NCBI GenBank assembly: GCA_029288895.1 | Contig: JARIGK010000004.1 | Span: 77,621 to 141,620 of the forward strand | DNA: 64,000 nucleotides | Origin: Candidatus Adlerbacteria bacterium | GTDB taxonomy: Bacteria; Patescibacteriota; Minisyncoccia; Phycocordibacterales; SBAW01 | Direction: 5' to 3' | Shown here: positions 1 through 64,000 of the stretch, in pieces | Layout of the letters: every line of letters starts with the position of its first letter | How positions within the stretch are numbered: the first letter of the stretch is position 1 | Position numbers and translations under genes: made by a program | The notes under the pieces: model-generated | Databases searched by the model: none | What the model was told of the DNA's origin: nothing | Seen by the model: the letters and a program-made list of their open reading frames with translations, nothing else

Positions 1-98
1 CATACGCAGAATATTCAATCGCTGGCAATTATTATGCAGGACTTCTCCTCAGTAGCCGTATAACTACTGACCAAACGCCTGAAGCGATTGCCACCTTA

Positions 99-587
99 AT
101 GCAAAAATATGTTGCAGAAGGCGATACGCGTAATGATGCATATTTCTACTCCGCAGATACTATAATTATTGATGGTCTGTACCGTGCTCGAGCTATGGCA
201 TTGAGTAGTCGGATTTTGAAGAATAAGACCCCTTCTGACATTGAGCCGTACTTCAAAGCGGTTCAGACCACCATCGATCAATTCAAAGCTAAAGGTCAGG
301 ATATGAACCTGCCTGCAGTTGAAGCTGCCGTATTGAGATGGAGGTTTGCCTATGCTGATTTCCTACTAACCAATTTCGGAAACACACGAAACTCCTCTAT
401 TGTGACGCTTCTCGCCCCGTTTGGGTCTGCGGACGCCACTTCACCGGAAATAATAGGTCGACTAGAATCAATTGCTCTTATACCAACATTGAGCGCAAAC
501 GATCCGACCGTAGTAAAGGCAAAGAATTTGGCCGCAATCTCGCCTGAATTCAAAGCATTCTTGGTAGCAGAGGGAGTGAAATTCTAA
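99..587 (+). CDS. hypothetical protein (162 aa)
   Basis: Long ORF with ordinary, not low-complexity, composition. No recognisable motifs. Confidence 0.35.
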   Translation: MQKYVAEGDTRNDAYFYSADTIIIDGLYRARAMALSSRILKNKTPSDIEPYFKAVQTTIDQFKAKGQDMNLPAVEAAVLRWRFAYADFLLTNFGNTRNSSIVTLLAPFGSADATSPEIIGRLESIALIPTLSANDPTVVKAKNLAAISPEFKAFLVAEGVKF

Positions 588-616
588 ATAGAATAGATGG
601 ATGGTACAGTTGGGTC

Positions 617-1294
617 ATGTTTGTCGACCAACTAGATACGCTTTTTGGATTTTATAGATCGTTTAAGCAAATCCAGGGTGGTGTTGATGTGGCTCCTCTG
701 CAACAAGAACTTTTTGATGAGGAAGGGAAATTAAAGTTTGCCACGCAGTCGCGTTGGCCTCATCACGAAGCAGGGCATATACAGCTGCGCTCTATGGTGC
801 CGGTGCCGCACGGTTCGAAATTGTATTACGGGACGGTGACGGAAAGTATGGATACCCAGCTCTATCCACACTACCCATGCATCCGTGCGTGGGTCGAAGA
901 ATTTGCCGCAACGCATAATGCTCGCCTCGAACGCGTGCTCATTGCTGCCTTACCTGCACGTGCACGAATACATGCACATGCCGACCGTGGGTTTTACCAC
1001 GCACCGCGCGACCGCTACCACTTGGTATTACAAAGCGATGGAAGTTATATGAAAAGCGCAGGGCAGGATGTCTTTATGAAAGAGGGCGACGTGTGGTGGC
1101 TCAACAACAAAGCGCGCCACGAGTCGTGGAATGATTCTGGCCACGCTCGCATACATCTTATTTTTGACCTCTATCCGAACAGTCTTTGGAAAAGAGTAGC
1201 TAACTATATATATTGGGTCTATCTAGGTCTCCGGCCTAATAGACTAAGCGTATATTACATAAATTGGCCCCGCACAAAACAGACGTCGAGCTAA
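617..1294 (+). CDS. aspartyl/asparaginyl beta-hydroxylase family protein (2OG-Fe(II) oxygenase, LpxO/AspH-like)
   Basis: C-terminal 'RHESWNDSGHARIHLIFDLY' resembles the AspH/LpxO 'HEVWN..R..L.FD' iron-binding core, and there is an upstream His-rich stretch (HAHADRGFYHAP). Abuts the next gene convergently. Confidence 0.55.
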   Translation: MFVDQLDTLFGFYRSFKQIQGGVDVAPLQQELFDEEGKLKFATQSRWPHHEAGHIQLRSMVPVPHGSKLYYGTVTESMDTQLYPHYPCIRAWVEEFAATHNARLERVLIAALPARARIHAHADRGFYHAPRDRYHLVLQSDGSYMKSAGQDVFMKEGDVWWLNNKARHESWNDSGHARIHLIFDLYPNSLWKRVANYIYWVYLGLRPNRLSVYYINWPRTKQTSS

Positions 1295-2692
1295 CTAAAG
1301 AATCTTTTTCCCGGGGCGCAGAGGGATGAACTCGATAGCCGGTGCCACATAGTCAAGAATCCATTGGAATTCATTTTCTATTGCTTCGGCAGTGTGCGCA
1401 TATTCAATGGCGCTGTCCCATATGGAGAAGTTGTCCATACCAATGAGTCCGACGCGTTTGGTGCCCATCATGACCGCTATACGGGCCGCCTGAGCAGGGG
1501 AAAGCGATGAATGCTCCCAAATACTACGATCCATACCTTCGCCCGAGCGCGAAAGATGGTTTGCTGCAGAAATAAAGAGCATGTCCGGGTTCATACCCTG
1601 GACAACATCCCACATCGGATGAAGGTTCAAAAGGTTTTTATCAGTATTGGCACACGCATCGGTGATGTGTACAAAATGATGTTCTGGAGTTTTTACCTCA
1701 AACCCAAGGTGGCCTCGTTGGGGATTGGTAAAAGCACGGATGGTGAGATCGGGGAATGAATATTCGCGGGCTTCGTTACTTGCCTCAAATGTTATTTTTT
1801 CGTACAGATCTCCCAGTGCTGCTCGCAACCATGCATGATCATCTTCGGAGAGTGCAGGGCAGATAACTCGGATTGGTTTCAATCCGGCAAATTTGCGTAT
1901 CGAGCCAAGCGGCGCATGATGGGTATGGAAGTGCGAAAGAAGAATAATGTCTGGTGTTAAATCGATCCCTTTAAACACGGGTCGAGGAATCAAAAAATCT
2001 ATCGTACGCTGGAATGGCTGCAAGCCGCGCAGTACGGGGTTTTGGAACGTAGAAGAGTAAAGCCATGGGTCGACAACAAGCGAGCCATGTTCCGATTTGA
2101 GCCATACGCCTGCATGGCCAATAAAACGCAAACCAGGAGAAAATTCTTCCGTTGGATGAGTGCCTCGGTCAAGCTTTTTTAGAACATCCTGTGCTGCAGG
2201 GGATAGAAGTTGCATATACGGAACGTAGTGGTTTATTTCGAGCATCGTATCCTCATACATGGTGCCTGAAAGATGGTCTAGCGCGTTTGCAAGGAGCATA
2301 TGCAATAAACCGGACATTTCTTCCTGTGTCAGCACGATGGGGGCGTGGGTATCTTTATGGAGAGCTGTATATTCCCCCGGATTTGTTTTTGATGAAAAAG
2401 ATACCCGATCAATGACGGAAAATAGAGAAACTAAATGCAGTGCCTCGTCGCCGATAAGAAGCTGAACATGCTCCAAATCGTTTTTGTCTAGAATTTTTTC
2501 TGTAAAGTGTGACGTCCCGAATGCAGAATGGAAGAGCCCAGCTAACTGCACTGTTTCCGGCACTCTCCATGATGCAAGCGTTTCCTCTACTCGAGACAGG
2601 TGGTCAAAGAGAGTTCCGCCGCGCACATGCCGTATTTTATTAGCACCTTTGGAGTTTAAAAACGCTTTGGCAGTGAGGGTGGTAAGCGACAT
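1295..2692 (-). CDS. fusion protein: HD-like N-terminal domain + MBL-fold metallo-hydrolase
   Basis: 465 aa. The middle region 'DIILLSHFHTHHAPLG' is an HxHxDH-like metallo-beta-lactamase motif embedded in an 'AGVWL..SLVVDPW' Lactamase_B_3-like context. The N-terminal ~180 aa are helical and HD-like. Confidence 0.5.
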   Translation of the reverse strand: MSLTTLTAKAFLNSKGANKIRHVRGGTLFDHLSRVEETLASWRVPETVQLAGLFHSAFGTSHFTEKILDKNDLEHVQLLIGDEALHLVSLFSVIDRVSFSSKTNPGEYTALHKDTHAPIVLTQEEMSGLLHMLLANALDHLSGTMYEDTMLEINHYVPYMQLLSPAAQDVLKKLDRGTHPTEEFSPGLRFIGHAGVWLKSEHGSLVVDPWLYSSTFQNPVLRGLQPFQRTIDFLIPRPVFKGIDLTPDIILLSHFHTHHAPLGSIRKFAGLKPIRVICPALSEDDHAWLRAALGDLYEKITFEASNEAREYSFPDLTIRAFTNPQRGHLGFEVKTPEHHFVHITDACANTDKNLLNLHPMWDVVQGMNPDMLFISAANHLSRSGEGMDRSIWEHSSLSPAQAARIAVMMGTKRVGLIGMDNFSIWDSAIEYAHTAEAIENEFQWILDYVAPAIEFIPLRPGKKIL

Positions 2693-2819
2693 ACGCTTAG
2701 TCTACCAAGTGCCTCAGCCAAAAACAAAAACAACCCTTTTCACCCGCCATTTGACATCCGCCCCTATATTCACTAGGTTCTGTACAGAGCAGGGGTCTCT
2801 CACAGGAGGAACAAATCCA

Positions 2820-3275
2820 ATGGCGTATATGAAACGGGCTGCTTTGGCCCTGGTTGCAGCGCTTTCGCTGCTGGTCTGTGCCCACGAGGTATCGGCACAG
2901 GCGAATGCGTCGCTCGAGCAGAAGCTGCTTGGGAAGGCGTGGGTGGGTGCCGTGGATACGCGCCGGGCCAAGTGCACGACATGTCCTCCCAAGGCGGGCA
3001 TGGAAATTGTCTTCAAGAAGACAAGCGCGGGCCTGGTGGCGGACATCTACTACCAGTCTGGTGGTGAAGCGTACGATCGCGCCAACCGCGGAAAGCGCGG
3101 GGCTCCGCACGATGGCGACATCAAGATCGTCTCTCGCCCCAACGGCACCTTCTATGGCGACAACAGATACCACTGGGAATTTGTTTTGTCGCAAGACGGC
3201 ACGCTCGTGTGCAACCGCACGTTTAAGGCGGATAACGATCCCAACAAGCCGTTCAATTTCCGCCCAGCGAGCTGA
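2820..3275 (+). CDS. small secreted protein (signal peptide, Cys-containing)
   Basis: The internal ATG at 2820 is preceded by GGAGGA (2805-2810). The N-terminus 'MAYMKRAALALVAALSLLVCAHEVSAQA' is a classic signal peptide. The upstream part of the long ORF 2484..3275 is unlikely to be coding. Confidence 0.5.
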   Translation: MAYMKRAALALVAALSLLVCAHEVSAQANASLEQKLLGKAWVGAVDTRRAKCTTCPPKAGMEIVFKKTSAGLVADIYYQSGGEAYDRANRGKRGAPHDGDIKIVSRPNGTFYGDNRYHWEFVLSQDGTLVCNRTFKADNDPNKPFNFRPAS

Positions 3276-3285
3276 TGCGAAGTAC

Positions 3286-3322
3286 AAGCCGCCCCTTTCT
3301 CGGGGGCGGCCTTTTCTTTTTA
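3286..3322 (+). terminator. rho-independent terminator (gccgcccc-tttctc-gggggcggc + T-run)
   Basis: Perfect GC stem followed by 'cttttcttttt' immediately after the 2820..3275 stop. Confidence 0.7.
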
Positions 3323-3323
3323 G

Positions 3324-4180
3324 TTAGCTGCGTTTCTTGAGCCGGAATGGGTCGGCGGGGTAGATACCTAAAATTCGTACTTCTTCTGAAAAATACTTCA
3401 AATCGGCAAGCGCATGCTGCATGAGAGGTTCTTCAGGGTGAGCCATGGCTTCCGCGTAAAATTCGGCTGTTTGGAAGTCGCCATTTACGTAGCTTTCAAG
3501 TTTTATAAGGTTAACGCCCGTTGTAGCAAAGCCGCCAAGTGCTTTAAAGAGCGCGCCTGGGGTGTTACGGACCTTAAAAAATAAGCTGGTAATAGTTGGT
3601 TTGCCTTTGTGTGACGCGCGAGGTTGTTTTGCAATCACAATAAAGCGAGTTGTGTTGCCTTTTTGGTCGGCAATATTTTTGGCAAGTATATCCAGGCCGT
3701 AGAGCTTGGCTGCAAGCGGGGAAGCGACCGCTGCTATATGTTTTTCGCCACTTTCTGACAATGCAAGTGCTGCTCCGGCGGTGTCGTCGACCACAACTGG
3801 CTTTATATGATGAGCGCGGAAGTATGCCCGGCACTGTGCGAGTGCGTGCACGTGACTGTGCGCTTCACGAATGTCGGGCAGTTTTGTACCGCGTACGGCT
3901 AGCAAACAGTGCTCGATAGGTTGGAAATGTTCGCCAATAATATGCGTGCCGCTTGTTGGCAAAATGCGATGCACGTCGGCAACGCGACCTGCAATAGAAT
4001 TGTCAATCGGAATAACCGCATATGCTGCTTTGCCATTGCGAACGGCCAAGAAGGCATCTTCAAACATGGCGCACGGGAGAGTTGTGTGGCCAGGGAAGAG
4101 TGCGCGCGCCGCTAAGTCGGAATACGCGCCATGTTCTCCTTGGAAGGCAATCAGGAAAGTCTTTTCTGCCTTTGTAGACA
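3324..4180 (-). CDS. pheA: prephenate dehydratase (PDT + ACT domains)
   Basis: 'TFLIAFQGEHGAYSDLAA...' is a PDT domain and the C-terminal ACT domain contains 'FKVRNTPGALFKALGGFA'. Start chosen at Met 4180 (MSTKAEK); the ORF track extends to 4253 through unlikely N-terminal residues. Confidence 0.85.
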
Positions 4181-4237
4181 TAAAGTACATCAATGGTACG
4201 TGAGTATATGTGTATTTGAAATAGGCCAAATGTGAAA

Positions 4238-4268
4238 ACAAAAAACACCCCATAAGGGGTGTTTTTGC
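4238..4268. terminator. bidirectional terminator (aaaaaacacccc-ataa-ggggtgttttt)
   Basis: Stem-loop flanked by an A-run and a T-run, between pheA (-) and hup (-). Confidence 0.6.
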
Positions 4269-4286
4269 CTAAGCGTATGGGAAATA

Positions 4287-4559
4287 CTACTTAACTGCTT
4301 CTTTCAAAGCTTTTGCCGGCTGGAATTTCGGCACGCGCATCGAAGGGACCTGGACGGTCTCGCCGGTGCGAGGGTTGCGAGCAGTGCGAGCTGCGCGCAT
4401 TTTGACCTTAAAGATACCAAGGCCTGCGATAGAGACGTCATCGTTCTTCTTGAGACCAGAGACGATGGAGTCGATCATCGCTTCGACAGCGCGTTCTGCG
4501 TCGGCTTTAGTGCCGCCGAGAACTCCCTGTACTTTTTCTGCAATATCCTGCTTGTTCAT
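4287..4559 (-). CDS. hup: HU family DNA-binding protein
   Basis: 90 aa. 'MNKQDIAEKV...GLGIFKVKMRAARTARNPRTGE' is a canonical HU/IHF fold including the arm 'RNPRTGE'. Confidence 0.92.
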   Translation of the reverse strand: MNKQDIAEKVQGVLGGTKADAERAVEAMIDSIVSGLKKNDDVSIAGLGIFKVKMRAARTARNPRTGETVQVPSMRVPKFQPAKALKEAVK

Positions 4560-4689
4560 AGCTATAAACTAACGAGTAAAAAGGTGTTTGCCCTGCGCCC
4601 CTAGTATAGCTGGTGCAAAAAACCGCGCAACAGAGCCACGGGGATAGAAAAAATTGACAAATAGTATTTTTATTTCAAAAAAGTGCAAT

Positions 4690-4730
4690 AAAAAAGCCCC
4701 CGCACATGTTGCGGGGGCTTACTTTTTGGC
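4690..4730. terminator. terminator hairpin (gcccccgcaa-catg-ttgcgggggc + TT)
   Basis: 10-bp GC stem with a T-run, downstream of the minus-strand gene 4741..5262. Confidence 0.6.
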
Positions 4731-4740
4731 AAGAATTGCC

Positions 4741-5262
4741 CTACGCGGCCATCGGAAGTCCCAGCCGAACCGAGGATTTCTCGAGCCACGACCCAACCAC
4801 GTTATTGATCAGGAACTCCAAGGTCGCACATTCTGCGTCGATCACCCTCGAGCCTTCGTTGGGGTAGTCGAAGATGGCAACGCCGGGGTAGTGTTGGTAG
4901 TTGGGCGCCTCGTCTTTCCCTCCCCAGAACACTTGCGACATCATAATGCACATGGCGCGCATCGTGGGGGAGCTCTTGTGGAGCGAAAAACCGCCTTCCC
5001 GGACAATCGACAGAGCCTGGTAGGGCTTATGAGGATGGCTCCCGAGTTCAGCGAGATTGTTCATCCGGCAGGAGTATTCCATCCCATCCAAACGGCTCAT
5101 AGACGGTGGCTGGAGTGGGATAGCCCTCTTCTTTACTTCCTCGAGATGGAAGTCCTCGGGGAGATACAGGTGCTTCTCCAGTGCTTTGGTGATGTGGAAT
5201 TTGACCACACGGGGGTTAAACCCGCCCGTGTTGTAAAAGATATGAATCTTGTTCGACAACAA
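4741..5262 (-). CDS. hypothetical protein (173 aa)
   Basis: ORF with a strong AAGGAGG upstream on the minus strand (5266-5272). TTG/ATT start ambiguity. A terminator lies immediately downstream. The overlapping + ORF 4654..5397 runs through the terminator and is rejected. Confidence 0.45.
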   Translation of the reverse strand: MLSNKIHIFYNTGGFNPRVVKFHITKALEKHLYLPEDFHLEEVKKRAIPLQPPSMSRLDGMEYSCRMNNLAELGSHPHKPYQALSIVREGGFSLHKSSPTMRAMCIMMSQVFWGGKDEAPNYQHYPGVAIFDYPNEGSRVIDAECATLEFLINNVVGSWLEKSSVRLGLPMAA

Positions 5263-5439
5263 TGCCTCCTTACGTGGCGAACTGCCGAAGCGACTCTAGC
5301 AAAGATGAGGTATATACGCAAAACGTCCGCCATCCCTGGCCAGCCAAAGGCCAACCATATGGGACAGAGGACGTCTGCGCGAACGAATCCACACTAATTA
5401 TACACAAAAGCGTGAACAAGTCATGAAGTAGAAAACTTT

Positions 5440-6186
5440 TTACGATTTATTCCACACCATCTCAAAAATTTCTCGCACAGTTTTTGCAACATCAGCGTTT
5501 TCTATCGCAACACCTTGGAGATTTTTATAATCTTGGATGCGTACCACATCGCCCACGACATCAATTGCCACTTCTGATGAGTATTGTTCGTAGGGAACTG
5601 TCTTTACTGTGCGGTTTATGCCTGCGTCCATGTCGCGGTAGTCCTTTAGCGAGTCATGCGCGGGGGCAATAACGCGTTGCTGTATATTGTTTTTCTTGAT
5701 AGACGCCACCCATTCGTTTTTGAAATAGCGAACGAGTTCTGGGTCGGCATTCATATCTGTCGCATAAAACCCAACCAATTCTTTGCCGGCCCCGTCCTTT
5801 AAGCCATATTCGAGCAGCTGCTTTACACCCTCGATGCCTTCGTAATAGAGAGTACTTACTTTTGTTGGCTCGCCGCGGGTAAGCGCAAGCAGTTCGGGTA
5901 GCTTTTCTTTTGCACGGGCAAACTTATCTTCGGCAGATGCAAAGACATCCTGTGGCGAGTGGGGGATATACAACTGTTTTTTAACGCGCGGGACGCGTGA
6001 AGCCAATCCTTTCTCTATAAGCTCGTCCAAAATCACGTAGGTAGTTGGCTTCTTGAGCCCGCTTTTGAGCGCAATCGAATATGCCGAGCCGCGCCCGAGC
6101 TGTAGCAGCGCCAAATACACTGCCGTCTGCTTATCTGTGAGCCCAATAGTCTGCAATGCCTCAGTTAATTTCACATCTATAAGCAT
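5440..6186 (-). CDS. TrmB family transcriptional regulator
   Basis: N-terminal wHTH 'LTDKQTAVYLALLQLGRGSAYSIALKSGLKKPTTYVILDELIEKGL' is typical of TrmB, with a C-terminal TrmB-like sensor domain. ATG at 6186 is preferred over the TTG at 6210. Confidence 0.7.
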   Translation of the reverse strand: MLIDVKLTEALQTIGLTDKQTAVYLALLQLGRGSAYSIALKSGLKKPTTYVILDELIEKGLASRVPRVKKQLYIPHSPQDVFASAEDKFARAKEKLPELLALTRGEPTKVSTLYYEGIEGVKQLLEYGLKDGAGKELVGFYATDMNADPELVRYFKNEWVASIKKNNIQQRVIAPAHDSLKDYRDMDAGINRTVKTVPYEQYSSEVAIDVVGDVVRIQDYKNLQGVAIENADVAKTVREIFEMVWNKS

Positions 6187-6290
6187 AAACCTATAGCTAT
6201 TTTTAGTCAATATTTTTGATGAATTTTGCCTATTTATCTAAAATACGTTGGAATATAGAGCCGTTTTAGATATTTTTATAGCCCTTTAAA

Positions 6291-6318
6291 TTGACTTTTC
6301 TCCCAAAACTGGCATAAT
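6291..6318 (+). promoter_or_regulatory. sigma70-type promoter TTGACT-N16/17-cATAATg
   Basis: TTGACT (6291-6296) and CATAAT/ATAATG (6313-6318) in an AT-rich intergenic region, followed by AGGAGA (6349-6354) and ATG 6360. Confidence 0.55.
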
Positions 6319-6359
6319 GTATGCAGTTCAACAGTTCATCGAAACATAGGAGATACTCA

Positions 6360-6632
6360 ATGCTCTACATTTGCTGGTACGAGAAAAGTGTTGTTGAGGA
6401 AGTTAAGGAAAAGCCTGCTGAAGCTACGGGACCGGTAAAAGTTGGCGGCCTCACGAGGTGGCCAGAACGGGGTGGTTATGCCGAACACCCAATTCCTAAA
6501 CAGGAGGAATTTGCTTCCTTCGAGGAGGCAGTGGCTTACTTTAAGTCATGGGAAAAGGAGAGGGAGAATTGGAACCGTTCAATCCAAGTCCTTCTAGTCC
6601 CAGCTGACTTCAAGTTTCCTCCGTGGTGGTAG
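6360..6632 (+). CDS. hypothetical small protein (90 aa), first ORF of the 6.2-8.1 kb small-ORF islet
   Basis: AGGAGA 6 nt upstream of ATG 6360. The ORF track's longer version (6321) lacks an RBS. Confidence 0.45.
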   Translation: MLYICWYEKSVVEEVKEKPAEATGPVKVGGLTRWPERGGYAEHPIPKQEEFASFEEAVAYFKSWEKERENWNRSIQVLLVPADFKFPPWW

Positions 6633-6718
6633 CCCTTAGCTGAACGGGATGTCTTTAGAGAATTTTACGACGGAGCTAACATGATCTTCTCGTAAAAACC
6701 TACTACATCTCAAAATTT

Positions 6719-6800
6719 AGGAGGTCGAAATTCGTCGACCTCCTCTCTATTGAGTCTTTGAAGAAGTTCGAAGACTCATCGAGAACAGATCTTTAACACA
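6719..6800 (+). repeat. intergenic module copy 1: stem-loop (aggaggtcga/tcgacctcct) + TCTCTATTGAG + semi-conserved ~45 nt ending AGATCTTTAACA
   Basis: Perfect 10-bp hairpin 6719-6744. The 11-mer at 6744-6754 is identical in all three copies. 'ctcatcgagaacagatcttta' matches copy 2. Confidence 0.6.
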
Positions 6801-6822
6801 CCGCCCGAGCGCGGAGCAATAG

Positions 6823-7230
6823 ATGGAGATACAGATGTTCGAAGTTGGAAGCAAGTCTTTCGTCGAGTTCGTCAACGAGCTCAAGGCCGAATATGTTGCT
6901 CGCAAGGCAGCCTATGACGCAACCCCGGAATACAAAAGGTTTGATTGGGATGATAACTATATCGAACCCCCAATCGACCCGAGTACTCTTCCGGAGGAAA
7001 CTCTGAAAGAGAGATACGAGTCTGTGCGCAGCTTTGAAGCCAGTAGGGCCAGAAGCGATGCAGTTCGTGCGGAGCGTGAATTTATCCGCAAAACCTGCTT
7101 CCCGCTTCCAGATTACTGGGAGCACAACTCTTCCTCAGGGAAGAAAAGCGTAACTGTCATGATAGATGGGAGAACGAAAGGGCGAGAAGGCCCCACCACC
7201 TACATGCTCCAAATTGCGCCGCGCACATAG
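6823..7230 (+). CDS. hypothetical protein (135 aa)
   Basis: ORF between module copies 1 and 2. Weak GGAG upstream. Acidic/helical composition. Confidence 0.45.
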   Translation: MEIQMFEVGSKSFVEFVNELKAEYVARKAAYDATPEYKRFDWDDNYIEPPIDPSTLPEETLKERYESVRSFEASRARSDAVRAEREFIRKTCFPLPDYWEHNSSSGKKSVTVMIDGRTKGREGPTTYMLQIAPRT

Positions 7231-7245
7231 GAGGACGTGCGAATA

Positions 7246-7320
7246 GGAGAAGCCCCAGCTTCTCCTCTCTATTGAGAACTTGAATAGTCGAGTTCTCATT
7301 GAGACTAGATCTTTACATAC
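7246..7320 (+). repeat. intergenic module copy 2: stem-loop (ggagaagc/gcttctcc) + TCTCTATTGAG + ...CTCATTGAGACTAGATCTTTACAT
   Basis: Hairpin 7246-7265 with compensatory stem changes relative to copy 1. 11-mer at 7266-7276. Confidence 0.6.
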
Positions 7321-7329
7321 GAGGCAACA

Positions 7330-7590
7330 ATGCACGTCAATCGCGTAACAATTGAAAGCTTGGAGGGCGTAAGCTCTATCTACAAGCAGCGCCTTATTGC
7401 TGCCGACATTCCTCACGTCAGGCGACTGATTGGATGGTGGGGTTCGGAACATCTGTGCGAGGTGCTTGGAAACAAGCATAAGCAGGCATGTTTCCAACTC
7501 GAGCACGCGCTGAAAAAGCTCGGCTATGAGTTTTGGTTCGAGCCGCATTTGCGCAAAATCGAAAAAGTAGAAGTTGTTACGGGAACGTAA
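7330..7590 (+). CDS. hypothetical protein (86 aa)
   Basis: ORF following module copy 2. No similarity to its neighbours. Confidence 0.45.
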   Translation: MHVNRVTIESLEGVSSIYKQRLIAADIPHVRRLIGWWGSEHLCEVLGNKHKQACFQLEHALKKLGYEFWFEPHLRKIEKVEVVTGT

Positions 7591-7674
7591 CAGCCAACTA
7601 CTAAACGCTGCAACTTCGAGGGTAGCGCCTCGATAGATAGAGAGAAGTCCTTCTCTGTCGAACCTAAAGGCACT

Positions 7675-7745
7675 GGGCGAGTCCACATGGCTCGCCCTCT
7701 CTATTGAGTTCGCGAAATAGTTCGTGAGTTCATTGAGAAGGAGTA
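7675..7745 (+). repeat. intergenic module copy 3: stem-loop (gggcgag/ctcgccc) + TCTCTATTGAG + ...TTCATTGAGAAGGAG
   Basis: Hairpin 7675-7697, 11-mer at 7698-7708. There is an additional small hairpin agagaag/cttctct at 7641-7656. Confidence 0.55.
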
Positions 7746-7751
7746 GCAAGG

Positions 7752-8033
7752 ATGGTTTGTAGAAAGTTTGAAGTGTATAAGGAGTTCACACTTGTGATTC
7801 CGGACGCTTCGCCTGGCGAAGAACTGATAGATTGCTACTATGTTCTTGCTAAAAAGCTCTATCATTTTCCAATCGGAAAAGATTACACATCAACGAGTAT
7901 CAGAGAAAATGATGATGTGTATGTCACAATTAAGAAAGGAGAATTGTTAATAAGCACTGGAGAGATAAGCTGGGTTGCGCTTGCAGAGCTGTGCAATTTA
8001 AGAAGGATGGAATGGCTCAACGACGACGAGTGA
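7752..8033 (+). CDS. hypothetical protein (93 aa)
   Basis: ORF after module copy 3, followed by a strong terminator. Confidence 0.45.
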   Translation: MVCRKFEVYKEFTLVIPDASPGEELIDCYYVLAKKLYHFPIGKDYTSTSIRENDDVYVTIKKGELLISTGEISWVALAELCNLRRMEWLNDDE

Positions 8034-8039
8034 TAATAC

Positions 8040-8078
8040 AAAACCGCCTCGCAACAACCGAGGCGGTTTCTTTTTTTA
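8040..8078. terminator. rho-independent terminator (aaaaccgcctcg-caacaa-ccgaggcggttt + T9)
   Basis: Long GC stem plus 'ctttttttat'. Bidirectional, sitting between the islet and rny. Confidence 0.8.
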
Positions 8079-8088
8079 TGTAATCTTA

Positions 8089-9621
8089 TTAGCGGGCAAA
8101 CTCTATCGCTCTGCTTTCACGAATGACGTTTACTTTGACTTCGCCCGGATATTTGAGTTCGTTTTCGATGCGGTTAGCGATGTTGCGAGCAAGCTCGCGT
8201 GCTTGGAAGTCCGTCATTTCGTCTGGTTTGACGAAGACGCGTACTTCGCGGCCAGCGGAGATTGCGTAGCATTTCTCGACGCCAGGGAAGGAGGTTGCAA
8301 TTTCTTCTATATCGCCCAAGCGCTTCAAGTACTGCTCGACGCTGTCGCGGCGGGCACCTGGGCGGCCGCCTGAAATTGCGTCCGCAACCTGCACGATGAT
8401 CGATTCCACCGTTTCGTACGGGTACTCTTCGTGGTGCGCCTGCATTGCCTTGACGACTTCTTCTGAAACGCCAAACTTCTGCAAGATGCGGCGGCCGATT
8501 TCCACATGGGTACCGGTGACTTCGTGGTCGAGCGCTTTGCCAATGTCGTGGAGGAGGGCGCCTGCTTTTGCAACCTGGACGTTTGCGCCCATTTCCTCGG
8601 CGATCATGCCGGCGATATGAGCCATTTCCGTTGAGTGCTGCAAGACTGACTGGCCAAATGACGTGCGGAAGTGGAGGCGGCCCAAGATCATCATGAGACG
8701 TGGGTCCAAGTTAAGGACGCCCGTTTCAAAGCAGGCAGCTTCGGCCTTTTCTTTGATGATCTTAGTGACATCGGCCTTTGCCTTTTCGACGTGCTCTTCG
8801 ATCTTTGCTGGCTGGATGCGACCGTCCAAGATCAAGTTTTCAAGCGCCATGCGCGCCACGGCGCGGCGAAGCGGGTCGAACGATGAGAGGACGATCGAGC
8901 CTGGTGTGTCGTCGATGATAACTTCAACGCCCGATGCGCGTTCAAACGCTTTGATGTTGCGCCCTTCTTTGCCGATGATTTTGCCTTTGATTTCGTCGTT
9001 CGGGATAGTAACCGCAGTTGCCATCGTGTCTGCAGCAACCGAGTTGCCGAGACGGTGGATAGCAGTTGTGAGGATTTCTTTTGCACGGCGCTCGACGCGT
9101 TCCATGCCGTCGCGTTCAAGCTTGGCAACGCGGACCATCAAATCTTCGCTCGCTTCTTTTTCAAGCTCTGAAAAAAGCTGTTCTTTTGCTTGGTCTTTGG
9201 TAAGGCCTGCAACGCGCGCAAGTTCCGAGGTGCGCTCGGAAAGGAGGGCCTGCGCCTTTTCTTTGAGCGCGGCAACTTCTTCGATGCGCGCTTTCACAGC
9301 AACAATTTCAGCATCAAGCTCGGCTTGTTTTTTGTCGAGCTGCTCCTCGCGTTTAAAGACACGGTCTTCGGCGCGAGTAATTTTCTCTTCCTTTTCCCTG
9401 AGGTCTGCGTCGGCTTGGGCAAGTTTTTGCTTCGCTTCCTCCTCTGCTTTTTCAGTTACAGCTTTAGCCTCAACTTGCGCATTGAGTAAACTTTGCTGTA
9501 TTTCTAACTCGAGAGAGTTTTTACGAGCGCGTAAAACGAGGAGACGGAGCCAGTAACCGATTCCAGCGCCCAACAGAAGCGCCAAAAGGCCCACGAGGGC
9601 CACTATTGTCTTGGTAACCAT
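8089..9621 (-). CDS. rny: ribonuclease Y
   Basis: N-terminal TM helix, a long coiled-coil, a KH domain ('IIGKEGRNIKAFE') and an HD domain ('HSTEMAHIAGMIAEEMGANVQVAKAGALLHDIGK'). Confidence 0.92.
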   Translation of the reverse strand: MVTKTIVALVGLLALLLGAGIGYWLRLLVLRARKNSLELEIQQSLLNAQVEAKAVTEKAEEEAKQKLAQADADLREKEEKITRAEDRVFKREEQLDKKQAELDAEIVAVKARIEEVAALKEKAQALLSERTSELARVAGLTKDQAKEQLFSELEKEASEDLMVRVAKLERDGMERVERRAKEILTTAIHRLGNSVAADTMATAVTIPNDEIKGKIIGKEGRNIKAFERASGVEVIIDDTPGSIVLSSFDPLRRAVARMALENLILDGRIQPAKIEEHVEKAKADVTKIIKEKAEAACFETGVLNLDPRLMMILGRLHFRTSFGQSVLQHSTEMAHIAGMIAEEMGANVQVAKAGALLHDIGKALDHEVTGTHVEIGRRILQKFGVSEEVVKAMQAHHEEYPYETVESIIVQVADAISGGRPGARRDSVEQYLKRLGDIEEIATSFPGVEKCYAISAGREVRVFVKPDEMTDFQARELARNIANRIENELKYPGEVKVNVIRESRAIEFAR

Positions 9622-9715
9622 AAAAAGTTGAAATATTCATATAAGTGAAACGCACACCCTTACAGTAGCAGGGGTGTGCGTTTGCAGCAACTAAAGATGG
9701 TGCCCGGAGGCAGGC

Positions 9716-10360
9716 CTATTTTTTAGCCGGAGTTTCGGGGATTGTGGCACCCTTGCTCGTGAAGATGTCGTCGATGATGCCGTACTTTTTAGCCTCATCT
9801 GCTGACATAAAGTAGTCGCGCTCGACGTCCTTCTCGATCTTCGAGAGAGTCTGGCCGGTTGCCTTCGAGAGGATCTTATTGAGGCGCTCGCGGGTAGCTA
9901 AAATGTGCCGGGCGGTGATTTCGATATCAGTTGCCTGGCCCTGCGCGCCGCCCCATGGCTGGTGGATCATCACTTCGGCGTTGGGGAGTGCAAAGCGCTT
10001 ACCTTTTGCACCTGCGGCCAAGATAATTGCTGCGGCCGATGCTGCCATACCAACGCAGACAGTCGCGACATCTGGTTTGATGTGGTTCATCGTGTCGAGC
10101 ATTGCCAAACCAGCAGACACCGAGCCGCCAGGGGAGTTGATGTAGAGCTGGATGTCCTTCTTTGGATCTTCCGATGCCAAGAACAGAAGCTGGGCGATAA
10201 CCAAGTTTGCGGTGTGGTCTTCTATCGGCCCCGAGAGGAAGATAATCCGGTCTTTAAGCAGACGCGAATAAATATCGAACGCACGTTCGCCGTACGGGCT
10301 CTTTTCAATAACCATCGGCACGAGCTGGTTGCGGATGTCGTATTTTTTGAGATGTTCCAT
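9716..10360 (-). CDS. clpP: ATP-dependent Clp protease proteolytic subunit
   Basis: '[18 protein letters not shown]...[32 protein letters not shown]' shows the canonical ClpP Ser-His-Asp context. Confidence 0.95.
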
Positions 10361-10369
10361 GCAGGAACT

Positions 10370-11431
10370 TTACTCCTTTTCTTCTTTGCCTTCAAGCAAC
10401 TGCAAGACTTTCTCGTTGCGGAGCACCGTTTCGATATGGATGCGGACGAGCTCGGGGCGGGCGTCGGGGAAGTGCTCGAGTGCATGTTTGAGCTCGTTGG
10501 CAACAGCCTCTTCGTCTGCTTCAATCTTTTCTTCTTCGGCGATTTTGTTCAGCGTCAGCTGGAGTTTTGCGCGCTGCGTTGCCTGCTGGCGGAATTCGGC
10601 GCGGATCTGCTCTTCAGTTTTCTCGACGCGCTTCAAGTAGTCGTCGAATGAGAGGCCAAAGCGCTGCGTGTCCTCGCGCATCTGGTTCAAAATTTTATCA
10701 AGTTCGCTGTCGATGAAGATGGCAGGCACTTCGATGGTCGTTTTCTCGAGCAATGCCTCGACGATTTTGCCGCGGCGCGCATCTTTTGCCTTCTGCTCCT
10801 TCTCCGTCTTCATATTGCTGCGGAGCTTCTGCTTCAAATCTTCGACGCCAGTAAAATCACCAAGCGATTTTGCAAAGTCATCAGTAAGTTCAGGCAAATT
10901 CTCCGGTTCCGCTGTTTTTTCTTCGCCTTGCGGGTTGGAATTTGATTTCGCATATGCGCGGCGGATAGACGTGAGCGCTTCGTCGACTTCTGCATCCAAA
11001 ATATCTACCACCGTTTCAACTTCGACGCCTTCGCCGATCTTCTTCCAATTCTTTGGGAGCGAAATTTCAGGGTAGACGCTCGTGCGCACAACAATAGCCA
11101 CAGGGTTGCCTGGTGCCAACTTGGTGATGCGTATATCGGGGCGGCCTACGGCATCTTTTGCGTGTGCCTGCACCAGTTCGACATAGAAGTCGCGCATAAA
11201 GAGCTCAACTGCCTCTTCGAGGATGGCTACCTCGCCAAACTTCTTCTGTGCAATGTCGGCAGGGACATGGCCTTTGCGGAAGCCAGGCATATCAAGCTGG
11301 GCAGCCAATAGGGCCAAGGCCTTGTCGTGGTAGGGGGCAATAACATCAGCCGGGATTTCGCCGGTGAGTTCTATTTCTGATTCGGGCAGCTGTTTCTTAG
11401 CGAATGACTTCGCGAGTTCTTCAAATGACAT
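10370..11431 (-). CDS. tig: trigger factor (short form, 353 aa)
   Basis: N-terminal ribosome-binding signature 'GFRKGHVP'. The tig-clpP adjacency is classic. Confidence 0.85.
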   Translation of the reverse strand: MSFEELAKSFAKKQLPESEIELTGEIPADVIAPYHDKALALLAAQLDMPGFRKGHVPADIAQKKFGEVAILEEAVELFMRDFYVELVQAHAKDAVGRPDIRITKLAPGNPVAIVVRTSVYPEISLPKNWKKIGEGVEVETVVDILDAEVDEALTSIRRAYAKSNSNPQGEEKTAEPENLPELTDDFAKSLGDFTGVEDLKQKLRSNMKTEKEQKAKDARRGKIVEALLEKTTIEVPAIFIDSELDKILNQMREDTQRFGLSFDDYLKRVEKTEEQIRAEFRQQATQRAKLQLTLNKIAEEEKIEADEEAVANELKHALEHFPDARPELVRIHIETVLRNEKVLQLLEGKEEKE

Positions 11432-11454
11432 GGAGCGATACTACTGTATTGTGG

Positions 11455-11627
11455 CTATGCGGGCAACTGCGCCTCTTGTTCTTGCTGGCGCATCGCGCGG
11501 TTGTGGCGTTCTTGCTGTACAAGGAAGTACACGCCCGCGACAACTAATATAAGAACGATGATGATAGTAGCCGAAAGGGGCCCGACGGACCCCTCTCTTT
11601 TTTCTGTTGTGCGAGGAGAATCGTCCA
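11455..11627 (-). CDS. possible small membrane protein (57 aa, not in ORF track)
   Basis: Manual translation gives 'MDDSPRTTEKREGSVGPLSATIIIVLILVVAGVYFLVQQERHNRAMRQQEQEAQLPA' with one clear TM helix. Weak GAGGT upstream. It fills the tig-ppa gap. Confidence 0.3.
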
Positions 11628-11665
11628 TGAGGTAATTGTACCTCGGGGACCGATATCCACACCAA

Positions 11666-12202
11666 TTATTTAGCGAACTTTTGGTTGTAGAGCTCGACGG
11701 AGCGCTTCACTGCCTCCATTGCCTCAGCTTTACCTTTGATGCCGTTGATTTCTACTGGTGCTGGCTTGCCCTTGAGCGCTTTGTAGGTCTCGAGGAAGTG
11801 CTGGATCTCTTTGAGGGTGTGCTTGTTCAAATCGGCAACATCCTGCACGTCATCCCAGCGCTTGTCGTTTGTTGGTACGGCAACGATTTTAAAATCGCTT
11901 TCGCCTGTGTCGATCATTTCAATGACGCCAACGGGGCGGACTGCGACCATAATGCCAGGGTTAAGCGGCCAGGTAGTCATGACAATAACGTCGAGGGCGT
12001 CGCCATCGTCCCAAAGGGTCTTTGGTGCAAAGCCGTAGTCGTAGGGGAAGGCAGCGTCCGAGTAGTTTGCACGGTCGAGTGCAATAAGGCCGGTCTCCTT
12101 ATCTATCTCGTACTTATTGTGCGAGCCTTTAGGGACCTCGATAATGACATTAATTTCGTTCGGGACATTGTCGCCGAGCGGTACATCGTGCCAGAGATTC
12201 AT
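11666..12202 (-). CDS. ppa: inorganic pyrophosphatase
   Basis: 'DGDALDVIV' and 'YDYGFAPKT' family I PPase signatures. Confidence 0.92.
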   Translation of the reverse strand: MNLWHDVPLGDNVPNEINVIIEVPKGSHNKYEIDKETGLIALDRANYSDAAFPYDYGFAPKTLWDDGDALDVIVMTTWPLNPGIMVAVRPVGVIEMIDTGESDFKIVAVPTNDKRWDDVQDVADLNKHTLKEIQHFLETYKALKGKPAPVEINGIKGKAEAMEAVKRSVELYNQKFAK

Positions 12203-12225
12203 GGTTAGAAGTATAGCTTAGGTTA

Positions 12226-13428
12226 TTACTCGACCGCGATATTCTCGTCGGTTGCTGCTTCGTCCGCAGGAACTTCGCCTTGTTCATCTGCGATGGTGTC
12301 GCCGCGGGTCGACTGGATGTCGATGCGCCAGCCGGTCAACTTGGCTGCCAAACGGACGTTCTGCCCACCGCGGCCAATTGCCAAGGACTGCTGGTCTTCT
12401 GCGACTTTAATTGATGCTTTGTGTTCTGCCTCGTCCAAATCAACTGAGGTAATGCGTGCTGGCGAGAGAGCCTCTTCGATAAATGCCTTTGGATCCTCGT
12501 TCCACTCGATGATGTCGATCTTTTCGCCGCCAAGTTCCGACGTCACCGTCGAAACACGAACGCCGCGCTGGCCAACGAGCGAGCCGACTGGGTCAACATG
12601 CGGGTCTGTGGATGCCACCGCGACCTTCGAGCGCGAACCTGCTTCGCGAGCGATTGCTTTAAAGACAACGGTGCCGTGTGCTGCTTCTGGCGCTTCCATT
12701 TCGAAGAGCTTTGCCAAAAACTGTGGGTTTGCACGCGAAAGGCGGAGGTAAATACCGCGAGGTGATTCTTCTACTTGGTAGAGCAATGCGCGGATGCGCT
12801 CGCCTTGGCGGTAGCGTTCGCCTGGAATTTGTTCGTCGTACGGCAAGATGCCGGTTGCGCGGCCGAGGTCCACATAAATATTGCCGCGTTCCATGCGCTG
12901 CACGGTGCCAGTGACAATAGAACCTGCGCGCTGGCCAAATTCTGCAACAACAGACACCTTTTCTGCTTCGCGGATCTTCTGGATGATGACCTGTTTTGCC
13001 GTTTGTGCTGCGATGCGGCCGTAGTCGTCCTTCATTTCAAGCGGGAAGACGAGCTCGTCGCCAACCTTTGCGTCGCGCTTGATAAACTTTGCGTCTTCGA
13101 TAGTGATGTGCTGCTCGGGGTTAAAGCGGGGGAGCAAGAGGATAGGGTTGCCTTCCTCGTCGTACTGCTGTTCCTGCACTTCTTCCTCTGCGCCTTCTTC
13201 GACAAAGCGGACGGTGGTGTCATCAACCACTTCTTTTACTTGAGAAAATTCGGTCGAGCCGCTGTCCATGTCGAGGGTGGCACGGATAATCTGCCCGCGT
13301 TTTGCGTACTCTTTTTTATATGCAGTTGCGAGTGCAGCCTCGATTGCTTCGATGACTTTTGCACGGGGGATACCGCGCTCCTCTTCGAGCTCGCCGAGCA
13401 CTGAATTCATTACTTTGAGGTCAAACAT
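12226..13428 (-). CDS. nusA: transcription termination/antitermination factor NusA
   Basis: NusA N-terminal domain, an S1 domain and two KH domains ('GRGGQNVRLAAKLTGWRIDI'). Confidence 0.92.
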   Translation of the reverse strand: MFDLKVMNSVLGELEEERGIPRAKVIEAIEAALATAYKKEYAKRGQIIRATLDMDSGSTEFSQVKEVVDDTTVRFVEEGAEEEVQEQQYDEEGNPILLLPRFNPEQHITIEDAKFIKRDAKVGDELVFPLEMKDDYGRIAAQTAKQVIIQKIREAEKVSVVAEFGQRAGSIVTGTVQRMERGNIYVDLGRATGILPYDEQIPGERYRQGERIRALLYQVEESPRGIYLRLSRANPQFLAKLFEMEAPEAAHGTVVFKAIAREAGSRSKVAVASTDPHVDPVGSLVGQRGVRVSTVTSELGGEKIDIIEWNEDPKAFIEEALSPARITSVDLDEAEHKASIKVAEDQQSLAIGRGGQNVRLAAKLTGWRIDIQSTRGDTIADEQGEVPADEAATDENIAVE

Positions 13429-13520
13429 AAGGGTTTAGTTAGTTTGTTTAAAAGGAGAACCGCCCTCTCGGGGCGGTTTCCAGATATCCACACTGTACTC
13501 CTCATATATACTGTAGTCAA

Positions 13521-14297
13521 GTGAAGCGGGATATGCGGCTCTATATAACGGTAGGTGCAGGGCTTATAGCCTCGGGGCTTTTGGCATGGGCCTCCTTCTA
13601 TATATATACGGGGAAGGGGTGGCTCGTACTTGAGCGCAAAGAAACCGTGGCGGATTTTTACTTTAACCGCGGCCTCTACTATTTTAACGGCAAAGCCTAT
13701 AACCTTTCTGTTGCAGAACATGCATTTGAGCAGGCGCTGGCGCACGCCGGTGGCCCATACCCATACGCGCACTACGAGCTTGGCCGCATCTATTTTATCC
13801 ATGGCAATTTCTCGTCTGCGTTGGCAGAAATGGATATGGAGCTTGGGGCATACCCCGACCACGCAAAAGCCCACTATATGAAAGGTCTCATCTATGGGTA
13901 TCGAAAACAATACATCCAGGCCGAGCACGAGTTTATTGCGTTTAATGCGGCCGTGCCACGGCAGTGGGCTGGATACAACGATTTGGCGTGGGTTTATTTC
14001 TCTGAAGGTGCGTATGCCGATTCAGCACGTGCTGCACAACAAGGGCTTGCTGTCGTACCGGGTAACCCCTGGCTCCAAAATTCGTACGCAGTTGCAGAAC
14101 TTAACCTGGGTAAGTACAAAGAGGCAGAACTATATTTCACAAAATCGTATGATGCATTTATGGCGATGAGCGAAGAAGAGTGGGGACGGTCATACCCAGG
14201 GAACGATCCTGCACAATACGCATCAGGGCTCGAGCAGATTCGTACTGCTGTTGCGCACAACCTTACGCTTGTCCACAGTAAACTCGGGGAACAGTAG
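13521..14297 (+). CDS. membrane-anchored TPR-repeat protein
   Basis: N-terminal TM helix 'LYITVGAGLIASGLLAWASFYIY' followed by TPR-like repeats (multiple 'A..Y..G..Y...G.Y..A' blocks). Confidence 0.55.
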   Translation: MKRDMRLYITVGAGLIASGLLAWASFYIYTGKGWLVLERKETVADFYFNRGLYYFNGKAYNLSVAEHAFEQALAHAGGPYPYAHYELGRIYFIHGNFSSALAEMDMELGAYPDHAKAHYMKGLIYGYRKQYIQAEHEFIAFNAAVPRQWAGYNDLAWVYFSEGAYADSARAAQQGLAVVPGNPWLQNSYAVAELNLGKYKEAELYFTKSYDAFMAMSEEEWGRSYPGNDPAQYASGLEQIRTAVAHNLTLVHSKLGEQ

Positions 14298-14322
14298 GCC
14301 CAGTGCTACACTAAATTCACAT

Positions 14323-15198
14323 ATGAAGCAGATCTTGAATGCAGATCGCGTTCGTATAGCTGGAACGTCTCTCGCTGTGTTGGCTCTCCTTGCAGGGGCG
14401 CATTTTTTTGCTGACGCTCGCTCGTCATCTGTTGAAGTCGGGTTTGCGTCATTGTCGCCAAATGGTACTGCTGGGGGGAGTATTATCCCCGCATCGTGCA
14501 GCTCTTCATTCGATTCTGGCGATGTCCAATCATGCACACGTACCAACTCGTGCGGACAATCAAACACAGGAGTTACCACCGATTGTTCGGGGACGTGCTC
14601 TGTAAGTGCTCCGGCCGAATCAGGCTGCCCACAGCCACCAACTGTCTATATATGCACTGGCGCAAACTGTACGCCGACAAGCAACTCGACTGTTACCGTC
14701 ATTGCGGGGTCGGCCGTCACTGTTAAATGGGTATGCCCATCGCCGAACACGTCGGTGTCCGGTACAAGTAACCCTGTAAATAGCGGCTTTTCATTCTCTG
14801 GCGGAGCCTTGCAAGGCACGAAAACTGCGACGATTAACCAGAGCAGTACATTTACGGTGGCCTGCGATCAAACTGGTACCCAAGCAAGCGTGACTGCGAC
14901 TGCAATTAACCCAACAGCATCTGTCACGGCAACGCCATCCCGCGTCCACTCGGGCCAAACTTCGACCATTAGCTGGTATGCATCAGGTGTCACAAGCTGC
15001 ACCTTGAATGGTCCGGGCACGGTAGATGGTCCGGTAACGGCAACGGGCGGCAACATTGCATCTCAAAGCAGCCCTCGTCAAAAAGGTACCGCAGCAATCA
15101 CAGGGCAGAGCACCTACACACTCACGTGCCAGACAAGCGGTGGGCCAAAAACCGCAAGCGTGGTCGTCAACTTAGTCCCTGTTGAGATAGAACTCTAA
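14323..15198 (+). CDS. secreted/surface Ser/Thr/Cys-rich protein with Ig-like repeats
   Basis: Internal ATG 14323 gives a signal-anchor 'RIAGTSLAVLALLAGAHFFA'. The remainder is Ser/Thr/Cys-rich with repeated 'TVT..S...TC' beta-strand-like units. The stop overlaps the start of the downstream ATPase (TAAATG). Confidence 0.55.
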   Translation: MKQILNADRVRIAGTSLAVLALLAGAHFFADARSSSVEVGFASLSPNGTAGGSIIPASCSSSFDSGDVQSCTRTNSCGQSNTGVTTDCSGTCSVSAPAESGCPQPPTVYICTGANCTPTSNSTVTVIAGSAVTVKWVCPSPNTSVSGTSNPVNSGFSFSGGALQGTKTATINQSSTFTVACDQTGTQASVTATAINPTASVTATPSRVHSGQTSTISWYASGVTSCTLNGPGTVDGPVTATGGNIASQSSPRQKGTAAITGQSTYTLTCQTSGGPKTASVVVNLVPVEIEL

Positions 15199-16938
15199 AT
15201 GGTAGTCGACGAGCGCCGGCTCAAAGACTTTTTATTTGATACGGGCGTTCTACCCCGAGGCGAACTTGATCGCGCCCATACCCTTGCGCGCGAGCGTGAT
15301 ACGTCGCTTGCCGACACGCTTGTTGCCACGGGTATGCTCCGCGATGATGATGTGCGCCGCGCACTTGCGCATGTGCTTGGCGTGCCGTTTGTCATCATTT
15401 CAAAAGATATGCTCGTACCAGAAGCTCTGTCGCTCTTGCCCGAGCCGTTTTCGCGCGCGCGCAACGCGGTGGTGCTCTCAGTACAGGGAAATGCGGTAGA
15501 AGTCGCGCTGCTCGATATAGACGACCTTAGGGCTGTTCAAGAACATGTTGGCGCTGCCCGCGTGGTGCGCCCGCGTTTGACGAATCGCGAATCATTGATG
15601 CGCGCATTGCTTTACTATCAGAAACATTTGAAAGATACGTTTGGTGCTGCGTTGGCTGCCGAATGCGCTCGCATTGGCGCGGCTTCATCGATGAGCGATG
15701 CGTCGAGCCATGACGCGCTCGTGCGCGCTGCCGACTTATTGTTGTCGCACGCACTGCATCAGCAGGCACATGCCGTCCATATCGAACAGGGCGAGCGGGG
15801 GTTGCGCGTACGCTATCGCACACAGGGCGGCCTCTTTGACGCGATGACACTGCCGGGCGCTGCCGCCATGCCGCTTATCGCACGCTTTAAATTGCTCGCA
15901 CAACTGCCGCTCCAAAGCGACACGCCAGGGCTTGGGCGATTTAAAATTTCGCACACCGATGGCTCAGTTGTTGGCATTACCGTCTCGACGGTGCCGCAGA
16001 TAACAGAAGCGGGTACAGGAGAAAAACTTGTGCTGGCCTTTGTGCACGAAGGGAGCGGCCGCCGCGGCCTTTCGCTTGCGGCACTATCCTGGACGCCGTC
16101 GAATACGAGAGAACTCCGCCGCGCACTGTCGGCCCGTTCGGGGCTCGTGCTTGTTTGTGGCGACGAAGGCGCAGGGAAGACAACACTGTTGTATACGTTG
16201 ATGGATCAGCTCGCGAGCGGGGAGAAAAGTTTAGTAAGTGTCGAGTCCCAGGTGAGCTATATCGTCCCTGCAGTGGCGCAGATGGAAGTTAACGAGGGCC
16301 TTGGCCTTACGCCAGCGTCGTGCCTGCGCGCACAACTGCGCCAAGATGCGGACGTCATTATGGTGGACTGCGCACTCGACGACGAAGTTGCGACGCTTGC
16401 CGCAAACGCTGCCAATAGAGGCGCGCTTGTACTTATGAGCGTCCCCGCTTCATCTGCCGCAGAAGGCGTCGAGTATCTGCAGGAGCTTGGTGTGCCCTCG
16501 GCGTTGCTCGCATCAACACTTGTAGCGTCTATTGCAACGGCGACTGTACCGCGTCTGTGCCCTCACGTCCGAAATGAACATCGCCTCTCGCGTACAGAGC
16601 AGTCAGAACTTGAAGAGCGCATTGATATCAAACGCGTGTTGGATGAATTAAAGGCCGAACACATGCTCGGCGCACACACGGCATGGAAAGAAGTGCAGAT
16701 GTTTGATGCATCACCGTGTGCAGAATGCGAAGGTGGCTACAAGGGGACGCTCGGCCTCCAAGAGGTGTTGCCCGTAACGCGCACGCTCAAAGACGCGATC
16801 CGAGGCGGGGCAGGTGCAGAGGAATTGGCCGCGCAGGCGAAGGAAGAAGGGATGATGACAATTGCCGACGACGCCCTGTATAAAGCGGTGCAAGGCAGTG
16901 TTAGTGCCGAGGTACTCCTTCTCGTAGCAGGCCGCTAG
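15199..16938 (+). CDS. GspE/PilB-family secretion ATPase homologue with divergent catalytic motifs
   Basis: T2SSE_N-like N-terminal domain. Walker A 'GDEGAGKTT' and a C-terminal tetracysteine Zn motif (CPHV...C...CAEC) are present. Canonical Walker B 'DIIMVGEIRD' is replaced by 'DVIMVDCALDD' and the His-box 'TLHTN' by 'SVPAS'. The gene is GC-rich. Confidence 0.7.
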   Translation: MVVDERRLKDFLFDTGVLPRGELDRAHTLARERDTSLADTLVATGMLRDDDVRRALAHVLGVPFVIISKDMLVPEALSLLPEPFSRARNAVVLSVQGNAVEVALLDIDDLRAVQEHVGAARVVRPRLTNRESLMRALLYYQKHLKDTFGAALAAECARIGAASSMSDASSHDALVRAADLLLSHALHQQAHAVHIEQGERGLRVRYRTQGGLFDAMTLPGAAAMPLIARFKLLAQLPLQSDTPGLGRFKISHTDGSVVGITVSTVPQITEAGTGEKLVLAFVHEGSGRRGLSLAALSWTPSNTRELRRALSARSGLVLVCGDEGAGKTTLLYTLMDQLASGEKSLVSVESQVSYIVPAVAQMEVNEGLGLTPASCLRAQLRQDADVIMVDCALDDEVATLAANAANRGALVLMSVPASSAAEGVEYLQELGVPSALLASTLVASIATATVPRLCPHVRNEHRLSRTEQSELEERIDIKRVLDELKAEHMLGAHTAWKEVQMFDASPCAECEGGYKGTLGLQEVLPVTRTLKDAIRGGAGAEELAAQAKEEGMMTIADDALYKAVQGSVSAEVLLLVAGR

Positions 16939-16959
16939 CGAACGCGGTATATTTGAGTA

Positions 16960-17742
16960 GTGAAAAAGCGCATCATTGCCGGGAACTGGAAGCTGTATAT
17001 AGAAGAGGTAGATGCGGCAAAGAAGCTCGCGTCGACATTGAAGCGTGCGCGCAGCAAAACTCCGAATATTGATTTGATTGTGTTGCCATCGGCGACACTG
17101 TTGGGCACGGTTGCCGGGGCGCTTAAAGGATCGAACATTGCCGTGGGCGCCCAAGCAATACAACCATTCCAAAGTGGCGCGTATACCGGCTACGTGTCGC
17201 CTGCTGCCGTAAAGGAAGTGGGTGCGACGTGGGCACTCGTAGGGCACAGCGAGCGCCGCATGCAAACAATTGATGGCGTGCCTGCTGCGGGCGAAAGTGA
17301 CGAGCAGGTTGCCGCACAAGTACGCGCCGCTCACGAAGCGGGGCTCAAAGTAATGCTCTGTATTGGTGAGGTAGAGCGCGACCCGGGCGGCGCGCATTTT
17401 TCTGTTATCGAACGCCAACTTTCATCGGCACTTTCACCGCTCGCAAAAACAAATATCAAATTGGCGATTGCCTACGAACCCGTGTGGGCAATAGGGAAGA
17501 CGTCGGCAGATGCAATGAAGCCAGCTGATTTAGAAGAGATGGTGATTTTTATCCGCCGCACGCTGACAGAGTTGTTTGACCGCGCGGCTGCTGCAAAAAT
17601 CCCGATTTTGTACGGAGGCTCGGTCGATGCAAGTAACGCGCACGAGTTGCTTACGCAGGGTGGTGTTGTTGGGTTTTTGGTGGGGCGTGCAAGTACGGAT
17701 AGCAAATCATGTATAGAACTTTTGAAGGTATGCCAGGGATAA
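16960..17742 (+). CDS. tpiA: triosephosphate isomerase
   Basis: GTG start. 'IAGNWKL', 'VGHSERR' and 'ILYGGSV' TIM signatures. Confidence 0.9.
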   Translation: MKKRIIAGNWKLYIEEVDAAKKLASTLKRARSKTPNIDLIVLPSATLLGTVAGALKGSNIAVGAQAIQPFQSGAYTGYVSPAAVKEVGATWALVGHSERRMQTIDGVPAAGESDEQVAAQVRAAHEAGLKVMLCIGEVERDPGGAHFSVIERQLSSALSPLAKTNIKLAIAYEPVWAIGKTSADAMKPADLEEMVIFIRRTLTELFDRAAAAKIPILYGGSVDASNAHELLTQGGVVGFLVGRASTDSKSCIELLKVCQG

Positions 17743-18821
17743 AAAATATCAAAGACGCAGATGTCCACGGTAAGCGCGTGCTTGTACATACAGACTTTGA
17801 TGTCCCGTTGAAGAATGGCGCCGTCGCAGACGACTTCCGCATTCGCGCAGCATTGCCAACGCTGCAACTTTTGAAGGAGAGAGGTGCGACGCAGATTGTC
17901 ATTATTTCGAAACTTGGTCGCCCAGGAGGAAAGGTAGTGGAGGAATTGCGCATGGCGCCTATTGCGGCACATCTTGCGACACTTATTGATATGTCGAATA
18001 TCGAGGTGCGGGAAAATTTGCGCTTTGACCCGCGCGAGGAAGCAAGCGACGAAAGTTATGCGAAAGAGTTAGCGACGTTGGGAGACATCTTTGTAAATGA
18101 AGCATTTGCCGACAGCCATCGCGCACATGCATCGATTGTTGGGATACCGAAATTCCTCCCGAGCTACGCGGGGCTGCGTTTTGCCGAAGAGGTTGTGCGC
18201 GTGAGCGAGGCGCTCGTGCCACCTCAAAAATCACTCGCAATCATTGGTGGTGCAAAATTTGAAACAAAACAGCCGTTGCTTGAGGCGCTTGTATCGCGCT
18301 ACGGCACAATATTCCTTGGCGGCGCACTCGCAAATGATTTGCTCAAGAGCCGCGGTATGCCTGTTGGGGCGTCACTTATTTCTGAAACGCCTATACCGGC
18401 ATCACTCGCAGAAAATTTCCATATCCAAGCGCCTGTTGATTTAGTGGTGCGAACGGGGGAGGGCGCTGCTCGCTCAGCGAAGACGGGTGATGTGCATCAC
18501 GACGAACGCATCGTCGACATTGGCGAAAATACCGCAGCCCAGTGGGGTGAACAAATAAAAAGCGCAGAGTTTGTGCTGTGGAACGGCCCCGTCGGAATTT
18601 ATGAGGATAGTTTTGTTGGAGGAACTGATGTGTTGGCAGGGGCACTTGCAAGCTCGCCGTGCCGCGCAATTGTCGGAGGCGGTGATACAGCCGCGGCGCT
18701 GTCGAAATTCTCGTTCGACCCTGCACGTGTCTTTATTTCGACAGGCGGCGGCGCGATGCTCGAGTTGTTGGCAAAAGGCACACTGCCCGGCATCGAAGCA
18801 CTTACATCTTCGAAGGAATAA
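17730..18821 (+). CDS. pgk: phosphoglycerate kinase
   Basis: 'KRVLVHTDFDVPL' and 'ISKLGRP' PGK N-domain motifs. Start placed at Met 17730 to minimise overlap with tpiA. Confidence 0.88.
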   Translation: MPGIKNIKDADVHGKRVLVHTDFDVPLKNGAVADDFRIRAALPTLQLLKERGATQIVIISKLGRPGGKVVEELRMAPIAAHLATLIDMSNIEVRENLRFDPREEASDESYAKELATLGDIFVNEAFADSHRAHASIVGIPKFLPSYAGLRFAEEVVRVSEALVPPQKSLAIIGGAKFETKQPLLEALVSRYGTIFLGGALANDLLKSRGMPVGASLISETPIPASLAENFHIQAPVDLVVRTGEGAARSAKTGDVHHDERIVDIGENTAAQWGEQIKSAEFVLWNGPVGIYEDSFVGGTDVLAGALASSPCRAIVGGGDTAAALSKFSFDPARVFISTGGGAMLELLAKGTLPGIEALTSSKE

Positions 18822-19110
18822 GGTGGACGTGCACATGGGGCACGTCTTTGCCCACAATAGAGAGGTGGATATAGTCAGCGCTATATTCGCTTTTTAGTTT
18901 TTGCGCGAGCATTTTTGCACGGCGGAAGAGATTGTCGGAAAGGTCGTCCGGCAGATCCTGAAACCATTGGTGGTGTGCTTTAGGGATGAGGAGGGTGTGG
19001 CCAGGTGCGTTAGGGTGGATGTCGAGGAATGCGATGAATTCGTCATCCTCAAATGTCTTTTGTGCTGGGATTTCGCCCGCGACAATCTTGCAGAAAATAC
19101 AGTTTTCCAT
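18802..19110 (-). CDS. HIT family protein (histidine triad)
   Basis: 'CIFCKIVAGEIP' and the triad 'HVHVHLIP'. Confidence 0.88.
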   Translation of the reverse strand: MENCIFCKIVAGEIPAQKTFEDDEFIAFLDIHPNAPGHTLLIPKAHHQWFQDLPDDLSDNLFRRAKMLAQKLKSEYSADYIHLSIVGKDVPHVHVHLIPSKM

Positions 19111-19132
19111 ACCCCTCCATTATACTGATGAG

Positions 19133-20794
19133 ATGCGGAAAGAGTATCGCCTGCGCGACAGGGCCCACGAAGACCTACTTCAAGACCTGCTACACGCTCG
19201 CGGTATTGAAGATACTGAACTCCAGCAGATGTTCCTCTCGCCTGACTTCGAGCGCGACAGCCACGACCCGATGCTATTGCCCGACATGGAAAAAGCAGTG
19301 GCGCGTGTGTGGGATGCAAAACAAAGAGGCGAGAAAGTTGCGGTGTGGAGCGACTACGACGCTGACGGTTTGCCTGCGGGCGTCATGCTTACGCAATTTT
19401 TAAAGAGTATTGGAGTTGATGTTATTCATCACATCCCACATCGCAATAACGAAGGCTTTGGGTTGAATGAAAACGGCATCGCTATGCTTGCAGAAAAAGG
19501 CGTAACGCTGATGATTACGGCCGACTGCGGCACCACGGACACACAACAAATGCTGTTTGCAAAAGAAAAAGGCATCGACACGATTGTGACAGACCACCAC
19601 ATTGTGCCCGAGCCTATACCGACCGCACAGTTTGCACTGATTAACCCGCACCGCCCCGACAGCGCATACCCATTCCATGAACTATGCGGCGCCGGCACCG
19701 CGTGGAAGTTGGTGCAGGGTATATTGCAAAAACATCGGCCGGAAAACTACATGAAAGGGGAAGAGAAGTGGTTTTTAGATTTGGTAGGTATCGCAACCCT
19801 TTCCGATATGGTGTTGCTGCAGGGCGAAAACAGAATGTTGGCCCACTTTGGGTTGGTTGTCATGCGCCGCGCACGCCGCCCGGGGTTGGCTGCACTCCTT
19901 AAACTTTTGAAAATGAAACCCACAACGATTACTGAAGATGATGTTGGGTTTATGATCTCGCCGCGCATCAACGCCGCATCGCGCATGGGCGACCCGATGG
20001 TCGCGGCGCGCTTGCTCGCCGCGGGGGAAGATGACAACCCAGCAATACTTGCAGAAGAACTCCAGGCATTAAATGACGAGCGGAAGGGTGTGGTGGCTGC
20101 GACTGTCAAAGAAGCAAACAAACGCTTGAGCGAAATGACACCAAGCCCGCTTATTGTCTTAGGCAGCCCCAACTGGCGGCCGGGGATTTTGGGGCTTGTA
20201 GCGAGCGCGCTTGTCGAGGCGCACGGGAAGCCCGTCTTTTTGTGGGGGCGCGAAGGCGGCGACACACTCAAAGGCTCGTGCCGCTCGGACGGTGCAGTAA
20301 ACATTGTGGAGTGTATGCGCGGCGCGCATGATGTGTTTGCCGACTACGGCGGGCATCATGGCGCTGGCGGGTTTTCACTGACAGAAGAACATGCGCATGA
20401 ACTGCATCCAAAGTTGGAACAGGCGTACACATCGCTCCAAACAAGCACGCCTGCTGCAGTAGAGGTTGTGATAGATAGGGAAGTGGAGTTGGCCGAGCTT
20501 GCACATGCGTTGCGCGCGGTGCAAAAATTGGCACCCTTTGGCGTGGGCCATACAAAGCCGCTTTTTAAAATCCCGAATGTGCGCGTGGCGAATATAAAAA
20601 TGTTTGGCAAAACACAAAATCACTTAGGGCTCACTCTTACCACTAACTCTGCCCGCGCCGAGGGCGTCGCGTTTTTCTCGGGCCCCGACTCATTCCAAAA
20701 ACCCATTACTGTTGGTTCTACTTACTCCATCGTCGGCCATATCGAACTCGACTGGCGCGGCGCCCTCCGCATCCGCATCATCGACGTCCTGTAA
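19133..20794 (+). CDS. recJ: single-stranded-DNA-specific exonuclease RecJ
   Basis: DHH motifs ('AVWSDYDADG', 'MITADCG', 'TDHH') and a DHHA1 domain ('GGHHGAGGFSL'). Start at ATG 19133. The upstream part of the ORF 18986 overlaps the HIT gene. Confidence 0.9.
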   Translation: MRKEYRLRDRAHEDLLQDLLHARGIEDTELQQMFLSPDFERDSHDPMLLPDMEKAVARVWDAKQRGEKVAVWSDYDADGLPAGVMLTQFLKSIGVDVIHHIPHRNNEGFGLNENGIAMLAEKGVTLMITADCGTTDTQQMLFAKEKGIDTIVTDHHIVPEPIPTAQFALINPHRPDSAYPFHELCGAGTAWKLVQGILQKHRPENYMKGEEKWFLDLVGIATLSDMVLLQGENRMLAHFGLVVMRRARRPGLAALLKLLKMKPTTITEDDVGFMISPRINAASRMGDPMVAARLLAAGEDDNPAILAEELQALNDERKGVVAATVKEANKRLSEMTPSPLIVLGSPNWRPGILGLVASALVEAHGKPVFLWGREGGDTLKGSCRSDGAVNIVECMRGAHDVFADYGGHHGAGGFSLTEEHAHELHPKLEQAYTSLQTSTPAAVEVVIDREVELAELAHALRAVQKLAPFGVGHTKPLFKIPNVRVANIKMFGKTQNHLGLTLTTNSARAEGVAFFSGPDSFQKPITVGSTYSIVGHIELDWRGALRIRIIDVL

Positions 20795-20805
20795 ATTTTT
20801 CCAAA

Positions 20806-20838
20806 AGAAAAACCCGCGTCGTTTCCGACGCGGGTAGT
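20806..20838. terminator. bidirectional terminator (aaaaacccgcgtcg-tttc-cgacgcgggta)
   Basis: 9-bp GC stem flanked by an A-run and 'tagtaatct', between the convergent recJ (+) and the 20842 gene (-). Confidence 0.7.
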
Positions 20839-20841
20839 AAT

Positions 20842-21246
20842 CTAGAAGAGGCAGCCTTGCTGGAGCTCCTTCAGTACATGTGTACTCAGAAGATCGGAAC
20901 GAACGTGCTCCACCTTCATGTTCGCGCAGTAATCACGGGTTTTCGGAATCACCCATTCGATATTCGGATAGGCTTCCTTCACCTCGTCAATGAGCCATGA
21001 CGTGAAGTTGCAGCACTCGCTAAGAAGTAGAACCTTCTTCGCTTTCGGCGCTTCTTTCATGTACGTCTTGAATCCTTCTTTGTCGAGTTCGAAACGCCAC
21101 GTAGTAACTTGGGTGACGTATCCTTTGGCCTGACCTGAGGCACACGGCACGATAAAGACAGTGTCGATCCCGTCCAGTTGGAAGGGGAACGAGCCTTCGT
21201 CCTTAATCACCTTGAGAAACTCCGAAGTCGTATAGATGCCACGCAT
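20842..21246 (-). CDS. hypothetical protein (134 aa)
   Basis: Start at Met 21246 (MRGIYTTSEF) with AGGAGA 6 nt upstream on the minus strand. Contains 'CASGQ' and 'SECCNF' Cys motifs. Family not recognised. Confidence 0.45.
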   Translation of the reverse strand: MRGIYTTSEFLKVIKDEGSFPFQLDGIDTVFIVPCASGQAKGYVTQVTTWRFELDKEGFKTYMKEAPKAKKVLLLSECCNFTSWLIDEVKEAYPNIEWVIPKTRDYCANMKVEHVRSDLLSTHVLKELQQGCLF

Positions 21247-21294
21247 TTCTGTCTCCTGGGTTGTGATGAACGTTCTGGCAACAGTATGCACCCG

Positions 21295-21365
21295 TATTTG
21301 ACATAGTTCAAAAATAATGGCTTTTTATGCTTGACAGTCAAAAATATTTTGACTAAAATAGGGCA
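21295..21365. promoter_or_regulatory. divergent promoter/operator region with three TTGAC-containing palindromes
   Basis: Plus strand: TTGACA (21331-36) - 17 nt - TAAAAT (21354-59) - ATG 21366 (leaderless). Palindromes TTTGACATAGTTCAAA (21297-21312), TTGACAGTCAA (21331-41) and TATTTTGACTAAAATA (21345-60). The minus-strand TTGAAC-17-CATACT promoter for gene 20842 overlaps. Confidence 0.55.
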
Positions 21366-22202
21366 ATGCTAGGAACACCCAAGCAAAGTATTGAGGACTT
21401 GATAGTCGAGGCGCTGGCAAAAAAGCCTTATATTGCAGGCCCAGAGTTGGTTGCTTCTATACAAAAAGAGCGCCCTAACACCACAAAACAGGCGGTATAT
21501 ATAGCGCTCAAAACACTGCTTGCGAGCGAAACGGTGGCTAAGGCGGGCGGCGAATATTTCCTTACCCGTGTGTGGCTCGGGAAGATCCAGCGTTTGTTGG
21601 GGTTGAAGAATGAGACGCAGAATGTGCCGGACGCCATCTTCGATTTGCAAGATGGTGAATCTATCTCATATCGCTTCCCAAGCTTGTTGTCGTGTGACAC
21701 CTATTGGGCGCACATCTTTAACACGCTTGTTGAATGGACGCCCAAAGAGCGCCCAATTTGTATCTGGAACCCGCATGAATGGTTCGCCGTTGGCCGCACC
21801 GAAGTCGAAAAAGAAATCTTTAACGAATATGAGCGTCACGACAAATATATTTTCCATACCATTGGTGGCCGTACGGCGCTTGACCGTGCATTTCTTAAAG
21901 AGTGGGGGAGCAAGCGCGTGCAAATCAATATGGATGAAAATTTCCTTCCGCAGAATTACTATCTAAACGTATTTGGAGATTTTATTGTGGAAGTGTTTTT
22001 TGATGACGCAATTGTAGGAAAGATAGAAGCGTTTTATCAGAAATATGAAACGTTGACGCCGGAAAACACGAAGGAGTTCGAAAAGCTGCTTGAAGAAAAA
22101 TATCCCGTGCGTATGAAAATTTCTCACAAAAAGAAAAAAGCTGCAGAACTCCGCAAACAGCTTTCCAAAGAGTTCTACGTTCCAGAACATTTGAATCTGT
22201 AA
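21366..22202 (+). CDS. putative winged-helix transcriptional regulator (278 aa), leaderless
   Basis: N-terminus 'SIEDLIVEALAKKPYIAGPELVASIQKERPNTTKQAVYIALKTLLASETVAK' is wHTH-like. C-terminal domain unknown. The promoter lies immediately upstream with no 5'UTR. Confidence 0.4.
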   Translation: MLGTPKQSIEDLIVEALAKKPYIAGPELVASIQKERPNTTKQAVYIALKTLLASETVAKAGGEYFLTRVWLGKIQRLLGLKNETQNVPDAIFDLQDGESISYRFPSLLSCDTYWAHIFNTLVEWTPKERPICIWNPHEWFAVGRTEVEKEIFNEYERHDKYIFHTIGGRTALDRAFLKEWGSKRVQINMDENFLPQNYYLNVFGDFIVEVFFDDAIVGKIEAFYQKYETLTPENTKEFEKLLEEKYPVRMKISHKKKKAAELRKQLSKEFYVPEHLNL

Positions 22203-22232
22203 AAAGAAAAACCCGACCGAAGTCGGGTTATG
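22203..22232. terminator. bidirectional terminator (aaacccgac-cgaag-tcgggtt)
   Basis: Stem-loop preceded by 'aaaaagaaaa', between convergent genes. Confidence 0.6.
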
Positions 22233-22809
22233 CTCTGCGCTTTCGATAGATGCGCTTGGTGGATTGAATCGTCACAGCTCGCAGAGTGTCGGCAAGAATG
22301 ACACGCTTACTGGTGCCTCGAAAAGCAATCATCCCAACGTACTGCCTTTTGGTTTCGTGAGGCATGATGAGGTGTGGGACGCCGTGGCCACCAGGCTCAC
22401 CAAGTTCGTATTCAACGCATACGCGAGCTTGTGTAGCGAGGTTTTCGAGCATCATTAATGCTTCGGCATTCACTTGGGGAAGAAGCTTCCGATGGCTTTC
22501 ATCCTCCACTGTCATCTTCAGTAGAGTCTGCTGTAGTTCGTCTGTGATGCGCCAGCGCGTAAGACCGTCTTGGCTTTCTGTGATGATGTGAGGCAGAAGG
22601 CGTGTATATCCGTAGAGATATCCTACGCGCCCATACGTTGCCCAGTTTGGTCGTCTCGCCAACAGATTGAGAGCGACACGTAGGTCATGTATTGGGTGCT
22701 GTGGGTTAGGGCATCTGTCGAGGACGCGGTGCCATGGTGTTTGAGCCACGATGTTACTCCCTTTGAAGTGCTTTGTCCGCACTGTAATTACTTTTGCGAT
22801 ATACTGCAA
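22228..22809 (-). CDS. hypothetical protein (193 aa)
   Basis: Long ORF with only a TTG start at 22809. It abuts the rnhA start with no intergenic space. No recognisable domain. Confidence 0.35.
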   Translation of the reverse strand: MQYIAKVITVRTKHFKGSNIVAQTPWHRVLDRCPNPQHPIHDLRVALNLLARRPNWATYGRVGYLYGYTRLLPHIITESQDGLTRWRITDELQQTLLKMTVEDESHRKLLPQVNAEALMMLENLATQARVCVEYELGEPGGHGVPHLIMPHETKRQYVGMIAFRGTSKRVILADTLRAVTIQSTKRIYRKRRA

Positions 22810-22811
22810 GC

Positions 22812-23516
22812 GTGGAAAAAATTACTATTTTTACTGATGGCGCGTCGAAGGGGAATCCGGGCAGGGGCGGGTGGGGCGCGATCGTAAGTGATGGGGAGAC
22901 GGTTGTGGAGTTGGGGGCACGCGACGAACATACGACCAACAACAAAATGGAACTGACGGGTGCGCTCGAGGCGCTCCGAAATGCGCCGCATGCGGAATGG
23001 CCGGCGGTTATCTACACTGATTCGAAGTATGTGATCAACGGCATCACCAAGTGGGTCAAAGGGTGGGAGCGCAACGGATGGATGACGCAGCAGAAAGAGC
23101 CGGTATTGAATAGAGAATTGTGGGAGCAATTGCTCGATGCGACACGTGCGCGCACCGGAAAGATTCAGTGGGAGTATGTTGGCGGCCACGTCGGCATTGC
23201 CGGTAATGAACGAGTCGATGAGATCGCCTCTAACTTTGCAGATAATATCCCAGTCGAACTCTACTCGGGTCCCGCTTCTGCCTACACAGTTGCTATCGAA
23301 AATTTAAATTTTGACGAGATAAAGCAAAAAGAAAAATCTGCATCAAGCAAGCGCTCAAATGCAAAAGCCTATTCGTACGTCAGTAAGGTTGATGGTGTTA
23401 TTGAGGTACATAAAACATGGGCCGAGTGTGAAGCTCGCGTCAAAGGCCGTGCTGCACGTTTTAAGAAAGCTACGTCGCCCGAAGAAGAGGCGGAGATTAT
23501 AGAATCTTTTTCATAA
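22812..23516 (+). CDS. rnhA: ribonuclease HI with ~90-aa C-terminal extension
   Basis: 'ITIFTDGASKGNPGRGGWGAIV', 'ELTGALEALR', 'IYTDSKYVINGI' and 'HVGIAGNERVDEIA' are RNase HI catalytic DEDD motifs. GTG 22812 is proposed as the start. Confidence 0.8.
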   Translation: MEKITIFTDGASKGNPGRGGWGAIVSDGETVVELGARDEHTTNNKMELTGALEALRNAPHAEWPAVIYTDSKYVINGITKWVKGWERNGWMTQQKEPVLNRELWEQLLDATRARTGKIQWEYVGGHVGIAGNERVDEIASNFADNIPVELYSGPASAYTVAIENLNFDEIKQKEKSASSKRSNAKAYSYVSKVDGVIEVHKTWAECEARVKGRAARFKKATSPEEEAEIIESFS

Positions 23517-23558
23517 AATTTGAGCGAATCTATATCAGCCTTTCGCTAGAGTGCGAGG

Positions 23559-24941
23559 GTGAAGCCGCTCTATAGAAACATACTGCTTGCTCTCGGGTTT
23601 GTATGCATCTTTGCTGCGCGCGGTTTGATATATCAAACCAATTGGAACAGTCAGACACTGTTGCAGCTGGTGCATACAATTGACGCAGAAAAGGGGAAGA
23701 AGGTTGTGGTGGTGGGGAAGGTGGCAGACGACCCCGACAGGCGTGACACAACGCTGCATGTGAATGTTGATGTCGAAACTGTTGATGGCGTTCCAAAAAA
23801 CGGCACGCTTATCGCATTCTTCCCGCCCGAAACAAAACTGGAATATGGCCAACATGTTGTGGCGAAGGGGACGCTGCGCTTGCCCGATGCATTTGAAACA
23901 GAAACTGGCGTCTTTGATTACCCGCACTACCTACAAGCCCAAGGAATTTCTGCGATGCTTACAAGTGCGCAGCTTTCTTCGTCGTCATCCGTACACATTT
24001 CTTTGTTTGGAGTGTTGTATGGCATCAAACATATGTTTGATGCATCGCTCGAGAAAATTTTTATCCCGCCGCATGGTGCACTCATCGACGGCGTCTTGCT
24101 TGGCGAACGCCGCGGCATCCCTGACGATTTGCAACGCGCATTTATTGTCTCGAGCTTGGTGCACATCGTTGTCCTTTCGGGCCACGTACTCACTTTGGTG
24201 GCCGACGCCATTATGCGCACGCTTGGCTTTTTGCCGCGCAAATACAAATATCCGCTGGGCGCGCTTATGATCGTGCTCTTTGTATTGATGGTTGGTGCCT
24301 CGTCGACGGCAGTCCGTGCGGGCATTATGGCGCTCATTGGTTTGATAGGCCGCGTTGCACACCGGCACGCGGACGCACTGCGTTCGTTATTCATCGCAGC
24401 TGCCATAATGATTCTCTGGAACCCACCCGTCGTATTGTGGGACACATCATTTATTTTGAGCATGTTGGCTGCGTTTGGGTTGATCACGCTTTCGCCACTC
24501 GTAGAGACATGGCTACACTGGGTGCCAGAAAAGTTCGAGCTGCGCGCGATCGCTACATCAACCTTGTCTGTCGAAATTTTTATTGTGCCCGCGCTTCTGT
24601 ACTTCACTGGAACATTTTCTGTTTTTGCATTGCCCGCGAACATACTCGCATTGCCGGTGTTGCCGTGGGCAATGTTGTTTGGATTTTTGGCAGGTGCGCT
24701 AAACTTGCTACCCGGTGTTGCTGGTGTAGTGCTCGCATTTGTGCCAGCGTTTTTTGCGCAACTACTTCTGCGCTGGATCATCTATATTGCCACCACGATA
24801 CAAAGTATCCCGCACTCGAGTTACCTCGTGCGCGGGTTTCCTTTGTGGGCGATGGCCCTGTGTCATGTGCCGCTTATTGCGGTTTCCAGCTGGACAATGC
24901 GGCGAATCGCTCCTCGACGAGCGACCAGTTCAAATTCTTAA
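23559..24941 (+). CDS. comEC: ComEC/Rec2 family competence protein (DNA internalisation channel), short form without C-terminal MBL domain
   Basis: N-terminal TM plus OB-like DUF4131 region, then a polytopic Competence domain ('LLGERRGIPDDLQRAFIVSSLVHIVVLSGHVLTLVA'). Confidence 0.75.
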   Translation: MKPLYRNILLALGFVCIFAARGLIYQTNWNSQTLLQLVHTIDAEKGKKVVVVGKVADDPDRRDTTLHVNVDVETVDGVPKNGTLIAFFPPETKLEYGQHVVAKGTLRLPDAFETETGVFDYPHYLQAQGISAMLTSAQLSSSSSVHISLFGVLYGIKHMFDASLEKIFIPPHGALIDGVLLGERRGIPDDLQRAFIVSSLVHIVVLSGHVLTLVADAIMRTLGFLPRKYKYPLGALMIVLFVLMVGASSTAVRAGIMALIGLIGRVAHRHADALRSLFIAAAIMILWNPPVVLWDTSFILSMLAAFGLITLSPLVETWLHWVPEKFELRAIATSTLSVEIFIVPALLYFTGTFSVFALPANILALPVLPWAMLFGFLAGALNLLPGVAGVVLAFVPAFFAQLLLRWIIYIATTIQSIPHSSYLVRGFPLWAMALCHVPLIAVSSWTMRRIAPRRATSSNS

Positions 24942-25479
24942 AGAAGGCGTCGATATATTTTCCTTTGCCTTGTGCGCCATAGTCGACGAGGAAGGCATGC
25001 TCCCACACATCGAGTGCAAGCACGATAGGGAGGGTAACGAAGTGGCCCTGGTGCTGTTCGCCCGAGAAGCCTGCCAACAATTGCTGGCCGTATGCATCCC
25101 AGTAGAGGATAGCCCAGCCCGGTCCGCGCATATTTCCAATTGCTTTAAAGTACGGCTCGAAGTGCTCGGCCTTCATGTACTCCTTTTCGAATTGCTTGGC
25201 GAGCGCACTTTCTGGGTTGAGTGCTTTGGCGCCGCCTTCAAATTGCTGGAAGTAGTATTCGTGCAAACGCATGCCGCCAAACTCAAACGAGCGGCGGCGG
25301 ATCAGTTCTGACAGGGCGTGCGCGTTTGCCTCGCTGTCTTGTGCGTACTCAGGCAACTTTTTTGAGATTGCATTAAAGTTTTTTACGTAGCCTTGGTAGA
25401 GACCAATATGTTCTTCGACGGATTCGCTCGAGATGCCATCAAGCTCGGGGATGTTAAATGTCTTTGCGGTGTATTCCAT
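24874..25479 (-). CDS. sodA: Fe/Mn superoxide dismutase
   Basis: 'HHSKHH'-equivalent N-terminal metal ligands and the C-terminal 'DVWEHAFLVDY' signature. Confidence 0.92.
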   Translation of the reverse strand: MEYTAKTFNIPELDGISSESVEEHIGLYQGYVKNFNAISKKLPEYAQDSEANAHALSELIRRRSFEFGGMRLHEYYFQQFEGGAKALNPESALAKQFEKEYMKAEHFEPYFKAIGNMRGPGWAILYWDAYGQQLLAGFSGEQHQGHFVTLPIVLALDVWEHAFLVDYGAQGKGKYIDAFFKNLNWSLVEERFAALSSWKPQ

Positions 25480-25529
25480 ACAATAAATCTTAATGTGTAG
25501 TGTTCATATTCTATTGTACACGCCCCAAA

Positions 25530-25563
25530 AATTGACATGAAGAGCGAGGAGAGTATGGTGAGA
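25530..25563 (+). promoter_or_regulatory. putative promoter TTGACA-N16-TATGGT
   Basis: TTGACA at 25530-35, upstream of the small ORF 25581. Confidence 0.35.
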
Positions 25564-25580
25564 AATGGAGGGCGCATGTA

Positions 25581-25763
25581 ATGGAACAAAACGAGAAAAA
25601 TAGTACTTTGCCGGACACACCGGAAGATCGGCCTGCGGGCCTTGTAATACTCGAGCGGGATATCGATGTGTTCGATAACCCATTCGATTTTGAACTCAAC
25701 TTTTGTCGCGGATGCGATAGAGAGGGAGAGTGTGACGACGGTGCATGTATGACCATGGGCTGA
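25581..25763 (+). CDS. small acidic Cys-rich peptide (60 aa)
   Basis: GGAGGG 11 nt upstream. The C-terminus 'CRGCDREGECDDGACMTMG' carries five Cys. A promoter-like sequence lies upstream. Confidence 0.35.
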   Translation: MEQNEKNSTLPDTPEDRPAGLVILERDIDVFDNPFDFELNFCRGCDREGECDDGACMTMG

Positions 25764-25765
25764 AA

Positions 25766-25802
25766 AAACAAAAAGGCGACCACAGGGGTCGCCTTTACTG
25801 TA
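25766..25802 (-). terminator. terminator of rpmB (read on minus strand: ggcgaccc-ctgt-ggtcgcc + TTTTTGTTTTTT)
   Basis: Hairpin followed on the minus strand by a long T-run. Confidence 0.7.
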
Positions 25803-25815
25803 TTTGGAGTTCTAG

Positions 25816-26058
25816 TTAGATGAGGCCTGCTGCCTTGAGGGTCTTGTACGCACCGTTTTTAGCGATGGTCTTGAGGCCCTGGGTAGAAACGGTGACCGTA
25901 ACGCTCTTGTTGAGCTCCGGTACGAAAATGCGCTTCTTTTGCAAGTTAACCTGCTTGCGGACGTTGCCCGTTGGGTTGAACTTGGTAGCACGAATACGGT
26001 TGCTGTAGCCGCCTGCAACCTTCGAAGTCTTGCCCGTTATTTCGCAAACTTTTGCCAT
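25816..26058 (-). CDS. rpmB: 50S ribosomal protein L28
   Basis: 'MAKVCEITGKTSKVAGGYSNRIRATKF' is the canonical bL28 N-terminus. Confidence 0.9.
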   Translation of the reverse strand: MAKVCEITGKTSKVAGGYSNRIRATKFNPTGNVRKQVNLQKKRIFVPELNKSVTVTVSTQGLKTIAKNGAYKTLKAAGLI

Positions 26059-26095
26059 ATCAGTTGTCGCGACATGATATCATTAATATATAAAT

Positions 26096-26728
26096 ATGCA
26101 AACGGACGTCATTTTTGGCCTTATTATTCTCATCATTTCGGTAATTTTGCACGAAGTGGCCCATGGCTACATGGCCAACTGGCTGGGCGACCCCACGGCG
26201 CGTTTAGCTGGCCGCCTTACCTTAAACCCGCTTTCGCACATCGACCCGGTGGGCTCCATTCTCCTGCCAGCGCTCCTTACTATGACTGGCTCGCCCTTCC
26301 TTATCGGGTACGCAAAGCCAGTGCCGTACAACCCCTACAACTTAAAGAGTGCATTGGGCGAGACATTGGTTGCGGCCGCGGGCCCGGGCACCAACTTGCT
26401 GTTGGCGCTTATCTTTGCAGCGCTTATCCGCACGGGCGGGGTAGCGATGGCGACACCGATGCTGTCGGCGTTTGCGACAATCGTGTACGTAAACCTTCTG
26501 TTGGCACTCTTTAATATCATCCCGATCCCGCCACTTGATGGCTCAAAAGTGTTGTCAGGCTTGCTTGGAACCCGCAACGCAGTGGGCCGCGCGTACGAGT
26601 CATTCCGTGTGAGCCTCGAACGTTTAGGCGTCCTTTCGGGCACGCTCGTGATGCTTATCGTCTTCTATGCGCTGTACCCATATTTTGCTTCGGTACTGCA
26701 ATGGCTCTTTGCCCTTTTGATAGGGTAG
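26096..26728 (+). CDS. site-2 protease family (M50) zinc metalloprotease
   Basis: 'HEVAHG' HExxH motif within TM1, a polytopic membrane protein, and the 'NLLPIPPLDGSK' LDG motif. Confidence 0.7.
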   Translation: MQTDVIFGLIILIISVILHEVAHGYMANWLGDPTARLAGRLTLNPLSHIDPVGSILLPALLTMTGSPFLIGYAKPVPYNPYNLKSALGETLVAAAGPGTNLLLALIFAALIRTGGVAMATPMLSAFATIVYVNLLLALFNIIPIPPLDGSKVLSGLLGTRNAVGRAYESFRVSLERLGVLSGTLVMLIVFYALYPYFASVLQWLFALLIG

Positions 26729-26802
26729 AGGGGCACCTAGTTGCACGGTTAACTTATATATAGTAGATTGTTGGCAACGCCTGACGGGCGTTTTTAATTC
26801 GA

Positions 26803-27219
26803 ATGGCACGTATCTCACAGCTTGTCCGCAAAGGACGCACACAACTGAAAGCAAAATCAAAGTCACCGGCTCTTGGCCGCGGCTTTAACGTGCTTAAGAA
26901 CCGCCCCGTCTTCTACCCGTCGCCATTTAAGCGCGGCGTTTGCACCAAGGTCACTACAATGACTCCTCGCAAGCCTAACTCCGCTATCCGCAAAATCGCC
27001 CGCGTACGCTTGACCAACGGTCAGGAAATCACCGCATACATCCCAGGTGAAGGCCACAACCTCCAGGAGCACTCAGTCGTCGTCGTTCGCGCAGGCCGCG
27101 TGAAGGACATCAACGTCCGCTACCAGATCGTCCGCGGTCGCTTGGATGCAGGTGCAGTCGAGAAGCGCAACGTCTCTCGCTCGCGCTACGGTGTTAAACG
27201 CTCAGGTGGCAAAAAATAA
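26803..27219 (+). CDS. rpsL: 30S ribosomal protein S12
   Basis: '[48 protein letters not shown]' is near-identical to consensus uS12. Confidence 0.96.
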
Positions 27220-27229
27220 ATAAGGAATA

Positions 27230-27706
27230 TTGTATATGCGTCGTCCAGTAAAAAATCGTAATATCGTCGGCCCGGACATGAAGTTCAACTCAACGAAGGT
27301 TGAGAAGTTCATCAACTCTGTTATGTGGGACGGCAAAAAGTCGACTGCCCGCAAGGTTGTCTACGATGCATTCGACATCATCCAGGAAAAGACCAAGGCA
27401 GAATCTCCATTGGAAGTATTTGAAACTGCGCTCCGCAACGTTGGCCCTGCAATGGAAATCCGTTCTCGCCGTGTCGGTGGTGCAAACTACCAGGTGCCGC
27501 GCGAAGTTCGCCCAGAGCGCAAGCAGGCTCTCGCGTACCGCTGGATCCTCCAGGCAGCACGCGCACGCAAAGGTATGCCGATGGCAAACCGCCTTGCAGA
27601 AGAAATCATTGCAGCATCGAACAACGAAGGTCCAGCAATCAAGAAGAAGGACGATACGCACAAGATGGCAGAGTCCAACAAAGCCTTCGCACACTTCGCT
27701 TGGTAA
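27230..27706 (+). CDS. rpsG: 30S ribosomal protein S7
   Basis: '[26 protein letters not shown]' and '[14 protein letters not shown]' uS7 signatures. Confidence 0.95.
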
Positions 27707-27754
27707 TTTTTTTCAAGTTGGAAACTTCCTACTGATGAGGTAGGTTACAAAGAG

Positions 27755-27790
27755 CGGCATATGCCGTTCTTTTGTTTTGTAATAGGGGAG
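27755..27790 (+). terminator. rho-independent terminator after rpsG (cggcatatgccg palindrome + ttcttttgttttg)
   Basis: Palindromic GC stem followed by a T-rich tract. Confidence 0.6.
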
Positions 27791-27797
27791 TAGCGTA

Positions 27798-27974
27798 ATG
27801 GACGAAAAGCAATCTCCTAAGCCGAGGAGGTCGGGATGGTCGTTCGACCCGCACTTTGGGCCTAAGGCTCCGATTGATTGCGACCACGTCGCAGGGTCGG
27901 ATATTTGCCCGCGCTGCGGAGCACAACTTCATGCAAAGCCACACACCCCAGAATCTCCGACGCCCGCCGCTTAG
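27798..27974 (+). CDS. small zinc-ribbon-like protein (58 aa, not in ORF track)
   Basis: AGGGGAG 8 nt upstream of ATG 27798. Translation 'MDEKQSPKPRRSGWSFDPHFGPKAPIDCDHVAGSDICPRCGAQLHAKPHTPESPTPAA' with a C-x-H...C-x2-C motif. A terminator follows immediately. Confidence 0.4.
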   Translation: MDEKQSPKPRRSGWSFDPHFGPKAPIDCDHVAGSDICPRCGAQLHAKPHTPESPTPAA

Positions 27975-27992
27975 GCGGGCTTTTCTTTTACC
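27961..27992. terminator. bidirectional terminator (gcccgccgc-tta-ggcgggc + TTTTCTTTT)
   Basis: Hairpin overlapping the stop of the small ORF. It also serves the convergent minus-strand gene that ends at 27988. Confidence 0.65.
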
Positions 27993-28671
27993 TAAATGTT
28001 GCTAGCTGCGCTTCCGCGAGAGGGATATCTTCGTGGCGATTGATAGGCAACCACGCATCTTGTTGCTCGACATGCACAGGGTTTTTTGCCGCCAAGGCAT
28101 TAACAAGATCTGGTAAAAGATATTCTTTCAATGTTTTTGATTCTTCCATTGTTTGCGCAAAAATCTGCTCGTCGAGCACCATCACTCCGGTTGATACTAA
28201 GTTACTTTCTGGCGCGGCGGGCTTTTCAGTGATGCGCGCGAGCGTTCCATCTTCTTTCATTGATATAACTCCGAAGCGTTCTGGATGGTCGCTTGGTGCC
28301 GCGAGTACCGCGTAGGTATGGGTTGCCATACGCGCAAGTGCCTCACTGCCGTGGATGTCGTCGCCCAGCATAACGAGAAACTTCCCAGACACGTACGGTT
28401 TGCACTGGGCAAGTGCGTGCGCCGTCCCTCGCGGTTCGTCTTGCATAACGTAGCGCACGGGGAGGTTGTAGAAGACGTCTCCGCAGTGCGCGCGAATTGC
28501 TTCATGGAGATGGGAAACGACAAGAATAAGTTCGTCGACCGAAGAGGGGAGGGCGCCCACGATATGGTCTAAAAGTGGTTTGCCGGCAACTTCGATGAGT
28601 GGTTTTGGGATGCGTTCTGTCAGAGGGAGCAACCGAGTGCCTTTGCCTGCGGCTAAGATGACGCATTTCAT
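27988..28671 (-). CDS. sugar-phosphate nucleotidyltransferase (NTP_transferase family)
   Basis: 'ILAAGKGTRLLPLTERIPKPL' is the G-x-G-T-R nucleotide-binding signature. 227 aa short form. Confidence 0.75.
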   Translation of the reverse strand: MKCVILAAGKGTRLLPLTERIPKPLIEVAGKPLLDHIVGALPSSVDELILVVSHLHEAIRAHCGDVFYNLPVRYVMQDEPRGTAHALAQCKPYVSGKFLVMLGDDIHGSEALARMATHTYAVLAAPSDHPERFGVISMKEDGTLARITEKPAAPESNLVSTGVMVLDEQIFAQTMEESKTLKEYLLPDLVNALAAKNPVHVEQQDAWLPINRHEDIPLAEAQLATFR

Positions 28672-28802
28672 AGGGTGTATCTGTATGAGAATAGCGGATT
28701 ATTGGCAAAAGTTACAGAAAATGTTCTTTTGCTTTTTTTGAGCGAGAGGAGTATTGTATGGGCAACGCGCTTTCGCGCTATTTTTAATCCTCATTATTGT
28801 AT

Positions 28803-30956
28803 ATGGCAGACACCAGAGACTATCCATTGGAGCGCGTGCGTAACTTCGGCATCATTGCGCACATCGACGCGGGCAAGACCACGACGTCGGAACGCATCCT
28901 CTACTACACCGGTTCACAGCACAAAATCGGCGAAGTGCACGAAGGCGAAACCACCACCGACTGGATGGAGCAGGAGCGCGAACGCGGCATCACTATTACC
29001 GCGGCGGCTATCACCTGCTTCTGGAGCAAATCAAACGAGCCAGACAAGAAAGACCCTGCTAAGAAGACCCGCTTCAACATCATCGACACTCCAGGCCACA
29101 TCGACTTTACCGTCGAAGTGAAGCGCTCAATGCGCGTCTTGGACGGCGCAGTCTGTGTCTTCGACGGCGTTGCAGGCGTCGAACCTCAGTCTGAAACAAA
29201 CTGGCGCTACGCCGACGAGGCAAACGTGCCGCGCATCTGCTTCATCAACAAGCTCGACCGCATGGGCGCGTCGTTCGAAAAGTCGTACCAGTCAATTCTT
29301 GACCGCCTTTCTCCAAAAGCAGTCCGCATGCAGTTGCCGATTGGTGCAGAAGAAGCGCTCGAAGGCGTCGTCGACCTCCTGTCGATGAAGGCATACAAGA
29401 ACGAAGGTGCGATGGGCGACGAAATCGTCGAAATGCCATTCCCTGAAGCGATGCGCGCAGAAGCTGAAAAGTACCGCGGCCAGCTTATCGAAAAGATTGT
29501 CGAAAACGACGAGGCGCTTATGACCTCATACCTTGATGGCCAAGAGCCCTCGATGGAACAGTTGAAAGCAACGCTTCGCAAAGCAGTTATCGCAAACCAG
29601 ATCTTCCCGGTATACACCGGCTCGGCACTCAAAAACAAAGGCGTGCAGCACGTGCTCGACGCAGTCGTCGACTACTTGCCATCTCCGCTCGACATGCCGG
29701 CGGTGAAGGGTACCGACCCACGCACGGGTGATGAAATCGAACGCCATGCATCGGACTCGGAGCCGTTCTGCGCGCTCGCATTCAAACTCCAAGCAGACCC
29801 ATTCGTCGGCCAGCTTACCTTCTTCCGCGTGTACTCGGGTTCGATCGAAGCAGGCTCATACATTTACAACGCAACAACAGGCCAGAAAGAACGCCTCGGC
29901 CGCATCGTGCGCTTGCAGGCAAACCAGCGCGAAGAAGTAAAGAAAGTCTACGCCGGCGAAATCGCTGCAGCCGTAGGTCTCAAAGACACGAAGACCTCGC
30001 ACACGCTCTGCGATGAAGCAAATCCAATCGTTTTGGAGCAGATCAAATTCCCAGAACCAGTTATCTCGCTCCGCATCGAGCCGAAGACCAAAGCAGACCA
30101 GGAGAAGATGGGTATCGCACTCAAGAAACTTTCTGACGAAGACCCAACCTTCCGCGTGACCTCTGACCCAGAAACTGCCGAGACACTTATCTCAGGCATG
30201 GGCGAACTCCATTTGGAAATCTTGGTTGACCGCATGAAGCGCGAGTTCAACGTCGAAGCAAACGTCGGTACGCCGCAGGTTGCCTACCGCGAAACGATCC
30301 TCCAGGAGGCAGAAGCAGAAGGTAAGTACATCAAGCAGACGGGCGGTAAGGGCCAGTACGGCCACGTGCGCCTGCGCTTGAAGCCGCTGCAGCCGCTCGA
30401 AGAAGGCGCAAAGATTCCGAAGAACGTAACGCGCGAAGAGCACTTCGAATTCATCAACAGCATCAAGGGCGGTGTCGTCCCGCAAGAATTTATTGCCCCG
30501 GTTGAAAAGGGCATCCGCGAAGCAATGGAACGTGGCTTTGTTGCAGGCTTCAAGATGGTTGATATTTCGGCCGAGCTCTACGACGGTTCGTACCACGATG
30601 TCGACTCCTCAGAAATCGCCTTCAAGATTGCAGCATCGATGGGCTTCCAGGAAGCTGCACAAAAAGCGCGCGCCGTGTTGCTCGAGCCGATCATGAAAGT
30701 GGAAGTTGTCGTCCCAGAAAAGTTCATGGGTGACGTCACTGGCTCGCTTTCAGGTAAGCGCGGTGCAATCGAAGGCATGGAAGAACGCGGTTTGGCCCGC
30801 GCCGTTAAGGCAAAAGTACCGCTGTCTGAAATGTTCGGCTACACCACACAGCTCCGCTCGATGACCGAAGGCCGCGGTTCGTTCACTATGGAATTCGACC
30901 ACTATGAAGTCGTTCCTCCGAACGTCGCAGCTGATATCATCGCAAAGCGCAAATAA
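28803..30956 (+). CDS. fusA: elongation factor G
   Basis: '[24 protein letters not shown]' G1 motif, 'DTPGHIDF' and 'NKLDR'. Five-domain length. ATG 28803 is preferred over the upstream TTG. Confidence 0.96.
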
Positions 30957-30998
30957 TCTCCTCCGTAAGAACAGCATGGGCGCCGCGTCTTCAGATAT

Positions 30999-32006
30999 AT
31001 GAAGAAATTAACCGCGGCGCTTTTTGCTTTATTGGTATTGATATCTGCATCTCCCGTATCGGCAAATAGTTACATTGCTCCAACCTCGTGTCCGCAATTT
31101 TCTGTAAATCTCTACATGGGTGCGCGTGATGCGGCCATGGGTGGGCAGGTGAGCCAACTCCAGCAATTTCTCAATCAGCGTTATGGCAACCAGCTTGTCA
31201 CCGGCTACTTTGGTGTGATGACCGCGGCGAATGTATCGCGCTTGCAGCAAGAGCTCGGTATTGCTCGCGTGGGCGGCGTGGGCCCTCTGACGCGCGCAGC
31301 AATCGCAAAACTTTGCAGCACAAGCGGTACGCCCACGCCGACAGCAGGCAGCCTCTCTGCGTACCCATCGTCGGGCACGGCACCTTTGGCTGTGAACTTT
31401 ACCGCGACTGTACCGGACACGAACCAATACATCATCGACTTTGGTGATGGTGCGAACAGCGGCCCTATTGGTGCAGGCGTCGTGGCACACACATACCAAA
31501 ACCCTGGCACGTACACCGCGAACCTCTCGCGCTATATCTCGTGCCTCTACGCGACACCAGTGCACTGCATGATCGCCGTGATGCCGATTGCGTCAGCGAC
31601 GGTCACTGTTGCGGCACCTCAAACACAAACAAATACGCTCCAAGTCACAAGCCCTGCGGCGGGGCAGATATATACACGCGGCAGCCAGATGAACATCAGC
31701 TGGAGCGGCCTCGTGCGCGAAACATTTGCCTACGAGCCACATGCAAGCATTGTCGACCTCTACACGGCAGCAGGTACTAAAGTGGGTACCATCGCAATCA
31801 CGAATGATTTGAAAGGTAGCTATGACTGGCATATCCCTGGCTTTCCGCAAACTATGATGTGCACGATGCAATATCCAAATGCACTCTGCGGCACCAATGT
31901 GCAGGGCCAGTACTACATCCAAGTCACCGCGGTTGTGGGCAATGGCTTTGGCACAAACGAAACAGTCATTGGTACAGCGCAAAGCGGCGTCTTCGGAGTT
32001 CAATAA
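30999..32006 (+). CDS. secreted protein: signal peptide + peptidoglycan-binding (PG_binding_1) + PKD domain
   Basis: Signal peptide 'MKKLTAALFALLVLISASPVSA'. 'QLQQFLNQRYGNQLVTGYFGVMTAANVSRLQQELGIARVGGVGPLTRAAI' is PGBD-like. 'PLAVNFTATV...IIDFGDG...HTYQNPGTYTANLS' is a PKD domain. Confidence 0.65.
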   Translation: MKKLTAALFALLVLISASPVSANSYIAPTSCPQFSVNLYMGARDAAMGGQVSQLQQFLNQRYGNQLVTGYFGVMTAANVSRLQQELGIARVGGVGPLTRAAIAKLCSTSGTPTPTAGSLSAYPSSGTAPLAVNFTATVPDTNQYIIDFGDGANSGPIGAGVVAHTYQNPGTYTANLSRYISCLYATPVHCMIAVMPIASATVTVAAPQTQTNTLQVTSPAAGQIYTRGSQMNISWSGLVRETFAYEPHASIVDLYTAAGTKVGTIAITNDLKGSYDWHIPGFPQTMMCTMQYPNALCGTNVQGQYYIQVTAVVGNGFGTNETVIGTAQSGVFGVQ

Positions 32007-32065
32007 ACAAAAAAGATATCCCCACACACCGCTTGTCGGAAGCGGGGAAGAGAATACACTAGTAA

Positions 32066-32112
32066 GTAACAGGGCATCCCGGAAACGGGAGGCCCTTTCT
32101 CTTTTATTTTTG
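32066..32112 (+). terminator. rho-independent terminator (gggcatcccg-gaaa-cgggaggccc + tttctcttttatttttg)
   Basis: Strong GC hairpin followed by a long T-rich tract. Confidence 0.7.
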
Positions 32113-32125
32113 TAACTTTCTATCG

Positions 32126-34120
32126 ATGGAAAAATTCGCACGTGCACTCGAACTCGCAACCGCCTACTTCGCAGTAGGCGTGTTGATGGTGCTGGTCGCA
32201 GGCACCGCCGTGCCGCCTTCAGGCGCGCCGTTTGCTGCAGCCGCAGTGGCGGGATGTACGCCTCCATCATTTTCGAACCTCACTATCACCGCAGCCAATT
32301 TGTATACGCCCTGGAGTGTGCCGCTCTTGTCGGCCATCAATGATGCGTCGTTCCCAACTGTAAGTGCCACGGGTTTGCCGCCGGGTATTACACTCAAAGA
32401 CCAGACCACCACGCTCACCACAGGCGCTGGCTCCGTGCTCCACACCTGGGTCTTGGATGGTGCGCCGACGCAGCTTGGCACCTACACCATCACGGTAACT
32501 GCGCAGAATAGCTGCGGTGGTGCGTCGACCGTTATCACACTTCCGATCAATAACACCCAGACTGCCGCGGGGACTGTCTCGTGCCCGGCGGGGTACGCGG
32601 GCGCATACCCCAACTGTGTTTCAAGCTCGGGCCCGAGTGTATCGTTTGACCAAGCATCGCTTGTGGCAACAAGTTCGACAGCGATAATTACCGGCACGTC
32701 GCGCACGTCGTCGGTAAAATTGACCGTCCAAACTCCGAACGGCATTACCTACAGTAGCGAAACTGCACCTGTCGGCGGTGGGCGCTGGACAATCGTGCTC
32801 AAAAATTTAACGAGTGGCCTCTATTCGCTCTATTTGTACGACGGCAATAATTCGCCATTGTTGCCGGGCAGCTTAACCGTTACGTTGCCCGGTGATACCA
32901 AGCCTGCGCAGAACTTTTCCAGCGGTTCTAGCGAACCGGGACAAAGTTTTACTCCGGCATCAGCGAAGGCGTCTGCGCAGGCAACAAGGACTTCAACGTT
33001 TTCATGCAGCAATATTCCTACAACGCTCAAAATAGGGAGCCGCGGAAGCACGGTGCTTGCACTGCAAAAATCACTTATCTCAATAGGCGCATTGCCGTCT
33101 GATTCAGCAACCGGCTATTTTGGCCAAGCGACAAATTCGGCGGTCGCACGCCTGTGTCCATCAATTTCGGCAACAACCGTGCAGACGACAACAAGTTTGC
33201 CGGCATGCCCGAAAGTCGCCGTACCGCCGTGCCAGCATGGGACGCTTGTATCGCTTGGGGCCGACCAAAACCACTGCACGCTTGGTTATATGTGCCAGCA
33301 ACAGCCGGGCTCGAACTGCCCATCGGTGACCGCACCTCTGTGTTCGGGCGGGACAATAGTTTCAAGTGGCACAGACATAAATGGCTGCTCGACCGGCTAT
33401 TCGTGCCAGAAAGTGTCATGCCCCACTGTGCCGCAGCCAACCTGCGCACCAGGCCTGCGGCTTGTAACAGGCCCTGATGCAAACGGATGCGCAACCGTGT
33501 CCTACTGTATTGATGGCAACGGAAATACAACAAGCGTCACAGGCGCCTCGTCTGCCACAACAAATAATTCAACCAGCATCTTTAGTAATTTCTTTGGCGG
33601 TTTGGGCTCTATAGGTTCGTCATTTAGCAGTTACTACAGTTCAATTTTTGGTACCCAACCGACAGCAGGTGTCACCACATCGGCGGCAGGGAGTGCTGCT
33701 GCTGCAAGTAATGCGTCGCAGGCGTACACGACGCTTTCTTCGAAATATACCAACGCAACACTTACCAAGTGCACCGCTACCGATGGTAGCGTGAGTTATA
33801 CCGCAAAAGGGTTTAACAACGACGGCACAAGCTATGAAATCCAAACCTACCCCGTTGGAGTAACGCCAAGCGGCGCGTGTCAGATAACGCAATACACTGG
33901 CCCTGCAGCACTGCGTGGCAGTAATAGCATTGGAGGAACAGTGACAAGCCCAAGTAGTGGCGTGGGTGCAAGTAGCTATGGCGGCGCTGATGGAAGTACT
34001 GGCGGCACTGCCGGGGCAGACGCTTCATCCGGCAACGCAAGCGCAGCAGATGCATCAGCCGCTGCAAACGGCGACTCGAGCGGCGATGGCACAGGCGGCG
34101 GAACAGGAGGTACCTATTAG
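32126..34120 (+). CDS. large secreted/wall-associated protein with internal PG_binding_1 domain, three ~31-aa Cys-repeats and Gly/Ser/Ala-rich tail
   Basis: N-terminal hydrophobic anchor. 'STVLALQKSLISIGALPSDSATGYFGQATNSAVARL' is PGBD-like. The repeat C-P-x-V-x3-C-x2-G-x-V/L-x3-G-x-D-x-N-x-C-x2-G-Y-x-C-Q occurs three times. C-terminal 120 aa are G/S/A/D-rich. Confidence 0.6.
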   Translation: MEKFARALELATAYFAVGVLMVLVAGTAVPPSGAPFAAAAVAGCTPPSFSNLTITAANLYTPWSVPLLSAINDASFPTVSATGLPPGITLKDQTTTLTTGAGSVLHTWVLDGAPTQLGTYTITVTAQNSCGGASTVITLPINNTQTAAGTVSCPAGYAGAYPNCVSSSGPSVSFDQASLVATSSTAIITGTSRTSSVKLTVQTPNGITYSSETAPVGGGRWTIVLKNLTSGLYSLYLYDGNNSPLLPGSLTVTLPGDTKPAQNFSSGSSEPGQSFTPASAKASAQATRTSTFSCSNIPTTLKIGSRGSTVLALQKSLISIGALPSDSATGYFGQATNSAVARLCPSISATTVQTTTSLPACPKVAVPPCQHGTLVSLGADQNHCTLGYMCQQQPGSNCPSVTAPLCSGGTIVSSGTDINGCSTGYSCQKVSCPTVPQPTCAPGLRLVTGPDANGCATVSYCIDGNGNTTSVTGASSATTNNSTSIFSNFFGGLGSIGSSFSSYYSSIFGTQPTAGVTTSAAGSAAAASNASQAYTTLSSKYTNATLTKCTATDGSVSYTAKGFNNDGTSYEIQTYPVGVTPSGACQITQYTGPAALRGSNSIGGTVTSPSSGVGASSYGGADGSTGGTAGADASSGNASAADASAAANGDSSGDGTGGGTGGTY

Positions 34121-34237
34121 GTCTCTCTTGCGGCTAGGGTAGCGCTTTGCTACTATGTCCCTAACACTGCATCAGCCGTGTTTGGCGTGCTTTATATTGT
34201 TCGGAATTATTCATTATAAATAATAGTAATTTTAGGT

Positions 34238-35431
34238 ATGGCAACATTTGAACGTGCAAAGCCGCACATGAACGTCGGCACCATCGGCCACGTCGACCAC
34301 GGAAAGACGACCTTGACGGCGTCTATCCTCCACACCCTCGACATGCTGAAAGCAGAGGGCTACAGCGCCCGCGTCGAAGGCGTTGACGGTATCGACAACG
34401 CGCCGGAAGAAAAGGCTCGCGGTATCACCATCGCGCTCCACCACTCGGAATACGAGTCGCCGAAGCGCCACTACGCGCACATCGACGCTCCGGGCCACGC
34501 AGACTACATCAAGAACATGATCACCGGCGCAGCCCAGATGGACGGCGCAGTGCTCGTGGTTGCAGCAACTGACGGCGTTATGCCTCAGACTCGCGAACAC
34601 ATCCTCCTCGCAAAGCAGGTTGGTGTGCCGAAGATCATCTGCTTCCTCAACAAGTGCGACATGGTTGACGACAAGGATCTTATCGACCTCGTCGAAGAAG
34701 AAGTAAAGGAAGCTCTTGCAAAGCAGGGCTACGCTGATGCTCCGGTTATCCGCGGCTCAGGCCTCAAGGCTCTCGAGAGCACTGACATCAACAATGAGTG
34801 GTCACAGAAGGTCAAAGACCTCATCGACACCATGGACAGCTACTATCCGGACCCAGTCCGCGAAACTGATAAGCCGTTCCTCATGCCTATCGAAGACATC
34901 TTCTCGATCGAAGGCCGCGGTACCGTGGTTACGGGCCGTATCGAACGCGGTGTAGTTAAGGTTGGTGAAGAAGTCGAAATCGTCGGCTTGGAAGCTACAA
35001 CTAAGACCACCATCACTGGTATCGAAATGTTCAACAAGCAGTTGGACACTGGTATGGCAGGCGACAACGCGGGCATCTTGCTCCGCGGTACAAAGAAGGA
35101 AGACATCCACCGCGGCCAGGTTTTGGCTAAGGCTGGCTCTGTGACTCCTCACACTGAGTTCGAAGGCGAGGTATACATCTTGACCAAGGACGAAGGTGGC
35201 CGCCACACGCCGTTCTTCTCTGGCTACAAGCCACAGTTCTATATCCGCACCACTGACGTTACGGGCGAAGTGACGCTTGCTGCAGGTACTGAAATGGTTA
35301 TGCCGGGCGACACCGTCACCTTTAAGGTGAAGTTGGTAGCGCCGGTTGCGCTTGAAGAGAAGACTCGTTTCGCAGTCCGCGAAGGCGGTAAGACCGTCGG
35401 CGCAGGCGTCGTTACGAAGATTGTTGCGTAA
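34238..35431 (+). CDS. tuf: elongation factor Tu
   Basis: '[12 protein letters not shown]', 'DAPGHADY' and 'NKCD' G-motifs. 397 aa. Confidence 0.97.
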
Positions 35432-35451
35432 GTAACTCTCACACTTGAAAA

Positions 35452-35490
35452 AGAAAGGCCCCGCAGAAATGCGGGGTTTTTCGTTCTTAT
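35452..35490. terminator. bidirectional terminator (aaaggccccgca-gaaa-tgcggggttttt)
   Basis: GC hairpin flanked by A- and T-runs after tuf. Confidence 0.75.
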
Positions 35491-35708
35491 ACGCAGCCCA
35501 TGGCTTTAGGAACTCGGGGCGTAAAGTCTCTGGGCTTGTGACTACGTGAGAGCCTAAGGCTCAAAACATCATAGGCGCTCAGGTTGTAGTCCTTCGCGTG
35601 CTGCCAGGCGAGCCTCTGGTCGCCCTTGTCTCGGGCTTCCTTGGCTAGCCTCATCCCATCCTGGTGTTGCTTCACGATTGCGAACTGCTTCTCAGCATTG
35701 ATATACAT
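35487..35708 (-). CDS. hypothetical small basic protein (74 aa)
   Basis: Start at Met 35708 (MYINAEKQF...) with GAGGAGG 5 nt upstream on the minus strand. The track's longer form (35747) lacks an RBS. Confidence 0.4.
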   Translation of the reverse strand: MYINAEKQFAIVKQHQDGMRLAKEARDKGDQRLAWQHAKDYNLSAYDVLSLRLSRSHKPRDFTPRVPKAMGCV

Positions 35709-35765
35709 CGCCGCCTCCTCTAATTTCCTCTGTCGCCATCCTAACACGAGAGATTTAATTTAGCG

Positions 35766-35794
35766 TTGCAATTAAGGCAGCAATGAGGCATACT
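35766..35794 (+). promoter_or_regulatory. sigma70-type promoter TTGCAA-N17-CATACT upstream of rpsJ
   Basis: TTGCAA 35766-71, CATACT 35789-94. Leader ~75 nt to ATG 35873. Confidence 0.5.
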
Positions 35795-35872
35795 CACAGA
35801 CGGTTAGATTTATTAGGAGTTAGCTAAAAGGTACTAGGTTACTTCGAAAGAAGAGAACTAGATCCAAACAAC

Positions 35873-36241
35873 ATGGCAACCGAAGAAACAAAGAAAGCTC
35901 CGGCAAAGCGCACCAAGAAGGCAGAGCCTGCATCGGCGCAGAAGCTCCGCATCAAGGTCCGCGCCTACGAGCACAAAGTTCTTGATCAGTCTGTGCGCCA
36001 GATTATGGACACCGCGCTTCGCTACGATGCGAAGATTGCAGGCCCGATCCCGCTGCCAACTGAAATCAAGAAGTACACGGTCAACCGCTCAACCTTCATC
36101 TACAAGGATGCGCGCGAGCAGTTCGAGATGCGCATTCATAAGCGTGTCATCGACATCCTCGAGCCTAATGCCAAGGTGATCGAAGCATTGACCAACCTCT
36201 CGCTGCCTTCGGGCGTGACGATCGAGGTCAAAATGATCTAA
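35873..36241 (+). CDS. rpsJ: 30S ribosomal protein S10 (with ~20-aa basic N-terminal extension)
   Basis: 'KLRIKVRAYEHKVLDQSVRQIMDTALRYDAKIAGPIPLPT' uS10 core. Confidence 0.92.
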   Translation: MATEETKKAPAKRTKKAEPASAQKLRIKVRAYEHKVLDQSVRQIMDTALRYDAKIAGPIPLPTEIKKYTVNRSTFIYKDAREQFEMRIHKRVIDILEPNAKVIEALTNLSLPSGVTIEVKMI

Positions 36242-36267
36242 ACGACACAATCAAGTCGAAAAACAAA

Positions 36268-36296
36268 GAACCTTCCAGCAATGGGAGGTTTTTTGT
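36268..36296 (+). terminator. terminator/attenuator hairpin after rpsJ (ccttcc-agcaat-gggagg + TTTTTTGTTTG)
   Basis: 6-bp stem with one G-U pair followed by a T6 run. Unexpected inside the S10 operon. Confidence 0.5.
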
Positions 36297-36313
36297 TTGT
36301 AGCAGGGATGTAC

Positions 36314-36342
36314 TTGCTATTTTCATGAAACTATGCTATATT
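36314..36342 (+). promoter_or_regulatory. strong sigma70-type promoter TTGCTA-N17-TATATT
   Basis: TTGCTA 36314-19, TATATT 36337-42. It would drive a ~450-nt untranslated leader before rplC. Confidence 0.55.
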
Positions 36343-36348
36343 GATGAG

Positions 36349-36790
36349 GTTCGGGTGGCCCCACCGCCCGGATTTCTACCCTCACTGGGCGGCAGGTATT
36401 CTGCTGTGTTGCTCCCCACATCCCCCGGAAGCAACCCTCGAGTAGGATGCTGTCGTCCAGTGAGACCTCGTTTCGGTCTTTTTGAAATTTATTTCTACTG
36501 CAGTCTGGGAGACGCAGAGGAGGAGCTCGTCGAAGCAAGGTGGCCAGGAAACTGTCCTCTGGGCAAGTCGATAGGATTCTTTGGTACCTTGCTTTGGCGG
36601 GTTTCCCTTCTCTCAAACTACACAGTTCTTTGTTTGTTCGAGCCCTCGCCATTTGGTGAGGGTTTCTGCTTTTTGGGCTCCATACATTGGACCACCCTAT
36701 GTATTTGCATAATTTATACACCTCGTGTATAGTCTCGTGGACTCTTACATAGAGTTGATCCACGTCCCGGGCGCCAAGCCCAGAGGGACC
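36349..36790 (+). other. ~440-nt GC-rich structured untranslated region between rpsJ and rplC (candidate leader/ncRNA)
   Basis: No convincing ORF: both overlapping track ORFs are Pro/Gly/Cys-rich and run into rplC. Multiple nested GC hairpins, e.g. ccgccc...gggcgg and gagccc...gggctc (36651-36691). Confidence 0.25.
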
Positions 36791-36800
36791 ACTAGACAAC

Positions 36801-37424
36801 ATGAAGTTTATACTCGGCGAAAAGCAGCATATGGTCACCATCTTTGATGAAGATGGTATTGCGCATGCAGCAACGATTGTTGTTGCAACCCCCGCAACGG
36901 TGACCCAGATCAAAACCACTGAAAAGGAAGGCTACAACGCTGTCCAAATCGGCCAGGGCGAGGCAAAAGAAAACCGCGTCAACAAGGCACAGGTTGGCCA
37001 CGCAAAGGGCAAAGCATTGAAGAATTTCCGCGAACTCCGCCAGCGCGATGGCAAACTCCCTGAAGGTGTCGAAGTTGGCGCATCGATCGATGTCTCTGCA
37101 TTTGCAGCAGGCGAGAAGGTACAAGTCTCGGCAATCTCAAAAGGTAAGGGCTTCCAAGGCGTAGTGAAGCGCCACGGCTTCCATGGCGGCCCACGCAGCC
37201 ACGGCCAGAAGCACAGCGAACGCGCACCGGGTTCTATCGGTGGCTCGGGTGGCCGCGCAGGCGGTCGCGTTGCAAAGGGTATGCGCATGGCAGGCCGCAT
37301 GGGCCAGGACCGCGTAACCGTCCGCAACTTGAAGGTCCTCCAGGTGCACCCAGAAACCCACGAAATTGTTATCGCAGGTGCTATCCCGGGCCGCCGCGGC
37401 ACGCTTGTTGAAATCCGTGGCTAA
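36801..37424 (+). CDS. rplC: 50S ribosomal protein L3
   Basis: 'GKGFQGVVKRHGF' and 'GGPRSHGQKHSERAPGSIG' uL3 signatures. Confidence 0.95.
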   Translation: MKFILGEKQHMVTIFDEDGIAHAATIVVATPATVTQIKTTEKEGYNAVQIGQGEAKENRVNKAQVGHAKGKALKNFRELRQRDGKLPEGVEVGASIDVSAFAAGEKVQVSAISKGKGFQGVVKRHGFHGGPRSHGQKHSERAPGSIGGSGGRAGGRVAKGMRMAGRMGQDRVTVRNLKVLQVHPETHEIVIAGAIPGRRGTLVEIRG

Positions 37425-37434
37425 CGAAATTTTT

Positions 37435-38100
37435 ATGGAAGCAACACTCTACAACATCAAAGGCGAAAAGAAGGGGACGGTGAATGTACCGGAAAGCATC
37501 TTCGGCGTGCCATTTAATGCAGACCTCCTCCACACTGTCGTTACCTCGATGCAGGCAAACGCACGCACCCCAGTCGCACACACTAAAGACCGCTCTGAAG
37601 TTCGCGGCGGCGGCAAGAAGCCATGGCAGCAGAAGGGCACTGGCCGCGCACGCCACGGCTCATCACGCTCACCAATTTGGCGCGGCGGCGGTATCACGCA
37701 CGGCCCTCGCAACGAACGCGACTACTCTGTCAAAATCAACCGCCAGCAGCGCCAGAAGGCACTCTTGGTTGCGCTTTCTCGCAAGTGGAAGGACGGCGAA
37801 GTTATCTTTGTCGACTCGCTTGAGATGGCAGCACCAAAGACCGCAGATGCAAAGAAAATGATCGATGCGCTCGGCAAGGCTGGCTTTAAGTTTAAGACCA
37901 ACAACTCGGCACTTATTGCGCTCCCTGCACGCCACACTGCAACCGTTAAAAGCTTTGCAAACATGGGCCACATTGCAGTCGAAGAGGTCCGCACCTTGAA
38001 CCCGGTCAACGTCCTCTCTTCGAAGTACCTCATCATCGCAAACCCGGAATCAGCATTTGAAACGCTCGGCAAAAAGCGCGTCGTGAAGGCAGAGAAATAA
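37435..38100 (+). CDS. rplD: 50S ribosomal protein L4
   Basis: 'KPWQQKGTGRARHGS...PIWRGGG' uL4 signature. Start at ATG 37435 just after the rplC stop. Confidence 0.93.
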   Translation: MEATLYNIKGEKKGTVNVPESIFGVPFNADLLHTVVTSMQANARTPVAHTKDRSEVRGGGKKPWQQKGTGRARHGSSRSPIWRGGGITHGPRNERDYSVKINRQQRQKALLVALSRKWKDGEVIFVDSLEMAAPKTADAKKMIDALGKAGFKFKTNNSALIALPARHTATVKSFANMGHIAVEEVRTLNPVNVLSSKYLIIANPESAFETLGKKRVVKAEK

Positions 38101-38105
38101 TCTAT

Positions 38106-38393
38106 ATGAAAAAGCACTCAGGTAACATAATTCTCTCGCCGCGCATTACTGAAAAGGGCGCATACATGTCGGAAAAGGGCGTCTACGTCTTTAACGTCAG
38201 CGTCAATGCCAACAAGCTCGAGATTGCAGAAGCAGTATCGGAGCTCTACAAGGTAACGCCACGCCAGGTCCGCGTTGTTGCTGTGCCGCGCAAGGTCGTC
38301 CAGACTCGCAACACCAACCGCAAGGGTATGACTGCAGGCGGCAAGAAGGCCTACGTCTACTTGAAAGAAGGCGATAAGATCGAGCTCGCATAA
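38106..38393 (+). CDS. rplW: 50S ribosomal protein L23
   Basis: 'ILSPRITEKGAYMSEKGVYVFNVSVNANKLEIAEAV' uL23. Confidence 0.92.
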   Translation: MKKHSGNIILSPRITEKGAYMSEKGVYVFNVSVNANKLEIAEAVSELYKVTPRQVRVVAVPRKVVQTRNTNRKGMTAGGKKAYVYLKEGDKIELA

Positions 38394-38403
38394 GTAAACG
38401 CAT

Positions 38404-39252
38404 ATGAAATCCTATAAGCCATACACAAAATCGCGCCGCCACATGACCGGCATCAACTTCCGCGAGAAGTTGTCGGGCCATGCGCCGCACAAGGCACTCG
38501 TCTCGGGTGGCAAGCGCTCTGTGGGCCGCAACAACGCAGGCCGCATTTCGGTGCGCCACAAGGGCGGTGGCCACAAGCGCCTCTTCCGCGACGTCGACTT
38601 TACCTACAAGAAGATGGTTCCGGCAGTTGTTGAAACTGTCGAGTACGATCCGAACCGCTCGGGCTTTATCGGCCTCGTGCTCTACAAGGACGGCGAGCGC
38701 CGCTACATCCTCCTCCCTCGCACGGCGAAGGTTGGCGACACTGTCATGACCGGCGAAAACGTCCCAGCAGTACCAGGCAACCGCATGCCTCTCAAGTCGA
38801 TGCCAATTGGCGCGTTTGTTTACAACGTCGAAATCAAGCCGGGCAACGGCGGCAAACTTGGCCGCTCGGCAGGTACCTACATCGAACTTATCGCGCGCGA
38901 CGCAGGCTATGCGGACTTGAAGATGCCGTCATCAGAAGTCCGCAAAGTTCTCGAAACCTGCTACGCAACCTTGGGCGAAGTCTCGAACGACGAACACCAC
39001 TTGGTGAAGATTGGTAAGGCCGGCCGCTCCCGCTGGAAGGGTATCCGCCCTACAGTCCGCGGTACCGCGATGAACCCAGTAGACCACCCGCACGGCGGCG
39101 GTGAAGGCCGCCAGGGCCGAGGTTTGCGCCGCGCAAAGTCTGCGTGGGGTAAACCAACAGGCAAGGGCCAGAAGACCCGCACGCCGAAGAAGTACTCAAA
39201 CTATCTCATAGTGTCTCGCCGCAAAGTCGGCAAGCGCTCACAGCAAGCCTAA
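38404..39252 (+). CDS. rplB: 50S ribosomal protein L2
   Basis: 'RPTVRGTAMNPVDHPHGGGEGR' uL2 signature. Confidence 0.96.
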   Translation: MKSYKPYTKSRRHMTGINFREKLSGHAPHKALVSGGKRSVGRNNAGRISVRHKGGGHKRLFRDVDFTYKKMVPAVVETVEYDPNRSGFIGLVLYKDGERRYILLPRTAKVGDTVMTGENVPAVPGNRMPLKSMPIGAFVYNVEIKPGNGGKLGRSAGTYIELIARDAGYADLKMPSSEVRKVLETCYATLGEVSNDEHHLVKIGKAGRSRWKGIRPTVRGTAMNPVDHPHGGGEGRQGRGLRRAKSAWGKPTGKGQKTRTPKKYSNYLIVSRRKVGKRSQQA

Positions 39253-39262
39253 TATCAAAAAG

Positions 39263-39298
39263 AAAAATCCCCGCCCTAAGGCGGGGATTGTCGTTGTT
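39263..39298. repeat. direct repeat copy L: aaaaATCCCCGCC-ctaa-GGCGGGGATTGTCGTT (terminator-like hairpin)
   Basis: 9-bp GC stem. Apart from the loop it is identical to the copy at 39716-39749. Immediately after the rplB stop. Confidence 0.7.
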
Positions 39299-39339
39299 GT
39301 GTCGCGTGGTAGTATCGATGCGGACAAGGAGGCTTACTA

Positions 39340-39684
39340 ATGCCAATTAAATTTCTGATTGTCGCAGGCGCTACACTGCTCTTGGGCAGCTGGATTTTCT
39401 CATCGTATCGGTGGCACAATCGTTATGATCAGCTTCGAAGTCTCATGAAGTTCAACATAGGCGACCGAGTCGTTAGGATGGGGCGCGTAGACATACACAG
39501 CCCCATCGATTACACGATGGACCCGTACCTTCCGACCCGTATGGGGCAGTGTATCGATATTGCTGTGCGAAGAGCCACTGGCACGGTAGAGAAATTCAAT
39601 ATCGTGCGCTGTTCTTCCTTGTGGGACGGCGGTCCCTTCCGGAACATGACTTCGGAGGACTATCATCGACGTGTTGTGTGCTAA
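39340..39684 (+). CDS. hypothetical membrane-anchored protein (114 aa) inserted between rplB and rpsS
   Basis: AAGGAGG 8 nt upstream of the ATG. N-terminal TM 'FLIVAGATLLLGSWIFSSY'. Putative promoter TTGTCG-N16-TAGTAT (39289-39316). Followed by an agccc/gggct hairpin + TTTTTCTTTTT (39685-39711). Confidence 0.5.
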   Translation: MPIKFLIVAGATLLLGSWIFSSYRWHNRYDQLRSLMKFNIGDRVVRMGRVDIHSPIDYTMDPYLPTRMGQCIDIAVRRATGTVEKFNIVRCSSLWDGGPFRNMTSEDYHRRVVC

Positions 39685-39715
39685 AGCCCGTAGAGGGCTT
39701 TTTCTTTTTCCAAAA

Positions 39716-39751
39716 ATAAATCCCCGCCGAAAGGCGGGGATTGTCGTTAGA
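39716..39751. repeat. direct repeat copy R: aaaATCCCCGCC-gaaa-GGCGGGGATTGTCGTT
   Basis: Second copy of the rplB-proximal hairpin element. On the minus strand it is followed by 'tttatttttgg', serving as the terminator of the minus-strand gene 39747..39953. Confidence 0.7.
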
Positions 39752-39953
39752 TGCCCAAGTAATGGTTTTCGCAAAAACCTTCGTTCTCGGGAAGCTGCTT
39801 TGCAGCAATTCCTTGAATGTAGGCTTGGACGACTTCCGGCGCTGGCATATCCATGCCCCTCATGCGTGGAAACACGAGGTCGACACCTGCGTCCAGGGCA
39901 TCGACGCGCTCTTTTGCAGTGGCTTTTGAAAGTTCGACTTCACGATCGCCCAT
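39747..39953 (-). CDS. hypothetical small protein (68 aa) encoded antisense within the r-protein cluster
   Basis: GAGGAGG 6 nt upstream of the ATG on the minus strand. Preceded by a 24-codon Lys-rich micro-ORF (MNSVERAVQNTKKLLKKAKKKKKL, 39961-40035) that has its own GGAGGG RBS. Minus-strand promoter-like TTGATG-N17-TATGGT near 40100. Confidence 0.45.
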   Translation of the reverse strand: MGDREVELSKATAKERVDALDAGVDLVFPRMRGMDMPAPEVVQAYIQGIAAKQLPENEGFCENHYLGI

Positions 39954-40089
39954 CAGTTCCTCCTCTAAAGCTTTTTCTTCTTCTTGGCCTTCTTGAGAAG
40001 CTTTTTCGTGTTTTGGACAGCCCGTTCAACACTGTTCATAACACCCTCCCTCTGGTAAAGCCAATGTCCGAGATAAGAATACACCATAT

Positions 40090-40118
40090 TTGACTATTCC
40101 TGGGGCATCAAGTAGTAT
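40090..40118 (+). promoter_or_regulatory. sigma70-type promoter TTGACT-N17-TAGTAT upstream of rpsS
   Basis: TTGACT 40090-95, TAGTAT 40113-18. ~100-nt leader with hairpins before ATG 40221. Confidence 0.6.
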
Positions 40119-40220
40119 CTGTGTACTTCCGTGCCGCAAGGTCTAGCCGCTCGCTGGCTACGACGGGCAGGGAATTTAATTTTGGCAAAGTCTGCGTTAG
40201 CAGACGTCAAATATACAAGA

Positions 40221-40571
40221 ATGGCACGATCGCTTAAAAAAGGCCCATACGTAGACGAAAAGCTTCTCAAGAAGATTGAGGGCAAGAAACCCCAGACAAC
40301 CGGGGTTATTAATACATGGGCACGCCGCAGCCAGATTGCCCCTGAAATGGTGGGCTTTAAGTTTGGCGTCCACAACGGCAAAACGCATATTGAAGTGTTG
40401 GTCAACGAAGACATGGTAGGCCACCGCTTGGGCGAATTCTCACCAACCAAGAAGTTCCTCCGCCACGGCGGTAAGATGCAGAAGGAAATGGAAGCAAAGG
40501 CTAAGGAGTCTGAAATTGCATCTGCACAGGCTGCAAAGGCTGCTGGCGACGCTAAGGATAAGAAGAAATAA
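40221..40571 (+). CDS. rpsS: 30S ribosomal protein S19 (with Lys/Ala-rich C-terminal extension)
   Basis: '[20 protein letters not shown]...[18 protein letters not shown]' uS19. The ORF-track start at 40131 is upstream of the true Met. Confidence 0.93.
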
Positions 40572-40577
40572 AATTAT

Positions 40578-40970
40578 ATGGCAGGCTCAACCGCACAACT
40601 GAAGAACTACCGCCAGTCGCCCCGCAAGGTGCGCTTGGTTGCAGACCTCGTCCGCGGTAAGCGCGCAGACCGCGCATTGGCCCAGCTTTCGATGTTGCCA
40701 AAACGCGCATCAGACCCAGTTGCGAAGTTGATCAAATCAGCTGTCGCAAACGCAGGTGCAGGCGCTGAAGGCCTCGTCGTTTCCAAGATCGAAGTCAACG
40801 GCGGTATTGTATTTAAACGCTTTATGCCCCGCGCACGCGGCCGCGCATCGGCTATCCGCAAAAAGACAAGCATCATCACTCTGACCCTCTCGGCTATTGA
40901 GCCAAAAGCTAAGGCACCGAAGAAGGCAGCAGCAAAAGCACCTAAGGCAGCAGAAGAAACCCAAAACTAA
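40578..40970 (+). CDS. rplV: 50S ribosomal protein L22
   Basis: 'YRQSPRKVRLVADLVRGKRADRALAQL' uL22. Confidence 0.93.
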   Translation: MAGSTAQLKNYRQSPRKVRLVADLVRGKRADRALAQLSMLPKRASDPVAKLIKSAVANAGAGAEGLVVSKIEVNGGIVFKRFMPRARGRASAIRKKTSIITLTLSAIEPKAKAPKKAAAKAPKAAEETQN

Positions 40971-40971
40971 T

Positions 40972-41640
40972 ATGTCGAAAGTAGTTAATCCATTTGCACA
41001 CCGTTTGGGCATCATCCATGACTGGCGTCATCGCTGGTTTGCGACGGGCCCGAAATTCCAAGAATATTTGAAGGCGGATATTTTGCTGCGCCAGTTCTTG
41101 CAGAAGGAGCTCCGCGGTATGTACGTTGGCGGTATTGAATTTGAACGCAACGACAAGACCCTCCGCATTAAGATCGCAACCTCACGCCCAGGCATCATCA
41201 TTGGCCGCTCGGGCGAAGGCTCTATCAAGCTCAAGAACAAGATTGTCGCCTTTTTGAACGACAAGAAGCTTACGGCGCCGGAAATCAAACTCGATATCGA
41301 AGAAGTTCGCTCGCCAGAATCAAACGCTGCCATCGTGGCCTACATGATCGCAGAAGGGTTGGAGAAGCGCCTCCCATTCCGTCGCGTCTTGAAGCAGACG
41401 GTTGAAAAGGTCATGGCTAACCGCGACGTAAAGGGTGTTCGTATCGCCTTGGGCGGCATGCTCGGCGGCGGTTCGATGTCCCGCACTGAAGAATTGAAGA
41501 AGGGCCGCGTTCCGTTGCAGACTTTCCGTTCGAACATCGACTACGCAAAGGAGCGCGCAAACTTGCCACTTGGCGTGATCGGCATCAAAGTCTGGATCTA
41601 CAAAGGCGAAGTCTTCGGAGACGAGAAGGGCGACAAATAA
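40972..41640 (+). CDS. rpsC: 30S ribosomal protein S3
   Basis: KH domain 'GIIHDWRHRWFA', 'IIGRSGEGS' and 'GGMLGGGSMSRTE' uS3. ATG 40972 directly follows the rplV stop. Confidence 0.94.
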   Translation: MSKVVNPFAHRLGIIHDWRHRWFATGPKFQEYLKADILLRQFLQKELRGMYVGGIEFERNDKTLRIKIATSRPGIIIGRSGEGSIKLKNKIVAFLNDKKLTAPEIKLDIEEVRSPESNAAIVAYMIAEGLEKRLPFRRVLKQTVEKVMANRDVKGVRIALGGMLGGGSMSRTEELKKGRVPLQTFRSNIDYAKERANLPLGVIGIKVWIYKGEVFGDEKGDK

Positions 41641-41646
41641 ACTACC

Positions 41647-42069
41647 ATGCTTTTCCCTAAGAAAGTAAAATTCCGCAAGTCACACACGATGCGCCGCAAC
41701 GTAAAGCGCGCAATGGTCGCGTCGCGTGGTGCAACGTTGGCATTCGGCTCACACGGCCTCAAGGCTGTGACCCATGCCCGCGTCCGCTCAAACCAGATCG
41801 AATCTGCTCGTAAGGTTATCGCCCGCTCGCTCGGCAAGACCGGCAAGAGCTGGATCCGCATCTTCCCTGACAAGCCATACACCAAGAAACCGCCGGAAGT
41901 GAAGCTCGGTAAGGGTAAGGGTGACTTGGAAGGTTACGAAGTCGAAGTCTGGCCAGGCCGCATCCTCTTTGAAGTAGACGGCGTCGACGCAAAGTTGGCA
42001 TCGACCGCGCTCATCAGCGCTTCGAAGAAGCTCCCGCTCAAAGCAAAGGTCGTGTCCCGCACCCACTAA
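41647..42069 (+). CDS. rplP: 50S ribosomal protein L16
   Basis: 'MLFPKKVKFRKSH' uL16 N-terminus. Confidence 0.95.
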   Translation: MLFPKKVKFRKSHTMRRNVKRAMVASRGATLAFGSHGLKAVTHARVRSNQIESARKVIARSLGKTGKSWIRIFPDKPYTKKPPEVKLGKGKGDLEGYEVEVWPGRILFEVDGVDAKLASTALISASKKLPLKAKVVSRTH

Positions 42070-42075
42070 ACGTAT

Positions 42076-42273
42076 ATGGCAAAGAAAGTATCACTCAAAA
42101 ACAATAGCGTTGAAGATTTGAACCGCCTCGTGGCAGAGAAGCGAGAAGAGCTCCGCTCCTTGCGCTTTTCGGTCGCAGGTAGTAAAAATCGAAATGTGAA
42201 GTTGGCTCGCAAGCTCCGCAAGGAGGTCGCACGCAGCCTGACTGAGCTTAATGCCCGCGCAAAGAATGCATAA
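42076..42273 (+). CDS. rpmC: 50S ribosomal protein L29
   Basis: 65 aa, helical. 'LVAEKREELRSLRFSVAGSKNRNVKLARKLRKEVARSL' uL29. Confidence 0.9.
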   Translation: MAKKVSLKNNSVEDLNRLVAEKREELRSLRFSVAGSKNRNVKLARKLRKEVARSLTELNARAKNA

Positions 42274-42274
42274 T

Positions 42275-42520
42275 ATGGAAACCAAAACCGTACATAAGAA
42301 AACTCTCCGCGGCGTCGTCGTCTCGGACAAAATGCAGGACACTGCAGTGGTTTCCGTGCAGCGCTACGTAAAGCACCCGAAGTACAAGAAGTACATCAAG
42401 TTGAACAAGAAGTACCACGTCCACAACCCTGGCAATAAGGCAAAGATGGGGGAGAAGGTTACTATCCGTTCGACCCGTCCTCTTTCCAAGACCAAATCGT
42501 TCGAGATCGTTTCCGAATAA
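42275..42520 (+). CDS. rpsQ: 30S ribosomal protein S17
   Basis: 'KKTLRGVVVSDKMQDTAVVSVQRYVKHPKYKKYIK' uS17. ATG 42275 follows the rpmC stop. Confidence 0.93.
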   Translation: METKTVHKKTLRGVVVSDKMQDTAVVSVQRYVKHPKYKKYIKLNKKYHVHNPGNKAKMGEKVTIRSTRPLSKTKSFEIVSE

Positions 42521-42526
42521 ACTTAT

Positions 42527-42907
42527 ATGATCCAAGACCGCTCACTCGTTGTTGTTGCAGATAATTCCGGCGCCAAGATTGGCCGCATTTTCAAGATTCC
42601 TGGCTCGTCCAAGAAGCGCTATGCGGAAATCGGCGAAATCGTCGTGCTCTCGGTACAGACCGCAGAGCCTCGCAAGGCTGTAAAGAAAAAGGATGTCTTG
42701 AAGGCTGTTGTCGTACGCCAGAAGAAGCCATTCCGCCGCAAAGACGGTAGCTACATCCGCTTCGATGAAAATGCAGTCGTCATCATCGAAGGTACTGGCA
42801 AGAGCCCGCAGGAGCCAAAGGCAGGCCGCATCTTCGGCCCTATCCCTCGCGAATTGCAGGAGCTTGGCTACCAGACCATTATTTCTCGCGCACCTGAAGT
42901 CGTGTAA
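42527..42907 (+). CDS. rplN: 50S ribosomal protein L14
   Basis: 'MIQDRSLVVVADNSGAK' uL14 N-terminus. Confidence 0.95.
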   Translation: MIQDRSLVVVADNSGAKIGRIFKIPGSSKKRYAEIGEIVVLSVQTAEPRKAVKKKDVLKAVVVRQKKPFRRKDGSYIRFDENAVVIIEGTGKSPQEPKAGRIFGPIPRELQELGYQTIISRAPEVV

Positions 42908-42920
42908 TTTTTGAATTTTT

Positions 42921-43148
42921 ATGAACACACTTCACATCAAAAAGGGAGATACGGTTGTTGTATTGTCGGGTAACGACCGCGGTAAGTCGGGCAAAGTCAC
43001 TGCCGTCTTCCCAAAGACCAACAAAGTCGTCGTCGAAGGCATCGGTATGCACAAAAAGCACCAGAAGCCTCGCCGCGAAGGCCAGAGCGGCCAGATTGTC
43101 GACAAACAGCATGCGATCCACGCAAGCAATGTAGCGAAGAAGAAGTAA
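42921..43148 (+). CDS. rplX: 50S ribosomal protein L24
   Basis: KOW motif 'IKKGDTVVVLSGNDRGKSGKV'. Confidence 0.93.
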   Translation: MNTLHIKKGDTVVVLSGNDRGKSGKVTAVFPKTNKVVVEGIGMHKKHQKPRREGQSGQIVDKQHAIHASNVAKKK

Positions 43149-43157
43149 ACCACCACC

Positions 43158-43694
43158 ATGCCTAAACTCGTTAAAGAACAGCAGAAGAGTGCGTACGCAG
43201 ACCTCAAAGGTAATTTTGGGTGGACTGGCGTCATGCAAACCCCGAAGGTGGAGAAGGTTGTTATCTCTGTCGGTACTGGCTCGACCAAAGACAAGAACAA
43301 GATCAAGTTGATCGAAGGCCGTTTGGCTACCATCACTGGCCAGAAGCCGGCATACCGCATCACCAAGAAGGCAATTGCGACCTACAAGACTCGCGTTGGC
43401 GACAAAGTTGGCTATCAGGTTACGCTTCGCGGCAAGCGCGCAGAAGACTTCTTGAACCGCCTCCTCCACGTTGCGCTTCCTCGTACGAAAGACTTTAAGG
43501 GCATCCCAGGCAATTCTATCGATGACATGGGCAACTACACGCTCGGTATCAAAGAACACACCGTCTTCCCAGAAACAGCAGACGAAGAATTGAAGGACGT
43601 CTTCGGTATGGCAATCACTGTCGTCACTACTGCAAAGACTAAAGACGAAGCAAAAGCCTACCTCACACACTTGGGCTTCCCATTCAAAAAGTAA
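43158..43694 (+). CDS. rplE: 50S ribosomal protein L5
   Basis: 'LKEQQKSAYADLKGNFGWTGVMQTPKVEKVVISVGTG' uL5. Confidence 0.95.
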   Translation: MPKLVKEQQKSAYADLKGNFGWTGVMQTPKVEKVVISVGTGSTKDKNKIKLIEGRLATITGQKPAYRITKKAIATYKTRVGDKVGYQVTLRGKRAEDFLNRLLHVALPRTKDFKGIPGNSIDDMGNYTLGIKEHTVFPETADEELKDVFGMAITVVTTAKTKDEAKAYLTHLGFPFKK

Positions 43695-43710
43695 TTTTCT
43701 TACTCCTCGA

Positions 43711-43746
43711 AAAAGCGACCTCCTCACCGAGGTCGCTTTTTCTTTT
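43711..43746. terminator. cassette hairpin 1: aaaaaGCGACCTC-ctcacc-GAGGTCGC + TTTTTCTTTTG
   Basis: 8-bp stem and T-run immediately after the rplE stop. First of six hairpin+TTTTTCTTTT elements. Confidence 0.7.
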
Positions 43747-43788
43747 GGGATTGTGTATGGTTTTGAAAGTTTTACGAGAGGTGTTTAT

Positions 43789-44025
43789 ATGCCTGATGGT
43801 TCGTTGCCAGAAGTACCACCGCCTGGGAAAAAGAGATACAGGATGGTGTGTCGGGACCGTGGGGTCAATCCTTTCAAGAGTCGATCCTTTGAAATGGACA
43901 GACCCCTACAGAGACACACCAAGACTGTCGATGTGGATGAACATATCCCATTTGAGCAGGTCGAGAAGTGGGCTCGCGAAGAACAAGGGCCCTACGAGTT
44001 TCTCAAGCTTGAAGTGGTGAGTTGA
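43789..44025 (+). CDS. hypothetical protein (78 aa), cassette 1 of rplE/rpsN insertion
   Basis: GAGAGG 8 nt upstream of ATG 43789. Basic N-terminus with an acidic C-terminus. Confidence 0.45.
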   Translation: MPDGSLPEVPPPGKKRYRMVCRDRGVNPFKSRSFEMDRPLQRHTKTVDVDEHIPFEQVEKWAREEQGPYEFLKLEVVS

Positions 44026-44034
44026 ATATTGCAA

Positions 44035-44064
44035 GGCGATCCATTCGGGTCGCTTTTTCTTTTG
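44035..44064. terminator. cassette hairpin 2: GCGATCC-attc-GGGTCGC + TTTTTCTTTTG
   Basis: Same architecture as hairpin 1, with a G-U pair in the stem. Confidence 0.65.
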
Positions 44065-44137
44065 GGGTAGGGTAAGGTGGCGGCAGGCAGCGTATCGCCT
44101 GTGTTCCTTTCAACCATCAACTAAAGGGATATCTGTC

Positions 44138-44677
44138 ATGACTGCCAATACGGCACGAAACGACGGTAATAAAAAGAAGTCTAAACAAAGGCTCTCGGCT
44201 GAACAGACTGGCGTCCTCCAACAGAGGCTCCAGGATGTTATCCGCCGCGTCGAGGAGGGGAAACTTTCTTTTGACGTTGTGGCGCAATCGCTTCAGCGTA
44301 TCTCGGAAGAGACATTCATCTCTCACTACAAAGACAAAAAGCCGAAGGAGACGTGGGAGATTTTCACACGTCCGCCTCTGGCCGAGCGGAGAAAGTCGTT
44401 GTCGCCTTATGGCATGACGCTTCCGCACAAGGTCAAACGTCTTGAGTTTCCGGAACGGAATCCCGAGCGGATAATGATGGAGCTTTGGGAAAAGGAGAAT
44501 ATCCCGAAACCTCAAATAAATCACGGTCGTGTACCGGTCAACGCCATCCTTAACGCCGTTGAACTGCTGCCCCAGGATGTGCAGATTGTGGCCGCGACCG
44601 TCCAATGGTTTGGGACAAATATTGGTATGTCCTACCTTGGCGAATTTTCCCGAGCGGCAGAATTGCGGGGTTTCTAA
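44138..44677 (+). CDS. hypothetical protein (179 aa), cassette 2
   Basis: AAGGGA upstream. Basic N-terminus (KKKSKQR). No recognisable domain. Confidence 0.45.
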   Translation: MTANTARNDGNKKKSKQRLSAEQTGVLQQRLQDVIRRVEEGKLSFDVVAQSLQRISEETFISHYKDKKPKETWEIFTRPPLAERRKSLSPYGMTLPHKVKRLEFPERNPERIMMELWEKENIPKPQINHGRVPVNAILNAVELLPQDVQIVAATVQWFGTNIGMSYLGEFSRAAELRGF

Positions 44678-44689
44678 AACAATGTACAT

Positions 44690-44721
44690 TGGCGACCCAT
44701 TCGGGTCGCTTTTTCTTTTGA
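44690..44721. terminator. cassette hairpin 3: GCGACCC-attc-GGGTCGC + TTTTTCTTTTG (preceded by 12-bp palindrome caatgtacattg)
   Basis: Near-identical to hairpin 2. The palindrome lies at 44681-44692. Confidence 0.7.
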
Positions 44722-44779
44722 TGACAAGGATGGTTAGATGGTTTATGCTCGTGCCAGGCACATTTTGGAGGAATAGAAC

Positions 44780-45295
44780 ATGCCGGAGAAGAGAATTCTG
44801 CAGTTGGTCGGCTCATGCGGCGAATGCCCGCGCTATCAGTATTACAGTGGCGGAACGAGTAAGTGCATCGAAGTCGACCAGATTGTTCGCGACAAGCATG
44901 TCGTTGCGCCGTTCTGCCCGCTGGCGCCGTATCCTGCGGACATTATTGCCGATCAGGCCGAGACAATTCGGGTCATGCGGGAAGGGAACGATACGCTGTT
45001 CGTCTTCCTTCTTCTGGAGCGCATTGGCAAAAAGCTTAATGCAATCCGCAAGGATGGGACTATGGTGCTCGAAATTCCGCTGAAGGAAGAAGGCAAAACT
45101 GTTTGCCTCGATCTCCACTATGTGGACGAGGAAAGGAGTCGGCTATTTCCTCGCCCAGAAATTCGCTTCAAGTATCAGGACTCGTGGTACATCCTGGACA
45201 TCGAGGCGAAGCCGCCGATTCTCAAAAAGGTGGTTAGACATCCGGGCGGCAGCGAAGCTGGAGAATTGTACGAGTCTGTCCCGCTGGCAGTCTGA
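44780..45295 (+). CDS. hypothetical protein (171 aa) with N-terminal Cys cluster, cassette 3
   Basis: GGAGGA 7 nt upstream. 'CGECPRY...C...C' is a possible Zn-binding N-terminus. Confidence 0.45.
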   Translation: MPEKRILQLVGSCGECPRYQYYSGGTSKCIEVDQIVRDKHVVAPFCPLAPYPADIIADQAETIRVMREGNDTLFVFLLLERIGKKLNAIRKDGTMVLEIPLKEEGKTVCLDLHYVDEERSRLFPRPEIRFKYQDSWYILDIEAKPPILKKVVRHPGGSEAGELYESVPLAV

Positions 45296-45300
45296 CAAAC

Positions 45301-45333
45301 AAGCGACCTTTGAGAGGGTCGCTTTTTCTTTTG
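45301..45333. terminator. cassette hairpin 4: GCGACC-tttgaga-GGGTCGC + TTTTTCTTTTG, fused to promoter TTGACA-N16-TAGTAT (45331-45358)
   Basis: The T-run of the terminator runs directly into a consensus -35 TTGACA. TAGTAT at 45353-58. Confidence 0.7.
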
Positions 45334-45389
45334 ACAAAACGTGCACTGCAAGTAGTATGTGCAGCGGATTCACAAAACAGGAGAAGCTC

Positions 45390-46022
45390 ATGCTGAGCGT
45401 AGAACAAAGGTTTCTTGGTGCCTACAAGGGCGCACTTTTAGAAGCCATCATGCAAGAGGATTCGAAATTCGTACTGGATGCCAAGATCGAATCGCTGTAT
45501 GACTGGCTCAATCTGATGAATTGGGGCAATGTTGAAACTTGCCGCGAGACAGCCTCGCTCATCGAGTTGCCCATTTTATTTTCGTTCCGGTTCCAGCGTA
45601 ACCCTGCGGCGCGTATACGCTTCACTCGGCATCAATTCCGTGATTGCTCGACGGAAGTGCAGCGTGATGCGCACGATTTAGCACTGTTGCGCAGTGCCTA
45701 TCTCGCTGAGTTGCTCTATGGAAAGGGTGAAGAGGAGGCGGTCAGCTTCGTTCTCCGTCAATACGATACGGACTTCCTTTTTACCCGCTCCATCAAGGAG
45801 CTGGAAGAGCGCGCTCCATTACTCGACCTTTCGGGGTTAAAAACACCTCGTACTTGCAAACTGTACATAGAAACGAAGATGTTCAGTGGCGCGTGTTATG
45901 GAGCTGTGCACGGACCCGACTACCTGCATCTTGCCCGGTGGCAAGAAGGCCGCATCGAACACAACCCTTTAGTGAAAGAGGTTGGCCTGAGGCTTTTCAG
46001 GGAAGCGTACGGATACACATAG
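45390..46022 (+). CDS. hypothetical protein (210 aa), cassette 4
   Basis: AGGAGA 6 nt upstream of ATG 45390. The track's longer version (45120) overlaps cassette 3 and crosses hairpin 4, so it is rejected. Confidence 0.45.
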   Translation: MLSVEQRFLGAYKGALLEAIMQEDSKFVLDAKIESLYDWLNLMNWGNVETCRETASLIELPILFSFRFQRNPAARIRFTRHQFRDCSTEVQRDAHDLALLRSAYLAELLYGKGEEEAVSFVLRQYDTDFLFTRSIKELEERAPLLDLSGLKTPRTCKLYIETKMFSGACYGAVHGPDYLHLARWQEGRIEHNPLVKEVGLRLFREAYGYT

Positions 46023-46029
46023 CAGTTCT

Positions 46030-46063
46030 TAAGCGACCCACCCGGGCCGCTTTTTTCTTTTTA
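46030..46063. terminator. cassette hairpin 5: GCGACCC-acc-cGGGCCGC + TTTTTTCTTTTT
   Basis: Imperfect version of the same element, with one mismatch. Confidence 0.55.
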
Positions 46064-46216
46064 TAAAATATGGGGCTGGTGGTAGGGGATTATTGATATT
46101 TTTGAAAAATGTGTTAAAAAAGCTGCAGCTGATGGTAGTGGCATTCCGCCATATCCACTGACAGCTCTTTGTCGTCCAGCCTACCCTGTGCCAATGACGG
46201 GGATGGTTATAGCGCA

Positions 46217-46891
46217 ATGGAGAAACTAATGCGTGCTGTGTCTCGTGACCAAGCGACTAATCTTATTGGGCGTATTGCAACGACTATAAATTTTGGACCT
46301 CTGGATTCCCAATTCGTCCAAAAGGCAATCATCGAAGGCCTCGACGACGAGGAATTCGGTGACAACGTCACCAGCTTTCTCAAGAATGGGGCCAAAAGAG
46401 TCATCGCCCTTCCGAAATCTCTGGACATCAACCATCATCTACGTCCGGAAAACGTAGACCAGGTGTCGCAACTCTGGAAAGGTCCGTTTCCGAGCGATGG
46501 GACTCGAGGTAATGTAGTGGACCACCTTCCAGACTTGCAATCCCTGGAATTTTCCAGAGTTGCCTTTAGTCGTCCAAAAGGGAGCCAGCTCGCTGCTGGT
46601 CATATCTACCAGGAATTAGTGGGGCAAGTGCCGCTCCTTGGCTTTCGGGTAGGGATGGCGCTTATGCGGGACTATAAAGAGCGTGGCAAAGATTCTGCGC
46701 TTGAGTGGTATCGTGCTACCTACGACATTCGGGACATGACATTCATGGGCACAGTCCTGCGCCGACCAAGTGACGGGTACCCATTCTTTTATGGCCTGCA
46801 GCATATAAATAGTGTGTGGGATTGGGGTTCCGTGGGGCTTTGGGATCTCACGTTTTCGGAGCAGGAGGCTATACCTATTTACGTCCCCTAG
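46217..46891 (+). CDS. hypothetical protein (~225 aa), cassette 5
   Basis: Start 46217 or 46229, the latter with GGAGA 6 nt upstream. No recognisable domain. Confidence 0.42.
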   Translation: MEKLMRAVSRDQATNLIGRIATTINFGPLDSQFVQKAIIEGLDDEEFGDNVTSFLKNGAKRVIALPKSLDINHHLRPENVDQVSQLWKGPFPSDGTRGNVVDHLPDLQSLEFSRVAFSRPKGSQLAAGHIYQELVGQVPLLGFRVGMALMRDYKERGKDSALEWYRATYDIRDMTFMGTVLRRPSDGYPFFYGLQHINSVWDWGSVGLWDLTFSEQEAIPIYVP

Positions 46892-46904
46892 AGCTGGGGT
46901 TTGT

Positions 46905-46940
46905 TCGGGCCCGCGGTAAAACGCGGGCCTTTTTTCTTTG
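46905..46940. terminator. cassette hairpin 6: GGCCCGCG-gtaaaa-CGCGGGCC + TTTTTTCTTTG
   Basis: 8-bp GC stem and T-run immediately after the cassette 5 stop. Confidence 0.7.
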
Positions 46941-46942
46941 GT

Positions 46943-46971
46943 TTGACTTATAGGGTGGGGTCGAGTATATT
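46943..46971 (+). promoter_or_regulatory. sigma70-type promoter TTGACT-N17-TATATT upstream of rpsN, followed by short leader hairpin agccc-gttt-gggct + T7 (46979-47000)
   Basis: TTGACT 46943-48, TATATT 46966-71. The attenuator-like hairpin sits right at the predicted 5' end of the transcript. Confidence 0.6.
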
Positions 46972-47083
46972 GATGCCTAGCCCGTTTGGGCTCCTTTTTT
47001 TCGTCAGGTGCCGCTTAGTCGCAAGGCGAGGCAAACCCACGAGATCATAACTCCCTAGGTATAAGGGGAGTAACCATTCAAAA

Positions 47084-47269
47084 ATGGCAAAAAAATCTAC
47101 AATCGCACGCTCTAACAAGACCCCGAAGTTTAAGTCTCGGGTAGTTCGCCGTTGCTTCCGCTGCGGCCGCAAGCGCGCCTTTATGCGTGATTTCGGCATG
47201 TGCCGCGCATGCTTCCGCGAAGCTGCTAACGAAGGCCTTATCCCTGGCGTCCGCAAATCATCTTGGTAA
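47084..47269 (+). CDS. rpsN: 30S ribosomal protein S14 type Z (zinc-binding)
   Basis: 61 aa with '[23 protein letters not shown]' C4 zinc motif. Confidence 0.95.
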
Positions 47270-47272
47270 TTT

Positions 47273-47662
47273 ATGGTAACTGACCCTATCTCAGACTTGA
47301 TCGTCCGCATCCAGAACGCGTCTCGCGCAAAGAAGACGTCGGTCTCTTTGCCATTCTCGAAGATGAAGTTGGCTGTCGCAGAAGTCCTTGAACAGGAGGG
47401 CTATATCGGCGGCATCGACAAGAAGGCAAGCAAGGAAGGCGTTCTCTCATTCGAACTTTCCTACAAAAACGGCACTCCGGCAGTTAATGGCGTTAAGCGT
47501 ATCTCGAAGCCATCGCGCCGCATGTACGCAAGCGTCCACGACATCAAGCCGGTAAAGCGCGGCTACGGCCTCGTTGTCCTTTCGACCCCGGCAGGCATCT
47601 TGTCTGGTAAGGCTGCAAAGCAGAAGAATGTCGGCGGCGAAATCCTGTTCGAAATCTGGTAA
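47273..47662 (+). CDS. rpsH: 30S ribosomal protein S8
   Basis: 'DPISDLIVRIQNA' uS8 N-terminus. Confidence 0.95.
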   Translation: MVTDPISDLIVRIQNASRAKKTSVSLPFSKMKLAVAEVLEQEGYIGGIDKKASKEGVLSFELSYKNGTPAVNGVKRISKPSRRMYASVHDIKPVKRGYGLVVLSTPAGILSGKAAKQKNVGGEILFEIW

Positions 47663-47666
47663 TCAT

Positions 47667-48197
47667 ATGTCACGTCTTGCAAAACAACCTATCGTCCCCG
47701 GCAAAGCTGAAGTCAGCGTGTCTGGTGATGTCATTTCAGTAAAAGGCCCTAAGGGCACGCTCACGAAGCCTACCCACCGCCTCGTCAATGTTGAAGTTGG
47801 CGCAGACGGTGTCCAGGTCTCGGTCCGCGGTGCATCGCTTGAAGCAAAGGCACTCGTTGGCACCTACGCATCGCATGTCAAAAACATGATCAAGGGTGTC
47901 ACCGAAGGCTACACCAAGAAGCTCCTCATCGAAGGTGTCGGCTACAAGTGGGACGTCCAAGGCAAAAAGCTCAACTTGGCGCTTGGCTTCTCGCACCCTG
48001 TGTCCGTTGATATCCCAGAAGGCCTTACCGTCAAAGCAGACAAGGGCGCACTTACCATCGAAGGCCACGACAAAGAAGCAGTAGGCCAGTTCGCGGCAAA
48101 CATCCGCGCCATGAAGAAGCCGGAGCCGTACAAGGGTAAGGGTATCCGCTACGAAGGGGAAGTTATCCGCCGCAAGCAGGGTAAGAAGGCAGCATAA
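47667..48197 (+). CDS. rplF: 50S ribosomal protein L6
   Basis: 'MSRLAKQPIVPGKAEVSVSGDVISVKGPKGTL' uL6. ATG 47667 follows the rpsH stop. Confidence 0.94.
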   Translation: MSRLAKQPIVPGKAEVSVSGDVISVKGPKGTLTKPTHRLVNVEVGADGVQVSVRGASLEAKALVGTYASHVKNMIKGVTEGYTKKLLIEGVGYKWDVQGKKLNLALGFSHPVSVDIPEGLTVKADKGALTIEGHDKEAVGQFAANIRAMKKPEPYKGKGIRYEGEVIRRKQGKKAA

Positions 48198-48208
48198 CGA
48201 ATTGATTT

Positions 48209-48511
48209 ATGGATAAACGCACACGCCGCCACAATCGCATACGCGCAAAAGTACAGGGCACAACAGAACGCCCTCGCCTTGCTGTGTACAAATCTAACCG
48301 CTATATGGAAGCGCAGATCATTGATGATACGAAGGGCCACACCTTGGCATCTGCAAAGATGGATGATGCTGCAAAGGCAGGCGCAGAAGTTGCCAAGAAG
48401 GCAAAGGCAGCAGGTGTCACACGCGTTGTGTTCGACCGCGGTGGCTTCCGCTACACTGGTCGTGTCGCAGCATTGGCAGAGGCAGCACGTGCGGCAGGTC
48501 TTGAATTCTAG
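48209..48511 (+). CDS. rplR: 50S ribosomal protein L18
   Basis: '[34 protein letters not shown]' uL18. Confidence 0.93.
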
Positions 48512-48525
48512 TACTCAAACTTTAT

Positions 48526-49119
48526 ATGGCTGAAAACGAAAACACACAGGTAATAGAAACCACAGAAGCTGCAGCGCCTGCTGCAGATGCTTCGAGCGCG
48601 CCTCGCAATGACCGCGGTCCTCGCGGCCGTGGTGGCCGTGGAGGCGACCGTGGTGGCCGCCGCCCGTCGTCGCGCCCTCCTCGCCCGAAAAGCGAGTTCG
48701 ATCAGCGCATGATCAACATCCGCCGCGTCGCCCGCGTCGTTGCCGGTGGCCGCCGCTTCTCATTCTCAGTTGCGATTATCATCGGCAACAAGAAGGGCAA
48801 AGTTGGCGTAGGCTTGGGCAAAGCAGGGGACACCACCTTGGCAATCGACAAGGCAGTCCGCGATGCAAAGAAGAACATGATCACCGTATCGCTCACCAAA
48901 GACAACTCAATCGCACACGAAGTGTCGGCAAAGTACAACGCAGCACGCGTGACCATGATGCCAGCACACGGCCGCGGGTTGGTCGCAGGCTCATCAGTTC
49001 GCCCAGTGCTCGAGCTTGCTGGTGTCACTAACATCGTCGCAAAGATCCACTCTGGCTCGAAGAATGGTTTGAACAACGCACGCGCAGCAGTCGAAGCGCT
49101 CAAGAACCTCAAGGCGTAA
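48526..49119 (+). CDS. rpsE: 30S ribosomal protein S5 (with Arg/Gly-rich N-terminal extension)
   Basis: 'INIRRVARVVAGGRRFSFSVAIIIGNKKGKVGVGLGKA' uS5 dsRBD-like domain. Confidence 0.94.
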   Translation: MAENENTQVIETTEAAAPAADASSAPRNDRGPRGRGGRGGDRGGRRPSSRPPRPKSEFDQRMINIRRVARVVAGGRRFSFSVAIIIGNKKGKVGVGLGKAGDTTLAIDKAVRDAKKNMITVSLTKDNSIAHEVSAKYNAARVTMMPAHGRGLVAGSSVRPVLELAGVTNIVAKIHSGSKNGLNNARAAVEALKNLKA

Positions 49120-49132
49120 TCTCTAACACTAT

Positions 49133-49576
49133 ATGCAGCTCCACGAACTCAAACGCAAAACAGAAAACAAGACCGCAAAGCGCGTCGGTCGCGGCGGTGG
49201 CCGTGGTAAGACCTCGGGCCGCGGTACCAAGGGTCAGAACGCACGTTCAGGCCACAAGAAGCGCCCAGAAATCCGCGAAATCTTGAAGAAGCTTCCAAAG
49301 CGTCGCGGTCGCGGTATCGCGGGCCTCGTCTCTATCCAGAGCAAGCCGCTTGTCGTAAACATCTCGTCGCTCGAAGTCGCATTCAAGGCAGGTGATGTTG
49401 TAAACCCAACAACCCTCCTCGAGCGTGGCCTTATCCGCGCACGTAAAGGCGACGCAACTCCAAAGGTAAAAATTTTGGGCAATGGTGAAATCACCAAAAA
49501 GCTCACATTCTCGGGTGTTGTTATCTCGGGCTCTGCAAAGGAAAAGATAGAAAAAGCGGGCGGTTCGGTAGCGTAA
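49133..49576 (+). CDS. rplO: 50S ribosomal protein L15
   Basis: 'LKRKTENKTAKRVGRGGGRGKTSGRGTKGQ' uL15. It follows rpsE directly, with no L30 gene. Confidence 0.93.
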   Translation: MQLHELKRKTENKTAKRVGRGGGRGKTSGRGTKGQNARSGHKKRPEIREILKKLPKRRGRGIAGLVSIQSKPLVVNISSLEVAFKAGDVVNPTTLLERGLIRARKGDATPKVKILGNGEITKKLTFSGVVISGSAKEKIEKAGGSVA

Positions 49577-49582
49577 ACCTCT

Positions 49583-50845
49583 ATGCTTCAAAAACTCACA
49601 CTGCTTTTGACCGACAAGCTTCTCCGCAACCGGCTGCTCTTTGTGCTGGGTGCCTTGGCTGTGTTCCGCGTGCTTGCAAGCATCCCGATCCCAGGCATCA
49701 ACGCACAGCAGTTGCAGCTGTTTTTCGCAAATAACCAATTCTTTGGCCTCTTGAACTTGTTCTCAGGCGGCGGCCTCTCGAACCTTTCGCTCGTACTCTT
49801 GGGCGTTGGCCCCTACATCACTGCGTCGATTATCTTGCAGCTCCTTACTATGATGGTGCCGTCGCTCAAGGCGCTCTATCAAGAAGAAGGGGAGGCAGGC
49901 CGCGTCAAGTTTAGCCAGTACACTCGTTTTCTTACACTCCCAGTGGCCGTGGTGCAGGGCATTAGCTTCTTGCTTATCCTCCAGCGCGAAGGCGTTATGC
50001 CGGGCCTTTCGTCCTTCCAGTTTGGTATTAACTTGCTCGTCATTGTTGCGGGCTCATTGCTGTTGATGTGGCTTGGCGAGCTCATCTCGGAGTTTGGGTT
50101 GGGCAACGGCGTTTCGGTCCTTATCTTTGCCGGTATCGTTGCACGCTTGCCGCAGGATGCATCACAGGCACTCTTTGCATTTAACTCGAGCCAGCTCCCG
50201 GTCTACTTGGGATTCATCGCAGCAGCAGTTGCTGTCGTGGCGGCCGTTGTCGTTGTCACAGAAGCAGAGCGTCCAGTGCCGGTGACGTACGCTAAGCGCG
50301 TGCGCGGTATGAAGTTCTTTGGCGGCGCTTCGACCTACTTGCCACTTCGTTTGAACCAGGCAGGCGTGATCCCGATTATCTTCGCACTCTCGCTCTTGCT
50401 TATCCCGCAGATGGCAGCAACTTTCTTCCAGACCTCGCACATCGCATGGTTGGCCACTGCTGCAAGCGCTGTCTTGCACACCTTCCAGAATTTGGCAGTG
50501 TACGGCGCACTCTACTTTGTGCTCGTCTTCCTCTTTACCTACTTCTACACCGCAGTCACGTTCGACCCGCATCAGATCTCTGAGAACTTGCAGAAGAACG
50601 GCGCATTTATCCCAGGTGTCCGCCCGGGCCAGTCCACCATGGAACACTTGGGCCGCGTTATCACACGCATCACCTTCGTCGGCGCATTGTTCCTCGGCGT
50701 TATCGCAGTCTTGCCGATCGCTATGCAGTCGCTCACCGGCATCCAGTCGCTTGCCCTCGGCGGCACCGCACTCTTGATCGTTGTCTCTGTCATCTTGGAC
50801 CTCGCGCGCCGCATTGACGCGCAGATCTCAATCCGCGAATATTAA
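49583..50845 (+). CDS. secY: preprotein translocase subunit SecY
   Basis: 10-TM protein. 'GVGPYITASIILQLLTMMVPSL' is SecY TM2 and 'NGVSVLIFAGIVARLP' matches. Confidence 0.95.
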   Translation: MLQKLTLLLTDKLLRNRLLFVLGALAVFRVLASIPIPGINAQQLQLFFANNQFFGLLNLFSGGGLSNLSLVLLGVGPYITASIILQLLTMMVPSLKALYQEEGEAGRVKFSQYTRFLTLPVAVVQGISFLLILQREGVMPGLSSFQFGINLLVIVAGSLLLMWLGELISEFGLGNGVSVLIFAGIVARLPQDASQALFAFNSSQLPVYLGFIAAAVAVVAAVVVVTEAERPVPVTYAKRVRGMKFFGGASTYLPLRLNQAGVIPIIFALSLLLIPQMAATFFQTSHIAWLATAASAVLHTFQNLAVYGALYFVLVFLFTYFYTAVTFDPHQISENLQKNGAFIPGVRPGQSTMEHLGRVITRITFVGALFLGVIAVLPIAMQSLTGIQSLALGGTALLIVVSVILDLARRIDAQISIREY

Positions 50846-50849
50846 GCAA

Positions 50850-51266
50850 ATGGGAAAGACTGTCGACATCCACAAGGCTGCCGGCGTTCTATTGAAAGAT
50901 AGAAAGTTCCTTATCACGCGCACACGTGGCAAGGAATTTTTTATTGCACCGGGTGGGCGGCTTGAAGCAGGGGAGAGTGTGACCGATGCTCTCATTCGCG
51001 AACTGAAAGAAGAGCTTTCAATCGATACAAAAGCTGAAGATTTTGAAGTGTTGGGCACGTTTTATGCCCCGGCAGCAGGCGCGGAAGACAAATATCTCCA
51101 GAGCGATGTTTTTATCGTCAAACATTGGGCGGGCGAAATTATACCTGCTGCAGAAGTAGAAGAAGTGAAATGGATCGATTCAAATATGCCAGAAGGCTTG
51201 GTGCTCGGCTCAATATTTTTACATGATGTTCTGCCCGCTCTTAAAGAGCGCAATCTTATTGACTAG
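50850..51266 (+). CDS. NUDIX hydrolase
   Basis: Nudix box 'GGRLEAGESVTDALIRELKEELS' (GX5EX7REUXEEXGU). Start at ATG 50850. Confidence 0.85.
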   Translation: MGKTVDIHKAAGVLLKDRKFLITRTRGKEFFIAPGGRLEAGESVTDALIRELKEELSIDTKAEDFEVLGTFYAPAAGAEDKYLQSDVFIVKHWAGEIIPAAEVEEVKWIDSNMPEGLVLGSIFLHDVLPALKERNLID

Positions 51267-51269
51267 TAT

Positions 51270-51842
51270 ATGAAAGGGAAACTTATTTTAGTGGTGAGTC
51301 CGGCGGGTGGTGGGAAAAGTACGCTGCTCAAATATCTCCGCGAGCAGATGCCGGATATTGTGTTTCCAGTGTCGTGCACGACGCGCCCTATGCGTCCAGG
51401 CGAGGTAGAAGGCGCGGTCTACCATTTCATCAGTGACGAGGAGTTCCAGAAGCGTGCAGCAAATAACGAATTTTTGGAATGGGTCTATACCGACGGCAAA
51501 CGCTACGGCACGCTTAAATCAGAAATCGTCCCGCCTGTAGAGGCAGGCAAAACTGTCGTGCGCGAAATTGACATCAAAGGCCTCTACAAAATTGAAGAGA
51601 TTTTGCCGAAAGAAAATGTGCGCACTATCTACATTGATGCGGGCACGTGGGATGATTTGGAAAAGCGCATCGTCGCCCGCGCCCCAATAGAGCAGACCGA
51701 ACTTGCTTCGCGTCGCGCACGTTTCGAAGCAGAGGCACCATTTAAAGATCATGCCGACATTGTCGTTAAAAACCCCGATGGTGGGCTCGAGCAGGCAAAG
51801 CAGGATTTTATTGCAGCAGTCAAAACACTCGCGGTGGCGTAG
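51270..51842 (+). CDS. gmk: guanylate kinase
   Basis: P-loop 'SPAGGGKST', 'CTTRPMRPGEVEGAVYHFIS' and 'EF' guanylate kinase signature. Confidence 0.88.
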   Translation: MKGKLILVVSPAGGGKSTLLKYLREQMPDIVFPVSCTTRPMRPGEVEGAVYHFISDEEFQKRAANNEFLEWVYTDGKRYGTLKSEIVPPVEAGKTVVREIDIKGLYKIEEILPKENVRTIYIDAGTWDDLEKRIVARAPIEQTELASRRARFEAEAPFKDHADIVVKNPDGGLEQAKQDFIAAVKTLAVA

Positions 51843-51857
51843 TGTACAATACAAAAC

Positions 51858-52448
51858 GTGGAAAAACAGACACTCATATTTTTAGGTCCGCAGGGTTCGG
51901 GAAAGGGTACACAGATACAGCTTTTAAAAGAATATCTCCAGAAGAACGATTCAACTCGTGCGGTATTTGAATTTGGTATGGGGCAAGGACTGCGTGAGCT
52001 CGCAACCTCTCCTAGTTTTGCAGGAAAGAAGACCGACTCTATCTTAAAGAACGGAGGTCTTATCCCGTATGCAATCTCGTGCAGCGTATTCACCCAGTTC
52101 TTGATGAATAATTATTCTGGGGAAGAGCATCTGATTATTGATGGCTTCCCACGAACCGCCGACCAAGTGCCTGCGCTCGATTCAGCGCTCGAGTTTTTCG
52201 AAGCAAAGCCGATAACCGTGGTGTGTATAAATATTTCTGATGAAGAAGCAGTGACGCGCTTACTGAAGCGTGGGCGCAGCGATGACACAGAAGAGGCAAT
52301 ACGAAAGCGCCTTGCATGGTCGCGCAAAGATACTATGCCTAACATTGCCTGGTTTAAGACAGCGCCTAACTACCGCGTACTCGAAATAGATGGCGCACGC
52401 TCTGTCGAAGAAATTCAGAAAGACATCATCACACAGCTCGGGCTCTAA
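51858..52448 (+). CDS. adk: adenylate kinase (short, no Zn lid)
   Basis: 'LIFLGPQGSGKGTQ' P-loop and 'LIIDGFPRTADQ'. Confidence 0.9.
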   Translation: MEKQTLIFLGPQGSGKGTQIQLLKEYLQKNDSTRAVFEFGMGQGLRELATSPSFAGKKTDSILKNGGLIPYAISCSVFTQFLMNNYSGEEHLIIDGFPRTADQVPALDSALEFFEAKPITVVCINISDEEAVTRLLKRGRSDDTEEAIRKRLAWSRKDTMPNIAWFKTAPNYRVLEIDGARSVEEIQKDIITQLGL

Positions 52449-52453
52449 CGTAT

Positions 52454-53218
52454 ATGATCGCAAAAACAAAAGAAGATTACGAAGGATTGCGCATGTCGGG
52501 CAAAATTTTGTCTGGCGCATTGAAAGAAACTGCCAAGTTGGTAAAGGCGGGAGTTTCGACTGCGCAGCTTGATTTGGCAGCCGATGAATATATCCGCGCG
52601 CACGGTGGTGTGCCTGCATTCCTCAACTACAAGCCCTCTGGTGCCTCGTACCCATTTCCAGCAGCGCTCTGCGTTTCTGTAAACGACGAAGTCGTGCACG
52701 GCATACCGCGCGAAGATGTTGTATTGGAAGATGGCGACATCATTACGCTCGACCTTGGAGTGAACTACAACGGCTACTTTACTGACTCTGCAATTTCTGT
52801 GGCAGTGGGGGAGGCAACAAAAGAAACACAGCGTTTTTTTGATGCGGGCCGCGAAGCGCTTTCGGCTGGCATTAAAGCGGCGAAGGCAAACGGCCACACC
52901 GGCGACATTGGTGCGGCGGTGGAGGCGGTAGTCCGCCGCTATGGCTACAGTGTTGTTGAAGAGTTGGGCGGCCACGCAGTAGGCGGCGGTGTGCACGAAA
53001 AACCTTTTATAGAAAATACGGGCACTGCGGGCACGGGCGAAGTCATGCCCGAAGGCTTGGTTATTGCCATTGAGCCAATTGTGGCAGAAGGCAAAGGTAG
53101 CATTGTCATAGAAGATGACGAATGGACCTACTCGACAGAAGACGGCTCGCGCGCCTGCCACTTTGAACAAACCATCATTCTCACCAAAGACGGTGCAGAG
53201 ATAATCACACCGTTTTAA
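52454..53218 (+). CDS. map: type I methionine aminopeptidase
   Basis: 'VVHGIPRE', 'DIITLDLGV', 'GHAVGGGVHE' and 'LVIAIEP' metal-ligand motifs. Confidence 0.93.
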   Translation: MIAKTKEDYEGLRMSGKILSGALKETAKLVKAGVSTAQLDLAADEYIRAHGGVPAFLNYKPSGASYPFPAALCVSVNDEVVHGIPREDVVLEDGDIITLDLGVNYNGYFTDSAISVAVGEATKETQRFFDAGREALSAGIKAAKANGHTGDIGAAVEAVVRRYGYSVVEELGGHAVGGGVHEKPFIENTGTAGTGEVMPEGLVIAIEPIVAEGKGSIVIEDDEWTYSTEDGSRACHFEQTIILTKDGAEIITPF

Positions 53219-53700
53219 AGGGCGCCTTTGATGTGTGCGTAGAGCGCGCACAACCCAACAAGAAATACACCGTACTCAATAAACGCCACCGGGGTGGGGC
53301 GGAAGTAATACGCAATAACCCAATGCTCGCGCGGCTCTTTTTTGGGAGCAAGAAATTGGAATCGTCGTTTTGAAAACGGCCATAGCCATGCGATGCCCCA
53401 GCCCAAACCAATCGTGTCGTGTATAAGATGCATCGCAATACACAAAAGTAAAAGTGTGCAGATTATGGGCCCTGCAAAGAAATAGACGAGCGCGATGATG
53501 GGCACCCACACGAGCGGGTAGTGAGGGTACGTACGGTGGTCGTGATACGTTGACCTCGAAGCGAGATACCAGAGCATGTCGACGTCGGGCAAAAGAGCAA
53601 AGATAACCCCGAGCGCAATGAACGATGGTGTCGTGGGCACAGAAAAGAGATGTGCGGTGGCGAGTGAGAGCATGATCCCAAACCCTATATCGAGCGGCAT
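53215..53700 (-). CDS. membrane-bound metal-dependent hydrolase (DUF457/YdjM-like)
   Basis: Start at Met 53700 (MPLDIGFGIML...). Four TM helices with 'HLIHD' and 'HDHRTYPH' His clusters. The upstream part of the 396-aa track ORF is antisense to ndk and is rejected. Confidence 0.6.
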   Translation of the reverse strand: MPLDIGFGIMLSLATAHLFSVPTTPSFIALGVIFALLPDVDMLWYLASRSTYHDHRTYPHYPLVWVPIIALVYFFAGPIICTLLLLCIAMHLIHDTIGLGWGIAWLWPFSKRRFQFLAPKKEPREHWVIAYYFRPTPVAFIEYGVFLVGLCALYAHIKGAL

Positions 53701-53751
53701 GCGTCCAGTATAACAGTTGCTAAATTCCTCATATATTGTAGAGTTAGCGCC

Positions 53752-54336
53752 ATGATGCATCCCAAGGAGGAAAAGACCTTCGTGCTTATTAAGCCAGACG
53801 GCGTCCGCAAGGGCCTTATTGGCGAGATCATTAACCGCTTCGAGCGACGCGACTTGAAGGTGGTTGCTATGGAAATGTTCCAGCCAACCAAGGCTGAGAT
53901 GGACAACCACTACCCTAAAGACGAGAAGTGGATAGCGCGCATTGGCGAGCGCACCTCGGCAACATACGCAAAATACGACCACGATATCAAGCGCGACTTT
54001 GGTACCACCGATACGATTAAGATCGGCAAAGAAGTGCGCAAGTGGCTCATCGACTTTATGGTTTCGGCACCGCTCGTCAAAATGGTGGTGCAGGGCCCGC
54101 ACGCCGTCGACATGGTGCGCAAAATTGTCGGCCCTACGATGCCGTACTTGGCAGAGATGGGCACTATCCGCGGAGACTATTCGGCAGACTCGGCAATTTC
54201 TGCAAACATCGAAAAGCGCGCAATCTACAACCTCATCCACGCGTCGGAAACTCCAGACGAAGCAAAACACGAAATCGCTCACTGGTTTGGCAAGAAAACG
54301 ATTTTCAAATACAAACGCTTCGGCATCGACGAGTAG
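53752..54336 (+). CDS. ndk: nucleoside diphosphate kinase (with insertions)
   Basis: 'ERTFVLIKPDGV' and 'RNLIHASE' (active-site His) NDK signatures. 194 aa because of inserts. Confidence 0.8.
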   Translation: MMHPKEEKTFVLIKPDGVRKGLIGEIINRFERRDLKVVAMEMFQPTKAEMDNHYPKDEKWIARIGERTSATYAKYDHDIKRDFGTTDTIKIGKEVRKWLIDFMVSAPLVKMVVQGPHAVDMVRKIVGPTMPYLAEMGTIRGDYSADSAISANIEKRAIYNLIHASETPDEAKHEIAHWFGKKTIFKYKRFGIDE

Positions 54337-54339
54337 AAG

Positions 54340-54376
54340 CGAACAGGCCGCCCCGTGGGGCGGTTTTTTCGTTTGT
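54340..54376 (+). terminator. rho-independent terminator (gaacaggccgcccc-gt-ggggcggtttttt)
   Basis: GC hairpin + T7 run after ndk. Confidence 0.8.
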
Positions 54377-54580
54377 GATATAGTAGGTGCAGACTGCAGG
54401 GGCAAATGTCCTTAAGTGATCTACAGGGAGTCCGCTGTCCGGCAGCACCGTGGTGTGGCTGGTAGGACACCCACTTTGCACAAAAGTAGACACTTGCTCC
54501 TGTAGTCTACGAGAACTCCCGACGTAGGTCGGGATTTCTCGTACTCGGGGCCGGAAAGGAGGATACGTTATACTACTTTT

Positions 54581-55948
54581 GTGCAATCCACAATACATTT
54601 TTTCGGCGGGGCAGGGACAGTGACAGGTTCCAACTTTTTGCTCGACACAGGTGGCGCTAAATTCCTCGTCGACTGTGGGCTCTTCCAGGGCGAACATTCG
54701 TTTGACGATGCCAACTGGATGCCATTTCCGTTCGACCCGTCGTCTATTTCATATTTAATTAACACGCACGCGCATATCGACCACATCGGCCGTATCCCAA
54801 AGCTCGTAAAGGATGGCTACCGTGGCCGCATTATTTCAACTGAGGCAACGCGCGCCTTGGCCGAGCCCATGCTCTTGGATGCGATGGAGCTCTCGCGCAA
54901 AACTGCAGAAAAAATTGGCAAAGAGCCGCTCTATGATGAGCGCGATATTGCGCAAGCGATGTCGCAGTGGGACACGGTGCCGTATCACAAAGAAGTTACG
55001 TTGCCCGACGGCGTCATGCTCGAATTTTTTAATAGCGGCCACATCTTGGGTTCGGCAATGGCGAAATTTTCGCGTGGTGGCAAATCAATTGTCTTTACGG
55101 GCGACTTGGGCGGCGGCAATTCTCCCTTGTTGCCTTTGTGCGAAAACCCGAAGGGTATCAACTACCTTGTGATGGAAAGCGTCTATGGCGACAAAACTCA
55201 GGCCGACAAAGAGCGCAGCACTCGTCTGAATGATTTAGCACGCGTCATCAAAGACACTGCCGCACGCAATGGCACGCTGCTTATCCCAGCATTTTCTACA
55301 GAACGCACGCAGGATATTTTGTTTGATATCCGCGAGTTGTTTGCAACGAATGCCGTGCAGCATATGCCCGTCTTTCTTGATTCGCCTTTGGCGCAAAAAA
55401 TTACCGAAAGCTATTTGCGCTACCCGCAGTACTTTAATGCACAGATGCAGCGACGCGTCGAAGAAGGGGAGAAGCTGTTTGAATTGCCAGGCCTCCGCTA
55501 CGTGCACGATGCGATGGAATCGCACGATGTGTCATCGAGCCAGGGCCCCAAAATAATTATTGCAGGTTCTGGCATGAGCAACGGCGGCCGCGTGGTGGCG
55601 CACGAGGCGGCTATTTTGCCCGACAAAAACTCCACCGTGCTTATCGTGGGCTACCAAGCCGCAGGCAGCCTTGGCCGCAAAATTGCCGAAGGTGCTAAGA
55701 AAGTCACCATCAAAGGCAAACCGGTACCCGTGCGCGCGCATGTGGAAACAATCTACAGCTACTCGGCGCATATGGACTCGGGGCAATTGCTTGAGTTTGT
55801 CGAAAAAATCGGCGAGCCGCTCCACGACATTTTTGTCACCATGGGCGAGCCTGCATCGTCGGCGTTTTTGGCGCAGCGTATTCGCGACTATGCAGGGCTG
55901 CATGCCACAGTGCCCGCAGAAGGGGGAAGTGCTGTTATCGAGCTATAA
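54581..55948 (+). CDS. beta-CASP family MBL-fold ribonuclease (RNase J/CPSF-like)
   Basis: 'HAHIDHIG' MBL motif 2, beta-CASP motifs and a C-terminal RMMBL 'SAHMD' His. GTG start 15 nt after AGGAGG. Confidence 0.78.
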   Translation: MQSTIHFFGGAGTVTGSNFLLDTGGAKFLVDCGLFQGEHSFDDANWMPFPFDPSSISYLINTHAHIDHIGRIPKLVKDGYRGRIISTEATRALAEPMLLDAMELSRKTAEKIGKEPLYDERDIAQAMSQWDTVPYHKEVTLPDGVMLEFFNSGHILGSAMAKFSRGGKSIVFTGDLGGGNSPLLPLCENPKGINYLVMESVYGDKTQADKERSTRLNDLARVIKDTAARNGTLLIPAFSTERTQDILFDIRELFATNAVQHMPVFLDSPLAQKITESYLRYPQYFNAQMQRRVEEGEKLFELPGLRYVHDAMESHDVSSSQGPKIIIAGSGMSNGGRVVAHEAAILPDKNSTVLIVGYQAAGSLGRKIAEGAKKVTIKGKPVPVRAHVETIYSYSAHMDSGQLLEFVEKIGEPLHDIFVTMGEPASSAFLAQRIRDYAGLHATVPAEGGSAVIEL

Positions 55949-55955
55949 TTGGCAG

Positions 55956-56555
55956 ATGGATTTAAAGAACAACACGCAGAAAATCAAACTTGGCGTCTCG
56001 GGCGCGGCAGAAACTGGCCACTGCGGTCCTGATGCCTACGATATGGGTCTCGAGCTTGGCCGCCAAATTGCAAGACAGGGCGCTATTTTGCTGACAGGTG
56101 CAACAACTGGCTTCCCAATGTGGTCGGCCATGGGCGCTACAGAAGCGGGCGGTATTTCTGTGGGCCTCTCGCCGGCCGCCACGCCGCGCGAACATATCGA
56201 AACATACAACTTGCCACTGGAATATATGGACATGGTGCTTTACACCGGCTTTGGGTACCCTGGCCGCGACATTATCTTTACGCATTCGACAGACGCCATG
56301 CTCTTTGGCTGCGGCCGCATCGGTACCATCCACGAATTTACTGTGGCCTTTGAGGATGGCAAACCCATTGGCGTGCTCCAGGGCAGCTGGGAGACAGACG
56401 AGGTGATTAAAGACATCTTGGAAGGCGGCCACCGCCCCAACGATCTCATCGTTTTTGAAAGTGACCCACAAGTACTTGTAGAAAAGGTTATTGAAAAGGT
56501 CAAAAAGCAAAAAGCCGCCCAATTGGCGGCCCTTACTGCAACTCCTGTTGCCTAG
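55956..56555 (+). CDS. TIGR00725/SLOG-like Rossmann-fold protein
   Basis: 'KIKLGVSGAAETGHCGPDAYDMGLELGRQIARQGAILLTGATTG' resembles the LOG/DprA-like nucleotide-binding fold. Start at ATG 55956 just after the preceding stop. Confidence 0.45.
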   Translation: MDLKNNTQKIKLGVSGAAETGHCGPDAYDMGLELGRQIARQGAILLTGATTGFPMWSAMGATEAGGISVGLSPAATPREHIETYNLPLEYMDMVLYTGFGYPGRDIIFTHSTDAMLFGCGRIGTIHEFTVAFEDGKPIGVLQGSWETDEVIKDILEGGHRPNDLIVFESDPQVLVEKVIEKVKKQKAAQLAALTATPVA

Positions 56556-56556
56556 A

Positions 56557-56907
56557 TTACTTAACTTTTGAGACGACCTTTGCGAAGGTGGCAGGGGACT
56601 GCTCTGCGAGTGCCGAGAGCATTTTGCGGTTAAGCGCAATATTGCTCTTCTTGAGCGCACCAATAAACTTGCTGTACGAAAGAGTTTCGCCCATGGTGTC
56701 GAGGCCTGCGTTGATGCGGACGTTCCAGAGGCGGCGGAAGTCGTTCTTCTTGTCGCGGCGGTGCGCAAATGCGTACTTGCCAGCGTGGAAGATAGCTTCG
56801 CGTGCAGCCTTTGTCTTCTTGCTGCGGGCAAAGCGGTAGCCCTTGGTCATCGCCAAGATATTCTTGCGGCGCTTTGTTGTATTTGTACCTCCTTTTACGC
56901 GTGCCAT
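56557..56907 (-). CDS. rplT: 50S ribosomal protein L20
   Basis: 'MARVKGGTNTTKRRKNILAMTKGYRFARS' bL20. Confidence 0.95.
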   Translation of the reverse strand: MARVKGGTNTTKRRKNILAMTKGYRFARSKKTKAAREAIFHAGKYAFAHRRDKKNDFRRLWNVRINAGLDTMGETLSYSKFIGALKKSNIALNRKMLSALAEQSPATFAKVVSKVK

Positions 56908-56926
56908 GGTAGTTCGTTATTAAAAA

Positions 56927-57127
56927 TTAGTTCTTAGACGGTGATGCGGTACCGATGTAGCGCTGCGAGACCTTCGGAGAGAGAGTCAACTGCTGCGAAC
57001 GGCGGCCTGCCATCTGGGTCGAGCGGCCTTCCTTTGCGTTGAAATGGTTCTGGCCCGGCTTGCGCGCAACAATCTTCCCCGTACGGGTGATCTTAATGCG
57101 CTTCGTAAATGACTTGTTGGTCTTCAT
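56927..57127 (-). CDS. rpmI: 50S ribosomal protein L35
   Basis: 'MKTNKSFTKRIKITRTGKIVARKPGQNH' bL35. Confidence 0.9.
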   Translation of the reverse strand: MKTNKSFTKRIKITRTGKIVARKPGQNHFNAKEGRSTQMAGRRSQQLTLSPKVSQRYIGTASPSKN

Positions 57128-57136
57128 ATAGATTTT

Positions 57137-57652
57137 CTAGGATTTCTTGCCGGACTTTTCGATAACACAGGTCAGGCCTTTGGGGCTTTTCGTAACGGGG
57201 TCGCTGATCTTAAACTCGGCCGGGATGATGTTCAAAAATCGCTCCAGGCGCTCCTTCAAGAACGCAAACTCCATGTACTTGTACCGCCCCCACAAAAACA
57301 AGTCGACCTTAACGCGATGGCCTTCGCCCAGCCATTCTGCGGCCCTTTTGGCCTTGAGCATCATGTCATTTTCGCCGGTGCCTATCTTTACCTGGACCGA
57401 TTTAGTCTCGGTGGTATGGGATTTGGCCTTTATTTCACGGCGCCGTTTCTCTTGTTCGTATTGGAATTTACCATATTCCATTATTTTTGCAACGGGCGGG
57501 TTGGCATTGGGGGAGATCTCGATAAGGTCCAACCCGGCCTCTTGGGCCTGGGCAATAGCCTCAGACAAGGGGATAACGCCGATGTTCTCTCCTTCGGGGC
57601 CTATGACGCGTACCTCCTGGGCGCGTATTTGGTGGTTGATGCGGGTATCCAA
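57137..57652 (-). CDS. infC: translation initiation factor IF-3
   Basis: 'INHQIRAQEVRVIGPEGENIGV' and a C-terminal domain. Probable non-AUG start, as is typical for infC. Confidence 0.92.
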   Translation of the reverse strand: MDTRINHQIRAQEVRVIGPEGENIGVIPLSEAIAQAQEAGLDLIEISPNANPPVAKIMEYGKFQYEQEKRRREIKAKSHTTETKSVQVKIGTGENDMMLKAKRAAEWLGEGHRVKVDLFLWGRYKYMEFAFLKERLERFLNIIPAEFKISDPVTKSPKGLTCVIEKSGKKS

Positions 57653-57741
57653 GGTAGTTTCTTAGTGAATTGCAGTATAGCACACAGCCCTTTTCCTGTC
57701 TGTTTCATAGATTTTTTAGACGATAGGGTACAATAGCGTAG

Positions 57742-57769
57742 TGAAAGACTACTCGTGCGCACCCGTCTA
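57742..57769 (+). promoter_or_regulatory. ECF-type promoter TGAAAG-N16-CGTCTA driving leaderless sigma gene
   Basis: -35 TGAAAG 57742-47 and -10 CGTCTA 57764-69. ATG 57775 lies ~6 nt downstream. Confidence 0.5.
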
Positions 57770-57774
57770 TATAT

Positions 57775-58311
57775 ATGGAGGACAGTAAAGACGCATTCTC
57801 CCGCATATTTGAGGCCCATTCTGATGAGCTGTTCAGGCATGCGTTCCTTCGTCTGTCCGACCGCGAACGCGCGCTCGAGCTGACTCAGGAGACCTTCCTT
57901 AAGGCATGGAACTATGTCGTCGAGGGAGGGGATGTGCGGCAATACCGTTCCTTCTTGTACCGTATCTTAAACAACCTCATCATCGATGAGTACAGGAAGC
58001 ACAAGAGCCAGTCACTGGATGCCATGCTCGAAAATGAGGAAACCAGCACCCAGGTGGAGGCTGAACTGTTGCGCGACGACACTGATGAGTTGGAAGCGGC
58101 AGTTGTCCGCTTCGACAGTGCCCGCGCTGTGGCGGCGCTTGCCAATGTGGGCGAGGCGTACCGGAGCGTGCTTGTGATGCGCTACATCGATGGCCTCTCG
58201 CCAAAGGAGATTGCAGAAAGCCTTGGCGAAAGCGAAAATACAGTATCGGTCCGCATCCACCGCGGTATTAAAAAACTGCAAACCCTGCTCGAAGACCCCA
58301 AACTCCAATGA
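57775..58311 (+). CDS. ECF-family RNA polymerase sigma factor (sigma-70 regions 2 and 4)
   Basis: 'FLRLSDRERALELTQETFLKAWNY' is region 2 and 'VLVMRYIDGLSPKEIAESLGESENTVSVRIHRGIKKL' is region 4. Confidence 0.9.
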   Translation: MEDSKDAFSRIFEAHSDELFRHAFLRLSDRERALELTQETFLKAWNYVVEGGDVRQYRSFLYRILNNLIIDEYRKHKSQSLDAMLENEETSTQVEAELLRDDTDELEAAVVRFDSARAVAALANVGEAYRSVLVMRYIDGLSPKEIAESLGESENTVSVRIHRGIKKLQTLLEDPKLQ

Positions 58312-59234
58312 GTAACCTACAACGACAACTTCAAAATGAAACGCGCGATATGCGCATGACCGATGCAGAAAAGGCGGCGATGCGCGCGCGTCTTGTTGCT
58401 GCCATGACACCTGCGCGTTCCGTACCGCACAAGAGTCCATACCAGTGGATGTTTTATACACGCACAGTCGCAACATTTGCGCTCGTGCTTGTAATTATTG
58501 TCTCGACGGGTACCGCGTACGCGGCAGAAGGTGCGTTGCCGGGTGCGACGCTCTACCCGATCAAAACAAATGTCATAGAGCCATTGACGGTGGCGCTTGC
58601 CACAACGCCTGCAGCAAAAGCAGAAGCAAACGCAACTATCGCAGCAACGCGTGTTGAAGAAGCGCAGACGCTTGCCGCACAAGGCAACCTTACGCCAGAC
58701 GTTGCAAAAGTAATTTCTGAAAACTACACCGTCCACGCAACCGCAGCGCTTGCCCTTGCTGCAGACGCTGATGGCGAAGGTTCTACCGAGCCTGCGCAAG
58801 ATTCCTCCAGCGGTTCTGGGGAACCGGGAGGGAATCCTGCTTCGGCATCCGCAACAGCAGGGGAGCCGCGACAAGGTCTTGCTACGGCATCAGTGAAGTC
58901 TGATGATGGGACCGATGCGGTAACGTCAGAAGTGACGGGCGGTGTGGGTGGCGAAGTCGCTGTCGCACCGCAGGCTAAAGTGATGTCACTATCGCTTGGG
59001 TTGGCTACGGGCGCATCAAACACGGCAACTGCAACCGCATCGACGACTGCACCGAAAGCCCCAACAAGTTTTGCACGCAAAGCATCAACCACCGTGCTTA
59101 TGGCAACAGCTACTACGACTGCGACATCAACCAACAGCCTTTCGCACCGCATCCGTGCAACGCTCTCGACCCAGGCAAAAATCTTGGACTCCCTCAATGT
59201 CGAGGTGGGGATTTCGATGAAGCATTTAAAATAA
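58308..59234 (+). CDS. putative membrane anti-sigma factor / DUF5667-like protein
   Basis: Translationally coupled to the sigma gene (ATGA overlap). Single TM 'VATFALVLVIIVSTGTAYA', then a helical domain and a Thr/Ala-rich tail. Confidence 0.55.
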   Translation: MSNLQRQLQNETRDMRMTDAEKAAMRARLVAAMTPARSVPHKSPYQWMFYTRTVATFALVLVIIVSTGTAYAAEGALPGATLYPIKTNVIEPLTVALATTPAAKAEANATIAATRVEEAQTLAAQGNLTPDVAKVISENYTVHATAALALAADADGEGSTEPAQDSSSGSGEPGGNPASASATAGEPRQGLATASVKSDDGTDAVTSEVTGGVGGEVAVAPQAKVMSLSLGLATGASNTATATASTTAPKAPTSFARKASTTVLMATATTTATSTNSLSHRIRATLSTQAKILDSLNVEVGISMKHLK

Positions 59235-59254
59235 GGCCTATATACTGGTAGGTA

Positions 59255-60637
59255 ATGGCCGATCAAGCCGCATTGCCGTCTATACCGACGCTGCTTTCGC
59301 ACACCCGTGCACTCTTTCGCGGCCGCGTTGTTTCTACTCTTATATATATTCTCCTGGCTGCTATTGTCGCTACTGCACTCGGCATCAGCGGCCTTTTTGT
59401 ATATAGGGCATCATGGGGCGCAGAAATTTTCATCGCACTCTTTGTTATCTACGTGTGTGTGCTGCTGCGCTTCTTTGCAGCACTTCTGACAGATTTCGCA
59501 TCACCTATGCCACTTGGCGCCTGGGGTGCCCTCCGCGCGTCGAAGGGGAAGAGAGCGCTCCGCGTTGTCGGTGCCACGGCTGCATACTTCTGTGTTGTCT
59601 TGGGCGGGCTCGTACTCTTCCTTGTGCCCGGCATCGTAGCAGCAGTTGTCTTTATAGCCGCACCATTTTTCATCGCCTCAGGTGAAGAGCTGAGCATTAC
59701 TGCGGCGTTTTGGAAAAGCTATAGCTCTGTGCGTCTCGCATGGCGCGGCGTCTTTATACGGCTCGCATTTGGCGTCTTAGCGCTTGTGCTGTTTGCGCAA
59801 GCGTCGCACACGGCAGGCATCCTCGTGCCACACTATGAGCACAACGCCATTGGCGTATGGTTCTTACTTTCGCTACAACCATTCCTCAACTTGTGTATCG
59901 CACTGTTGTCCGTAGTCTATGTTGCGACACTCTCAATGCACGTCAAAATGGCAGCTGCGGCGCAGCCTCTTGCTGTACAGCAGGGAGGGAAGGGATTGCT
60001 CTACACCATGGGTGCCATCGGGGCTATAAGTTTCCTTGTGTTGCCGGTGCTGTTGGCCGCGTACAACATTGGGCAAAACAGTTTGCTGTTGCGAGAGTAT
60101 GCAGCACTTGGCTTGCAGTTGCCCGACAGAGATACCCGCGTGTTTGCATCGCACCGCTTTGGCGTGATGTTTTCGTACCCAGCAAGCTGGAGTGATGGCA
60201 CGCTTGCAGAAACGGCATCCACAGACGGCCACACCGTAATTTACCTTGTCCATAACGACTTGGGCGGCTACACCAAAAAATTTATCCTGCGAAAGTTTTT
60301 GACGAAGCAAAGCGTTGCGCAGTTTGCAGCAGGGTATGAAGCAGAAGTCACAAAGAAGGGTGATGTTATTACAAACAAAAGCACTGCGGGCGGTGTCTAC
60401 TCAGCTGTTGTTATAGAGACGGTGCCGGCGCAGGGCTCGATGCCTGCGGTGCGCGAAGCGCATGACATTATCGTCTTCCCGGGCTCGATGTTCCGTTCAA
60501 ATGGTATGTACACGGTCGACTTCTACGACAAAGCGGATGTGTACCTCAGAGATTTTGCCTCGGTATTCGACACTATTTCAAGCACTATGACGGGCATTGT
60601 GCCGGCAGATGTGCCTGATACACACGAAGGACGATAA
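59255..60637 (+). CDS. polytopic membrane protein with C-terminal extracytoplasmic domain
   Basis: At least six hydrophobic helices in the first 260 aa, followed by a ~190-aa soluble domain. Confidence 0.55.
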   Translation: MADQAALPSIPTLLSHTRALFRGRVVSTLIYILLAAIVATALGISGLFVYRASWGAEIFIALFVIYVCVLLRFFAALLTDFASPMPLGAWGALRASKGKRALRVVGATAAYFCVVLGGLVLFLVPGIVAAVVFIAAPFFIASGEELSITAAFWKSYSSVRLAWRGVFIRLAFGVLALVLFAQASHTAGILVPHYEHNAIGVWFLLSLQPFLNLCIALLSVVYVATLSMHVKMAAAAQPLAVQQGGKGLLYTMGAIGAISFLVLPVLLAAYNIGQNSLLLREYAALGLQLPDRDTRVFASHRFGVMFSYPASWSDGTLAETASTDGHTVIYLVHNDLGGYTKKFILRKFLTKQSVAQFAAGYEAEVTKKGDVITNKSTAGGVYSAVVIETVPAQGSMPAVREAHDIIVFPGSMFRSNGMYTVDFYDKADVYLRDFASVFDTISSTMTGIVPADVPDTHEGR

Positions 60638-60638
60638 T

Positions 60639-62774
60639 ATGAAAAAAATTCCACTACACACTCTTTCAATACTCGTTGCAGCAGCTCTTCTTGTTGTAGT
60701 TGTCCCGTATGTGCACGCGCAAGATGAGGATGGGGGAAGTAACGATAGCGCAAACGTTGATTACAACAACTACGGCGACTCGGGAGGCAATCCCGGTGCC
60801 GTTGATAGTGGCATTCCAACCGCGGCTAGTGAAGTCGATTACAACAATTATGGCGACAGCGGTGGCACTACTATATTCCAAAGTCAACCAATAAATACGA
60901 ATTTTACTGAGCCTGACAATACGCAAGTTGATTTTCCTCCTCAAGAAGAAATTTCATATCCTCCTCAGGAACCAAGTGTAGACGCGTCTTCCAATGCGTG
61001 GTTCTCTAACCCAGACTTTGCAAGTGATGGAAGTGCTAGCTACTACCCGCAGCAGACCGCCGACTATCCGCAAGAAGAGATTACCTATCCACCTGAACCT
61101 ACGCCTATATATGTGCCACCGGACGCAACCCCGGTTGTAAATGGCCAATACCAGGAAGATCAAAACAAAGCGGCAGGTGGTTCAAATGGTGCAAACGGCT
61201 ATTATCAAGAAGACCAGAGTGAAGCGAGCGGTGGTAGAAACGGCGCAAATGGTTACTACCAAGAAGACCAAAATAGCGCTGCGGGTGGTCCGTACGCTAA
61301 TAACACCGGTGGCTCCGATCAACGTTACTATCAGGAAGATCAAAACAGTGCCGCAGGCGCACCTCTACCAGGTACACAATACAAAGTCGACCCTTCAACA
61401 TACGTTGGCTGTGCCCAGGGTGATTGTGGGCCGGGCGATGGTGTTGGCCACAGTGAACCAATGCCGCCTTCAAAGGATGGCACGACGAATAAAGATGGTG
61501 ATAAGTTTGTTCCAGCTCCTTCATCTGATAATAAAACCGATAATGCGGGAGATATTCGCACTGCAGGCGACCGCGATTTAAATGGGTATGGACCGTCGTC
61601 GCCTTCAGAACAGCAGGCTCCATCAACTGTTGCTAAAGCTGCAACAACGATTGCCGCAGGTCTTGATACGCTCTTTGGCCGCGACGTGGTAGCAAATGAT
61701 TCGAAACCTGCTTCATCAAACGCTGGCAATGGTGGAGGAAATATTACGTACGTGAACTTGACGCAAGATGGCACAGGCCTTCTTTCGCTGCCAGCGGGCC
61801 AGACACCACCTCCGGGATACACGCGCGTGTACACAACATCTGATGGTGGTATAACGACAGACTCGAAGTTAGCCGCATCGACAGACCCTCGTACTGCAGG
61901 TGACCGCGACTTAAATGGATATAACGGAAATGGGAATGCAGGAGCGGCACCGAAATACAATTCGATTGGTGAATTGATCGACAACCTCCCGAACAAAGGC
62001 GTAACAAACACGAGCAATAATTCGTCGGCAGGGACTGCTGTGGAGCCATCGAAGGCACTTGTTTCGCAAGCGTATCTCTTTGGTGGCACGGGTGGTGCGG
62101 CCACTGTCGTCGATGCATACAAGCCGATACTTGAAGCTCAGTATAAAGAGATTGCCGTTGCATCGCCCAGCGCAAAACTTCCGCCGTTTAGCAGCCTTTC
62201 AGGATGGCAACTTGCGGGCTTGAAAGATACTATCGAAAACCATAATGGTGATACTGCAGCGGTGGCCGCTGTACTTAACGGCGCAACCAACACAACAGTG
62301 TCGCCAAGTGCAGCGTCTTCGGGCGGGCAGATACCCAACACGGTTCCAGGTGCACCAGCGTATAGCGATATTAAATATGTTCCACCATCGACTCCTACAT
62401 ATCAAGGGCCTACGGGTACAGGCGAAGTGACAGACCGGGGCCCTTCAGCTCCTAAACCTGCATCCCCATCGTCGAAACCTGCTGGCCCAGTATGGACAGG
62501 AGAAGGTGATACAAAGCAACCAACTTCGCCTACTGGTCCTGTGGGTTCAGGAGGAATAGGTGAACAGGATGTTGGTAAAACAGGCAATCTTGGAACGCCT
62601 CCTGTGTCTGGTAAACCTGTGGGTTCAGGAGGAATAGGTGAACAAGATGTCGGCCGCGGCACAAACACACCTCCTGCCACTACTCCTGCTACGTTCACAC
62701 CTCCACCGTCAAGTTTTAGTCAAAGGTTAATAAAGGTGGGTGCATGCTTTATCAGCTTCATGTGCGATTACTAA
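60639..62774 (+). CDS. large secreted low-complexity repeat protein (711 aa)
   Basis: Signal peptide 'MKKIPLHTLSILVAAALLVVVVPYVHA'. Tandem 17-aa 'NGANGYYQEDQNxAAGG' repeats (51-nt DNA repeats, 61148-61365). Two 'RTAGDRDLNGY' units and two 'PVGSGGIGEQDVG' units (62538-62656). Confidence 0.65.
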   Translation: MKKIPLHTLSILVAAALLVVVVPYVHAQDEDGGSNDSANVDYNNYGDSGGNPGAVDSGIPTAASEVDYNNYGDSGGTTIFQSQPINTNFTEPDNTQVDFPPQEEISYPPQEPSVDASSNAWFSNPDFASDGSASYYPQQTADYPQEEITYPPEPTPIYVPPDATPVVNGQYQEDQNKAAGGSNGANGYYQEDQSEASGGRNGANGYYQEDQNSAAGGPYANNTGGSDQRYYQEDQNSAAGAPLPGTQYKVDPSTYVGCAQGDCGPGDGVGHSEPMPPSKDGTTNKDGDKFVPAPSSDNKTDNAGDIRTAGDRDLNGYGPSSPSEQQAPSTVAKAATTIAAGLDTLFGRDVVANDSKPASSNAGNGGGNITYVNLTQDGTGLLSLPAGQTPPPGYTRVYTTSDGGITTDSKLAASTDPRTAGDRDLNGYNGNGNAGAAPKYNSIGELIDNLPNKGVTNTSNNSSAGTAVEPSKALVSQAYLFGGTGGAATVVDAYKPILEAQYKEIAVASPSAKLPPFSSLSGWQLAGLKDTIENHNGDTAAVAAVLNGATNTTVSPSAASSGGQIPNTVPGAPAYSDIKYVPPSTPTYQGPTGTGEVTDRGPSAPKPASPSSKPAGPVWTGEGDTKQPTSPTGPVGSGGIGEQDVGKTGNLGTPPVSGKPVGSGGIGEQDVGRGTNTPPATTPATFTPPPSSFSQRLIKVGACFISFMCDY

Positions 62775-62787
62775 GCTGATATGAAAT

Positions 62788-62824
62788 ACAAAAACTCCCC
62801 CGCTTGGGGGAGTTTTTAGTAGGA
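62788..62824. terminator. bidirectional terminator (aaaaactccccc-gctt-gggggagttttt)
   Basis: Perfect hairpin flanked by A5 and T5, between convergent genes. Confidence 0.85.
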
Positions 62825-62839
62825 GGGAAGAGAGTGTAA

Positions 62840-63469
62840 TTAGTTGGTCTTGAAGGTTGTAGGCCACGTGACCGAAACACCGGATGGGCCGATCGATTCG
62901 ATCATGTAGTAGTACGTCGTGCTTGCAGTGGTGTTGGTCAAGCCAAGCGAGTTGTTGGTGCCTGCGCCGGTCGTCATGCTCATGACGCCCGAGCCGCTGA
63001 TGTTCGGAGCTTTGCCAGGGCCGGTCGCTTCCGTCACAACCAGCGGCGAGGTGCTGTAGTAGACAACACCGGTTGCGGTCTGGTTGGTGTTCCAGAGCAC
63101 GTTCATGCCGCTGTTGTTTGGTGCCAACGTAACGTTCGAGATAATTGGTGCGCCGCCAACAGATGCGGTGCCGCCGTAGACCTCGTTAAATTTGGCGATA
63201 GTCATAGGGCCGACACGACCAACCTGCGGCAAACCGTACTTCGCCTGGAAGCGCGACACTGCGGCTGCTGTCATCGAGCCGAAGTAGCCCGTGACCAAAC
63301 CCTGCGGGTATATAGACGAGTCTGTTGCAAGCGTCTGCTGCAGTGTTGTCACATCAGCGTTGCGCGAGCCGACACTCATCTGGCTGGAGATGGATGCCGC
63401 AAGCGCAGGGGCAGCAAAGGAAAGTGCTGCAATGGCGCCAACGAGAGAAAGAGCGAATTGCTTTTTCAT
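62840..63469 (-). CDS. secreted protein: signal peptide + PG_binding_1 + FN3-like domain
   Basis: Start at Met 63469 (MKKQFALSLVGAIAALSFAAPALA). 'TTLQQTLATDSSIYPQGLVTGYFGSMTAAAVSRFQAKYGLPQVGRVGPMT' is PGBD-like, paralogous to the 30999 and 32126 proteins. C-terminal beta-sandwich-like domain. Confidence 0.65.
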   Translation of the reverse strand: MKKQFALSLVGAIAALSFAAPALAASISSQMSVGSRNADVTTLQQTLATDSSIYPQGLVTGYFGSMTAAAVSRFQAKYGLPQVGRVGPMTIAKFNEVYGGTASVGGAPIISNVTLAPNNSGMNVLWNTNQTATGVVYYSTSPLVVTEATGPGKAPNISGSGVMSMTTGAGTNNSLGLTNTTASTTYYYMIESIGPSGVSVTWPTTFKTN

Positions 63470-63640
63470 AAATATTTTATTAATAACGGCTAATGGGTAA
63501 CCTACTCGCACGCGGATACTGACGAGCAGATGATTGATTCATTACACGCATCCGTTCGTCTTAATACAAAGCTCATCAATAGCTTGCTACACCTATAGAG
63601 GCGTGAACAAATTACATCGTGCACTAATCTATTTTTTCGT

Positions 63641-63913
63641 ATGGCAACGATTATCGACGACAATGCAGCGGTCGTAGAACGCGTGCGCAGTGAGGATTCG
63701 TCTTCGGGCTGGATCGTGGCAATCGTGATACTGCTCTTGGTTATAGTGGGTGGCGTGTTTGCATGGATGCGCTACCACCCGCGCACAGCAGCGCCTGCAT
63801 CAAACGGCGGCGCAAGCATCAACGTGACGCTCCCGGCGGGCGGCGGTTCGAACGCGGGCGGCTCAAGTGGTGGCACTACTGGCAGTTCTAATTCTGGCGG
63901 AAGCGCCCAATAA
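63641..63913 (+). CDS. small membrane protein with Gly/Ser-rich tail (90 aa)
   Basis: TM 'WIVAIVILLLVIVGGVFAWM' and a C-terminal GGSNAGGSSGGTTGSSNSGGS tail. Confidence 0.4.
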   Translation: MATIIDDNAAVVERVRSEDSSSGWIVAIVILLLVIVGGVFAWMRYHPRTAAPASNGGASINVTLPAGGGSNAGGSSGGTTGSSNSGGSAQ

Positions 63914-63915
63914 TA

Positions 63916-64000
63916 TGTTGGCATTCCTTGGCTCGTATGCGCTCGCGTCGTTCCTTGGAGGCGGCATTATCTTGGCCCTTATCATCTACTTCCTCTTCTT
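63916..64000 (+). CDS. membrane protein, 5' fragment (continues beyond window)
   Basis: ATG 63916. The hydrophobic 'MLAFLGSYALASFLGGGIILALIIYFLF' has no stop before the window end. Confidence 0.3.

Follow-up and report, generated by a model that had tools for sequence, protein, structure and literature searches.

The DNA analysed here is a window of 64,000 nucleotides from a Candidatus Adlerbacteria contig. Between the gene of a TrmB-like regulator and rny it contains an array of four small ORFs, and each of the last three is preceded by a copy of the same sequence module. The question raised by this locus is what the modules are: sites on DNA, or elements of the transcript that runs through the array. 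The features are collected in Table 1.

Table 1. Features of the small-ORF array and its flanks, in positions of the 64,000-nt window.
Feature	Position	Strand	Basis
TrmB-like regulator gene, 248 aa, divergent from array	5440..6186	-	Pfam, homologues, AF2 model
Palindrome GTCAATATTTTTGAT, probable TrmB-like operator, outside modules	6206..6220	.	Same position in relatives
Array promoter TTGACT-16-(TG)CATAAT	6291..6318	+	Promoter scan; counterparts in nine related arrays
Leader box GTTCATCGAAACA, unstructured 5'UTR of first cistron	6334..6346	+	Conserved in related leaders
ORF1, 90 aa, orphan	6360..6632	+	ORF listing
Module 1 HP1, 10-bp perfect hairpin aggaggtcga-aattcg-tcgacctcct	6719..6744	+	Fold; L098/L100 orthologues
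Module 1 HP2: TCTC/GAGA foot, UAU/UC internal loop, 12-bp upper stem, GAAG loop	6744..6784	+	Fold, covariance model 72.9 bits, pair counts
Module 1 boxA-like box GATCTTTAACA	6788..6798	+	One mismatch to GYTCTTTAANA
Small hairpin CCGCCCGAGCGCGG 3' of module 1 box	6801-6814	+	
SD GGAGA of ORF2	6825-6829	+	
ORF2, 131 aa from ATG 6835 (135 aa from ATG 6823)	6835..7230	+	
Module 2 HP1: aggagaagc-ccca-gcttctcct	7245..7266	+	Fold
Module 2 HP2	7266..7304	+	Fold; covariance model 67.7 bits
Module 2 boxA-like box GATCTTTACAT	7308..7318	+	3 mismatches to GYTCTTTAANA
ORF3, 86 aa, orphan	7330..7590	+	ORF listing
Module 3 upstream extension, two additional hairpins	7594..7674	+	Identity to L039/L101; fold
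Module 3 HP1: gggcgagtc-cacat-ggctcgccc, one G.U	7675..7697	+	Fold
Module 3 HP2, three G.U pairs	7698..7738	+	Fold; covariance model 55.9 bits
SD AGGAG of ORF4, directly abutting module 3 HP2, no box between	7739-7743	+	
ORF4, 93 aa, orphan	7752..8033	+	
Canonical intrinsic terminator, 11-bp stem + T-run, common to array and convergent rny	8041..8079	.	Terminator scan

The preliminary description of this DNA had proposed a near-consensus promoter upstream of ORF1 and a strong bidirectional terminator closing the islet. Both were recovered by the respective scans, the promoter as TTGACT-16-CATAAT at 6291-6318 and the terminator at 8041-8069 with a T-run behind it. Nine array promoters in relatives have the canonical form TTGACA-17-TATAAT, and the arrays of the related loci L060, L098 and L101 end in equivalent canonical terminators. 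The islet, described as markedly AT-rich, is the 1.87-kb segment with the lowest GC content in the window (46.2% versus 52.3%), but the effect is modest. It is mainly due to the promoter region (31% GC) and ORF4 (40%); ORFs 1 to 3 are at ~50%.

The four ORFs have no similarity to one another, as had been stated, and none of them shows a match in Pfam, PHROG, PADLOC or NCBIfam. ORF1 had no match by tblastn of related loci. An exhaustive phmmer search of 1.84 billion representatives with ORF4 returned the protein itself and three weak matches to repeat proteins. ORF2 is the sole cassette with a recognisable homologue, which is 47% identical over 133 aa and is encoded at 1868-2245 of L101. There the gene heads the array behind the promoter, a different position from that in the window. 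Judged from this homologue, translation of ORF2 probably starts at ATG 6835. ORF2 found only itself among 5.8 billion proteins, and its single-sequence AF2 model was uninformative (pLDDT 49.5).

The three modules (6719-6798, 7245-7318 and 7675-7738) are all on the plus strand. Each consists of a GC-rich hairpin, HP1, directly abutting a second hairpin, HP2. A hairpin with a different stem in each copy, followed by an identical 11-mer, had been noticed before. HP1 is indeed perfect in all three modules, 0-1 nt away from the 11-mer, and the 11-mer TCTCTATTGAG occurs exactly three times in the 64 kb (6744, 7266 and 7698, always plus strand), with one additional one-mismatch match elsewhere where ~0.7 is expected by chance. 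The semi-conserved stretch of ~45 nt said to follow also exists, and is refined here into HP2 plus a separate box. TCTCTATTGAG forms the 5' foot of HP2, with CTCATYGAGA as its pairing partner, in the layout TCTC-TAT-TGAG-variable stem-tetraloop-variable stem-CTCA-TY-GAGA. The preliminary description missed this second hairpin, as well as the likeness to boxA of the separate T-rich box, which it had written as AGATCTTTA.A. Only modules 1 and 2 have the box (AGATCTTTAACA or AGATCTTTACA) 3' of HP2; in module 3 the SD comes at once.

HP2 has 16 bp and a 3x2 internal loop. HP1 is 7-12 bp long, usually with the foot GGAG...CUCC and an otherwise free stem sequence, and it ends 0-1 nt 5' of HP2 in 34 of 36 modules. 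Loops are often GNRA/UNCG-like. If stacked on HP2, HP1 would give a rod of ~25-30 bp. The upstream extension of module 3 is 74-77% identical in nucleotide sequence to its counterparts in L039 and L101, with compensatory changes. Its hairpins are TCGAGG-gtagcg-CCTCGA at 7616-7633 and GATAGAGAGAAG..CTTCTCTGTC at ~7636-7659, and the fold of extension plus module 3 (7606-7752) has z = -4.5.

A covariance-model search of related genomes, as the preliminary description had proposed, yielded 37 copies across the window and 22 related loci. HP2 is paired in 93.8% of cells over the 37 copies, a percentage that is somewhat inflated as alignment A5 was fitted to the model, and the independent MAFFT alignment A2 gave 94.6%. 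Control registers slid by 1-3 columns were at most 51% paired. Double (compensatory) changes occur at 12 of the 16 pairs, in 99 cells against 33 in shuffles. The foot also varies with compensation (ACTC/GAGT, TCAG/CTGA, TCCT/GGGA), and HP1 of the orthologous module 1 in L098 and L100 carries compensatory changes. The claim that structure is under selection, rather than recently duplicated, is thus borne out by abundant compensatory changes in 37 copies from many genomes.

G.U pairs outnumber A.C pairs by 53 to 10, and HP2 folds better on the plus strand (z = -4.3 to -5.2) than on the minus strand (z = -2.8 to -3.2), which together indicate RNA of the coding strand. In module 3, the three G.U pairs make HP2 foldable only as plus-strand RNA. 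It is therefore well supported that the element is an RNA of the sense strand. Among the three candidate explanations offered earlier, a cis-regulatory RNA or conserved 5'UTR fits best, the G.U asymmetry placing the structure in sense-strand RNA.

This asymmetry is meaningless for duplex DNA, and it weighs against the proposal that the modules are a double-stranded operator or nucleation site at which the TrmBL2-like protein binds, or else fuse a terminator with a promoter. The outer halves do form an inverted repeat, and a TrmB-like gene is always near. However, the gap between the halves varies from 19 to 26 nt, by 7 bp, which fits a hairpin, unlike a dimeric DNA site; the centre co-varies with pairing kept, and another palindrome is conserved at the promoters. 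The promoter part of the proposal has a parallel in T4-type phages, whose hyperplastic regions reportedly (Arbiol et al. 2010) contain PeSL (promoter-early stem-loop) modules flanking novel small ORFs. Like PeSL, the present element is a conserved stem-loop regulatory module that flanks novel, unrelated small ORFs and probably mediates their shuffling by homologous recombination. Unlike PeSL, it lies in a bacterial genome, in arrays beside a TrmB-like regulator, and at the RNA level it acts, or at any rate is under selection. A fused promoter is contradicted by the scan, which found no sigma-70 promoter and no -35/-10 pair in any module while the array promoters are canonical, and the modules had no match in phage or plasmid collections. 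We consider this proposal very improbable.

Rfam 15 gave no gathering-level match in the window; the matches at 5000-9000 were at chance level (E 0.45-0.54, ~21 bits versus thresholds of 43-58), and 13 related loci gave tRNAs only. No rRNA gene was found in the window or in the related loci examined. The two-hairpin element is previously undescribed and belongs to no Rfam family.

The modules are confined to inter-cistron spacers of operons beside TrmBL2-like regulator genes in Adlerbacteria and other Parcubacteria. Model matches are always on the coding strand and only in TrmB-linked arrays, between co-directional ORFs, and an SD and a start codon follow closely in 27 of 30 cases. The window holds just three copies, all inside the islet operon. 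The first cistron has a leader box and no hairpins (z of the leader fold, +1.0), and the last cistron closes with a canonical terminator: no module was found after ORF4 or after the last ORFs of L060, L098 and L101. This distribution separates the modules from REP/BIME, BOX and Correia elements. These are likewise repeated intergenic hairpins, and known ones can stabilise the upstream mRNA, but they are dispersed genome-wide in both orientations, in contrast to sense-only modules of one operon type with three copies in 64 kb.

The link between TrmB-like genes and module arrays, missed by the preliminary description, is systematic across genomes: a homologous gene adjoins the arrays at every locus with enough flank. 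The regulator in the window is the exact 248-aa protein P0001, with 498 homologues, mostly from Parcubacteria. It matches Pfam PF01978 (E = 8e-12), and its AF2 model (pLDDT 87) matches TrmBL2 over the full length (5bqt/5bpd, E = 1e-13; best PDB match, 5bqt). It has the N-terminal winged HTH, coiled-coil and PLD-like C-terminal domain of TrmB/TrmBL2, the last being structurally similar to NucT/PLD3 in the model. Scores against the NCBIfam TrmB/TrmBL1 equivalogs are far below the cut-offs, indicating a member of the TrmB family, not an orthologue.

Such a protein could conceivably act on the modules themselves. PyrR and proteins of the BglG type have several sites in a single operon. In a similar way, a dedicated RNA-binding protein, conceivably the TrmBL2-like wHTH/PLD protein, may bind the HP1/HP2 foot in each spacer between cistrons and so regulate whether translation or elongation proceeds to the cistron that follows. 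This would fit an element that is repeated inside single operons, with a TrmB-like gene at every informative locus. It would also fit the distribution of constraint, as foot and internal loop (CC-UCUC UAU UGAG...CUCA UY GAGA) are invariant in most copies while the rest of the stems is free and the apical loops are just stable caps. Yet the TrmB-like proteins diverge widely (E 1e-6 to 1e-125) with the foot unchanged, foot and internal loop are swapped for other pairs in some orthologous modules (L098, L100), paralogues also lie beside ordinary genes without modules, and no RNA-binding domain was found in the protein by Pfam or structure match. The obvious TrmB operator is instead a DNA palindrome, shared across the family, that lies in the region of the divergent promoters: GTCAATATTTTTGAT is kept upstream of the TrmB-like genes of L085, L092, L039, L098, L100, L101, L103 and L106. 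Most likely the TrmB-like protein controls the divergent promoters through this operator of its own, and the modules are probably not its site of action. We regard a riboregulator of this kind as unlikely.

In rrn and lambda nut signals, a boxB hairpin is followed by boxA, at which NusB and NusE/S10 are loaded, and boxA sites outside rRNA are present in 5'UTRs, such as those of suhB and CRISPR leaders. The box of the modules has the general form RGWUCUUUNAA; it reads GTTCTTTAACA in L084 and GATCTTTAACA in module 1 of the window. The published boxA consensus, GYTCTTTAANA, is gamma-proteobacterial (PMC5725501). Within 30 nt after HP2, it is matched with at most one mismatch in 4, at most two in 20 and at most three in 30 of the 37 modules. 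Random 30-nt windows reach these levels in 0.4%, 2.5% and 13.8% of cases. The likeness to boxA lies in the sequence only.

The leader box GTTCATCGAAACA is the positional equivalent of the post-HP2 box and is conserved in the leaders of L085, L098, L100, L101, L039 and L092. The L100 leader aligns with the box of module 1 in the window and its CCGCCCGAGYGCGG hairpin; box and small hairpin are also conserved in the L098 module. As in nut/boxA signals, the module box comes within a few nt after a hairpin, on the nascent sense RNA, within 50 nt upstream of a start codon and in long untranslated stretches otherwise exposed to Rho. Unlike them, the module is repeated before the cistrons of a protein-coding operon and has two abutting hairpins and a conserved foot without nut counterpart. 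Also unlike them, the box is missing in some copies, including module 3, and altered in first-cistron leaders, which have CAUC where boxA has CUUU. These last two differences count against a role of Nus factors, and an A/U-rich S1-type translational enhancer would account for the box equally well.

If HP1 and the following UCUCUAUU were a weak intrinsic terminator and hairpin plus boxA a nut-like site, expression of the distal cassettes would be Nus-dependent. The enrichment of the box directly after HP2, the order of hairpin and boxA as in rrn leaders, and untranslated gaps of 100-190 nt that would be exposed to Rho are in line with such leaky termination and antitermination. HP1 is GC-rich, and 5 of the 8 positions in the tract behind it are U. 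The terminator scan, which asks for 5 of 8, is passed by module 3 alone, and real array terminators carry 8-10 U directly after the stem. In L106, one terminal module without a downstream ORF has a better U-tract, with CUCUUUUAAG behind its HP1, a hint of terminator-like behaviour that counts against the reading that we prefer below. On the other hand, polymerase reaching the first module has met just the divergent leader box, and boxA alone leaves the conserved HP2 foot unexplained. Antitermination of this kind is possible, with a rather low probability. A generic intrinsic terminator used throughout the genome, which had been considered, does not agree with the presence of just three copies in 64 kb, each of them inside the same operon, with a different canonical terminator after the last ORF, and with U-tracts that are poor compared with the real terminators of the organism.

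The genes around the modules change rapidly. In the window, L098 and L100, the orthologous module 1 is surrounded by unrelated, non-homologous orphan ORFs, and many related ultra-small bacteria (CPR/Parcubacteria) likewise have rapidly changing arrays of small genes marked by this element. The earlier suggestion of a cassette boundary or recombination site therefore holds descriptively, since the ORFs flanking an orthologous module, left as well as right, have been replaced from one relative to another. It does not hold in the sense of integron attC sites, which would fold in ssDNA for a site-specific enzyme to cut and join. As in attC, structure is better conserved than sequence, the palindrome is imperfect, its outer inverted repeats are conserved around a variable centre, some bases are unpaired, and one promoter serves a row of unrelated small cassettes that have no promoter of their own. 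ORF replacement in relatives is precise between SD and HP1, and the neighbouring protein has a PLD (nuclease-type) fold.

In contrast to integrons, no integrase is present: no tyrosine or serine recombinase, transposase or HUH gene was seen in the flanks listed (L098-L107), and in the window the array is flanked by TrmB, HU, rny, clpP and tig. The core sequences of attC, RYYYAAC...GTTRRRY, are absent, and the modules have TCTCTATTGAG...CTCATYGAGA as their conserved ends. No site follows the last ORF, and of the module the first ORF has just the 3' leader part. An HxK(x)4D motif is lacking in the PLD-like domain, as seen in its sequence and in the invariant columns of A4. Orthologous modules stay while the ORFs on both sides change, the opposite of a cassette made of ORF plus site, and their G.U-rich stems indicate RNA. 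Ordinary homologous recombination between conserved modules of 60-115 nt would suffice for the turnover. An attC-like site is accordingly improbable. It would be similarly speculative to see the TrmBL2-like protein, or a partner, and the modules as an integrase-free CPR gene-cassette system, in which the junction is recognised in RNA or transient ssDNA and transcript processing is coupled with exchange of small orphan genes at a hypervariable locus of reduced-genome symbionts.

The reading that we prefer, tentatively, is that the modules act in cis, within the sense-strand RNA, as punctuation of a polycistronic transcript, combining a processing, stabilising or factor-recognition structure (HP1/HP2), a Nus/boxA-like leader and a homology anchor. 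The transcript would start at the array promoter and carry the modules between its cistrons. Each module would present two abutting hairpins and then a single-stranded leader for the next cistron, with the boxA-like box followed by the SD GGAGA. The HP1/HP2 junction may be recognised and cleaved by an endoribonuclease that is specific for double strands or guided by structure, such as one of the RNase III type or hairpin-guided RNase Y, or be the target of another dedicated RNA-binding factor, giving cistron-sized mRNAs with ends shielded by hairpins. The box may recruit NusB/NusE-type factors or serve as an A/U-rich enhancer, and would let RNA polymerase and ribosomes continue across the long untranslated gaps. 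Cleavage, factor binding and read-through are inferred here. As the only conserved sequence in the arrays, the module would double as homology anchor for the exchange of small orphan genes.

The early mRNAs of phages T7 and SP82 have RNase III hairpins with an internal loop between small genes, which protect mRNA ends after cleavage. Similarly, in the present arrays related hairpins with an internal loop and similar sequence recur between small genes, and the rod that HP1 and HP2 would form by stacking lies strictly between cistrons, in line with the two turns or so of (quasi-)continuous dsRNA, often with an internal loop, that are expected of an RNase III site. In contrast to T7 and SP82, the modules are chromosomal elements of CPR bacteria for which processing is proposed, and HP2, with 16 bp plus loop, is shorter and never lacks a second hairpin beside it. 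An invariant foot sequence is not required of a generic RNase III or stabiliser hairpin. The foot is identical in most copies, in genomes of 30-50% GC and across distant genomes, beyond what RNase III specificity needs. This counts against the preferred reading and points to a sequence-specific partner for the HP2 foot.

CPR/Patescibacteria have tiny genomes and, to our knowledge, almost no characterised regulatory RNAs. Here a strongly covarying motif, absent from Rfam, is kept in one operon type while the protein content of the loci has turned over completely. The motif is a short and well-defined one that can be tested in vitro. If the punctuation reading is true, Nus/boxA-type control may be present inside protein-coding operons outside Proteobacteria. 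A search for the RNA instead of proteins would then uncover, in uncultivated bacteria, hypervariable arrays of small proteins that probably have to do with interaction or conflict. The module would then be a portable "expression adaptor", through which unrelated small genes, newly acquired or newly born, are expressed from one regulated promoter.

The islet between the TrmB-like gene and rny contains four ORFs on the plus strand, and its features are located as described in the preliminary description: a near-consensus promoter is present ahead of the first ORF, and a canonical terminator closes the islet. The islet is also AT-richer than the window, as had been claimed (46.2% versus 52.3% GC), and represents its lowest-GC 1.87-kb stretch. 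The low GC content is mainly due to the promoter region (31%) and ORF4 (40%).

Features of the islet (6211-8080) and its borders, in window positions
Feature	Position	Strand	Remark
TrmB-like gene	5440-6186	-	PF01978 match; left border
Palindrome GTCAATATTTTTGAT	6206-6220		~20 nt 5' of the start of the TrmB-like gene
Promoter	6291-6318	+	TTGACT-16-CATAAT with upstream TG; 5' of the four ORFs
ORF1	6360-6632	+	ORF listing
Module 1	6719-6798	+	HP1, HP2 and box
ORF2	6823/6835-7230	+	ORF listing
Module 2	7245-7318	+	HP1, HP2 and box
ORF3	7330-7590	+	ORF listing
Module 3	7675-7738	+	HP1 and HP2
ORF4	7752-8033	+	ORF listing
Terminator	8041-8069 plus T-run		canonical; 3' of the four ORFs
rny	8089-9621	-	right border

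The 11-mer TCTCTATTGAG has exactly three exact copies in the 64-kb window (6744, 7266 and 7698), all on the plus strand and all in the islet, where chance would give ~0.7 in the window even with one mismatch allowed. Each copy follows, with a gap of 0-1 nt, the perfect GC-rich hairpin reported for it (HP1), whose stem differs per copy. The 11-mer had been regarded as an invariant motif. It is invariant in the three copies, but it does not stand alone; it forms the 5' strand of another hairpin, HP2. HP2 consists of a foot (UCUC paired with GAGA), a 3x2 internal loop (UAU opposite UY), an upper stem in which UGAG and a variable 7-8-nt arm pair with the complement of the arm and CUCA, and a tetraloop, GAAG or AUAG. 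There is no spacer between HP1 and HP2, and the hairpins abut. The fold z-scores of modules 1, 2 and 3 are -5.1, -5.2 and -4.3 on the plus strand, and -3.2, -2.8 and -3.3 for the reverse complements, which fold worse because several pairs are G.U. In modules 1 and 2, a boxA-like T-rich string (the box; AGATCTTTAACA and AGATCTTTACA) is located 2-6 nt 3' of HP2. In module 3, HP2 runs straight into the ribosome-binding site (SD) of the next ORF without a box. Module 3 has an upstream extension of 80 nt with two more hairpins, which is kept at 74-77% identity with compensatory changes in two other genomes.

A covariance model (R1) was built from 23 copies (alignment A2). It detected 37 copies across the window and 22 related loci from other genomes and metagenomes (designated by L numbers); those in the window are the three known ones only. 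HP1 is found in 34 of 36 copies, with 7-12 bp, a foot that is usually GGAG...CUCC, and a loop that is often GNRA- or UNCG-like. Across the 37 copies, pairing holds in 93.8% of cells (94.6% in an independent MAFFT alignment), both-sided changes are seen in 12 of 16 pairs, and 99 compensatory cells are observed against 33 +/- 5 in shuffles. When the registers are slid by 1-3 columns, the paired share falls to 29-51%. Even the "invariant" foot covaries: ACTC...GAGT occurs with TCAG...CTGA in L085, ACTC/GAGT in L100, and TCCT/GGGA in L098. G.U pairs outnumber A.C pairs by 53 to 10, and the spacing of the two conserved halves ranges from 19 to 26 nt. Taken together, these data show that what is selected is a hairpin of the sense-strand RNA and not a protein site in duplex DNA. 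Selection on structure, which had been proposed from the stem variation, is thereby confirmed, and of the explanations offered earlier, a shared cis-regulatory RNA agrees with the covariation and the G.U excess. In the sense RNA the module is structured, its junction is conserved in sequence, and its tail resembles boxA.

Readings at the DNA level are, even in combination, quite improbable. A duplex-DNA operator is inconsistent with the variable spacing of the halves, the covarying centre and the excess of G.U pairs. An attC-type site was rejected: the flanks encode no integrase, the module lacks a core site, and its placement relative to the ORFs does not follow attC logic. The suggestion of a promoter within the module fails for want of a -35/-10 pair, although the host consensus is clear. 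A generic terminator, an alternative named earlier, was also rejected, given the poor U-tract and the presence of only three copies in 64 kb.

The modules are always located between flanking ORFs and co-directional with them, and an SD and a start codon follow shortly downstream in 27 of 30. The first cistron of the arrays (promoter, ORFs, modules and terminator) never has HP1 or HP2; it has only an unstructured leader, in which GWTCATYRAAACA occupies the place that the box has in the modules. A canonical terminator with a long U-run closes the last cistron. The module is thus strictly intercistronic and specific to one operon type. For a pure 5' or a pure 3' element, a different distribution would be expected; the strictly internal position, with only a leader at the first cistron and only a true terminator at the last, fits a role in processing or punctuation. 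This role is the preferred one, proposed tentatively as possible rather than probable. HP1 and HP2 would stack into a rod of ~25-30 bp, and an endoribonuclease or another factor would recognize the rod, separating and stabilizing the cistrons. The box and the SD would serve as a standard leader for any following ORF, possibly with Nus loading. A dedicated RNA-binding regulator acting at the modules is an alternative at the RNA level, which we consider unlikely.

The boxA consensus published for gamma-proteobacteria, GYTCTTTAANA, rests on rRNA and suhB sites and served to locate boxA elements no more than 50 nt from a start codon (PMC5725501). With this consensus, which may not be that of the host, a box with two or fewer mismatches is present in the 30 nt after HP2 in 20 of 37 modules against 2.5% of random same-locus windows, and one with three or fewer in 30 of 37 against 13.8% of these windows. 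One copy, GTTCTTTAACA in L084, is perfect. In rrn leaders, too, a hairpin comes before boxA. Nus-dependent antitermination, with HP1 as a leaky terminator, would account for this order; the likeness to boxA is one of sequence only, the box could be read just as simply as an A/U-rich translational enhancer, and antitermination has a low probability in our view. Other boxA-like strings near 51-56 kb of the window are antisense inside coding genes and are attributed to chance. A literature search for Gram-positive boxA strings returned nothing informative.

Several other candidates were dropped. A mini-ORF or leader peptide inside HP1/HP2 is inconsistent between copies, and mimicry of the 16S rRNA 3' end by CCUCCUCUCUAUU would apply to module 1 only. 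In TIGR- or CRISPR-like guide arrays, the 430-520-nt period would not be filled by SD-led ORFs, as it is here. Rfam searches of the whole window at the gathering threshold, and of 5000-9000 at E<=1, gave nothing above chance level, and known self-cleaving ribozymes were dropped on this ground.

In the low-GC group (L023, L046 and L092; e.g., L092 3775-3795), a conserved small hairpin, GCGAAATCATTCGC, followed by AACC lies just 3' of the box. It is also present in the first-cistron leader of L092, and in Adlerbacteria it corresponds to CCGCCCGAGYGCGG (window 6801-6814). In L106, no ORF follows the last module of an array (6874-6932, minus strand); next to it is a convergent tRNA gene (6785-6855). 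Here HP1 is followed by CUCUUUUAAG, with a better U-tract than in internal copies; this copy could be a derivative of the module with terminator-like character.

Nearly all proteins encoded around the modules are orphans that are not related to one another; a few are single REC domains. The protein of one cassette (an ORF of an array) in L084 (module 470-529, minus strand) matches the response-regulator receiver PF00072 (E = 7e-9). In L020 (module 1725-1785, minus strand), two ORFs are REC-like by eye; the one scanned against Pfam, which lies 3' of the module, had no match. None of the four islet ORFs has a match in Pfam, PHROGs, PADLOC or NCBIfam. ORF2 matches only itself among 5.8 billion proteins, and its single-sequence AF2 model (pLDDT 49.5) is unusable for fold search. 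Exhaustive phmmer with ORF4 against 1.84 billion representatives returned the exact self-match and no homologue besides weak repeat-protein noise. The weak matches are to 7-10 stretches of three repeat proteins of 458-2183 aa (E 1e-9 to 5e-5), which suggests that ORF4 contains a short repeat-type motif.

Comparison of the TrmB-rny interval, proposed earlier as a check, revealed that its content differs between genomes. The interval contains four ORFs and three modules in the window, three and two in L060, and two and one in each of L098, L100 and L101. No ORF is common among them except ORF2, whose 47%-identical homologue in L101 comes first in the array, immediately after the conserved promoter and leader. 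The window, L098 and L100 share an orthologous module 1 (HP1 GGAGGTCGR-AATTYG-YCGACCTCC), and the ORFs on either side of it are non-homologous between these three genomes. Therefore, the arrays vary in their ORFs and are constant in the module. No recombinase gene was found in the flanks of the arrays. Homologous exchange between the conserved modules and leaders of 60-115 nt would be sufficient for the ORF turnover. A second variable spot lies between the genes for HU and the TrmB-like protein (window 4654-5397). In the window it has long overlapping candidate ORFs on both strands (247 aa on the plus strand, 173 aa on the minus strand); L060 has a 173-aa protein there, L100 has PDT/DUF3298, and L098 has nothing.

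A TrmB-like gene, usually divergent, lies within ~2 kb in every locus with enough upstream sequence. The protein has 498 homologues, mostly from Parcubacteria, and the contexts of eight were looked up. Module-bearing small-ORF arrays adjoin TrmB orthologues or paralogues in L100, L101, L102, L105 and L106. L098 has a diverged module recognized by eye, and L103 has a weak variant ahead of a periplasmic-binding-protein gene. Five TrmB-like paralogues are encoded within 12.7 kb of one Patescibacteria contig (L106 1-12747), some beside small orphan ORFs with modules and others beside ordinary genes (Peripla_BP_6, methyltransferase). The structure model of the TrmB-like protein is confident (pLDDT 87) and matches over its full length TrmBL2, an archaeal chromatin protein and regulator, with a PLD-like fold in the C-domain. 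The palindrome GTCAATATTTTTGAT is conserved at every TrmB-like locus examined (e.g., tagtcaataattttgataa and ctgtcaacaattttgacaa). It probably serves as the autoregulatory operator of the Parcubacteria TrmB-like family and is unrelated to the modules.

A pattern search of other genomes revealed genuine modules. Among 185,579 species genomes, 79 loci matched the exact pattern; only ~10 of them are real, and most are chance or coding-sequence matches. Modules with HP1, HP2 and the box are present in two Adlerbacteria MAGs (L039/L060 and L052), a Peribacteria MAG (L036), and MAGs labelled "uncultured Bdellovibrionales" (L020, L023, L046 and L073). The last label may be unreliable, because a near-identical module is present on a CPR-typical 1.03-Mb metagenome contig (L092). 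A metagenome scan added ~12 loci. Loci in Collinsella and Eggerthellaceae (L008, L011, L012 and others) are a conserved coding region, and that in a Draconibacterium MAG (L072 4073-5815) is a thrice-repeated coding segment; neither has HP1 or HP2, and both are chance matches. The same applies to all four matches in IMG/VR. BLAST of the islet against INPHARED phages and PLSDB plasmids gave no match, and full-text literature searches (the 11-mer; Patescibacteria/TrmB/hairpin) found nothing relevant.

The module mixes features of nut-like sites, PeSL-type shuffling modules and the intercistronic processing hairpins of phages, and belongs to none of these. The modules appear to form an RNA motif family of Parcubacteria that has not been described before and is linked to hypervariable arrays of small genes beside TrmBL2-like regulators.

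What the first reader, a model, noticed from the sequence alone, without database searches (positions are those of the whole stretch)
14323..16938. GspE/PilB-like ATPase with substituted Walker B and His-box, translationally coupled to a Ser/Thr/Cys-rich secreted protein, in a GC-rich segment with no other secretion genes
The 579-aa protein has an unmistakable T2SSE_N-type N-terminal domain, an intact Walker A (GDEGAGKTT) and the C-terminal tetracysteine Zn motif of secretion/pilus ATPases. Where the catalytic Glu is expected (…IIMVGEIRD) it reads VIMVDCALDD. The His-box TLHTN is replaced by SVPAS. This suggests either a non-hydrolysing regulatory paralogue or a highly divergent enzyme. The upstream gene, whose stop overlaps the ATPase start (TAAATG), encodes a signal-anchored, Cys-rich, Ig-repeat-like surface protein that is not a type IV pilin. 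A TPR membrane protein precedes it. No platform (GspF/PilC), pilin or secretin genes are nearby. The segment appears much more GC-rich than flanking genes, so lateral acquisition is possible.
Basis: partly seen in the sequence, partly recalled or inferred. Interest (0 to 1): 0.6.

Follow-up and report, generated by a model that had tools for sequence, protein, structure and literature searches.

The report
Dead PilB motor left after pilus-operon loss
This gene is the leftover type IV pilus assembly motor (PilB) of a small candidate-phyla-radiation bacterium whose neighbouring pilus genes were deleted; it has lost almost all catalytic residues, yet a whole clade keeps it under purifying selection, so it is probably a nucleotide-binding pseudo-enzyme with a new, unknown job.

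Summary
ORF 15199-16938 is a 579-aa GspE/PilB-fold protein with an intact Walker A. Its catalytic Glu and both His-box histidines are substituted. Only 1 of 7 catalytic residues remains.

The interpretation needs correcting. This is neither a lateral acquisition nor an extra paralogue. In related Paceibacteria (83 loci) the slot between nusA and tpiA-pgk holds pilB-pilC plus three pilin-like genes, and every full-length pilB there has intact motifs. In the window and eight related loci the same slot holds only the degenerate ATPase, with no pilC or pilin remnant. The gene is therefore the positional orthologue of pilB after operon decay.

The protein evolves much faster than canonical PilB: 34-49% identity where NusA is 80-93%. 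It is nevertheless under purifying selection (dN/dS about 0.1 in a related pair), and its fold is predicted with confidence. A Walker-B Asp appears where the Asp-box Glu is lost, which suggests that nucleotide-Mg binding is kept.

The extra GC sits at first codon positions (Ala-rich) and is shared by all degenerate orthologues. The upstream TPR and Cys-rich Ig-like proteins are additions found only in a subclade.

I could not test whether pilus genes survive elsewhere in the genome.

The parts
12226..13428 (-). nusA, divergently oriented. It is the left boundary of the conserved slot.
   Evidence: tblastn with Kaiserbacteria NusA gives 69% identity. The same neighbour is present in all degenerate and canonical loci.
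13521..14297 (+). TPR-repeat protein with one N-terminal hydrophobic helix. The repeats probably face outside the cell. It is a subclade-specific addition.
   Evidence: Pfam TPR_2, TPR_16 and TPR_19 hits. Orthologues are 61% identical in L001 and 54% in L004. It is absent from L005, L006, L008, L009, L010 and the canonical loci.
14323..15198 (+). Signal-anchored Ser/Thr/Cys-rich protein with a Cys-rich N-terminal part and two Ig-like beta-sandwich domains. Its stop codon abuts the ATPase start codon.
   Evidence: No Pfam or NCBIfam hit. The family has 10 members. The alignment shows invariant Cys, Trp and Tyr positions. The AF2 model has pLDDT 75 overall and above 85 over most of residues 130-285; Foldseek matches tandem Ig-superfamily domains at E about 2e-5. 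Junction sequence ctcTAAATGgta.
15199..16938 (+). PilB-derived pseudo-ATPase, 579 aa. Domains: N1/MshEN, N2, and a C-terminal RecA-like domain.
   Evidence: Pfam T2SSE 203.9 bits. TIGR02538 PilB 245.9 bits, below the 675.65 cut-off. AF2 pLDDT 89. Foldseek top hits are GspE 4pht, PilF 5oiu and PilB 5zfr/5tsh at E 1e-35 to 1e-32.
16159..16185 (+). Walker A P-loop GDEGAGKTT (residues 321-329), intact.
   Evidence: Lys is kept in 115 of 170 degenerate family members.
16240..16257 (+). Asp-box remnant VESQVS (residues 348-353). The first Glu is kept; the Mg-coordinating Glu (E357 of G. metallireducens PilB) is Ser.
   Evidence: Gap-free alignment block with 6olj. Residue roles are taken from PMC5424180. 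Family census.
16354..16383 (+). Walker B region VIMVDCALDD (residues 386-395). The usual Gly is Asp (D390) and the catalytic Glu is Cys (C391).
   Evidence: D390 co-varies with loss of the Asp-box Glu across the family.
16432..16452 (+). His-box remnant LMSVPAS (residues 412-418). H420 of G. metallireducens PilB is Pro416. Just upstream, H413 is Ala409.
16558..16728 (+). Remnant of the Zn-binding motif: C454-P-H-V457, then C507-A-E-C510. Three of four cysteines remain.
16960..18821 (+). tpiA (16960-17742) and pgk (17709-18821), co-directional and starting 21 nt after the ATPase stop. They form the right boundary of the slot.
   Evidence: tblastn. The same order is seen in every related locus. 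No terminator-like site lies in the intergenic gaps.

Best explanation
Identity (shown). The gene is the vertically inherited, positional orthologue of pilB, the type IV pilus extension ATPase of Paceibacteria. The ancestral arrangement is nusA(-) | pilB pilC pilin-like pilin-like ~475-aa gene | tpiA pgk. In the clade that contains the window organism (Adlerbacteria-like), pilC and the pilin-like genes were cleanly deleted and only pilB stayed.

State of the protein (shown). It has lost both arginine fingers, the Asp-box Mg ligand, the catalytic Glu and both His-box histidines. It keeps the PilB fold, the P-loop and the N1 domain. It evolves several-fold faster than canonical PilB but remains under purifying selection.

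Biochemistry (inferred). It still binds a nucleotide. Mg is probably held by the newly acquired classical Walker-B Asp (D390), which replaces the lost Asp-box Glu. It cannot hydrolyse ATP or run the inter-subunit closing cycle that drives PilC.

Role (speculative). It acts as a static or nucleotide-state-dependent scaffold or signalling protein, perhaps through its N1 domain. This would resemble the ATPase-independent signalling role reported for Myxococcus PilB.

Neighbours. It is probably co-transcribed with tpiA-pgk. In the window's subclade it is probably also co-transcribed with two later-added envelope proteins, a TPR protein and a Cys-rich Ig-like protein.
For: Synteny:
- Nine degenerate loci (window, L001, L004, L005, L006, L008, L009, L010, L013) have nusA | ATPase | tpiA pgk with no pilC.
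- Three canonical loci (L007, L011 Kaiserbacteria, L012 Yonathbacteria) have pilB-pilC-pilins in the same slot.
- Of 80 species-representative genomes found with PilC, all but 2 are compatible with that order. All 71 full-length adjacent PilB have every motif intact.
- No locus has two T2SSE genes. No pilC or pilin remnant occurs in the degenerate loci at E<=1.

Catalytic residues:
- Mapped through gap-free blocks to G. metallireducens PilB, with residue roles from PMC5424180. The window protein keeps 1 of 7.
- Among 170 family members that lack the H420-equivalent His, none keeps more than 5 of 7, and the lost subsets differ between members.

Evolutionary rate:
- Canonical PilB is 62-69% identical where NusA is 57-63%. 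The degenerate ATPase is 34-49% identical where NusA is 80-93%.
- Identity in the catalytic core falls from 80% among canonical proteins to 42% among degenerate ones. N1b (residues 57-145) becomes the best-conserved domain.

Selection: dN/dS is 0.10-0.12 for the L008/L013 pair, against 0.07-0.10 for tpiA and 0.08-0.10 for pgk.

Fold: AF2 pLDDT 89; Foldseek to GspE/PilF/PilB at E about 1e-35.

Mg-ligand swap: 45 members have the Walker-B Asp with the Asp-box Glu lost, 102 have the canonical arrangement, 5 have both and 19 have neither.

Phylogeny: on a NusA NJ tree the main degenerate clade has 100/100 bootstrap support and is nested among canonical lineages.

Precedent: an ATP-hydrolysis-deficient PilB variant in M. 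xanthus still regulates exopolysaccharide production without pili (PMC5544727).
Against: - Nucleotide binding, oligomeric state and partners are inferred, not measured.
- dN/dS was measured on a related pair, not on the window gene. The window's closest relative is only 61% identical, so synonymous sites would be saturated.
- I could not examine the rest of the genome. A complete type IV pilus system with its own active PilB may exist elsewhere, which would change the functional reading.
- The Mg-ligand covariation is not corrected for phylogeny and may reflect very few events.
- The c-di-GMP motif model scores 17.8 bits against a cut-off of 38, so a c-di-GMP sensor role is not supported. Canonical relatives are also below the cut-off where the motif was detected, at 17.9 and 33.7 bits.
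Confidence: 0.72

Rival explanations
1. Regulatory subunit of a type IV pilus or competence machine encoded elsewhere in the genome. The dead PilB would bind PilM or PilC, or mix into hexamers of an active PilB, and so modulate pilus assembly.
For: The N1b domain is the best-conserved part of the degenerate proteins; in GspE the N-terminal domain contacts GspL (PDB 4pht, top fold hit). The Walker A is kept. comEC lies 6.6 kb downstream. Other pilus genes such as pilM/N/O, pilD and pilT are not in the slot even in canonical lineages, so they lie elsewhere and could have survived.
Against: The slot's own pilC and pilin genes are gone without remnants. No second T2SSE, T2SSF or prepilin gene occurs in the 64 kb. 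Loss of both arginine fingers and the His box removes the residues that couple neighbouring subunits, which makes mixed hexamers less plausible. The comEC linkage is equally present in canonical lineages, so it is not informative.
Confidence: 0.2
2. Still an active but highly divergent ATPase. It would use the classical Walker-B Asp (D390) and other residues for catalysis and power some unknown export or assembly process for the upstream surface protein.
For: The P-loop is intact and a classical hhhhD Walker B has been re-created. The gene abuts that of a secreted Cys-rich protein.
Against: The catalytic Glu position is C, A, S, T or P in the sublineage with the Walker-B Asp. Both arginine fingers and both histidines are absent. 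Sublineages lose different residues, so no alternative catalytic set is conserved. Some members lack even the Walker A Lys; L005 reads ASEDAKHLQS. There is no membrane platform gene. The Cys-rich partner is missing from most degenerate loci.
Confidence: 0.06
3. A functionless relic: a decaying gene that has not yet been deleted, or one kept only because its DNA carries signals for expressing tpiA-pgk.
For: There is a large rate acceleration and a compositional drift (Ala 13.6% against 7%, Lys 2.8% against 8.1%). Some members have N-terminal truncations, for example L006 and L008. Catalytic residues have been lost piecemeal.
Against: The family is broad: 170 aligned domains from the two protein searches lack the H420-equivalent His, and most of these proteins are full length. 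dN/dS is about 0.1, equal to neighbouring glycolytic genes. The fold is predicted with confidence. Several positions are nearly invariant in the degenerate proteins, including E349, D385 and T328. The adjacent pilC and pilin genes were deleted cleanly, which shows that deletion is not hindered at this locus.
Confidence: 0.05
4. A laterally acquired GC-rich segment.
For: The ATPase gene is the GC-richest 1740-bp stretch in the window, at 0.581 against a mean of 0.524 (z about 2.5).
Against: The same gene sits in the same slot in nine loci whose NusA tree is congruent. GC3 (0.59) matches nusA (0.60), and the excess is in GC1. All seven degenerate orthologues compared are 1-6 points above their locus GC, whereas canonical PilB are about 1 point below. 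The TPR and Cys-rich genes are not GC-rich.
Confidence: 0.01

Closest known systems
Type IVa pilus extension ATPase PilB / type II secretion ATPase GspE (G. metallireducens PilB 5TSG/5TSH, T. thermophilus PilF 6F8L/5OIU, Vibrio GspE 4PHT/1P9R)
   Same: Same three-domain architecture and fold (Foldseek E about 1e-35). Sequence homology over the whole length (phmmer E 2.5e-61 to PilF). Walker A is present. It occupies the same genomic slot as the canonical Paceibacteria pilB.
   Different: It lacks both arginine fingers, the Mg-binding Asp-box Glu, the catalytic Glu and both His-box histidines, and keeps only 3 of 4 Zn cysteines. No pilC or pilin genes lie beside it. It scores 246 bits on TIGR02538, against 538-550 for canonical Paceibacteria PilB and a cut-off of 675.65.
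Signalling role of Myxococcus xanthus PilB (Black et al. 2017, PMC5544727)
   Same: It is a precedent for a PilB protein acting without ATP hydrolysis or pilus assembly. A hydrolysis-deficient variant still supports exopolysaccharide regulation, and the nucleotide state sets the signalling conformation.
   Different: In Myxococcus the same protein is also a working motor, and the effect was shown with engineered mutants. Here the loss of catalysis is natural, fixed in a clade, and accompanied by loss of the pilus genes at the locus. No downstream pathway is known.
MshE / MshEN c-di-GMP-binding N-terminal domain
   Same: The Pfam MshEN domain is present (32.4 bits, cut-off 23.1). The first helix pair resembles the RLGxxLLxxGLL...L...L..Q motif.
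   Different: The c-di-GMP motif model NF053729 scores 17.8 bits against a cut-off of 38. Some relatives (L006, L008) lack these helices altogether.
Non-hydrolysing P-loop partners of secretion-type motors, such as the archaellum protein ArlH/FlaH (from my own knowledge, not tested here)
   Same: The concept is the same: a RecA-like protein that binds but does not turn over ATP and works as a nucleotide-dependent adaptor.
   Different: It belongs to a different family (KaiC-like, not PilB-like) and works next to an active motor. No active motor is known here.

Membership tests
Pfam PF00437 T2SSE (secretion/pilus ATPase superfamily) | Profile match above the gathering score | tested here: met
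   203.9 bits against 24.9, covering residues 169-570.
Pfam PF00437 T2SSE (secretion/pilus ATPase superfamily) | GspE/PilB three-dimensional fold | tested here: met
   AF2 pLDDT 89. Foldseek hits 4pht, 5oiu, 5zfr and 5tsh at E 6e-35 to 1e-31.
Functional PilB/GspE extension ATPase (TIGR02538 / TIGR02533 equivalogs) | Equivalog HMM score at or above the curated cut-off | tested here: not met
   245.9 against 675.65 for PilB and 237.5 against 630.25 for GspE. Canonical Paceibacteria PilB score 538-550, also below the cut-off but about twice as high.
Functional PilB/GspE extension ATPase (TIGR02538 / TIGR02533 equivalogs) | Walker A GxxGxGK[ST] | tested here: met
   G321-D-E-G-A-G-K327-T328.
Functional PilB/GspE extension ATPase (TIGR02538 / TIGR02533 equivalogs) | Catalytic Glu after the atypical Walker B (E395 in G. 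metallireducens PilB) | tested here: not met
   Cys391, in a gap-free alignment block.
Functional PilB/GspE extension ATPase (TIGR02538 / TIGR02533 equivalogs) | Asp-box Glu that coordinates Mg (E357 in G. metallireducens PilB) | tested here: not met
   Ser353. The first Asp-box Glu (E349) is kept.
Functional PilB/GspE extension ATPase (TIGR02538 / TIGR02533 equivalogs) | His-box histidines (H413 and H420 in G. metallireducens PilB) | tested here: not met
   Ala409 and Pro416.
Functional PilB/GspE extension ATPase (TIGR02538 / TIGR02533 equivalogs) | Two arginine fingers in the N2 domain (R271 and R286 in G. metallireducens PilB) | tested here: not met
   Thr261 and Ala280.
Functional PilB/GspE extension ATPase (TIGR02538 / TIGR02533 equivalogs) | Tetracysteine Zn site | tested here: inconclusive
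   Three Cys remain (C454, C507, C510), with V457 at the fourth position and H456 adjacent. Canonical PilB at this locus have only two.
Functional PilB/GspE extension ATPase (TIGR02538 / TIGR02533 equivalogs) | Genomic association with the platform protein PilC/GspF and with pilins | tested here: not met
   None in the 64-kb window or in eight related loci.
Functional PilB/GspE extension ATPase (TIGR02538 / TIGR02533 equivalogs) | ATP hydrolysis and hexamer formation | not testable with these tools
   Needs biochemistry.
MshEN c-di-GMP receptor domain | Pfam MshEN domain match | tested here: met
   32.4 bits against 23.1.
MshEN c-di-GMP receptor domain | Tandem c-di-GMP-binding motif (NCBIfam NF053729) | tested here: not met
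   17.8 bits against a cut-off of 38. In relatives where the model was detected it scores 16.6-33.7, also below the cut-off.
Pseudoenzyme (catalytically dead homologue kept by selection) | Clear homology and orthology to an active enzyme | tested here: met
   Same slot as canonical pilB in 83 loci.
Pseudoenzyme (catalytically dead homologue kept by selection) | Loss of residues required for catalysis | tested here: met
   6 of 7 lost.
Pseudoenzyme (catalytically dead homologue kept by selection) | Purifying selection on the coding sequence | tested here: met
   dN/dS 0.10-0.12 in the L008/L013 pair, like tpiA and pgk. Most family members are full-length ORFs. This was measured on relatives, not on the window gene itself.
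Laterally transferred island | Break in conserved synteny together with atypical codon-level composition | tested here: not met
   Synteny is conserved. GC3 is typical and the excess lies in GC1, shared by the orthologues.

The most novel reading that the evidence does not exclude
A whole clade of Paceibacteria, plus a second lineage (L010) that appears to have done so independently, has discarded the pilus platform and pilins but kept PilB as a catalytically dead, nucleotide-binding protein. It has been exapted for a function that no longer involves type IV pili. Its Mg ligand has moved from the Asp box to a re-created classical Walker-B Asp. In the window's subclade it may work with the newly recruited TPR and Cys-rich Ig-like envelope proteins in cell-surface or host-contact biology.
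Probability: 0.3. Interest if true: 0.6.

Novelty: new variant of a known kind. Interest (0 to 1): 0.45.

Why it matters
Type IV pili are regarded as central to how candidate-phyla-radiation bacteria attach to hosts and take up DNA. Genome surveys usually count a 'PilB' annotation as evidence that pili are present.

This result shows that a sizeable clade of Paceibacteria carries a PilB-annotated gene that is a dead motor, sitting in an operon stripped of its platform and pilins. Pilus inference from PilB hits alone will therefore over-call in these lineages.

It is also a natural example of a secretion-type ATPase turning into a pseudoenzyme under continued selection. The apparent relocation of the Mg ligand could be used to separate the nucleotide-binding and signalling role of PilB from its motor role.

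Tried and rejected
- Lateral transfer: rejected on synteny and codon-position GC.
- Misalignment of the catalytic motifs: rejected. The blocks covering residues 301-402 and the His-box region just after them align without gaps to solved PilB. A 35-sequence MAFFT alignment and an HMM alignment of 267 domains agree.
- Extra paralogue next to a canonical copy: rejected for this locus, because no locus has two T2SSE regions.
- Remnants of pilC or pilins in degenerate loci: none found with tblastn at E<=1.
- c-di-GMP sensor: not supported.
- Promoter and terminator scan of 13300-19000: counts are near the shuffled expectation and nothing lies in the intergenic gaps. It was uninformative.
The near match of 324862 and 324867 bp turned out to be two different organisms, one canonical and one degenerate.
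- Organism name from exact look-up of cluster members: no names returned.
- The look-up of encoding contigs for the window's own protein: not on record.
- L001, L002 and L003 carry identical DNA for the orthologue, so they could not be used for dN/dS.
- First bootstrap attempt timed out and was redone with a faster distance.
- Literature searches for a degenerate or pseudo PilB in CPR bacteria found nothing.
- Rfam and tRNA scans of the window: nothing.


Full report
**What is there**

The window comes from a small-genome bacterium of the Patescibacteria (class Paceibacteria, Adlerbacteria-like). Its closest named homologues are from Candidatus Adlerbacteria and Paceibacterota MAGs.

Around the finding the gene order is: rny, clpP, tig, ppa and nusA on the minus strand, then on the plus strand:
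- a TPR protein (13521-14297);
- a Cys-rich protein (14323-15198);
- the ATPase (15199-16938);
- tpiA, pgk, (HIT on the minus strand), recJ, rnhA and comEC.

The Cys-rich gene's TAA is followed directly by the ATPase ATG. The other gaps are 25 and 21 nt, and no terminator-like site lies in them.

**The ATPase**

It matches Pfam T2SSE (203.9 bits) and MshEN (32.4 bits). It reaches only 246 bits on the PilB equivalog model, whose cut-off is 675.65.

phmmer against solved structures aligns it end to end with Thermus PilF and Geobacter PilB. The blocks that contain the catalytic motifs have no gaps.

I used the residue roles described for G. metallireducens PilB (PMC5424180) and the 20-residue tag offset of the 5TSG/6OLJ chains. 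The mapping is:

| G. metallireducens PilB residue | Role | Window protein |
|---|---|---|
| R271 | arginine finger | T261 |
| R286 | arginine finger | A280 |
| Walker A Lys | phosphate binding | K327 (kept) |
| E357 | Asp-box Mg ligand | S353 |
| E395 | catalytic Glu | C391 |
| H413 | His box | A409 |
| H420 | His box | P416 |

One of seven catalytic residues remains. The Zn motif keeps three of four cysteines.

AlphaFold2 with a 35-sequence alignment gives pLDDT 89. Foldseek returns GspE, PilF and PilB at E about 1e-35. The fold is intact.

**It is a family, not a one-off**

Two protein searches gave 231 relatives. In an HMM alignment, 170 domains lack the H420-equivalent His. None of these keeps more than five of the seven residues, and different members have lost different subsets. 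About a third have also lost the Walker A Lys.

Canonical Paceibacteria PilB from the same searches keep all seven.

**The key result is synteny**

Nine loci with a degenerate ATPase all read nusA(-) | (0-2 small variable genes) | ATPase | tpiA | pgk, with no pilC.

Three loci with a canonical PilB (an unnamed Paceibacterota genome, a Kaiserbacteria genome and a Yonathbacteria genome) read nusA(-) | pilB | pilC | ~590-aa pilin-like | ~200-aa pilin-like | ~475-aa gene | tpiA | pgk.

A scan of species-representative genomes with the Kaiserbacteria PilC returned 80 loci. All but two are compatible with that order. All 71 full-length adjacent PilB have Walker A, EDPxE, GE[IVM]R and GH...H intact.

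No locus holds two T2SSE genes. tblastn with PilC and the pilin-like proteins finds no remnant in the degenerate loci or anywhere in the 64-kb window. No prepilin motif occurs in any frame of the window.

The window's ATPase is therefore the positional orthologue of pilB in a lineage that deleted the rest of the operon.

**Evolutionary behaviour**

- Among canonical lineages, PilB is 62-69% identical where NusA is only 57-63%.
- Among the degenerate lineages, NusA is 80-93% identical but the ATPase only 34-49%, which is below tpiA and pgk.
- The catalytic core falls from 80% to 42% mean identity. The N1b domain (residues 57-145) becomes the best-conserved part.
- The one sufficiently close pair I could obtain (L008/L013, 85% identical) gives dN/dS of 0.10-0.12, the same as tpiA (0.07-0.10) and pgk (0.08-0.10).
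- On a NusA NJ tree the main degenerate clade has 100/100 bootstrap support and sits among canonical lineages. L010 joins it in only 3/100 replicates, which suggests a second, independent event. This rests on a single-gene NJ tree and needs caution.

**A detail bearing on mechanism**

PilT-like ATPases have Gly where classical Walker B motifs have the Mg-binding Asp, and the Asp-box Glu takes over Mg coordination (PMC5424180).

In the window protein the Gly is Asp (VIMVD) and the Asp-box Glu is gone. Across 171 degenerate domains the two states are nearly exclusive: 45 are swapped, 102 are canonical, 5 have both and 19 have neither. Fisher's p is 2e-20, uncorrected for phylogeny.

I read this as maintenance of one Mg ligand, and hence of nucleotide-Mg binding, in a protein that cannot hydrolyse. 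This is an inference.

**GC content**

The ATPase is the GC-richest 1740-bp stretch of the window, at 0.581 against a mean of 0.524.
- Its GC3 (0.59) equals that of nusA (0.60).
- The excess is in GC1 (0.70).
- It reflects amino-acid composition: Ala 13.6% against 7.0% in canonical PilB, Lys 2.8% against 8.1%, Ile 2.8% against 8.8%.
- All seven degenerate orthologues examined are 1-6 points above their locus GC, whereas canonical PilB are about 1 point below.

This is drift under changed constraint, not foreign origin.

**The upstream genes**

The Cys-rich protein has a signal anchor, a conserved RSVEVG...SP.G..GG.VPASC segment, a variable Cys-rich insert and two Ig-like sandwiches. Its family has ten members. 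Orthologues sit in the same place in L001 and L004, at 44% and 52% identity.

The TPR protein is likewise conserved only there, at 54-61% identity.

Both proteins are missing from L005, L006, L008, L009, L010 and from the canonical loci. They are late additions to the slot. In L007, the slot upstream of pilB also holds unrelated secreted proteins.

Both are predicted to be extracytoplasmic, while the ATPase is cytoplasmic. No polytopic membrane protein links them, so a direct mechanical coupling is unlikely.

**What it most likely does**

Shown: the orthology, the loss of catalytic residues, the retained fold, purifying selection in relatives, and the absence of pilC and pilins locally.

Inferred: it binds nucleotide but does not hydrolyse it, and it cannot drive PilC.

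Speculative: it serves as a scaffold or nucleotide-state signal. This would be comparable to the hydrolysis-independent regulatory role shown for M. xanthus PilB (PMC5544727), possibly acting through the conserved N1 domain.

**Literature**

CPR surveys treat PilB and PilT as one widespread family and report co-localised pilus genes (PMC6744442; PMC8672522). A recent review of PilB regulation does not mention dead PilB homologues (PMC11656802). Searches for pseudo or degenerate PilB in CPR bacteria returned nothing relevant.

**Limits**

I could not read the rest of any genome of this clade, so I cannot say whether a second, working pilus system exists. dN/dS comes from relatives, not from the window gene. 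Biochemical statements are predictions.

Noticed in passing
window 30999-34120: Two secreted proteins sit between fusA (28797-30956) and tuf (34238-35431), inside the otherwise conserved str operon. One carries PG_binding_1 plus PKD domains; the 664-aa one has a weak PG_binding_1 hit.
   Followed up: no
window 57775-62774: An ECF sigma factor and a DUF5667 protein are followed by a 460-aa membrane ORF and a 725-aa secreted ORF with no family hits. The last has the lowest GC3 among the long ORFs, 0.395.
   Followed up: no
window 23559-24941: comEC (Competence plus DUF4131 domains) lies 6.6 kb downstream of the ATPase. The linkage is conserved in degenerate loci, so the DNA-uptake channel is kept even where the local pilus genes are lost.
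   Followed up: partly
proteins P0128, P0132, P0164, P0166, P0168, P0173 and others: These proteins of about 1000 aa consist of two complete PilB-like ATPase units in tandem, both with intact catalytic motifs. Their origin and context were not examined.
   Followed up: no
L007 10001-11758, L011 4332-6080, L012 10001-11755: Canonical Paceibacteria PilB at this locus keep only two of the four Zn-binding cysteines. The degenerate orthologues keep three or four. Zn-site loss and catalytic loss are therefore decoupled.
   Followed up: partly
L001 9000-9962 (GCA_026397405.1): The public gene call is a 187-aa ORF on the minus strand (9371-9934). The real gene is evidently the 320-aa plus-strand orthologue of the Cys-rich protein, 44% identical to the window's.
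   Followed up: yes
L012 17182-19497: In the Yonathbacteria locus two extra genes sit between the pilin-like genes and tpiA. One has an SLT lytic transglycosylase domain with a weak T4SS_pilin hit, and the other has a weak T4SS_pilin hit.
   Followed up: no
L001 5084-8153: The Adlerbacteria locus has an adenylate/guanylate cyclase-domain gene and an acyltransferase-HAD gene inserted between nusA and the TPR gene. Both are absent from the window.
   Followed up: no
L010 8326-8884: A HicB/HicA toxin-antitoxin pair sits immediately upstream of the independently degenerated ATPase in L010.
   Followed up: no
window 1-64000: ARAGORN finds no tRNA gene and no Rfam family reaches its gathering score anywhere in the 64 kb, although the window includes the large ribosomal-protein operons.
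   Followed up: no
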